Source: an uncultured bacterium (GTDB lineage: Bacteria > GCA-001730085). Taken from it: a DNA stretch of 32,000 nt. The DNA lies in NCBI GenBank assembly GCA_964565945.1, contig CAZMGY010000015.1, forward strand, positions 51,789 to 83,788, given 5' to 3'. Under the pieces are notes generated by a model. The model did not search any database and had not been told where the DNA came from. It saw only the letters and a program-made list of their open reading frames with translations. Numbering within the stretch: the first letter of the stretch is position 1; each line of letters starts with the position of its first letter. Of the stretch, positions 1 through 32,000 are shown in pieces. The position numbers were made by a program, and so were the translations under genes.

Positions 1-1372
1 CCTTACACTCATTGCATAGGCGACGAACTAAGCGTTGAGCCACAACAAGAACCAGCGACGACGCAATCAAGATCGGTTCAACACCCATATTCACCAAACG
101 GTCCAAAGATTGAATCGCATTATTGGTGTGCAACGTGCTTAAAACAAAGTGGCCTGTTAACGCCGCTTGAATAGCCATACCAGCCGTTTCCCTATCCCGA
201 ATTTCCCCAAGCATTATCACATCGGGATCCTGACGAAGAAAACTTCTTAGCCCCACCGCAAAATTGAGGCCAATTTCAGGACGCACATTCACCTGGTTAA
301 TCCCTTCGAGTTTGTATTCCACTGGATCTTCCAAGGTCACAAGGTTCCTGTTAACGTCATTGATATAATTTAAGCAGGCATAAAGCGTCGTCGTTTTACC
401 ACTTCCTGTAGGGCCTGTCACAAGCATAAGACCATAAGGTTTCAACAAAGCACTCTTGAAATCTTTCAGTGCATGATCACTAATATCTAAACCCTCTAAC
501 TCCAAAGGCAGAGTCCCCCTATCTAAAATCCGGATCACCACCTTTTCGCCATAAATAGTTGGGACAGTCGATACACGGAAGTCAATGTTGCGATTTTCAA
601 TATTCATTACAATAGCCCCATCTTGCGACAAACGTTTTTCGGCAATATCAAGGTGGGCTAAAATTTTAATCCGAGACACAATGGCCAAGTAAAGCTCCCT
701 GGGTGGAGCAGAAACCAAAACTAACTCCCCATCAATGCGATAACGAACCCGTATCATCCCTTTGGCTAAGGGTTCGAAATGAATATCACTCGCGCCCTCC
801 GCAACAGCTTGTATAATCAGCAAGTTCACAATACGAACAACCTGACCTTCCGATGCTTCCGACATAATCCGATCAAGACTAACTTCATTAGATTCGACAC
901 TTGATTGCAGGGCTTCCACACCATCTGACTTTTCAAAATAAGCCGTAATGGATTTTTCTAAAAGTCGTTTACCCACAATCACAAGAGAAATTTCGTGGGA
1001 TGTCATCACCTTTAAGTTATCAATCAATAACAAATTTAAGGGATTCACAATAACGAGCTTAAGTACATTGCCCTTGCATGATAAGGGCATCACCATATTT
1101 TGTAACATAAAGTCTTGAGAGAAAAACTCTTCCCCCAAAACACTGCTATCTGGCTCTATCAATTCATCGGTCTTAACAATGCAAGGATAATTGAACTGCT
1201 TACTTAAGAATTTCACCAAGGTATCTTCGGTGATCGCACCCATATCGACCAAAGTTTCGCCAAGCAGTGCTCCACTCATGTTCTGCTCATCCAAGGCCTG
1301 TTCTAGTTGAATCTCGTTAATCAGACCCTCACCAAGCAATAATTCGCCCAATTTCATTTTTGCTTCAAACAT
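1..1372 (-). CDS. GspE/PilB/MshE-family pilus/secretion assembly ATPase, N-terminal ~457 aa (3' end lies beyond the left edge)
   Basis: Absent from the ORF track because it runs off the edge. My minus-strand translation from ATG 1372 gives MFEAKMKLGELLLGEGLINEIQLEQALDEQ... It then shows Walker A GPTGSGKTTT (~386-421), VTLEDPVEY, Walker B DPDVIMLGEIRD, His box TGHFVLSTLHTN and RRLCNECK (start of the CxxC zinc motif) at the edge. It starts 12 nt after the secretin stop. Confidence 0.9.
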   Translation of the reverse strand, partial: MFEAKMKLGELLLGEGLINEIQLEQALDEQNMSGALLGETLVDMGAITEDTLVKFLSKQFNYPCIVKTDELIEPDSSVLGEEFFSQDFMLQNMVMPLSCKGNVLKLVIVNPLNLLLIDNLKVMTSHEISLVIVGKRLLEKSITAYFEKSDGVEALQSSVESNEVSLDRIMSEASEGQVVRIVNLLIIQAVAEGASDIHFEPLAKGMIRVRYRIDGELVLVSAPPRELYLAIVSRIKILAHLDIAEKRLSQDGAIVMNIENRNIDFRVSTVPTIYGEKVVIRILDRGTLPLELEGLDISDHALKDFKSALLKPYGLMLVTGPTGSGKTTTLYACLNYINDVNRNLVTLEDPVEYKLEGINQVNVRPEIGLNFAVGLRSFLRQDPDVIMLGEIRDRETAGMAIQAALTGHFVLSTLHTNNAIQSLDRLVNMGVEPILIASSLVLVVAQRLVRRLCNECK

Positions 1373-1384
1373 GCAAACCTTTCG

Positions 1385-3397
1385 TTAAATTTTGGCATCG
1401 AGAATAGCCAAACGTTCCCTCGCAGTATTCGTCCAAGGTGAATTAGGAGCCACTTTAAGCGCCTGTTGATAAGAAGCGCGGGCTTCATCATACATAGCCT
1501 TCATTTCATAACACAAGCCCAAGGTGGTAAACCCATAGGGATGATCTGGGACAAGTTCCACAGCACGACGTAACGATGAAATGGCCGCATCATATTGTTT
1601 TTTAATACGATATAGGTTGCCTAAGTTATTGTAAGCTGCACCCGAATTAGGGTTCAACATAATGGAACGTTTAAACTGCTCAATCGCCAAATCATACTTT
1701 TGAACCTTAGCATACGCCACACCCAAATTGCTATGTGCTTCTGGATCACCAGGATATTCTTTTACTTTAGCTTGGTACTGAGCAATCTTGTCGGACAATG
1801 ATCGTTGATCCATACGTTCTTTCATGCGCTCTGCGGCCACATGAGGCTCTTCTTTTTCGCGAACAAGCTTTTCTGCCCGCTGCGACTCTTTAAGTAAGTC
1901 CGAATAATCATCTTCATCTTCTGCTCTTTTCTGCAAGTAAAGTAACGCGTCATCATCCAAAATATAAGGCGTAATAAACACAATAAGATCTGTTTCCGCC
2001 TTTTCTTTCGACTTCCTAGAAAAGAACGTTCCCAGCAAAGGAATATCCCCCAAAATAGGGATTTTGCTTCCAAAGGTACTAAAATCCCTTTGAATCAAAC
2101 CAGCAATAGAAATTGTATCTCCTTGTTTGATTCTAATTTTTGTTAAAACGCTCCGTGTGGATGGATCAAATGCGCGATCTGGAAAAAGACGTGAAGGCGA
2201 GACCTCAGTTACAGATGGCTGTAAAATCATCGTGACAAAATCATCCTCATTGATCTGAGGTGTCACCCGTAAAGTCACACCAACTGTCGTTCGTTCAACC
2301 GTCGTGGTCTGCTGATTCGTATCTTCATCGATAATCGTATCTTCATTGATCGCAGTTTCCGAGGTAATATCTACTACCGCAGGCTCATTGTCCAAAGTAA
2401 TCACACGTGGTCGTGCAAGAAACTTACTCTTTCCACTGGTTTTAAGAGCGCGTAAAATAAAATTAAACTGTCCCGCAGTCAACTGTCCAAAAGTGGTCTC
2501 ACTCAAACGGTCCGCATTCCCTTCTTCACTATTAATACGTTTAGAAATAAGCCCCAATAAGTTACTGTTAAAGGGAAAGACTTGCCCATCAACCTTCGGA
2601 GGACGATAGGCCAAACTAAACAACTGTTTCGGCTCAGACGGATTACCATACGCCGTTCCCAGAACCTTATTCAAGGTATCTTGCAACTCAACAATTTCCG
2701 CCTTGATCAAGACTTGGCGTGTTTTTTTATCAAGCTCTTCAATGATTTTATCGATACGTTTGATACGGTCAGGATAATCGGTCACAATCAAGGAGTTGGT
2801 GCGTACATCAATACTCAAAATACCTTCCTCAGACAGCACAGCCACAACAGCATTGATCACACCTTCAGTTGCGTCAGTATCTCCCGATGAGAAAATCGAG
2901 ATATCATCGGCTCCCCCTTCACTGCCCTTACTTCCCAAAGATCCACTTCGCTGAATCCTTGCGCCACTGGCTAATTTCAAACGCTTCACCCGGGCATAAC
3001 TCAGTCGATAAATCTTGGTCACACGCAAGTCGCGCATGCCCATTTGAGAAGTACTGACTCTCAAAACCGTGGTACCTTCAATTGGATAAAAACCCAAACC
3101 ATTCGCCTCGGCAATCGACTTCAAAGCCTGCCTAACAGTCACTTTTTCCAAAAACAAAGATATGAGCTGTTCAGCAACTTCACCATCAATTACAAAGTTA
3201 ACACTAGTTTGCTGGGTAAAAATTTTAAGCACATCCTTAAGGTTAGCTTCAACAAAGTCGACAGATATTTTTTTATCTAAATTATCAATGTGAACTAAAT
3301 CTTCACTAGGCGGCTTCACTTCAAGCGCAGACAAAGACACTGCCTTCACTAACACCACTGCAAAAAAGAATGGCAAACATTTTAAGAATACTCGCAT
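1385..3397 (-). CDS. Secretin (N0 + N1 + secretin domain) with a C-terminal TPR domain, module A
   Basis: Signal peptide MRVFLKCLPFFFAVVLVKAVSLSALE from ATG 3397, preceded by a G7 SD-like run. N0-like ISVDFVEANLKDVLKIFTQQTSVNFVIDGEV...; secretin core RPRVITLDNEPAVV...GVTLRVTPQI...IPILGDIPLLGTFFSRKSKEKAETDLIVFITPYIL. The last ~138 aa (1388-1800) are 3-4 TPRs (GDPEAHSNLGVAYAKVQKYDLAIEQFKRSIMLNPNSGAAYNNLGNLY...). The track start at 3436 is a TTG 13 codons upstream. Confidence 0.85.
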   Translation of the reverse strand: MRVFLKCLPFFFAVVLVKAVSLSALEVKPPSEDLVHIDNLDKKISVDFVEANLKDVLKIFTQQTSVNFVIDGEVAEQLISLFLEKVTVRQALKSIAEANGLGFYPIEGTTVLRVSTSQMGMRDLRVTKIYRLSYARVKRLKLASGARIQRSGSLGSKGSEGGADDISIFSSGDTDATEGVINAVVAVLSEEGILSIDVRTNSLIVTDYPDRIKRIDKIIEELDKKTRQVLIKAEIVELQDTLNKVLGTAYGNPSEPKQLFSLAYRPPKVDGQVFPFNSNLLGLISKRINSEEGNADRLSETTFGQLTAGQFNFILRALKTSGKSKFLARPRVITLDNEPAVVDITSETAINEDTIIDEDTNQQTTTVERTTVGVTLRVTPQINEDDFVTMILQPSVTEVSPSRLFPDRAFDPSTRSVLTKIRIKQGDTISIAGLIQRDFSTFGSKIPILGDIPLLGTFFSRKSKEKAETDLIVFITPYILDDDALLYLQKRAEDEDDYSDLLKESQRAEKLVREKEEPHVAAERMKERMDQRSLSDKIAQYQAKVKEYPGDPEAHSNLGVAYAKVQKYDLAIEQFKRSIMLNPNSGAAYNNLGNLYRIKKQYDAAISSLRRAVELVPDHPYGFTTLGLCYEMKAMYDEARASYQQALKVAPNSPWTNTARERLAILDAKI

Positions 3398-3422
3398 AAA
3401 GTTGCCCCCCCTAAGCCACACG

Positions 3423-4127
3423 TTATTCATGAACAATCATATTCATCACCATAGGACCTACAGGTTCATCTTGTCCAAAAACTCCCTGCACCCCCCCACC
3501 TCCAGGAATCCCCCCCAGCACAGGCACACCAGCAGGTGGTCCTTCGCCAAGCCCTACTTGGCCCCAATCATCATCTAACTTCCTGGTTGTTACCCTCATC
3601 ATAGGAACAAGCACCTCGACCAGTTGCTCTTTGTATCGTATAGTCACTGACTGAATTTCAACCTTTGCCAACTCACTGTTCTCATCAATTTTATCACCAA
3701 TTCGATACACTTTGCCATTAATAATTGCCTGCTTCCAGTCGTCGCCCACAACAACCCCTTGCAACAAATACTCAGGAGGCGTATCTTGTTCTTCATCAAA
3801 GCCTCCTTCATCCAAAACAGCCAAAGGATCTAGGGCAAGATCCTCCATAACAGGCTCGTCCATCGCAACCTCCTCTAAATCTTCCACTTTGACAACCTGT
3901 TGCGTCATTAAACGACGTTCTTCTTCTCTCCTTTTGATTTCGGCTTCACGGCGAACCCTTTCTTCCTCCCAACGCCTTGCTTCTTCCTCAGCCCGACGTT
4001 TGGCTTCTTTGTTGATAAAATTCTCATAAGCGACACGATGAAAGTACGACACGAAACCATTGCTCTCGGCAGACAGGGAACTCAGCGGCCATATCAAAAC
4101 GACTATTATCAGAATAACTTTATTCAT
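3423..4127 (-). CDS. PilP/GspC/MshK-like periplasmic protein (signal peptide, charged coiled coil, Gly/Pro-rich tail), module A
   Basis: N-terminus MNKVILIIVVLIWPLSSLSA; E/R-rich helix EAKRRAEEEARRWEEERVRREAEIKRREEERR; segment LLQGVVVGDDWKQAIINGKVYRIGDKIDENSELAKVEIQSVTIRY resembles the PilP/GspC beta-domain pattern. Sits between the PilO-like gene and the secretin. The family call rests on pattern and position only. Confidence 0.45.
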   Translation of the reverse strand: MNKVILIIVVLIWPLSSLSAESNGFVSYFHRVAYENFINKEAKRRAEEEARRWEEERVRREAEIKRREEERRLMTQQVVKVEDLEEVAMDEPVMEDLALDPLAVLDEGGFDEEQDTPPEYLLQGVVVGDDWKQAIINGKVYRIGDKIDENSELAKVEIQSVTIRYKEQLVEVLVPMMRVTTRKLDDDWGQVGLGEGPPAGVPVLGGIPGGGGVQGVFGQDEPVGPMVMNMIVHE

Positions 4128-4136
4128 CACACTCTC

Positions 4137-4697
4137 TCAGTTTTTCGAAAAAAGGATCACGGCCATATTAACATTTAGTAATGGATCTTTAAATTTTTCA
4201 GTTGTGTCAATTTTTTCATCAGCATAATTAACTTCACAAAAATCAATGCAATTCAGCTTCTCGCCTTGTTCCAATGTTTGAAAAATCTTCATCATCTGCT
4301 CATAATGCGCATGGTAACGCACCGAAAAACGTGAACTTTTGACCTTATAGCCCGTTTTGATATTACCTGGAACAATTTTAACCTCTGCAACTCCATGAGC
4401 ACTCAATATCTTATTAATGAGCGAAATAAAAAAGTTAACATCACTGGTGTCGTACAATTTCTTGTGAAGCTTCGGAAGAAGTTTTTTAAGATTTTTTACT
4501 TCTTCGGACAACTTAAGTTTGGCAATAGTTTCATCAAATCGGATTTTCTTTTTGTCATAGCCCGATTTAATCACAAAAGCATAGCTAACATAAATAATAA
4601 GTATATATAAAAGGACAACAATTAAGCTCTCCTGAGTAAAATGCTTAAAAAATTGCCCAAGATTAAACTGGCGAATCTTATTAAGATCTAATTTCAT
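4137..4697 (-). CDS. PilO/GspM/MshJ-like bitopic inner-membrane protein, module A
   Basis: 186 aa with one N-terminal TM helix (LIVVLLYILIIYVSYAFVI), then a K-rich coiled coil and a C-terminal alpha/beta part (FSVRYHAHYEQMMKIFQTLEQ). Lies 6 nt after the PilM/N gene. Confidence 0.5.
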   Translation of the reverse strand: MKLDLNKIRQFNLGQFFKHFTQESLIVVLLYILIIYVSYAFVIKSGYDKKKIRFDETIAKLKLSEEVKNLKKLLPKLHKKLYDTSDVNFFISLINKILSAHGVAEVKIVPGNIKTGYKVKSSRFSVRYHAHYEQMMKIFQTLEQGEKLNCIDFCEVNYADEKIDTTEKFKDPLLNVNMAVILFSKN

Positions 4698-4703
4698 CGA
4701 CGC

Positions 4704-6245
4704 TTAGGATCTCCTTTTATTGCTATTCATAACAATCGTAAAGCCAGTGTATTTCTGAGGAACCAAATTATAATTTCTTTGCGCAGTATCCTTCAATATC
4801 ACTGCGGGCAATTTTTTCCGATAATCTTTTAAATCTTCGATGGACTTTTTCACCTTATTGATCAAAAGAATATCTTCAACGGAATCTCCAGTGTAAACGG
4901 CGCCATGAAGCTCCAAGTTCTTTTTATTATTCCTATCTCTAAAAAAACGAAATTTCTCCACCCATATTTTCTCTTGCTCAACAAAAGGAGTTAGGATCTG
5001 ATTCATCAAATCTCCCATATAAATTCTACGATACTCAAAAGGTCGCAAGAATTTTTTTAGCAAAGCCACTTCTTTCTTTTGTTTTTTTAAATCATCCAAA
5101 CTTAAGTAACCTAATGACCCTATCTGCTCGGTCCTTTGTTTGATCTTTTTATCGAGTTTGCGACCTTTTAAGTAGAAATTCCCTAAAATTAAACCCAAAA
5201 TAATTGCCATCAAAACTCCACCACGCACAGCCATCAAACCTACAGGAAAGGGCTGAAACACTCTTCCACCCATCGCAGAGGTATCTTTAAGCAAATTCAC
5301 ATCAATACGAGGCCAAAAAATTTCGGCCAAAGCGGCTCCTAAACTAACACCATCTGTGGCTTCGATATCAAGGGCCTCAGAAAAATTAGCCCCACGAACA
5401 GACGCAGCAAAATTTTCTTCAAAAAAATCATCCCACTTGTACAAAGATATGCCATCTAACAGAATAACATTCTGAATAGGAACATTTGACAAAGCACTAT
5501 TAAAAAGCTTAACACTTAGAAAAACTTCATTAAAAAATTTTTCATCCACATCATTTTCCGAACTGACCACAGAAATGTCCCGTGCCACAACTGGAGATCC
5601 CTTATAGACAAGAAGCATATCGGCCAAGCAACGAATCCTCTCACGACCAAAAAACTTCTTTTTCACAGACATAATCAAGGTTGGTTGATCTTCGTCAATT
5701 AAATTGCTATGAAGACACGCCCTCACCATAGATAAAAACACAGAGCCAAGCTTGAAACACGAAATGCCTGCTAAGTTCAAGATAGAAATATAACGCGAGA
5801 TCGTGGCAGGTTTCGCGCAAACAAATAAGATATCCATTTCTTCAGTTTCTTCGTCGGGATTAAGAACCACAAAATCAATGCTAATTTCTTCAATGCGAAA
5901 AGGAACATACTTCTGCCCTTCAAAGCGAACAGCCTGAAACCACTCCTTTTTAGAATGTAGGCGAGGCATCGAAAAGGTTCTCACCACCACATCCTGAGTC
6001 GGTAAATTTAAAATAACATTGTTGCGAGGAATCTTGTTCTCGGTGAACAGATCTTCAAGAGCATTGCGAATAATTTCATTTTGGTCGACAACATCAATAT
6101 CTTGAATTGCAATCTTCCGCTGCACAACTTTTTCAATCACCGTGTTGCGCATATCTTTTTTGGCAATAGCAACTTCGACAAAATCTCGATTAATATAAAG
6201 ACCAACAAACTTCTTTGGTATCAAAAAGTTCAGGTCCATACCCAT
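4704..6245 (-). CDS. PilM-PilN fusion (MshI/GspL-like), module A, with degenerate nucleotide-binding motifs
   Basis: 513 aa. PilM-like NLPTQDVVVRTFSMPRLHSKKEWFQAVRFEGQKYVPFRIEEISIDFVVL; one TM helix GGVLMAIILGLILGNFYL; then a coiled-coil periplasmic tail. It has GLYINRDFVEV where the module B paralogue has GIDIGSDAIKLV. Confidence 0.65.
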   Translation of the reverse strand: MGMDLNFLIPKKFVGLYINRDFVEVAIAKKDMRNTVIEKVVQRKIAIQDIDVVDQNEIIRNALEDLFTENKIPRNNVILNLPTQDVVVRTFSMPRLHSKKEWFQAVRFEGQKYVPFRIEEISIDFVVLNPDEETEEMDILFVCAKPATISRYISILNLAGISCFKLGSVFLSMVRACLHSNLIDEDQPTLIMSVKKKFFGRERIRCLADMLLVYKGSPVVARDISVVSSENDVDEKFFNEVFLSVKLFNSALSNVPIQNVILLDGISLYKWDDFFEENFAASVRGANFSEALDIEATDGVSLGAALAEIFWPRIDVNLLKDTSAMGGRVFQPFPVGLMAVRGGVLMAIILGLILGNFYLKGRKLDKKIKQRTEQIGSLGYLSLDDLKKQKKEVALLKKFLRPFEYRRIYMGDLMNQILTPFVEQEKIWVEKFRFFRDRNNKKNLELHGAVYTGDSVEDILLINKVKKSIEDLKDYRKKLPAVILKDTAQRNYNLVPQKYTGFTIVMNSNKRRS

Positions 6246-6279
6246 ATCCCCAAATTACACACACTTTATGGCATCTACT

Positions 6280-6308
6280 AAAAAAGACCTTGTCCACACT
6301 GCAAGGCC
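6280..6308 (-). terminator. Rho-independent terminator downstream of the TpsB gene
   Basis: Minus-strand RNA GGCCUUG-cagugugga-CAAGGUC: 7 bp stem with one G-U pair, followed by U6. On the plus strand the same position is an A-C mismatch, so the hairpin is better on the minus strand. Confidence 0.6.
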
Positions 6309-6342
6309 CTTTTTGAACTTATAGATATCCTGACAACTACCT

Positions 6343-8121
6343 TTAGAATAATTCCGTTTGGATCGAAAAGTGAACCTTAGAATCTTCAAATTTTCTATCT
6401 GCTTCATCGATAGGAAACCCTACTTCCAAACGTGCATACATGTTTTTATAGAGTTTAAAGCGCAAACCAACACCCACACTTTTGAACTCATCTCTTTGAA
6501 ATTCATTCAGTTGCTGCTCATTAGTATGACCAATACCATAATCCACAAATCCCATCAATTGTACACTTTCTTTCAAAGTACGATCGGCAAAAGGAATCTT
6601 AGCATTAGGAAACAATGGAGTTGGCGTATAAAGTTCCAAAGACACATGTCCACCAGTATCCCCACGGAAAGTACTTTCTTCAAATCCACGAACTGCATTA
6701 AAACCATTCAAAGAGATTTGCTCAGCCGTAACCAAGTTATCAGGAGAGTACTGCGCATTACCTTTAACTCTAACAAAGGTGAAGTCCCATGGCAACCTGT
6801 AAGAGTAGTCAAACGAAGCACGATATTTCTCAAAACCAGCCTCAGAACCTGTTCGAGAGAACTCGCGATGATCTTTGGCACCTGAGCCTAAGAAATCAGG
6901 AATACCCAAATCAACACCCACACGAGCCACCGCATGATCACGTGTTCCACGATGAACAAAATCAAACTCAGTCAAGAAAACCGTTATATCATCGTGAGCT
7001 GTTTGGGATCCAGGCGCACGCACTTTAGTGTCGGTAACACGCAATCCCAAACGTCCATTGATATCGGTTTTTTCACCACCCATAAGTTGACGCTGCAAGA
7101 AAACCATCGCGGTCTTAGATCTAGCCTCAATACCGAAGGGTTTATGCGTGCCTCCCACATCAACCTCAGAGTAGCTTGATACAATTCCCAGTTTTGTACG
7201 ATGATCATTAATAGGCACAAGGTACATGGTCGAAGCACCCCAAACACCCTTACCAACTATACCAGAAACAACAATCTGATCATCAAAACCAAACAGGTTG
7301 CTACGACGCCAATTCAATGAATAACGCTCTTTACCTGTAAGCTCGGTTCCCATGCGGTTGAAGCCAATGCTAATACTCGACAAGGAATCTTCCTCAACAT
7401 GCATAACAACATCCGAAAACCCTTTTTCTTCGCCTGGCTTCAAGCTCACAGAAACAGTTCGATCGGGATGACTGTTAAGCTCACGGACAATCCCCTTAAG
7501 CAAAGTGTAATCCAAAATTTCACCTTGAAGGCGCTTCTCGATATCTACCCTAAAGATGTTTTCACCAAAACGTTCGTTACCAACAACAATCACATCACCA
7601 ACTTTACCTTCCACAACAAGTATCTCAACATACCCTTCTGTGATATCTTGCTCGGGAATATAGGCATGTGATGTCACATAACCTTTATCGGCATAAAGGC
7701 CCGAAATCTCTTCGGCAATGCTATGTAACTGATCTAGCGTAAGTTCTTGCCCCTCATAACTCATAGTAATCGCCAAGACTTTTTCGTAATTGATAGACTC
7801 AACACCCGTTACAGAAATCTTATTAACCATAACTTTGTAGCCTTTATCAATAGGCGAGACTTCTTCTTCCATCACCATCTTTTCCGATACCTCAACACCC
7901 TCGCCTTCAAAGGCAACTTCGGGCTCATCGATTTCGGTTCCAGTATAGTCACTTTCGATAAATTCAATTGTTTGATCAATATCATCTGAAGCAATTGAAA
8001 TCTCTTGTCCACCCACTTCAAGATTATCCGCCATAGCGGATGTAACAAACGACATCATAATGCCCAACACAACAACGGAATATACGGCACGTCTCATCAT
8101 CAACAAACCCTTCCTTGACAT
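6343..8121 (-). CDS. Two-partner-secretion TpsB transporter (ShlB/FhaC/HecB family, POTRA + 16-strand barrel)
   Basis: Signal peptide MSRKGLLMMRRAVYSVVVLGIMMSFVTSAMA from ATG 8121. ShlB-type POTRA ISVTGVESINYEKVLAITMSYEGQELTLDQLHSIAEEISGLYADKGYVTSHAYIPEQDITEGYVEILVVEGKVG; LKPGEEKGFSDVVMHVEE; L6 motif NAVRGFEE. The track start at 8178 lies inside repeat copy 1. Confidence 0.85.
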   Translation of the reverse strand: MSRKGLLMMRRAVYSVVVLGIMMSFVTSAMADNLEVGGQEISIASDDIDQTIEFIESDYTGTEIDEPEVAFEGEGVEVSEKMVMEEEVSPIDKGYKVMVNKISVTGVESINYEKVLAITMSYEGQELTLDQLHSIAEEISGLYADKGYVTSHAYIPEQDITEGYVEILVVEGKVGDVIVVGNERFGENIFRVDIEKRLQGEILDYTLLKGIVRELNSHPDRTVSVSLKPGEEKGFSDVVMHVEEDSLSSISIGFNRMGTELTGKERYSLNWRRSNLFGFDDQIVVSGIVGKGVWGASTMYLVPINDHRTKLGIVSSYSEVDVGGTHKPFGIEARSKTAMVFLQRQLMGGEKTDINGRLGLRVTDTKVRAPGSQTAHDDITVFLTEFDFVHRGTRDHAVARVGVDLGIPDFLGSGAKDHREFSRTGSEAGFEKYRASFDYSYRLPWDFTFVRVKGNAQYSPDNLVTAEQISLNGFNAVRGFEESTFRGDTGGHVSLELYTPTPLFPNAKIPFADRTLKESVQLMGFVDYGIGHTNEQQLNEFQRDEFKSVGVGLRFKLYKNMYARLEVGFPIDEADRKFEDSKVHFSIQTELF

Positions 8122-8197
8122 ACTTTTTTTAAAGATTGACACACACACATAAAAACACCCTCTCGTTACGAAGTGCATTGTAGTTCACCTTTTTCAA

Positions 8198-8220
8198 GTT
8201 GTAAATATTTTTTTTACAAC
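8198..8220. promoter_or_regulatory. Palindrome GTTGTAAA-N7-TTTACAAC in repeat copy 1, overlapping a candidate -35; candidate -10 TACAAT (minus) at 8177-8182
   Basis: Perfect 8-bp arms. On the minus strand TTACAA-16 nt-TACAAT follows or overlaps the palindrome. AT-rich stem with no U tract, so it looks more like an operator than a terminator. Confidence 0.3.
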
Positions 8221-8319
8221 CAAGAATCACTCTAATTATATAAACTATTTTTATTTTCCCCCACACACATAAAAACACCCCCCCTCGTTACAGAGCGCAT
8301 TGTAGTTCACCTTTTTCAA

Positions 8320-8342
8320 GTTGTAAATATTTTTTTTACAAC
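8320..8342. promoter_or_regulatory. Same palindrome in repeat copy 2; candidate -10 at 8299-8304
   Basis: Identical 23-nt palindrome and TACAAT element duplicated with the repeat. Confidence 0.3.
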
Positions 8343-8388
8343 CAAGAATCACTCTAATATATAAACTATTTTTATTTTTTTCTTTCCC

Positions 8389-8982
8389 CTAAGTAGCAAC
8401 AATCCACTCTCCTTGACTAAAAATAATACGTAACCATTTGTCTCTAACACGAATCACTCGCTCTTCTTTATTCTTATAACTTCGATGCCATTGACCATGG
8501 ACAAGATCTTGACGAGTACCTTCTATCAAATCAACTTTAGAATCAATAATTTGATCAAAATCATGGTCTAACTCCATAAAAACAGATTGACCCTTGTCAT
8601 TAAAATAAGTCATCCAAGAACGATCCATAAAACCATCATGATCATCATCTTTGCTACTTCGCGTGGTATGATTCGGAAAAAACTCCTCACGCAACTCCAC
8701 CTGACCATCAGCGTTGTTATCGTACTCTGTCATGAAGATATCACCCTTTTCATTATAATGTAAGAGAAGATCAACAACACCATCACGGTCACGATCAACA
8801 TCTTCCCTCACAACACGATGGCGTGCCACGTAAAGGGTTTTGTCAACAAGGCCATCGGCATCATAATCAAATGTTTTGATATACACATGCGACGAACACG
8901 CCGGCAGAGCCAGGGCTAAATAGATAAGGCCACTTATTCCTAAGCTAATCCTCAAATTAAGCGTCGCATTTCTCCAGTTCAA
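8389..8982 (-). CDS. Putative lipoprotein with four DxDxDG calcium-binding-like motifs
   Basis: Lipobox LALALPAC-SS. Motifs DYDADGLVD, DRDRDGVVD, DNNADGQVE and DDDHDGFMD occur at roughly 25-35 aa spacing. The track start at 8982 is a TTG overlapping purS by 26 nt. A TTG at 8955, 1 nt after the purS TAA, would give MRISLGISGLIYLALALPAC. Confidence 0.55.
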   Translation of the reverse strand: MNWRNATLNLRISLGISGLIYLALALPACSSHVYIKTFDYDADGLVDKTLYVARHRVVREDVDRDRDGVVDLLLHYNEKGDIFMTEYDNNADGQVELREEFFPNHTTRSSKDDDHDGFMDRSWMTYFNDKGQSVFMELDHDFDQIIDSKVDLIEGTRQDLVHGQWHRSYKNKEERVIRVRDKWLRIIFSQGEWIVAT

Positions 8983-9214
8983 GACGGTAGTCCTCTATGA
9001 CAGGATTAACCAATAACTTTTCACACATACCCTGTACCGCTTTGCGAACATCTTCTTCCGAACCATCTTGTTCAATTTTAAGATCCAAATACTTTCCAAC
9101 CCTCACATCTTCAACCTGTTGATAGCCTAAAGAGTCTAAGGCACGCTTAATAGTCATTCCTTGCGGATCCGCCACACTTTTTTTCAAATACACATAAATT
9201 TGAACACGGTACAC
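8957..9214 (-). CDS. purS: Phosphoribosylformylglycinamidine synthase subunit PurS
   Basis: 85 aa. YRVQIYVYLKKSVADPQGMTIKRALDSLGYQQVEDVRVGKYLDLKIE...MCEKLLVNPVIEDYRLE closely parallels Bacillus PurS. GTG start with GAGGAGG 8 nt upstream. Confidence 0.88.
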   Translation of the reverse strand: MYRVQIYVYLKKSVADPQGMTIKRALDSLGYQQVEDVRVGKYLDLKIEQDGSEEDVRKAVQGMCEKLLVNPVIEDYRLELEKCDA

Positions 9215-9232
9215 GGTTTTAACCTCCTCGCC

Positions 9233-10117
9233 TTAAGCTTTCAAACGATCAACAATTTCTTGATAGCCTTGCATGGTTTTGGCCATAATTTTCGATGGCA
9301 ATTCGGGTCCTGGTGGAGTTTTATCCCAATCCAACGTTTCCAAGTAATCACGAATAATTTGCTTATCAAAACTTTTATTGTCCTCACCAACAACATATTT
9401 ATCTACATCCCAAAAACGAGATGAATCTGGAGTGAGAACTTCATCAATTAAAATCACTTGATCGTCACAAAGACCAAACTCAAATTTAGTATCACACAAA
9501 ATAATTCCTCGCTCACGTGCATAATTGGAAGCTTTTTGATAAATCATTAGCGATTTTTGCTTAAGCTCTTCCGCAAGCTCTCGACCAACAATATCGACAA
9601 CACGCTCAAAAGAAATATTCTCATCGTGTCTTTCCATCGCCTTGGTCGACGGCGTAAACAAAGGTACTTCCAATTTTTGTGACTTTTGCAAACCCTCGGG
9701 AAGCACAATCCCACACACAGAACCATCACGCATATACTCTTTCCAACCTGATCCCGTAATATAACCACGAACAATGCACTCTATTTCCAAAAGCTTAGCT
9801 TTTTTCACCCACATCGAACGCCCCTCAAGCTGATCGCGATAGGCCTGCAAAAAATCTGGATATTCATCAACATTGTTCGAAATCAAATGATGCGGACAAT
9901 CACCTTCAAGTAAATTAAACCAAAACAGCGAACTATCGGTTAACACCTTACCTTTACCTGGTAAGCCGTTGGGCAAAACAACATCAAACGCCGAAATACG
10001 GTCGGTAGCCACAATCAAAAGACTATCATCCATGTCGTACACATCACGGACTTTTCCTCGATGAAACAGCTTCAGCTCAGGTATATGAGTCTCTGTAACA
10101 CATATTTGGGTCGACAT
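9233..10117 (-). CDS. purC: SAICAR synthetase PurC
   Basis: LFHRGKVRDVYDMDDSLLIVATDRISAFDVVLPNGLPGKGKVLT and ILCDTKFEFG motifs. I prefer ATG 10117 (MSTQI...) over the TTG at 10126. Confidence 0.93.
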   Translation of the reverse strand: MSTQICVTETHIPELKLFHRGKVRDVYDMDDSLLIVATDRISAFDVVLPNGLPGKGKVLTDSSLFWFNLLEGDCPHHLISNNVDEYPDFLQAYRDQLEGRSMWVKKAKLLEIECIVRGYITGSGWKEYMRDGSVCGIVLPEGLQKSQKLEVPLFTPSTKAMERHDENISFERVVDIVGRELAEELKQKSLMIYQKASNYARERGIILCDTKFEFGLCDDQVILIDEVLTPDSSRFWDVDKYVVGEDNKSFDKQIIRDYLETLDWDKTPPGPELPSKIMAKTMQGYQEIVDRLKA

Positions 10118-10138
10118 ACACCCCAACTCCCTCTAGGT

Positions 10139-11434
10139 CTAAACAAAAATTCTCTCGTAAATTTTATCTTCATTTCGCAACAAACGCTTCATGTCAAAGC
10201 ATTGGTTCACTTCATCTTCCGACAAGTATTCTCGAATAGAAGCATCATCCAACACCAAACGCTTTAAGGTAGCCCTCTCATTCGCCCACACATTCATAGC
10301 GGCACTCTGCACCATAGCATAAGCATCTTCACGGGTGATCCCCTTTTGAACCAGTGCCAACATAATGGTTTGCGAAAAAAACAAACCTCGCATGAGTGCC
10401 ATATTTTTATCCATGTTTTCCGGATAAGGCACCAATTTATCGAAAAGAGTGATCGCTTTGCCCAACATATAATCCAATGCAATCGTGCCATCAGGAATAA
10501 TCACACGCTCAACCGACGAATGAGAAATATCGCGCTCATGCCACAAAGGAACATTTTCTAAGGCCGCCACCGCGTATCCTCTTAAAAGACGTGCCAAACC
10601 AGATAAACGTTCCGAAATAATAGGGTTTCGTTTGTGCGGCATAGCCGAAGAACCTTTTTGTCCAACCGCAAAATACTCTTCAACCTCACGAATCTCTGTT
10701 TTTTGCAAGCCACGAACCTCCGTGGCAAATTTATCCAAAGAGCTCGCAATCACAGCCAACATGGACATATACTCAGCATGACGATCTCTCTGAATGATTT
10801 GCGTCGATACTAGAGCAATCTCTAAACCCAATTTGTCACAAACATATTCTTCAACACGGGGATCCATATTGGAAAAGGTTCCAACTGGACCAGAGATCAT
10901 CCCCACCCGAATCGCATCTTTCGCTCTCTGCATCCGCTCTATATTGCGACGGGTCTCTTCGTAGTACAAAGCCATTTTAAGGCCCAAGGTGGTTGGCTCA
11001 GCGTGAATTCCATGACTACGCCCCATCATCACCATACCTTTTAACTCAAGAGCACGTTTTTTGAAGACCTCAGCTAATTGCTCAAGTTTATCTAACAATA
11101 AATCACTGGCTTCAACCATACGTATTGACAAAGCCGTATCTAAAATATCCGAAGATGTCATCCCATAATGCACATATCGTGACTCGGGACCAATAAATTC
11201 GGCCATACTGGTTAAAAAGGCAATCACATCATGATGGGTTTTTGCTTCAATTTCACTGATACGATCCATATCAAAGTCGGCTTTTTCTTGAATCACCTTA
11301 ACCGCGTCCGCAGGAATAACACCCTGCTCCGCCCAAGCTTCACATACCAGAACTTCTATTTTGAGCCATTTTTGAAATTTGTTCTCTTCCGTCCAAATAC
11401 GTCCCATCTCGGGATTGCTATAACGTTCAATCAT
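10139..11434 (-). CDS. purB: Adenylosuccinate lyase PurB
   Basis: 431 aa. MIERYSNPEMGRIWTEENKFQKWLKIEVLVCEAW..., the fumarate-lyase signature GSSAMPHKRNP, and a typical length. Confidence 0.95.
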   Translation of the reverse strand: MIERYSNPEMGRIWTEENKFQKWLKIEVLVCEAWAEQGVIPADAVKVIQEKADFDMDRISEIEAKTHHDVIAFLTSMAEFIGPESRYVHYGMTSSDILDTALSIRMVEASDLLLDKLEQLAEVFKKRALELKGMVMMGRSHGIHAEPTTLGLKMALYYEETRRNIERMQRAKDAIRVGMISGPVGTFSNMDPRVEEYVCDKLGLEIALVSTQIIQRDRHAEYMSMLAVIASSLDKFATEVRGLQKTEIREVEEYFAVGQKGSSAMPHKRNPIISERLSGLARLLRGYAVAALENVPLWHERDISHSSVERVIIPDGTIALDYMLGKAITLFDKLVPYPENMDKNMALMRGLFFSQTIMLALVQKGITREDAYAMVQSAAMNVWANERATLKRLVLDDASIREYLSEDEVNQCFDMKRLLRNEDKIYERIFV

Positions 11435-11497
11435 ATATACGCCTATTCTTTATTGATGTATTTATATTCAGATCATTGCAACAATAGGTGCATTATA

Positions 11498-12580
11498 CTA
11501 TAAATCGATAATCTTGGCCGTGATAAAAATAATCAGGTTTGATTTCTGCTCAAAGGTGGTTTCAGTGCGAAAGAAATTTTTAATCAAAGGCATATCACCA
11601 AGCAAAGGCACCTTGCTCACTTCGTTCAACTTGGTACGTTTGACCAAGCCTCCCAAAACAACCGTTCCCCCATCCTTGATACTAACGGTGGTATCCGCTG
11701 AACGACGCACATACTTAGGCAAACGGATCGTTCCACTATCACCGAGATCCACAGACTCTAACGAAACAAGTTCAACAACGGTGGGATGCAGATCTAAAGT
11801 AATACTTTTCTCATCGGTACTAATGGTAGGTGTTACATCGAGCACAATACCCTCAACAGCCGTCTCAATATCGGCACTGCTTTCCACATTGGGATTGTCA
11901 TTGGTGAAAATCGTGGTTGTTGTGATCTTAGCCACATAATCCGTCGACTCTTCTATTTTGATATTGGCTCGCTGATTATTGAAACAGATAATTTTAGGCG
12001 AAGATAAGGTATTTACCTTTCCATCCTCCTCCAAAGCCTTTAAGGTTACATTCAATGAATTCTGACCACTTAACAAACCATAAGATAAATTCAGTTGATT
12101 CAATGAATTTAAGGCTACATCCCCCCAATTCCCCGACGGCAAATCAATGTTTCCACTAAACGTATGCTTGCCATTGCTATTCTTACGCTTCAAATTGGTC
12201 CAATCGACACCAATATCAAAACCTTCGAACGAATTAACTTCGATGATACGTGCTTCAATCAGAACTTGCTTAGGCTTATACTCCCTCACTTTGCTTATAA
12301 TATCCTGAACAACTTCCTGATTCTGAGGCGTATTTTTCACAAATAGCTTGCCCGTTTTCCGATGAAAAACAATACCAACTCCTTCTATGTCAAAATCAAC
12401 CATCTCTTTCAGTAAACCAACAATCGACTCACCTGTCACCATATAAGGCGAAGCGACCCCATCTTTGCTCACCAACTGCGATGCAATCGTTTTACTGCTA
12501 CGAATTTCTGCGGGCGCAGTAGCAAACAAAGGAACATGCATCACCCCCAAGCTAATTATCCACAAAGCCATTCTTTTCAT
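11498..12580 (-). CDS. Secretin core protein (signal peptide + N1-like + secretin domain, no N0), module B
   Basis: ATG 12580 with AGGAG 7 nt upstream gives MKRMALWIISLGVMHVPLFATAPA. N1-like GLLKEMVDFDIEGVGIVFHRKTGKLFVKNTPQNQEVVQDIISKV; VLIEARIIEV; GIVLDVTPTIS; VPLLGDMPLIKNFFRTETTFEQKSNLIIFITAKII. The track extension to 12718 overlaps the upstream gene and reads as non-protein-like. Confidence 0.85.
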   Translation of the reverse strand: MKRMALWIISLGVMHVPLFATAPAEIRSSKTIASQLVSKDGVASPYMVTGESIVGLLKEMVDFDIEGVGIVFHRKTGKLFVKNTPQNQEVVQDIISKVREYKPKQVLIEARIIEVNSFEGFDIGVDWTNLKRKNSNGKHTFSGNIDLPSGNWGDVALNSLNQLNLSYGLLSGQNSLNVTLKALEEDGKVNTLSSPKIICFNNQRANIKIEESTDYVAKITTTTIFTNDNPNVESSADIETAVEGIVLDVTPTISTDEKSITLDLHPTVVELVSLESVDLGDSGTIRLPKYVRRSADTTVSIKDGGTVVLGGLVKRTKLNEVSKVPLLGDMPLIKNFFRTETTFEQKSNLIIFITAKIIDL

Positions 12581-12590
12581 AACATCACTC

Positions 12591-14453
12591 CTATAGTATT
12601 GACGACTCACTATCCGAGGTCGGTCCCACCGATCCTTCACGGCGCGAGAATCCCGAACCCAGCTCTTCGGCAGGGAAGTCAAAAATCTTACCAATAATAT
12701 CTTGCACGTCATAGACAACTAAAATAATATCCTCTTTGCGAATCTTATTTTTGGTTGTAATCCAAATCAAATTGTCTTCAATCAAGTAATCAAAGTCGGT
12801 GAAACGCAAAACGGCCTCGATAATTTGAATCAAAGGCATATCCTTCACCTTAAACGTTATATTGCCCTGATTCAAAGCATCGGCCTCGATTTCTTTGGTG
12901 TCAATCACAATATTAAGCCCTGTCAACTCCGCCAACAAGTCAACTACCCCCTTAAGAGACGCGTCCTTAAAATTCAAAGTGTAGCGGGTTTCGAGTTTTT
13001 GCAAAATCACTTGTTTATCAGGAGAACTTTCTTTCATCGCCTTGGCAACTTTACGTCGGCTTCTTAGCGCCCAAGAAGGAGCACCCTCCTTAGCTGACGG
13101 AATCGCCGCCCGAGTCACATCCGCCAACAGCTCCTCTTCGGTCACATTCGCCAAACTATCCAAACGACTTTCCTGAGCTTTGGTGCTTTCAATGTCGGCC
13201 TGATCAATCAACGATTGAAGTTCTTCAGTGTACAAACCCGACACATCAAGCAACATAGCCTGCTTCCACACATAAAGAGCATCTTCGTATCGTTTGCGCA
13301 AACAAAGCTCTTTACCATCATTCAGAAAGGACTCAACACTCATATCTTCTGAGGTAGTAACAAAACCTTTGTTGATCATATCTGACTTAATCTCAACCAT
13401 ATCGCGACGAATATCGGCAGGCTCTCTCATTTTGGCCGCATTGGAACGCACCGCATCTTCACGCAACTTTTCCCGACGAACTTTCTCTTCTTGGATCTTA
13501 ATTTTAGAATCTTCGACATACTTTTGAATGACTTCATCATAAGGATTATAGGTCATCGCCATTGTGAAGCTCGAAAAAGCTCTCTCATAATCTTGCTGAG
13601 AAAAGTAGTCCAAACCCATTTTGAAATGATCTTTCGCCAACATAAGATCTTCTTTAGAAACAATATTAGCATAAACTTTGTCGCCCACAATATCCGATTT
13701 AGCTAGAGCTTCCTTGATTTTATTGATCTTGACCACATAACGATTGACATCTTTCTCATGCACATTGTGGTTGCGTGCCATGCGAAAAGAAGCCATGGCC
13801 TCGTCATAACGGTGTTGATTATACAACTCGAGCCCCTTGTCGAAGTAGCGTTCACCTATTTCTTTTTCAACCTTATCAGGGTTAGTATCAGGAGTCCAGC
13901 CATTAAACTTGGCCTTTTTCTTTTTTTCATAACGCAAATTTTTATATTTGCGCTGTTCATCTTCGGTCATTGTCTCGCGAATTTTGCGCCGCTGTTGCAA
14001 TTCGTTAATTTTCTCACGAGCTTTGTCCGACCATTTGCTCAGCTCCGAACCTTCCAGTAACAAACGATGCTTCCAATAATAAACAGCCTTATTAATATCT
14101 CCTTTGTTTTCGTAAAGATAAGCTAAATTGCTATAGGCGCCTTTGTAGCTATCATCTTTCTTGATGGCACGCAAATAAGACCGTTCCGCCGCCTCGTACA
14201 TACCCTTTTGCTCGTAAACAATCCCCAAATCATTGTGAGCTGTGGCATAAGCCACATCTTCATCAATTGCTTTTCTATAGTAGACAATCGCACTATCTAA
14301 ATCGCCTTGCTGTTGATGGCGATAACCTTCCAAACGATACTCCAACGCTTTTTTAGACGCATAGACCGACTGTTGAGCCCCGACAAGGCCAGGACTTAGA
14401 CCTAGATACATTAAGCCCAACACAACAAGACACCCTCTACGAATGACACTCAT
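12591..14453 (-). CDS. Secreted TPR protein (about 6 TPRs) with a C-terminal secretin-type N0/STN-like domain, module B
   Basis: Signal peptide MSVIRRGCLVVLGLMYLGLSPGLVGA. TPRs such as AYATAHNDLGIVYEQKGMYEAAERSYLRAIKKDDSYKGAYSNLAYLYENKGD. The C-terminal YTLNFKDASLKGVVDLLAELTGLNIVIDTKE...ITFKVKDMPLIQIIEAVLRFTDFDYLIEDNLIWITTK (about 12744-12989) matches the N0 pattern also seen in secretin A. ATGA overlap with the upstream gene; stops 10 nt before the secretin start. Confidence 0.75.
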   Translation of the reverse strand: MSVIRRGCLVVLGLMYLGLSPGLVGAQQSVYASKKALEYRLEGYRHQQQGDLDSAIVYYRKAIDEDVAYATAHNDLGIVYEQKGMYEAAERSYLRAIKKDDSYKGAYSNLAYLYENKGDINKAVYYWKHRLLLEGSELSKWSDKAREKINELQQRRKIRETMTEDEQRKYKNLRYEKKKKAKFNGWTPDTNPDKVEKEIGERYFDKGLELYNQHRYDEAMASFRMARNHNVHEKDVNRYVVKINKIKEALAKSDIVGDKVYANIVSKEDLMLAKDHFKMGLDYFSQQDYERAFSSFTMAMTYNPYDEVIQKYVEDSKIKIQEEKVRREKLREDAVRSNAAKMREPADIRRDMVEIKSDMINKGFVTTSEDMSVESFLNDGKELCLRKRYEDALYVWKQAMLLDVSGLYTEELQSLIDQADIESTKAQESRLDSLANVTEEELLADVTRAAIPSAKEGAPSWALRSRRKVAKAMKESSPDKQVILQKLETRYTLNFKDASLKGVVDLLAELTGLNIVIDTKEIEADALNQGNITFKVKDMPLIQIIEAVLRFTDFDYLIEDNLIWITTKNKIRKEDIILVVYDVQDIIGKIFDFPAEELGSGFSRREGSVGPTSDSESSIL

Positions 14454-15193
14454 TCTTGCTCATCCCCCTTTTTGACCAAAACCGACACACCGCCTTTGTG
14501 CAGGGTCACGCCATCATTGGCGATGGATCGAACATCCCACCCTTCAGTAAAATCTCCTTCTCGTATAACAAAGGTTTTTCCACTCTCTTTGTTATATATT
14601 TTGGCATGAATTCCCTCTTCTAAAGCCACTTTATCTTTTTCGAGACGCAATATGGAATCCCGCCCCTCTCGACGAACATCGACATGATACGGTGTTGCCT
14701 CCACAATTTCGTACCGCATTATCCTATCACCTTTTTTCAAAAATGACGTCCCTTTCTTCGAGTTAAACTGAACATAGAGCTTTTTATCATCTTTTTTAGA
14801 AAAAGTTCCCATCCAAACAAAAGGAACCTCATGGCGAATTACCTTAAGCAGCACATAGGGGTTCACCACAATCTCATCCACCTTAACATCCACTTCAAAA
14901 GGGTGAAAGATATCACGCGTCAAAAATTCCTCATAATATGAAAACTTTTTCAAAAGATGCATCAAACCCACATAGTTCATTTTTTTCATTTTTCGCCTAA
15001 GAGGCCCTAGCTTCTGTCCCTTAATGTTAATTTTACGCACCACTAAGTCAACCTCCGACTGAGCTGACCTTTGAGACATCTTGGGCACAAAAACAGTCGT
15101 AGCATAGCCTCCAACCAAAAGCACAAGTCCCCACAATACAACATATTCCATGCGATTTCGCACATATGCGGCTATTCGATCTAATCCATTCAT
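14450..15193 (-). CDS. PilP/GspC-like bitopic protein, module B
   Basis: 247 aa with an N-terminal TM helix (YVVLWGLVLLVGGYATTVFV). Two beta-rich segments of the PilP/GspC pattern (LKKGDRIMRYEIVEATPYHVDV...; REGDFTEGWDVRSIANDGVTLHKGG). ATGA overlaps on both sides. The call rests on pattern and position. Confidence 0.4.
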   Translation of the reverse strand: MNGLDRIAAYVRNRMEYVVLWGLVLLVGGYATTVFVPKMSQRSAQSEVDLVVRKINIKGQKLGPLRRKMKKMNYVGLMHLLKKFSYYEEFLTRDIFHPFEVDVKVDEIVVNPYVLLKVIRHEVPFVWMGTFSKKDDKKLYVQFNSKKGTSFLKKGDRIMRYEIVEATPYHVDVRREGRDSILRLEKDKVALEEGIHAKIYNKESGKTFVIREGDFTEGWDVRSIANDGVTLHKGGVSVLVKKGDEQE

Positions 15194-15915
15194 ACGTGCG
15201 GAATCTCCACATAGGTTAACTTTAGAACAATATCCAACTCATAATTAGGACGTGCCTCGATTCGGATCGCATCGGCCACAACCAGCTGAGACATAGATGA
15301 AATATCGTACAACAAACGATACAATTGATCGGATCTTGTCCTTAAGGTAATCATAATAGGATATTGTTTAAGCATTGTTTGACGATATTCTACTAACTCT
15401 TCTTTTGGCAAACGACTAATTTCTTTAACGGTTTGAATGCGATTTTTCGCACAAAGCTCCAAAACAGCCTCAATCAAAGCCAAATATCGTTTCAAATCAA
15501 CTAAATGTTGCTCCATCGGAATCTTGGTTGCATAATCAGAAAAACCTATATCTTTGCGCTCAAAACGCGCCCTTTTTTCTGCCACTAAACCCCGAAACTC
15601 TAGCGGCCTCACAACCTCTTTAAACGCCTGCGAAAAATCCTCTTGGTTATGCAAAACCTGACTAATTCGCTCATGCTGACTTTTCAAATATTCACGATGC
15701 CGCTTAAGCGTATTAATCTCCTCTGGTGTAGGGATCTTGTGTGCATCACGTAAATAGCTTATCAACAAGCCCCTTTTTTGTTGATAAGCATTATGCAAAA
15801 CTCTTTTTTGATTCCATTGAAACATCGTCAACAAAGCCCCCACAGCTAAGGATCCAACGACAAGGATCAAAGCACGTGTAACACGGCGGTCTTGAAAAAC
15901 ATCAACAAACATCAT
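15190..15915 (-). CDS. PilO/GspM-like bitopic protein, module B
   Basis: 241 aa with TM helix ALILVVGSLAVGALLTMF, then a coiled coil and a C-terminal alpha/beta part (YPIMITLRTRSDQLYRLLYDIS). ATGA overlaps on both sides. Confidence 0.45.
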   Translation of the reverse strand: MMFVDVFQDRRVTRALILVVGSLAVGALLTMFQWNQKRVLHNAYQQKRGLLISYLRDAHKIPTPEEINTLKRHREYLKSQHERISQVLHNQEDFSQAFKEVVRPLEFRGLVAEKRARFERKDIGFSDYATKIPMEQHLVDLKRYLALIEAVLELCAKNRIQTVKEISRLPKEELVEYRQTMLKQYPIMITLRTRSDQLYRLLYDISSMSQLVVADAIRIEARPNYELDIVLKLTYVEIPHV

Positions 15916-17591
15916 GATTCTTTTATTTTTACTTTCATTGTGTACATAATTTTCGTTCGCTCATCCTTCACACCTTCTTTGGCATAATCCACCGAAACAG
16001 TGCTCACATAAGAGTAACTTTCCATAGCAATTTTAAGCCCATCCACTTTTTTATAAGAATCACTCGTAACCCCCTTAATAAATAAATCATTGGGCCGAAG
16101 CAAAAATGTTTCGTCCTTTTGAGGTTTCAACCTGTGCTGACGAACTTTTTGCTCATCAAAACGTTTTTGGCGCAAGTCGCGCAAGATTTGCATCTCCTGA
16201 GCAGTAAAACCATAATGAAACATCGAATAAAACATATCGTTGATCGTCACTTTTTTAATATCCAAAAGCCAATCTAAAAGGCGGCTACGTTCACGTGACA
16301 CTTTGGCAAAAGCCCTTAACTGTGTTTCGAGCGGTGCAATTTCATTAGAAATCTTAACAATCGTTTTCTCCATTTGGCGAAAAGCATTGGACTCTTTTTG
16401 TGCCAATACCGTTTGTGTTCTTAGCTCAACAAGCTTGGCTTGACCCTGATTCAAATAAAGCCCCCAAAAACAGCTAATCAGAACAGCCCACATAACCATC
16501 ACCAGACTAACACGTCGATAATAACGGTCTTTTTGAACACCGTGAGGCAGAAGGTTCACTTGCACGGGGCATAAGGAAACATGTCGTAATGCCAAACCTG
16601 TAGCAATAGCAAAAAAGTACCTCATATTTTGAGCCTGATCGTGCCCTACATCGGAAGCAATATCAACTCTCTGAAAAGGGTCGAGCAACTCAACTTCGGC
16701 ATCAAAACGGTTCGCAAACAAATCGACCGCACCCAAAATACGCATATTACCACCAGTGAGATAAAGTTTTTGCAAAACAAATGCCGACTCCAAAGAAATG
16801 TAATGCTGCAACGTTTTTTTAATTTCTCCAACCACCTCTTCCAAGCCTTCCTCGAGCATTTGACTGCGTTGAAAGTCGCTCCCTTCGCCTTGCAAACCGA
16901 CAGAATGCTTAAACTGTATCGCTGGTCCTTCTCCTGTCCCCATTCTTTCGGCTAATAACTGCGTCAAATGTTTACCCGCAACAGGAATAGTCCGCGTCCA
17001 AAAACCTTTATCGTCGACAATCAATAAAGTCGTTTGCTGCTCCCCAATATCGACCACCATCGAACCAACAGGAATCTGATTGTAAGAGGCCAAATTATAA
17101 AGCGCCATCGAAGGCACATCTAAGGTTTGAATATGAATCTGGGTCGAATCGATATTGTTAGTGAACTCATAAACAACAGGTTCTTTGATGGCGTGAAGCA
17201 CCACATATGCTTGAGCCGTACTACGATCGGAGCCAATCAAATGATAATCCCAACTGACATCCTCAAGAGGAAAGGGAATTTGTTGACGCGCTTCAAAATG
17301 AACAATCTGATCCACTTTGTCCGCAGTCACTGGTGGCAATTCAATGTACTTGGAATAAATATCCCCCGCAGGCAAAGAAATGATCGCCTGCGCTTTTTTA
17401 ATATCGTTTTGAGCCAAAACCCAGCGCAAAGCTTCAGCCTCGCGATCTTTGGGCGACATATCTTCAAAAACAGGAATATCCCGATAAGGCAAATAGGCAG
17501 CTTTTTTAAGCACAAGACTTCGTCTTGTTTTTTTAAACTCAACCAGCTTTATTGCATCCGAACCGATATCAATACCGATAAACGACGCCAT
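15912..17591 (-). CDS. PilM-PilN fusion (MshI/GspL-like), module B, canonical actin-fold ATP motifs
   Basis: ATG 17591 gives MASFIGIDIGSDAIKLVEF. Also SLPAGDIYSKYIELPPVTADKVDQIVHFEARQQIPFPLEDV, VVDIGEQQTTLLIV and YLTGGNMRILG. TM helix VSLVMVMWAVLISCFWGLYL, then a coiled-coil PilN-like tail. The track start at 17654 lies upstream of the predicted promoter. Confidence 0.75.
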   Translation of the reverse strand: MASFIGIDIGSDAIKLVEFKKTRRSLVLKKAAYLPYRDIPVFEDMSPKDREAEALRWVLAQNDIKKAQAIISLPAGDIYSKYIELPPVTADKVDQIVHFEARQQIPFPLEDVSWDYHLIGSDRSTAQAYVVLHAIKEPVVYEFTNNIDSTQIHIQTLDVPSMALYNLASYNQIPVGSMVVDIGEQQTTLLIVDDKGFWTRTIPVAGKHLTQLLAERMGTGEGPAIQFKHSVGLQGEGSDFQRSQMLEEGLEEVVGEIKKTLQHYISLESAFVLQKLYLTGGNMRILGAVDLFANRFDAEVELLDPFQRVDIASDVGHDQAQNMRYFFAIATGLALRHVSLCPVQVNLLPHGVQKDRYYRRVSLVMVMWAVLISCFWGLYLNQGQAKLVELRTQTVLAQKESNAFRQMEKTIVKISNEIAPLETQLRAFAKVSRERSRLLDWLLDIKKVTINDMFYSMFHYGFTAQEMQILRDLRQKRFDEQKVRQHRLKPQKDETFLLRPNDLFIKGVTSDSYKKVDGLKIAMESYSYVSTVSVDYAKEGVKDERTKIMYTMKVKIKES

Positions 17592-17644
17592 TCCTATCCC
17601 CTTAACACACACCCAGCCCAAAGACACACTATAGATATAGTATG

Positions 17645-17673
17645 ATTCTTCCACAACACTCTGAACCTGTCAA
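17645..17673 (-). promoter_or_regulatory. Candidate sigma70-type promoter for module B
   Basis: Minus strand: TTGACA (17673-17668), 17-nt spacer, AAGAAT (17650-17645). Lies about 55 nt upstream of ATG 17591. Confidence 0.45.
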
Positions 17674-17705
17674 GAGAACTCTCGATTTAAACAAGCCTAC
17701 CAACC

Positions 17706-17990
17706 TTAAGCCACTCTTAGAAGTACCTGTTCTTTAAAAACACCTGCACCCACCAAGGAAATCATCACGCCTTGGACAAGATCTAACAATTCTGGGACCT
17801 GCGTTTGATTTTGTAATGCCCGAAGCAATTCAACATATGTTTTAAACCTCTTATCACCCCCAAGATTAACATAACGTTCTGTTTTTTCAATCTAACCTGG
17901 AACCACATCAGGAAAAATTTTCATCAACAGAGCCAAGTTGCTCAGCTCCAAGTTAACTACTTTATCCTCTCCATCATGTCTTTTTCCATT
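17706..17990 (-). pseudogene. Unidentified coding remnant with an in-frame TAG (17892-17894)
   Basis: My translation: NGKRHDGEDKVVNLELSNLALLMKIFPDVVPG*IEKTERYVNLGGDKRFKTYVELLRALQNQTQVPELLDLVQGVMISLVGAGVFKEQVLLRVA*. It reads as protein-like but has no start codon and is interrupted. I do not recognise the family. Confidence 0.3.
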
Positions 17991-18058
17991 TTAAAGAGCT
18001 AATTTTCTTCTTTCAAGCGACGAAGCTCCAGGTGTTCTTCTGTTAGCTTGCCATTATC
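17957..18058 (-). mobile_element. Possible relic of an IS3-family OrfA C-terminus (leucine-zipper region)
   Basis: My translation: DNGKLTEEHLELRRLKEEN*LFKMEKDMMERIK*. It resembles the IS3 OrfA pattern LTxExxExxxLxKENxxLxMExDILKKA. Broken by stops, with no transposase catalytic ORF and no inverted repeats identified. Confidence 0.25.
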
Positions 18059-18154
18059 GCGATGGTCAGAACAGTCGTAGTATTCTGACTACTGTCTTCC
18101 TCTTTATTGTTTTTGCATTGTGTGCCAGTTTTTTGGGGCGTATCGTTTGAAACA

Positions 18155-18196
18155 GGTATGTTGGTGTGGGCTCAGTATTCATTACACCAACATACC
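18155..18196. repeat. Perfect 13-bp inverted repeat with a 16-nt loop
   Basis: GGTATGTTGGTGT (18155-18167) ... ACACCAACATACC (18184-18196). Lies 10 nt downstream of the broken lipoprotein gene. Confidence 0.85.
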
Positions 18197-18205
18197 TAAA
18201 AAAGC

Positions 18206-18685
18206 TTAGTTTGAACTACGAATGAATAGTGCGTTCTCAATTCTCTCAAACGCATTCTCATACAGTTTTACATCAAGAAGCACAATATCCTGTCTGTTGG
18301 TTTGACCCAACTCCCATGAAGTCTTCTTGACCTCAACGAAGCTCAATCGTACTTTCGTTTTATCTCCGATTTGTTCAACAAACGCTGTCATTTTTGTCTG
18401 AGTAATTTTGATTGCGACACCTGACCACAACAAAAACGTAGAATCACTGTTAGCGGAACTTTCTGCTAAGATTAGACCAGCTTAAATGTCAGCGTTGCTG
18501 ATTGTGTACCCAATGTCTTGCAATACAGAAATCACGCTTGGGAAAACGACTCCCTTGGTTGATTCAAATTCACGACTTTGAAGACTTCGAATCTCAAGCG
18601 AATTCATCGTTGATTTTGGATTTGTCATGCAAGCAGACAGAACCAAAGTGGCAAGCATCACAACCAGTATGTTTTTGATTTTCAA
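18206..18685 (-). pseudogene. Small lipoprotein gene interrupted by one in-frame TAA (18482-18484)
   Basis: Track ORFs 18482-18685 and 18206-18433 are in the same frame (offset 252 nt). Read-through gives MKIKNILVVMLATLVLSAC...GYTISNADI*AGLILAESSANSDSTFLLWSGVAIKITQTK...; lipobox LVLSAC. Confidence 0.6.
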
Positions 18686-18694
18686 TGTGTTCTC

Positions 18695-19109
18695 CTAAAA
18701 GTTTGATGCGCGACTGTTGAAGTCTGAGAGAACATCGTTGCTATCAAATTTGATAATCAGAGTAATCATCCTTAATAAGAACCCAAACCCAGAGTTACTG
18801 CCTGAGTGACCTGCAAATAGGATCGTCCAATAACCTGTTTTTGAAGATGCCTGAGCAACTTGGGCACTTCTTTGGTAAGTCCAAACTTCCCTACCACTTC
18901 CATCTCTTGAGGTTGGGAGACCCGAAACTTTCCAAAACTTGTACTTTGGTAGTAGTGCCAACTTGCATTGAAAGTTGCACGTTGCCTTGGGTTAACTGGG
19001 AATTTCTGTCGGTCAATGGTTGGGGCGTTGACATATAACCTGACAATAAAAGACCAAATACGAATAAGACCGAAAACAAATTAGATAATGACTCCATGAC
19101 GCAACTCAC
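18695..19109 (-). pseudogene. Small secreted protein gene broken by a frameshift near 18900-18925
   Basis: ORF 18891-19109 (...LTQGNVQLSMQVGTTTKVQVLESFGSPNL) and ORF 18695-18961 (...TSRDGSGREVWTYQRS...TLIIKFDSNDVLSDF) overlap in frames offset by 1. Joined, they read as one protein of about 135 aa with the N-terminal hydrophobic helix MESLSNLFSVLFVFGLLLSG. Confidence 0.5.
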
Positions 19110-19557
19110 TTTAGCATAATTTCGAAACTAGATATATCTGCCCTTGGCTTCATTTAAAATTCCCTCGAAAATCGATCAGCGAATAAAATGGCAAATTGAT
19201 TCAAGGCTTTGTTCTAATCCCGTATCGGTAAAGTTCCTTTTGACCCTCCATATTTACGCCTAGAACCAGGCAAACAGCTTTGTTGCACACATGTGATTTA
19301 TTAGCAAAAATTATTTTTTATTACGTATATAATAGAAAATTAGAAACACACTGGCCAAAGGGCGCTCCTGCCCCTTCTTGCAAGCCAAGTCTCTTCTTTT
19401 AAAATACGTTTAAAACTATAGCACCTCTGAACTTCCAGATAATGCCGTCAACCTTTTCATCTATTTTTATAAGGAGTGCGAATAACGTTCTAATCACAGG
19501 GATCCTAAGAGTTAGTTAATCCAATTAAGCCAATGAATTAGAAAGATTTAATTACTC

Positions 19558-20424
19558 TTAGTCTAGAAAAGCCCCTAATTTATTAATAATTAGCCGAGTA
19601 TGACCTCTAATATTTTTGGCCTGCGTCAGCTCAGAAATCATAGCAATCCTTTGCACCCCAGCCACAATAAGGGTTTCGAAATGTTCTTGATGAATCCCCC
19701 CCATCACGGTCAAAGGTATCTTGGCTGTAGCTTGAGCTTGAAGGAACAACTCCAGACCAACTGGTTTCACCGAAGTTTCTTTCGTCTGCGTCACGAACAA
19801 AGGACCAATATTGGCATAGCTTGTCCCATCTTGTTCAGCCTGCACAAGATCCTCTATCGAATGACACGAAATACCAATAATTTTATCAGGCCCCAGCAAT
19901 CGACGCGCCTCTCGACACGGAATGTCATTCTGTCCCAAATGCACGCCATCCGCATCCACCGCCATAGCCACATCAATGTAATCATTGATAATCAACAGAG
20001 CACCTTTATCCCGCGTAAGACTTCTTAAGGTCTGAGCCACAGAAAAAATGGTTCGGCGAGAGGCTTTTTTGTTGCGATACTGAACAACCTGCACACCACC
20101 TTCAAGCAAGTCTTCGACAACTTGAATATCCGAGCGTCCGCAAGATAATTCTTCGCAAGTGACTGGATACAAACGAATATTTTTAAACCGTTCCTCCAAA
20201 GATAACGTGGATATAGGATCCGCCCCTCCTCCCATAAAGACAATCACTTCAATCACATCATTTTCCACAAGAACATGTGTGGCATAATCTTTGGGATCAA
20301 TAATCTCTAAATTTTTCTCAACCACATAGTGCTTTGACTTAAGAGATAAACGCGTCAATACCTCAGCCAGAGACAATCCCTCCTCGCAAGCATAAACCTC
20401 TCCATTCAGTTGAATTGAAATCAT
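19558..20424 (-). CDS. thiE: ThiS-ThiE fusion: sulfur-carrier ThiS (aa 1-67, ending GGG) fused in frame to thiamine-phosphate synthase
   Basis: ATG 20424 lies 1 nt after the thiH TGA. MISIQLNGEVYACEEGLSLAEVL...VENDVIEVIVFMGGG parallels Bacillus ThiS. It continues with no stop into ADPISTLS...VQVVQYRNKK...LLIINDYIDVAMAVDADGVHLGQND...IIGISCH...GPLFVTQTK...PLTVMGGI..., which is ThiE. Confidence 0.85.
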   Translation of the reverse strand: MISIQLNGEVYACEEGLSLAEVLTRLSLKSKHYVVEKNLEIIDPKDYATHVLVENDVIEVIVFMGGGADPISTLSLEERFKNIRLYPVTCEELSCGRSDIQVVEDLLEGGVQVVQYRNKKASRRTIFSVAQTLRSLTRDKGALLIINDYIDVAMAVDADGVHLGQNDIPCREARRLLGPDKIIGISCHSIEDLVQAEQDGTSYANIGPLFVTQTKETSVKPVGLELFLQAQATAKIPLTVMGGIHQEHFETLIVAGVQRIAMISELTQAKNIRGHTRLIINKLGAFLD

Positions 20425-20425
20425 A

Positions 20426-21538
20426 TCACATGGCATAGTCCCAATCCTTCCAAACAGGATCATAACCTTGATCTTGAAGCACCGAAACAAACTCCGCCAC
20501 AGAGCGATGATCCGCTATATCAAACTGTTTTAACGAGTCCTTCTCCGCTTGATACCCTCCTGGATTTGTAGTCGATCCAGCACTCATTTGTGTCACACCC
20601 AAAGGTATCAAATAATCTCTCAGACTCTGAGGTTCTCGTGTCGAAACCACAATGCCACAGTCTGGCAAAAATAACCGTAATGCCGTTATACTCCGAACAA
20701 GCTCTTGATCGGACACCTCTGTGTCAGGAGAAAATCCATCTGGTCCTTTGCGAATTCGTGGCACACTAATAGACACCTTCATATCCCAATAGTTTTTCAT
20801 CAAATACTGTGCATGGTACGCCACCGCAGCCATATCCAACCGCCAATCACTCAGTCCCAATAAGGCGCCAATGCCAACATTGCGAATCCCAGATTGACCA
20901 ATCCAATCCGGAACATCCAAACGTTTGCCAAACAAGCGTTTGGGACCTGCCGTATGCAGTTGTTTATACTTGTTTCGATCATAAGTTTCCTGATAAACAA
21001 CAACTCCATCAACACCTGCCCGCTTCATTCGTTGGTAACCCTCTAAGTCTAGAGGGTAAATTTCTATGCCTTTATAAGCACAGTACCCTTCCATTAGACT
21101 TAAACATTGTTCAAAATATTCGGGCGGAACTTTACGTTGATCCTCTCCCGATAAAAGGAGAATATTTTGAAAACCTTGTTCCAGCAAAAATTCGAATTCT
21201 TTCATAAACTCGGACTCGCTTAAAGTTTTTCGCGAGATCTGATTATCTTTGGTAAACGAACAATAGGTGCAAGCATTGTAACATTCGTTCGAAACATAAA
21301 GAGGTGCATACAGTTGAATCGTACGCCCAAATCGCTCTAAAGTTAAACGGTGTGATTTCTGTGCTTGAACTTCAAGAAAAGGCAAGGCCTCTGGAGATAA
21401 AAGAGATAAAAAATCTTCAAACGACACACAATCTTTGATCAAGGCTGCTTCGACATCTCTTGAACGCGCATTCTGAATCAAGACAGACCATTCTGTCAAT
21501 AAACCGTCATAGAAAATATCTGAAAAAACCGCACTCAT
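20426..21538 (-). CDS. thiH: 2-iminoacetate synthase ThiH (radical SAM tyrosine lyase)
   Basis: 370 aa. Radical SAM cluster motif CYNACTYCSF, length and thi context. ATGA overlap with ldhA. Confidence 0.88.
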   Translation of the reverse strand: MSAVFSDIFYDGLLTEWSVLIQNARSRDVEAALIKDCVSFEDFLSLLSPEALPFLEVQAQKSHRLTLERFGRTIQLYAPLYVSNECYNACTYCSFTKDNQISRKTLSESEFMKEFEFLLEQGFQNILLLSGEDQRKVPPEYFEQCLSLMEGYCAYKGIEIYPLDLEGYQRMKRAGVDGVVVYQETYDRNKYKQLHTAGPKRLFGKRLDVPDWIGQSGIRNVGIGALLGLSDWRLDMAAVAYHAQYLMKNYWDMKVSISVPRIRKGPDGFSPDTEVSDQELVRSITALRLFLPDCGIVVSTREPQSLRDYLIPLGVTQMSAGSTTNPGGYQAEKDSLKQFDIADHRSVAEFVSVLQDQGYDPVWKDWDYAM

Positions 21539-22542
21539 GAGCCCTTCACTTGATTGATCAAGGTCCTTTGATTAACGTAATCATCAATGTTATGCAAAGT
21601 CGTTTCGGCAATATTTCTCAAAGCTTCTTGCGTAAAAAATGCCTGATGCGATGTGATCAAAACATTATGAAACGTTAAAAGCCGAGCCAACACATCATCT
21701 TTAAGCAAATTGGACGAATGGTCTTCAAAGAAATAGTCACTTTCTTCTTCATAAACATCAAGACCTGCCAAGGCAATTTTTTTTAATTTTAAACCTACAA
21801 TTAAGGCTTTGGTCTCAATCAATAACCCACGGCTCGTATTAATTAACATCACGCCTTCTTTCATCTGAGAAATGCTTTGCTCATTAATCATATGATGCGT
21901 ATCTGGGGTTAAAGGACAGTGCAAGGAGATGATATCAGAATTTTCATATAGCTCAGCTAAATCAACATAGCGCATGTAAGGATAGGTTTTCTCGAGTTCT
22001 ATGTTAGGAAAAGGGTCATAAGCCAAGACCTTCACTCCAAACCCGCGCAAAACTTCGATAAAGGTTTGACCAATTTTTCCAGTTCCTACCACGCCAATCG
22101 TCTTATTGAGAAGATCAAAACCTAAAAAACCTTCAATACTAAAATTATGATCACGCGTACGGTAATAGGCACGATGGATTTTGCGATTAAGAGATAAAAT
22201 CATGCCCATCGCGTGTTCCGCAACAGCGTGAGGCGAATAGGCGGGCACACGCGCCACTTTAACATCGTCACCCAGCGCCTTAAAGTCGATGTTGTTAAAA
22301 CCCGCACATCTAAGAGCAATTAATTTGATTTTGAAATCCTTTAAAATCTCTGCAATCCGCGCATCAACAACATCATTCACAAACAAACATAGAGCCGAAG
22401 CTCCCTCGGCAAACACAACATTTTGCTCAGATAAGTGCCCTTTAAAAAACCTCAAATCAAAACCAAACTGTTGATTGACCTCTTCAAACGACTCTCTATC
22501 ATAAGATTTTGTATCAAAAAATGCAATTATGGGCTGCGTCAT
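21535..22542 (-). CDS. ldhA: D-lactate dehydrogenase / D-isomer-specific 2-hydroxyacid dehydrogenase
   Basis: Collinear with E. coli LdhA as I recall it: LRCAGFNNIDF, RVPAYSPHAVAEHAMGM, GVVGTGKIGQ, ISLHCPLTPDTHHMIN, NTSRG, LDVYEEE, ITSHQAF. GGAGG 7 nt upstream of ATG 22542. Confidence 0.85.
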   Translation of the reverse strand: MTQPIIAFFDTKSYDRESFEEVNQQFGFDLRFFKGHLSEQNVVFAEGASALCLFVNDVVDARIAEILKDFKIKLIALRCAGFNNIDFKALGDDVKVARVPAYSPHAVAEHAMGMILSLNRKIHRAYYRTRDHNFSIEGFLGFDLLNKTIGVVGTGKIGQTFIEVLRGFGVKVLAYDPFPNIELEKTYPYMRYVDLAELYENSDIISLHCPLTPDTHHMINEQSISQMKEGVMLINTSRGLLIETKALIVGLKLKKIALAGLDVYEEESDYFFEDHSSNLLKDDVLARLLTFHNVLITSHQAFFTQEALRNIAETTLHNIDDYVNQRTLINQVKGS

Positions 22543-22624
22543 CGAAATCCTCCTTATTGTTCAACATCTCATTATCTCATAGAATTAATATGTTTTAGAC
22601 ATGAATTCCTTAACAGAGAGAATA

Positions 22625-23404
22625 TTAGGACCGTAAAAAACCCGTTAACGGACTAGAAGCTTCGGACGTCTCACTCACTCGACCCTGGCCAGCCAAATAA
22701 GCTAAACGACCCGACTCCACAGCTAAAGAAAATGCTCGTGCCATCTGCTCAGGATTACGGGCAATTGCAATCGCCGTATTGACCAAAACAGCATCAGCCC
22801 CCATCTCCATCGCTTCCGCGGCATGCGAAGGAACACCTAAGCCAGCATCGACAATCACTGGAACATGACTTTGTTGAATGATGTAGTGAATCAAATCACG
22901 TGTTTTTAAACCCTTGCTAGTGCCAATCGGAGACCCCAAGGGCATTACCGTGGCACACCCCACCTCTTCCAAACGTTTTGCAAGCAAAGGATCCGCTTGA
23001 ATATAAGGGAGAACCGTAAAGCCTTCCTTGACCAATTGTTCCGCAGCTTTAAGTGTTTCAGGCCCATCGGGCAACAAGTGGTAGGGCTCAGGCGTAACCT
23101 CGAGTTTAATCCAAGAACTGACACCCGAAGCTTTAGCAATATGAGCCAAACGAATCGCCTCTTCGGCATCTCGAGCACCTGCCGTATTAGGAAGAATTTT
23201 ATATTTTTTGGGATCAATCACCGACAAAATGGAGTCCTGAGGGTCTTTAACATTCACTCTTCGAAGAGCCATCGTTACAACCTGACTCTGTGAAGCCTCA
23301 AGCGCCTGCACCATATGCTGAGGAAAAGAGAACTTCCCTGTTCCAATAAAAAGCCGAGATTTTAAAGAAGCACCCGAAACCACCAAGTTATCTAACATTG
23401 TCAC
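22625..23404 (-). CDS. thiG: Thiazole synthase ThiG
   Basis: [104 protein letters not shown]. Start is either GTG 23404 or ATG 23398. Confidence 0.93.
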
Positions 23405-23415
23405 GCCTAATCTTT

Positions 23416-23937
23416 CTATTCTGAAACCACCATTTTAAAAGAGGCACACAAACCCATAACAGCAATCGCAATAATACTTATCCATAAGCCATAAGAAAAT
23501 ATCGCCAACGCCGCAGTGTTGCTGGCATTGACACTTAAAAGCCTGTACGCCAAAAAGCCACTAAAGCTCCACGCCAAAAACATCACCAGTATATTAGCAG
23601 CTTTTTTTTTCGTTTCAGCCCATAAAAACAGCCAAAATAACAGCATCCCCATGGCCGGAATCATATACACAGCATAGGATTTCATTCCAATATTTCTCGT
23701 ATCTTTAACAAACACATGAGCCACTTGTCTAAAGGCTTTCACTTTTTTGCTATTGGCCATCTTAGGAATTTCATAACCCGTGATTTTTTTCATCACAACA
23801 GATTCTTCACCACCAGCCACCCTGGTCAAACGATTAAAGAAAGACGACTCAATTTCGATCCAAGGTAAAAAAAATCCCCAAATCACTAGACCCAAACAAA
23901 TCACAAACCCAACATTTATATTCCCACGTGTAATCAT
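23416..23937 (-). CDS. Hypothetical membrane protein (about 4 TM helices)
   Basis: 173 aa with hydrophobic segments (VGFVICLGLVIWGFFLPW, AVYMIPAMGMLLFWLFLW, ILVMFLAWSFSGFLAY, LAIFSYGLWISIIAIAVMGL). No family recognised. Ends 11 nt before thiG. Confidence 0.5.
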   Translation of the reverse strand: MITRGNINVGFVICLGLVIWGFFLPWIEIESSFFNRLTRVAGGEESVVMKKITGYEIPKMANSKKVKAFRQVAHVFVKDTRNIGMKSYAVYMIPAMGMLLFWLFLWAETKKKAANILVMFLAWSFSGFLAYRLLSVNASNTAALAIFSYGLWISIIAIAVMGLCASFKMVVSE

Positions 23938-23996
23938 TGCTCATCTCCCATCTTAATTTCCATTCTCCCCTCCCCCCCCCAATTGAATCACAAAGC

Positions 23997-24668
23997 TCAT
24001 TTTAACATACCCTTTTCAACAAAACTAATATAACGATGATCTCCTAAAATAAGATGATCGAGAACATTAACATGAATCAACGACAACGCTTCTTGAATAT
24101 TAAAAGTGATATCCTTATCAGCCTGTGACGGTTTGGGATGACCACTAGGGTGATTGTGACACAGAATAACCGCCTTAGCGTTATGCTTAATCACCATTTC
24201 AACAATATTTCGCACATAGACAGGGGCTTGATCGATTGTCCCCTGGGATAACTCTTCTTCGGCAATCAGCTGATGCTGTGCATCTAAAAAAAGAACTTTA
24301 AACACTTCTTGACGGCCTCGGTCACGAGCCATCATTAAATAATCCACCACCGCTTGAGCCTGAAAAAAAACTGGTTTTTGCGACACTTGCTCTTTGAATG
24401 TTTCGGCCATCACTGCTTTGAGGATTGTTAAAAGCAGACTGGTTTTGGAACCCAAGCCCTCAAGCTGTTCCAAATCACGTCGATCAGCATGAAAAACACC
24501 CAACAAACTACCAAATTTTTTCAGCAAAGCCTTAGCTAAAGGCTTACAGTCTTTACGGGAAATCACCAGAGTAAGTAATAACTCTAATTTTTCGTGCTCC
24601 GCAAACCCATGAATGCCGACATCTTCAAATCTTTGATACAAACGCTGGCGATGACCTTCCATAACCAT
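23997..24668 (-). CDS. radC: RadC-family JAB/MPN-domain protein
   Basis: C-terminal VILCHNHPSGHPKPSQADKDIT...VLDHLILGD (JAMM-type motif) and N-terminal HhH-like LELLLTLVISRKDCKPLAKALLKKFGSL. I prefer ATG 24668 (MVMEGHRQRL) to the track start at 24737. Confidence 0.85.
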   Translation of the reverse strand: MVMEGHRQRLYQRFEDVGIHGFAEHEKLELLLTLVISRKDCKPLAKALLKKFGSLLGVFHADRRDLEQLEGLGSKTSLLLTILKAVMAETFKEQVSQKPVFFQAQAVVDYLMMARDRGRQEVFKVLFLDAQHQLIAEEELSQGTIDQAPVYVRNIVEMVIKHNAKAVILCHNHPSGHPKPSQADKDITFNIQEALSLIHVNVLDHLILGDHRYISFVEKGMLK

Positions 24669-24803
24669 CTTAACTCCTTCACACGCAAAGACCGTTATTG
24701 TACCATTGGAAACTTTAGGCATCACGCCCCAAGGCAATTTGGGCGTTCATACTACCAGCATGAGATAATTGGCTCACATCAGCTTCAACAGTAAAATTAA
24801 AAT

Positions 24804-27398
24804 CTAAGATACAAGCACGTCTACCTTCTGGATGTGACAGGATGCTAAATCCTGATCAAATACAGCAAACACATCACGTAAAAAGTCTTGAATGGTTAAG
24901 GAGGGCTTCCCTTGTTGATAAAATAGCTGCAAATCCATTCTTTTTGGGGCATCTTCACTTAAATCACAAGACAAGACCCAATCCTTGGTCTCAAACTTTT
25001 GCTCGTCTTTAGCATTGGGCTTGCCCGCTAAGACAGATTTTTGCTTGTGCCATGCTTTTAAACTTGCCCCAATCTGATCATGCGACCATGTCGCAGGAAA
25101 ATCAATGTAATAACGATAGTATCCTTTGAAAGATTTGATCGAAAAATCATGCGGTTTCAGTTTAAAAACATTGGCCACATAAAGACCTTGAGGCAAGGTT
25201 TGGTTCAATAGATTCACCACATCATTATCAGGCTCCTTACGCAATTGCAAATCTAAATATTCAACATTAGAACTCACGCCCAACTTAGTCGAAGGCCCCG
25301 CCACCATTTTTATACGAGGAGAAAACCCCTGGGAATACTTAAACTCAAGACCAATCCGACGAAAAGCGCCTTCAAAATGGGTCAAACAATCCCGATGCGA
25401 TAAAAAACGCGCCAAGCCCTGCTTAATGTAGTGCAATCGATATAGGTAAGTCGGTTGTTTCTGATCGACCTGCTCTTTCATGCGTTGCTTTTCTACATGT
25501 GAAAGCTCACGCATTTTTTCAACCACCTCCTCATCACGCACCACACGGGGCTCTTGAGCCAGTTGAATGTCTTCGTAATTACCCGGAATTCCACAATGCG
25601 AACATTCCCCCCATTTGCAATCGGGTACATACGCTAACTTGTCGGCGTTGCGACGTTCGCGTTTAAAGACACCTTTCAAAATCCCCGTATGAATCACATC
25701 CCAGGGCAAAGGCTCATCAAAATCACGTTGCCGTTGAAAGGTTGTGTGCTCCACGCCACACGTTTCAAAGGCTTTGCGCCAATTTTCCCAATTATAAATT
25801 TCGGTCCAGCAATCAAAGCAAGCCCCATTTTTGTAGGCCTGATAAATTACCTGAGCAGCTCTGCGATCGGAACGAGACAAACTTGATTCCAAACGGTAGT
25901 TGTTTATATCATGAACACTAAAACGGCCTAAACGACGAAACCCCTGACACAAATAATTGATTTTCTTTTTCAAATCGTCCTCATCCGCACAAGCATCCCA
26001 TTGTAAAGCTGTGAAGGGTTTAGGTGAAAGAATACCAATATTGGCACTGATCGAATTGCGCTTGCTAAACTTCTTCCCTATTTTCAAAATGCTTCGCGCC
26101 AACCAAACAATGCTTTCAATATCCTCCCAAGTCTCCGAAGGAATCCCAATCATAAAATAGAGCTTCACATTTTTCCAGCCATTCTTATAGGCCATTTCGG
26201 CAGCATCAAACATCTGTTGATTGGTGATATTTTTATTAATGAATTGCCTTAAACGTTCACTTCCTGTTTCGGGAGCAAAGGTCAAACTTTGGCCGTGCAC
26301 ATCATCCATCTCTAAGGCCAAACCAGCGGTAAACTTATCAGCGCGCAAAGAAGGCAATGATACGCTAATGTGCCGATCGCGAGGAAAATTTTTCTTGGTC
26401 AGGTAAATCATATCAGTCACACGGCTATAATCAGCCGTGCTTAACGACATCAACCCCACGTCATTCAGACCAGTCGTCGCCACACCGTGCTCAACCGCCG
26501 CCATTACTTGAGAAGGCTCCATTTCTCGCACAGGACGATCCCAATAACCAGCCTGACAAAAACGACACCCTTGTGTGCAACCACGCATCACTTCGACGCC
26601 GACACGACTATGAATCGGTTGGATATTGGGAACAATTTGAGCCCCCAAATAATAGCGATTATCGACTTGATCAACCCAGGTTCGTTGAATGCGCTTCGCT
26701 TTGTTTTCTGGCTTAGCCGTTTCAGTCAAAACATCACCTTTTGCATTGACCCACGTCTCGTGCAACACAGGCACATACACACCCGGCACACTCGACAGCA
26801 ACCTCAATGTTTCTTGACGGGACAAACCCTGTTGTTTCGCAGAGCTCATTAATTGTAAAATCGGCGGCAACACCACTTCACCATCACCAATCACAAAAAA
26901 ATCAAAAAAATCGGCCACAGGTTCAGGGTTAGCCATATTGGGACCTCCCGCTAAAACTAAAGGGTCAGTCTCATTGCGATCACGACTAAACACAGGAATC
27001 TTAGCCAACTCTAACATATAAGGAACATTCGAAAAACAAAGCTCTGTTTGCAAGGTAAAACCCAAGGCATCAAAGTGCTTGAGGGGAGTTAAGGTTTCCA
27101 TCGAATACAAAGGGATATCGTGCTTTTCCATTTGTTCACGCATATCCAGCCAAGGGCAATAACTGCGCTCCATAGCCCAACCTTCGGTACCATTAACCAA
27201 ATTATACAATACGTTGATGCCCGTATTGCTCATGCCCAATTCATACACATCGGGATAGGTTAAACACATCTGCATAGGAGCTTCTTCGGCAGTTTTATAA
27301 ACCGCACCCACCTCTCGTCCCAAGTAACGTCCTGGCTTTTGCACATAAGGTAAAATGTGATCTAGAAGATTTTCAATCTCTTGAGATGTTTTTAACAT
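24804..27398 (-). CDS. B12-binding-domain radical SAM protein fused to a DUF2344-type C-terminal domain
   Basis: 864 aa. Radical SAM motif CTQGCRFCQAGYW; N-terminal YPDVYELGMSNTGINVLY. The C-terminal YRLHYIKQGLARFLSHRDCLTHFEGAFRRIGLEFKYSQGFSPRIK is typical of the radical-SAM-associated DUF2344 family, which is usually a separate or fused partner. Confidence 0.8.
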   Translation of the reverse strand: MLKTSQEIENLLDHILPYVQKPGRYLGREVGAVYKTAEEAPMQMCLTYPDVYELGMSNTGINVLYNLVNGTEGWAMERSYCPWLDMREQMEKHDIPLYSMETLTPLKHFDALGFTLQTELCFSNVPYMLELAKIPVFSRDRNETDPLVLAGGPNMANPEPVADFFDFFVIGDGEVVLPPILQLMSSAKQQGLSRQETLRLLSSVPGVYVPVLHETWVNAKGDVLTETAKPENKAKRIQRTWVDQVDNRYYLGAQIVPNIQPIHSRVGVEVMRGCTQGCRFCQAGYWDRPVREMEPSQVMAAVEHGVATTGLNDVGLMSLSTADYSRVTDMIYLTKKNFPRDRHISVSLPSLRADKFTAGLALEMDDVHGQSLTFAPETGSERLRQFINKNITNQQMFDAAEMAYKNGWKNVKLYFMIGIPSETWEDIESIVWLARSILKIGKKFSKRNSISANIGILSPKPFTALQWDACADEDDLKKKINYLCQGFRRLGRFSVHDINNYRLESSLSRSDRRAAQVIYQAYKNGACFDCWTEIYNWENWRKAFETCGVEHTTFQRQRDFDEPLPWDVIHTGILKGVFKRERRNADKLAYVPDCKWGECSHCGIPGNYEDIQLAQEPRVVRDEEVVEKMRELSHVEKQRMKEQVDQKQPTYLYRLHYIKQGLARFLSHRDCLTHFEGAFRRIGLEFKYSQGFSPRIKMVAGPSTKLGVSSNVEYLDLQLRKEPDNDVVNLLNQTLPQGLYVANVFKLKPHDFSIKSFKGYYRYYIDFPATWSHDQIGASLKAWHKQKSVLAGKPNAKDEQKFETKDWVLSCDLSEDAPKRMDLQLFYQQGKPSLTIQDFLRDVFAVFDQDLASCHIQKVDVLVS

Positions 27399-27566
27399 TT
27401 TTCTATCTCTTTCCCTATCATCCCGAGATCACCTTAACATTTAGCCCACAACTATACGCGACCTCACCCAGCAACTTCGACTAAGCGCCCCATTATCACA
27501 GACTAAAGTCAACTAAGCATTTGATTTTTATAAATCGTTATTATAACATAGCTTGAGGATACTTTT

Positions 27567-27980
27567 ATGTACACCAAAAAATATAAAATTCGCATGCACG
27601 ACACTGATGCCGCAGGAGTTACCTTTTTTGCCAGTCAGTTCCGGATTGCTCACGAAGCCTACGAAGAATTTGCCGACAAACTCGGTTTTGGTTTTGGCAA
27701 ACTGTTGGAAAAAAACAAATACTTCATTCCCATTGTGCATGCCGAAGCCGACTATAAGTGCCCTCTCTCGATTGGAACCACTATCAAAATCAACCTAGCG
27801 GTCGAACATGTTGGTAAACACTCGTACACCATCGCTTATAGCCTCGAAAAATCCGACTTACTGCATAAAACTATTGTCGGCACTGCCAAAACCGTCCATG
27901 TGGTGATCGATGCCCGCACCGAAAAGAAAACCGCGATTCCAAAAAACATTCGCTATGCCCTCGAAAAAAATTTAGCTTAA
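27567..27980 (+). CDS. Hotdog-fold acyl-CoA thioesterase (4HBT/YbgC class; possibly DHNA-CoA thioesterase)
   Basis: 137 aa. KIRMHDTDAAGVTFFASQF carries the 4HBT-type catalytic Asp context. GAGGA 8 nt upstream of the ATG. Confidence 0.7.
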   Translation: MYTKKYKIRMHDTDAAGVTFFASQFRIAHEAYEEFADKLGFGFGKLLEKNKYFIPIVHAEADYKCPLSIGTTIKINLAVEHVGKHSYTIAYSLEKSDLLHKTIVGTAKTVHVVIDARTEKKTAIPKNIRYALEKNLA

Positions 27981-29359
27981 AGCAAAACTTCAAAATGCTT
28001 GCGCTGAGGCTTCATCGTGACCTGCACGTTTTCTGGCCAGGGATAAAAAGCATCGGGGACCTTGAAGGTCTCAAGGTGTTGCGCCACATAAGTTTCACAT
28101 TCTTCAGTGGTCCAAGCACGATCAGACTGTATAAAAGCCACTGGCCGCTGACCAAACTCTTCATCCTCACGAGGCACCACAACCACCTGCTGAAACCCTT
28201 CACAACCCAAAAGACACTGCTCAATCTCCTCGGGATAAATATTTTCTCCTCCCGAAATAAACATCGCATCTTTACGGCCCTTAATCACCAACTGCTCCTC
28301 GTCTGCATCCAACCATTCGGCAATATCTCCAGTATGGTACCAACCTTCGGCATCAAAAGGAAATTCAAGGCCATTTTCGGTCCAATAACCTCGACAAAGG
28401 CTATCCCCTTTAACCCAAACCTCACCATCTTCAGCCAGTTTAAGCTCACGAAAAGGCACCAATTCACCCGAATGCAAAGGAAAACCCTCACTGGTATCAT
28501 CCAAACTAGTGCAAACTTGTGACGCCATTTCGGTTAATCCATACGACGTATGCACCCGAAGTTTCTTATCAGCAGCTTCCTGCAAAAGACTTTTCGAGAC
28601 AGCGCTGCCCCCCACAACAATGGCGTAAAGATTTTTGGCATAGTCCACAGCCTCCTCATCATCGAGCAAGCGCTTCAATTGTGTCGCCACCAAAGAGATA
28701 TGAGACACCTCGTCCATAGCGCACACCTCGGACAAACTTTGTTCTTGAGTCGGAATTACCAAAATTCCTTGAGCTTGCAAAACACGCGTCAGTACCGAAA
28801 ATCCCCCCATGTGATACAAGGGCAAGGTCATAGCCCAACCCGAATTTTTATCAAAATCCAAATGATCATTCACGCCTGAGGCAGAAAAATACAAGTTTCG
28901 ATGATGATGTACGACATATTTCGGCTGACCGCTGCTGCCCGAAGTTGTCATCATAGTGGCCCAAGTTGTATCATCCAAGGGTTTTCCAACGTACTCTAGT
29001 TCTTGATGCTTAGATTCGCTATACAATTTTTGCAAATCAACTTCCCGCCAACAGTGCTCTACTTGCAAAACACGGCGGGCTTCACGCAACTGTTCTTCGG
29101 TGTAACGTGTGCTTAAAGGGCAAACCACCACCTCAAAACGCCACAAAGCGACAATTATGCTTACCGCAAGAAGACTATTTGGAACCACAATCGCCACTCT
29201 CTGGCCCGACTGTAGGCCTAAGTTCTCCAGGGAATGACTTAATTGATTCACATAACGGTCCCACTCCGTAAACGTCCAACACGTTTCGCCTTCCACAACT
29301 CCTATCGAATCCCCCGCCACGCAGCGAGCCACTTTGAGGGGACATGCAAATAACGACAT
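27977..29359 (-). CDS. AMP-dependent acyl-CoA ligase, MenE (o-succinylbenzoate-CoA ligase)-like
   Basis: Adenylation motifs TTSGSSGQPKYV, YGLTEMAS, YHTGDIAEW and GRKDAMFISGGENIYPEEIE. About 460 aa, short as in MenE. AGGTGA 5 nt upstream of ATG 29359 (track start 29374). The superfamily is certain; the MenE specificity is inferred from size and the neighbouring thioesterase. Confidence 0.6.
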   Translation of the reverse strand: MSLFACPLKVARCVAGDSIGVVEGETCWTFTEWDRYVNQLSHSLENLGLQSGQRVAIVVPNSLLAVSIIVALWRFEVVVCPLSTRYTEEQLREARRVLQVEHCWREVDLQKLYSESKHQELEYVGKPLDDTTWATMMTTSGSSGQPKYVVHHHRNLYFSASGVNDHLDFDKNSGWAMTLPLYHMGGFSVLTRVLQAQGILVIPTQEQSLSEVCAMDEVSHISLVATQLKRLLDDEEAVDYAKNLYAIVVGGSAVSKSLLQEAADKKLRVHTSYGLTEMASQVCTSLDDTSEGFPLHSGELVPFRELKLAEDGEVWVKGDSLCRGYWTENGLEFPFDAEGWYHTGDIAEWLDADEEQLVIKGRKDAMFISGGENIYPEEIEQCLLGCEGFQQVVVVPREDEEFGQRPVAFIQSDRAWTTEECETYVAQHLETFKVPDAFYPWPENVQVTMKPQRKHFEVLL

Positions 29360-29457
29360 TCTTTCACCTAACATCTAACTAATGACACAAAGTTGAGGTT
29401 GATTATATAATAAAGTTTTTGTACTAACCACTATTTAAAAGATCTTTAAACTCAATT

Positions 29458-30315
29458 ATGCGCTTACGATATAAAATTGGGATTCTTCATATGCTGCAAG
29501 CGACCCTGGCCTTAAGTCTTATGGCAGCTTGCAGCAAACTTGCGACACCGTTTTTATCGGTATTTGCCATCGTCTTTTACCGCAGTCTTTTGGGTACAAT
29601 ATTTTTGATTCCTTTTGTATGCAAAAATCCCAACAAGCTTAAAGGTTTTTCTAAACACGATCAAAGGGTGATTCTCCTTCGCTGTCTGTCAGGATTTTTG
29701 GCCTTATGCTGCTTTTATTATACCCTAGCCAAGGTAGAATTAGGCGCAGCGGTCGTCCTTAACTACACCTCACCAATTTTTATAGCGCTGCTATCAGCAG
29801 TGCTACTCAACGAAAAGATTCATTGGTGGCAAGGACTGTTAACGCTCCTTTCCTTTTTCGGCGTCTACATTGTGATGGAACCCTACCTATACTTTCAACC
29901 CTTGTCCGTGTTCATCGGACTTTTATCAGGGTTTCTCACAGCAGTGTCGTATGTTGCCATTCGCTTTTTAAGCGGCTCGGTTCATCACCAAAGCATCGTT
30001 CTATTCTTCTCCTCTTTTTCGACCTTAGCCGCAATTCCATTTGCTTTTGTTTATGATTTTTCTTTGAACCTATACGTCTTAGCTCCTCTTTTGGGTGTCG
30101 GCTTTTTAGCCTATATAGGACAAGTGAAACTCACATCAGCCTTCACCAAAGCACCTGCATCCCTGGTGTCTAACTTTGGTTATTTGAATGTGATTTTCGC
30201 TGCATTATGGGGATTCCTTTTTTGGAACGAATCCTTATCTTGGCGATTAATTACTGGAGCAAGCCTTATTATCCTTAGCGGAGCTGTGCTAAGAAGTTTC
30301 TACCGCCAACACTAA
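29458..30315 (+). CDS. EamA/DMT-family transporter
   Basis: 285 aa, about 10 hydrophobic helices in two similar halves. Start uncertain (ATG 29458 or 29491). Confidence 0.75.
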   Translation: MRLRYKIGILHMLQATLALSLMAACSKLATPFLSVFAIVFYRSLLGTIFLIPFVCKNPNKLKGFSKHDQRVILLRCLSGFLALCCFYYTLAKVELGAAVVLNYTSPIFIALLSAVLLNEKIHWWQGLLTLLSFFGVYIVMEPYLYFQPLSVFIGLLSGFLTAVSYVAIRFLSGSVHHQSIVLFFSSFSTLAAIPFAFVYDFSLNLYVLAPLLGVGFLAYIGQVKLTSAFTKAPASLVSNFGYLNVIFAALWGFLFWNESLSWRLITGASLIILSGAVLRSFYRQH

Positions 30316-30322
30316 AAAGAAC

Positions 30323-30351
30323 TTGACTTTTCCCATCCCTTCCGCTATCGT
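30323..30351 (+). promoter_or_regulatory. Candidate sigma70-type promoter of the cold-shock-domain gene
   Basis: TTGACT (30323-30328), 17-nt spacer, TATCGT (30346-30351). This would give a leader of about 90 nt, as is common for csp genes. Confidence 0.35.
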
Positions 30352-30447
30352 GTAGGTAAGTTGTTTCTCGTCCGACGATTAGATGTTCCTTTCGTTTACG
30401 ACTTGCAAATATGCGAAGAAAAAATAAACTACACTAAGGAGTAAAGC

Positions 30448-30651
30448 ATGCTTAAAGGTAAAATCAAAAAACTGATTGATGACAGACTATTCGGATTTAT
30501 TCAAATGGACGATGGAAAAGAGATCTTTTTTCATGGTTCATCTCTGCAAGATAATCATTGGAATGATCTGGCTATCGATGCCGATGTTGAATTTGAAACA
30601 GAAAGTAGCCCTAAAGGTGATCGAGCTATCAACGTTCGCTTAGCACAGTAG
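30448..30651 (+). CDS. Cold-shock-domain (CSD/OB-fold) protein, divergent
   Basis: 67 aa. GKIKKLIDDRLFGFIQMDDGKEIFFHGSSL...VEFETESSPKGDRAINV follows the CspA layout (RNP1-like FGFI, RNP2-like IFFH). AAGGAG 8 nt upstream. Confidence 0.7.
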   Translation: MLKGKIKKLIDDRLFGFIQMDDGKEIFFHGSSLQDNHWNDLAIDADVEFETESSPKGDRAINVRLAQ

Positions 30652-30670
30652 AGCTACTTCATTCATTTAT

Positions 30671-30707
30671 AAAAAAAGACTGAGTTTAAAAACTCGGTCT
30701 TTTTTTA
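30671..30707. terminator. Bidirectional rho-independent terminator between the csp-like gene and hsdR
   Basis: AAAAAAAGACTGAG-tttaaaaa-CTCGGTCTTTTTTT: 8-bp stem with one G-U/mismatch, flanked by an A7 run and a T7 run. Confidence 0.7.
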
Positions 30708-30836
30708 TGACTTACACAAGGAATTAGGCTTGAACACATTCAACTAGAATTTTTAGCATATTCTGCTCAATAAGAGTTTGTAAAAAATGCTCCAAAGCAA
30801 AGATTTTATTTTTCAAGCTCGCGGACTTTGTTAAAA

Positions 30837-32000
30837 TTACACCTTGTCATTCGAGATATCAAAAAACCGCTCAAAAAATCTAGTCAGCTTTTCAATAACA
30901 CTCTCACGCATTTTACTTCGTTCGCCAGTTTCCGAAAAACGTGATACCACCGGTGGCAAAACTTTGGCAATAGATGTCCCGCTTGTTGTAACACTTCCAT
31001 CTCGAAACGCATTGCTCATAAATTTATATGTTGCATCTTGGTCAAGGTCTTCATCAGAAATAATTGATTCAAGTTCTTCCGTCTTTTTCTGCTTAACATA
31101 TTTCTGCCACTCGTCATCCACAGAGGCATCTACATCAAGTGAGGTAATAAACTGATTGATAAGATCTTTCTTGTTACGCAACTCAACACTCGAATCAATT
31201 GCCTTATTAATATCAATCAGAATTTCTCGGTTTTTCGTGTGATCCTCATGATATTTCTTGATAAGAGCGAAAATATAATCAATATTGATCTCGATCTGCT
31301 TGATCAACTCCATCTCGAACACCAAATCGTCATTGATGTTCTCTTTTTCCTCATCGCCTGTTTTTCGCAACTCTTTGTAGAGGTCAATGTATGCGCTATG
31401 ATAATCCTGAACATCTCGCTCCGTTAAGATCTCATTCCCGGGAAACTCATCAAAAGTGACTAATATATTACGTACTCGCAAAATAGCACCATAGAGCCTG
31501 ATAAAATCTTTCTGATTTTGTTCCCCCAATATCTGCTCACCAACAGGGAATCTCTCTAACAGCTCCTCAATTAAACTTTTATATCCTCGCACTTGCCTTT
31601 CGCCGTCTTTGTAGCCATGATAATATTCCTCATATGACTTCAAGAAAACAATACCGGAAGCCTCTTTGTCTCCAAAAAGCGCAATTGATTCATTGGTGGC
31701 TTTTTCTAAATTCCGGAAGCAAACAATATTCCCGAAGGTCTTAACACTATTCAAAATACGATTAGTGCGTGAATAGGCCTGAAGCAATCCATGCAATCGT
31801 AAGTTTTTATCAACCCAAAGCGTATTGAGCGTTGTTGCGTCAAATCCGGTTAAAAACATATTCACCACGATTAAAATATCAATTTCACGATTCTTTACTC
31901 GCTCACTAATGTCTTTATAATAATTCTGAAATTTATCAGACGAAGTATCATATGACGTTCCAAACATTGCGTTGTAGTCTTTGATCGCGTTATTCAAAAA
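30837..32000 (-). CDS. hsdR: Type I restriction enzyme R subunit HsdR, C-terminal ~387 aa (5' end beyond the right edge)
   Basis: Helicase motifs V/VI: ILIVVNMFLTGFDATTLNTLWVDKNL and LLQAYSRTNRI, followed by the long helical C-terminal region typical of HsdR. The frame is open to the window edge; the track's M at 31997 is a TTG codon. Confidence 0.9.
   Translation of the reverse strand, partial: FLNNAIKDYNAMFGTSYDTSSDKFQNYYKDISERVKNREIDILIVVNMFLTGFDATTLNTLWVDKNLRLHGLLQAYSRTNRILNSVKTFGNIVCFRNLEKATNESIALFGDKEASGIVFLKSYEEYYHGYKDGERQVRGYKSLIEELLERFPVGEQILGEQNQKDFIRLYGAILRVRNILVTFDEFPGNEILTERDVQDYHSAYIDLYKELRKTGDEEKENINDDLVFEMELIKQIEINIDYIFALIKKYHEDHTKNREILIDINKAIDSSVELRNKKDLINQFITSLDVDASVDDEWQKYVKQKKTEELESIISDEDLDQDATYKFMSNAFRDGSVTTSGTSIAKVLPPVVSRFSETGERSKMRESVIEKLTRFFERFFDISNDKV

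Follow-up and report, generated by a model that had tools for sequence, protein, structure and literature searches.

Secretins have been studied as single chains in which N0 provides the connection to the inner-membrane platform, with TPR pilotins working on them from outside. We analysed a 32,000-nucleotide stretch of a contig from an uncultured bacterium (henceforth referred to as the window), in which a TPR gene carrying an N0-like domain lies directly before a short secretin gene. The locus raises the question of whether the two genes together encode one secretin and, if so, where that secretin was divided and how its parts are rejoined.

Two adjacent genes and their junction

We read the gene structure from the sequence. 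The 620-aa open reading frame of the TPR-N0 protein (14453 to 12591, minus strand) ends in a TAG stop at 12593-12591. After a 10-nt spacer, the secretin gene starts with an ATG at 12580 and runs to 11498 (360 aa, N-terminus MKRMALWIISLGVMHVPLFA). Its AGGAG site (12592-12588) shares bases with the TAG stop codon that ends the 620-aa frame. The original prediction had described a second gene, 10 nt downstream, with its own AGGAG site and signal peptide, and both are seen in the sequence. An alternative 406-aa open reading frame in the secretin frame, from a TTG at 12718, overlaps the 3' end of the 620-aa gene, and the two frames share 138 nt in the window. This extension has no counterpart in the related locus L001.

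We weighed two explanations under which the pair would not be two genes. The first is a sequencing or assembly frameshift, or a recent pseudogene in a decaying symbiont genome. The 138-nt overlap and a debris-like stretch at 17.7-19.5 kb would fit such an origin. However, the junction DNA was identical (181/181) in a pair of independent Logan assemblies, each from a different run, and L001 (69% identical) has the same two genes but a 33-nt spacer, two in-frame stops and an unrelated signal peptide on the secretin. The split also extends clade-wide, down to 35% identity, with a good signal peptide on every downstream gene; a TPR+STN gene directly precedes the short secretin in 11 of 11 contexts (including the contig pairings P0001/P0007 and P0122/P0014). 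The L001 junction, the identical assemblies and the eleven contexts rule out an assembly error or pseudogene, which we regard as highly improbable. The earlier view that the split is not a sequencing frameshift therefore stands.

The second explanation is programmed frameshifting or readthrough that yields one fused chain, for which the secretin frame is open as far upstream as 12718 in the window. Against it, the secretin lies in the other frame after 10 nt in the window but in the same frame, behind two stops and 33 nt, in L001. There is no conserved slippery site, and fusion would bury a hydrophobic signal peptide within a periplasmic domain. We rejected this explanation, less probable still, on the same L001 junction, assemblies and contexts. 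The two-gene split is genuine and not an artefact.

We compared related genomes for the paired and fused arrangements. The pair was present in all 11 contexts, and fused relatives exist too. Short secretins form ~33 clusters (348-413 aa), and at least 14 partner proteins (50% clustering level) have an N0 match reaching the C-terminus. Spacers, reading frames and signal peptides differ between related gene pairs, and five related loci carry two tandem short secretins per single partner gene. One candidate, L002, was rejected as a related split locus as it is an ordinary one-piece GspC-GspD-GspE locus. Within the clade, one member carries the Candidatus Omnitrophica label, and one genome that of an unclassified PVC-group bacterium. 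The two-gene arrangement is kept by selection across the whole clade. We found no account of this split in the literature on secretins of Omnitrophota or Verrucomicrobia.

The gene pair closes a cluster of PilM/N, Amuc_1100-like and PilP-position genes belonging to a T4P or T2SS-like machine of a PVC-group bacterium (Table 1). Every related locus also has the PilM-like gene as the first of its cluster, where PilN matches occur as well; the true start of the window's copy is probably an ATG ~21 codons inside the listed GTG open reading frame. At the PilO position, the 241-aa protein has no Pfam match and no PDB sequence match. The Amuc_1100 family is marked as weak at this gene in L011 (the same gene), L007 and L010, and as a match without that mark in L005 and L009. 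The 247-aa protein at the PilP position has no family match above threshold and no PDB sequence match. The stretch at 17.7-19.5 kb resembles gene debris, and Rfam gave no match in the window.

Table 1. Features of the locus in window coordinates, in the direction of transcription
Feature	Coordinates	Strand	Evidence
PilM-like ATPase-fold protein with C-terminal PilN-like extension (MshI-like fusion)	15912..17654	-	Pfam PilM_2 E=5.5e-41
241-aa protein, PilO position, weak Amuc_1100-family member	15190..15915	-	Marks in related loci
247-aa protein, PilP position	14450..15193	-	BLASTP E=3e-4 to same-position gene of L005
Secreted TPR-N0 protein, 620 aa, N-terminal half of split secretin	12591..14453	-	Pfam, profile, AF2, Foldseek
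Signal peptide of TPR-N0 protein, aa 1-26, ...SPGLVGA/QQ	14376..14453	-	Read from sequence
Main TPR block, aa 42-129	14067..14330	-	Pfam TPR_1/TPR_2 E~3e-19, 5 stretches
N0 (STN-type) domain, aa 490-574	12732..12986	-	Profile vs PDB, AF2, Foldseek
Putative donor strand and motif IILVVYDVQDIIGKIFDFP, aa 576-594	12672..12728	-	Conservation, alignment, AF2
Gly/Ser/acidic low-complexity C-terminal tail, aa 595-620	12594..12671	-	Conservation, AF2, profile alignment
AGGAG ribosome-binding site of secretin gene	12588..12592	-	Read from sequence; 7 nt 5' of ATG
Short secretin, 360 aa, C-terminal half of split secretin	11498..12580	-	Pfam, AF2, Foldseek, hhalign
Signal peptide of short secretin, aa 1-20	12521..12580	-	Read from sequence
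Conserved mature N-terminus TAPAEIRSSKTIASQLVSKDGVASPYMV, aa 21-48	12437..12520	-	20-sequence alignment
Rest of N1-type domain, helix-strand-strand-helix, aa 50-99	12284..12433	-	AF2, hhalign
Secretin pore domain, aa 182-359	11504..12037	-	PF00263 E=1.4e-39

Domains of the two proteins

The TPR-N0 protein is secreted but is not a lipoprotein because it has no lipobox cysteine (no Cys at +1), which is also the case for the leaders of its homologues in L001 and P0122. Behind the main TPR block, more TPR-like helical pairs and charged linkers extend up to ~aa 470.

We assessed whether the C-terminal domain is an N0 at several levels of sensitivity. Searching both proteins against Pfam recovered the predicted TPR (E=3e-19) and Secretin (E=1.4e-39) domains, while STN, GspD_N0 and Secretin_N remained sub-threshold. 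At aa 493-567, Pfam gave STN (E=1e-3), GspD_N0 (E=7e-3) and FecR_C (E=2e-2), each below threshold, and the single-sequence scores of PF07660 and PF21305 were under the cut-off (19.0 vs 28.4 bits and 16.6 vs 27, respectively). In relatives, STN scores above E=1e-5. A word-indexed protein search with the C-terminus returned 1 and then 9 relatives, and an exhaustive search was used instead. A family profile of the C-terminus matched PilQ N0 domains in the PDB (6w6m, E=1.1e-14; 4ar0, E=1.1e-12; 6ve2, E=5e-12). The AlphaFold2 (AF2) model of aa 490-574 has a pLDDT of 91-95, and Foldseek ranked the N0 domains of PilQ, GspD and XcpQ at the top (4ar0, 4av2, 6w6m, 3jc8, 4jtm with TM 0.71 on target, and XcpQ). 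These results confirm that the C-terminal domain of the 620-aa protein is a true secretin N0, as had been proposed for the end of the TPR protein. The proposal had been built on a likeness to the N0 domain that opens secretin A (3436-1385); the domain identity holds, but the direct likeness is weak by BLASTP (E=0.09).

The short secretin is a pore protein whose chain has no N0; that domain belongs to the 620-aa protein encoded upstream. Each short secretin in the family starts with a hydrophobic leader, and these leaders are mutually unrelated. We modelled the partner and the secretin together as an AF2 chimera, in which a natural linker of ~60 residues joins them into one chain, rather than as a true multimer (mean pLDDT 62.5). 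MAFFT repeatedly misplaced partner fragments, and a shallower alignment was therefore used for the chimera (26 rows), which leaves the first 24 mature residues of the secretin without cover. Foldseek matched this model to Vibrio cholerae PilQ (6w6m, E=4e-22). The chimera contains four N1 elements (helix 174-184, strands 193-197 and 202-207, helix 209-223; pLDDT 72-86), and Pfam gave a weak Secretin_N match at aa 52-98 (E=0.047), below the curated cut-off. The original prediction had assigned an N1-like domain plus the barrel to this gene. The barrel is there, but judged against single-chain relatives the N1-type domain appears incomplete, with its first strand apparently on the TPR protein.

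The position of the break and a proposed rejoining in trans

We compared the pair with its single-chain relatives, P0036/P0038, MshL and the published Amuc_1098 (907 aa). The split pair aligns collinearly with one-piece relatives, and its halves do not overlap. The partner profile covers fused-family columns 2-111, strand and motif included (98%, E=2.6e-13), and the secretin N-terminal profile covers columns 134-206 (hhalign, 98.4%, E=9e-15). Only a Gly/Ser loop lies between these stretches. IILVVYDVQDIIGKIFDFP aligns with TRVYYLSKGGGLFTEFSP of the fused relatives, which is probably the first strand of their N1-type domain. By these alignments, the break appears to lie in the Gly/Ser loop after that first strand and not at the N0/N1 border. 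The C-terminal tail of the TPR-N0 protein aligns opposite this loop (columns 112-133), is not conserved and has a pLDDT <50 in both the partner-alone and the chimera models; it is probably a remnant of the insertion loop where the gene broke.

The best reading is that both genes are halves of one ancestral TPR-N0-N1-pore secretin, separated by an ancient and conserved gene fission. The ancestral type is represented by Amuc_1098 'PilQ', P0036/P0038 and, minus the TPRs, MshL. After fission, the downstream half gained a ribosome-binding site and a signal peptide of its own.

The strand and the motif that follows it (consensus VYDVQDLxGKxxDFP) are the best conserved segment of the partner (0.79 in 17 partner proteins, where N0 reaches 0.58 and the tail 0.26). 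In the AF2 model of the partner alone this segment is disordered (pLDDT <50, while N0 is >90), and in the chimera it is an ordered strand (pLDDT ~78). That value is like those of the N1 elements and above those of N0 in the same model (55-64).

The periplasmic connector most likely has to join the pore as a protein in its own right, because relatives keep the same two-gene split. We favour, with a probability of roughly 60%, an ancient fission with the TPR-N0 module re-attached in trans by strand donation, in which docking is the step that we infer. Sec would export the TPR-N0 protein and the short secretin separately, and the short secretin would form the outer-membrane pore. One TPR-N0 protein would be recaptured per pore subunit because its conserved C-terminal strand and motif would join the sheet of the truncated N1-type domain in the secretin: IILVVYDVQDIIGKIFDFP would either insert into that sheet or be added to it (trans strand complementation). 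Recapture would rebuild the periplasmic N0 ring and, by the same event, place a TPR ring beneath the pore. In one-piece secretins the N0 ring contacts a PilP/GspC-type inner-membrane component, and the position of the 247-aa protein makes it a candidate inner-membrane-side partner of N0.

The main alternative is that the short secretin is self-sufficient, its N-terminal segment serving as the first N1 strand, and that the TPR-N0 protein is an accessory that donates no strand. It could then be a non-lipoprotein pilotin, an aligner or a peptidoglycan tether, acting in assembly or in inner-membrane bridging. The mature N-terminus is indeed conserved (ETIxxQxV...PYxVTGE; in 20 sequences Q15 is invariant and P25, Y26, T29, G30 and E31 are nearly so), and the chimera shows a low-confidence strand there. 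Lack of alignment cover biases the model against this segment. MAFFT once aligned the segment TIASQLV...PYMVTGE to the fused linker, and it could itself supply the missing N1 strand. N0-less secretins exist, Tad and RhcC2 being so described by Abby and Rocha (PMC3459982), and trans-acting TPR proteins such as PilF, PilW and TadD are well known (PMC4311626, PMC10499894). The five loci in which one partner gene goes with two tandem secretins also fit an accessory role; a simple 1:1 partner:secretin model leaves them unexplained.

However, the secretin's N-terminal segment fails to align with the first N1 strand, and aa 21-48 have no counterpart in the fused relatives (hhalign vs the fused family). 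The partner's best conserved element is that very strand with its motif, ordered by AF2 only with the secretin present. In the L007 lineage, a canonical first strand (LITRTYRLQHG) lies just before the end of the partner, and the mature secretin has ~5 residues ahead of its first helix, starting almost at the helix itself. We consider a self-sufficient secretin rather unlikely on this evidence. The conserved mature N-terminus is also a candidate second contact for the TPR-N0 partner.

Known relatives and implications

We compared the pair to characterized systems that share some of its features. The fused TPR-N0-N1-secretin form is found in the literature as Amuc_1098 'PilQ' of the Amuc_1098-1102 pilus-like cluster in Akkermansia muciniphila, from the PVC superphylum as here (PMC4960237), whereas the pair in the window is split. 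By its published domain map rather than its sequence, Amuc_1098 resembles the pair in having N-terminal TPRs (71-239) and a C-terminal secretin domain (650-876), and the summed pair length (620+340 mature residues) is close to its 907 aa (PMC4960237). The clusters are also alike in that PilM-like and Amuc_1100-family genes lie upstream in related loci. Amuc_1098 is a single chain, whereas here TPR-N0 and pore are two genes, each with a signal peptide.

MshL, the MSHA type IV pilus secretin of Aeromonas and others, ranks by sequence among the one-piece proteins closest to the short secretin (31-34% identity), with fused P0036-type proteins scoring about equally. In MshL (P0041) the domain after N0 is of the N1 type, and a Ser-rich insertion sets its first strand apart from the rest. 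As a single chain of 520-576 aa, MshL carries Secretin_N_2, whereas the short secretin has 360 aa and no PF07655 match. The cluster starts with a PilM-PilN fusion, as the msh operon does with mshI. Compared with that operon (mshI-J-K-L-M-N), the window has the MshI-like fusion and two small genes but no MshM-like ATPase gene. MshN, the TPR protein of the MSHA system, is a separate protein with no known N0.

The TPR-N0 protein resembles PilF, PilW, Tgl and TadD in its TPRs; those proteins are required in trans to assemble or stabilize the secretin. They are, however, small outer-membrane lipoproteins without N0, whereas the protein here has 620 aa and is part of the secretin; a PilF-type lipoprotein pilotin identity was rejected because there is no lipobox. 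Planctomycete/PVC multi-STN proteins (P0129; thousands of matches) combine an STN, a VY(D/P)VQDL strand, a Gly-rich insertion and a helix-strand-strand-helix, but carry the whole unit on one chain, often repeated up to 8 times.

The only split-secretin precedent that we found in the literature is RhcC1/RhcC2 of the rhizobial-type T3SS, in which periplasmic domains and pore are on separate proteins and the N-terminal piece, RhcC1, is a proposed linker to the inner-membrane ring (PMC3574062, PMC3459982). Those genes are non-adjacent and belong to a T3SS, whereas the genes here are adjacent in a PilM/N-type context. RhcC1 has no TPR region, and no shared split domain is reported for RhcC1/RhcC2. 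RhcC2, a descendant of a Tad secretin, contains a BON domain, and partial gene replacement rather than fission has been proposed as the origin (PMC3574062, PMC3459982). No T3SS genes and no BON match were found in the window.

This conserved natural split parts N0 and the TPRs from the pore within a domain, leaving a highly conserved putative donor strand. A short "N0-less" secretin beside a "TPR hypothetical protein" should be annotated as one functional unit in PVC-group and Omnitrophica-labelled genomes and in related metagenome contigs. Through the Amuc_1098-1102 cluster, the locus is also linked to Akkermansia, a genus of medical interest. The pair is a ready-made system for studying the role of N0 in gating and assembly, and lets one ask whether the N0 ring can join after pore insertion. 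We tentatively suggest that the clade's pilus or secretion pore is a secretin cut within a folded domain and rebuilt by strand complementation, with an N0/TPR ring that may be detachable and shareable between pores, including those of tandem secretins. If this is true, the detachable ring would be a natural means of regulating the coupling between an outer-membrane pore and its inner-membrane machine.

A secretin encoded by two adjacent genes

A five-gene cluster in the window encodes a PilM/PilN-like fusion, proteins of 241 and 247 aa, a TPR protein of 620 aa (the partner) and, as its last product, a short secretin of 360 aa. The AGGAG at 12592-12588 overlaps the TAG stop of the 620-aa ORF and the ATG at 12580 sits 7 nt beyond it, leaving a 10-nt spacer between stop and ATG; the two genes occupy different frames. 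The secretin frame can be read from further upstream, at TTG 12718 (406 aa), but this extension only overlaps the 3' end of the TPR gene. Both proteins open with hydrophobic leaders, in which we found no lipobox by inspection of the sequences. The Pfam search proposed in the original prediction returned strong TPR matches and sub-threshold STN, GspD_N0 and FecR_C matches (aa 493-567) for the 620-aa protein, and a Secretin domain (aa 182-359, E=1.4e-39) with a weak Secretin_N match (aa 52-98) for the 360-aa protein. The genes purB (adenylosuccinate lyase) and purC lie directly behind the secretin, with purS after them in the window. The same two genes follow the secretin in L001, the closest genome match; gene order is thus conserved locally, and the cluster ends with the secretin.

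Coordinates of the gene pair, its relatives and neighbouring features
Feature	Locus	Position	Strand	Remark
PilM/PilN-like fusion	window	17654-15912	minus	first gene of cluster
241-aa protein	window	15915-15190	minus	second gene of cluster
247-aa protein	window	15193-14450	minus	third gene of cluster
TPR-N0 gene, 620 aa	window	14453-12591	minus	ORF read from sequence
Short secretin gene, 360 aa	window	12580-11498	minus	ORF read from sequence, ATG start
purB, purC	window	8957-11434		
purB, purC	L001	7334-9599		
Tandem short secretin	L006	9226-10464		
Tandem short secretin	L007	7053-8072		
Tandem short secretin	L008	6179-7333		
Tandem short secretin	L009	6155-7327		
Tandem short secretin	L010	3820-5004		
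Paralogous cluster	window	6245-1385	minus	
Secretin A	window	3436-1385	minus	
PilM-like gene	L001	11067-12602		
ShlB/FhaC-type transporter	window	6343-8178	minus	
Short broken ORFs	window	17700-19550		
Lipoprotein-like start	window	18685-18482		
ThiS/TMP-TENI ORF, 310 aa	window	19558-20490	minus	
Type I restriction enzyme R subunit	window	30837-31997	minus	C-terminal part, runs off window end

The split is real. Both genes and their 10-nt spacer recur identically in independent assemblies of runs SRR12008135 and SRR12008138, and over the 181 nt that span the junction neither assembly differs from the window. L001, from an unclassified PVC-group bacterium (source, the bryozoan Bugula neritina), encodes a TPR-N0 protein of 615 aa and, after it, a secretin of 357 aa (69% identity); there the genes share one frame, two stop codons and 33 nt separate them, and the signal peptide is unrelated to that of the window. 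Because frame, spacer and stops differ, no frameshift site is conserved. A frameshift at the junction, which the original prediction had doubted, is thus ruled out by the identical assemblies and by L001. The short-secretin family comprises about 33 clusters of 348-413 aa, with identities as low as 34% and one cluster labelled Candidatus Omnitrophica; every member carries its own leader. Comparison of related genomes for two-gene and fused orders, also proposed at the outset, placed a TPR+STN gene directly upstream of the short secretin in all 11 contexts inspected (the window, L001, the P0009 contig, L005-L010, and the contigs shared by P0001/P0007 and by P0122/P0014); one-piece relatives also exist. 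An exhaustive profile search recovered at least 14 partner proteins (50% clustering level, 211-615 aa), with a single N0 match that reaches the C-terminus. We consider a conserved fission well supported.

Five related loci (L006-L010) encode one TPR-STN gene followed by two tandem short secretins; in the window, in L001, on the P0009 contig and in L005 there is a single one. L008 carries the secretin labelled Candidatus Omnitrophica. The second copies translated, those of L006 and L007, have their own leader and N-terminal features resembling their neighbour's. The tandem arrangement points to pores that are hetero-oligomeric or stacked, or to a partner-to-pore ratio of 1:2.

The N0 domain and the position of the break

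Profile comparison and structure prediction identify the C-terminal domain of the 620-aa protein as N0. A profile of the C-terminal regions of the 620-aa protein and related proteins, searched against solved structures, matched the N0 domains of type IV pilus secretins, namely PilQ of V. cholerae (6w6m, E=1.1e-14), N. meningitidis (4ar0, E=1.1e-12), P. aeruginosa (6ve2, E=5e-12) and M. xanthus (3jc8, E=1.6e-5), and also the PupA STN domain (2a02, E=3e-3). AlphaFold2, run on the partner alone (aa 470-620, 19 aligned sequences), predicted an alternating strand-and-helix domain of four helices and five strands at aa 478-574 (pLDDT 91-95), for which the top Foldseek ranks were N0 domains of PilQ, GspD and XcpQ (4ar0, E=2e-5; 4jtm, target-normalised TM 0.71). 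The predicted placement of N0 on a secreted TPR protein was borne out by these results. A profile search found the N0 + VYDVQDL module in 10,734 proteins (E<1e-3), which makes it extremely common; it often recurs in 3-8 tandem copies within proteins of 1,000-2,500 aa (P0130-P0278). Multi-STN proteins of this kind occur in planctomycete and other PVC genomes, and we know of no described function for them.

Among the one-piece relatives, P0036 (588 aa) and P0038 (581 aa) run from a TPR-like region through N0, ETRVYYLSKGGGLFTEFSP, a Gly/Ser loop and TIEDTLKEIV... to the pore (P0040 and P0042 are fragments). MshL proteins, such as P0041, are ordered likewise, their loop being rich in Ser, and Akkermansia Amuc_1098 is a single chain of 907 aa, its TPRs at 71-239 and its secretin domain at 650-876 (PMC4960237). 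Joined head to tail, the partner and secretin are collinear with the one-piece relatives. In profile-profile comparison, the partner matched columns 2-111 of the fused family (probability 98%, E=2.6e-13), spanning N0 and continuing through VVYDVQDIIGKIFDFPA = TRVYYLSKGGGLFTEFSP. The mature N-termini of the short secretins matched columns 134-206 (98.4%, E=9e-15) from the first helix onward, and only the Gly/Ser loop lies between the two stretches. The break therefore falls behind the first strand of the N1-type domain, in its insertion loop. A break at the N0/N1 border is ruled out because the partner profile extends past N0 through that strand. The second gene had been predicted to encode an N1-like domain plus the secretin barrel; the pore domain stands, but, judged by alignment with the one-piece relatives, the N1-type domain is itself cut, with its first strand on the partner. 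The more distant lineage L007 is cut alike: its partner ends ...EELITRTYRLQHGVRRTREVSLMEF and its mature secretin begins QETITIKDYLEMAL, about five residues ahead of the helix.

How the two halves may meet

The strand and motif IILVVYDVQDIIGKIFDFP (consensus VYDVQDLxGKxxDFP) form the best conserved partner segment (mean column conservation in 17 partner proteins 0.79; N0 0.58, tail 0.26). This segment is unstructured in the AlphaFold2 model of the partner alone (pLDDT <50; neighbouring N0 >90). In a chimera of partner aa 477-620 and the mature secretin, modelled from an alignment that included four one-piece relatives and 21 short secretins, the same residues form a strand (chimera residues 101-106) within a block of pLDDT 78, a value close to that of the N1 helix-strand-strand-helix (72-86) and above that of N0 in this model (55-64). 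The chimera as a whole matches V. cholerae PilQ (482 columns, E=4e-22). Since the strand is ordered only with the N1-type domain of the secretin present, we infer that it would complete or extend that sheet in trans, a pairing read from secondary structure and pLDDT in a single-chain model of modest confidence. We give conserved fission combined with strand donation a probability of about 0.6. The secretin's own N-terminal segment TAPAEIRSSKTIASQLVSKDGVASPYMV, for which the chimera alignment had no cover, is conserved, appears as a low-confidence strand and could itself provide a strand or act as a second contact. The interpretation that a TPR protein supplies N0 in trans is supported, and refined by the cut inside the N1-type domain.

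In one-piece secretins N0 contacts a PilP/GspC-type component, as established for PilQ with PilP and GspD with GspC; by analogy, an N0 ring would touch such a component here. The PilP/GspC position of the cluster is occupied by the 247-aa protein, for which family and PDB sequence searches detected no family. The TPR part is not a lipoprotein, which rules out a PilF-type pilotin as its identity. No ATPase or pilin genes adjoin the pair in the window; L005 has T2SSF and pseudopilin genes upstream.

Relation to other secretins and genomic setting

A neighbour-joining tree of the pore region, crude and without support values, places the main short-secretin family in one clade with MshL as its sister; the fused proteins of the P0036 type and the short ones of the L007 type fall outside this grouping. 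Such a topology would need the loop to have been the site of two or more fissions or fusions, which we regard as suggestive only. A split secretin is known from the rhizobial-type T3SS, RhcC1/RhcC2, whose N-terminal piece is thought to have been kept as a linker after a Tad-type secretin replaced the pore half (PMC3574062, PMC3459982). The pair described here differs from it in system, gene arrangement, origin and domains, and text searches of the open-access literature found no description of a split of this kind.

Elsewhere in the window, a stretch of about 1.9 kb holds only short broken ORFs (40-88 aa), one with a lipoprotein-like start, and no Pfam or Rfam matches; it looks like gene debris and would fit a host-associated, decaying genome. 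ThiS and thiamine-phosphate synthase (TMP-TENI) share a 310-aa ORF, through either gene fusion or a wrongly placed start; they are separate (66 and 213 aa) on the P0009 contig. At its end the window cuts through the gene for a type I restriction enzyme R subunit, of which it retains the C-terminal part.

A second, paralogous cluster encodes a PilM-like protein of 513 aa, two smaller proteins (186 and 235 aa, the larger with weak T2SSB/T2SSC matches) and secretin A (683 aa). A similar PilM-like gene also lies near the pair in L001. Just upstream of the secretin A cluster is a ShlB/FhaC-type two-partner-secretion transporter (POTRA_2 + ShlB), with no obvious TpsA cargo gene in the window. Secretin A is one chain with STN (N0), Secretin_N (N1), the Secretin pore and at least three C-terminal TPRs. 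The genome thus has two different ways of linking TPRs to a secretin, one for each of its two, and, since secretin A bears C-terminal TPRs, a covalent or near-covalent TPR module seems to be habitual in this lineage.
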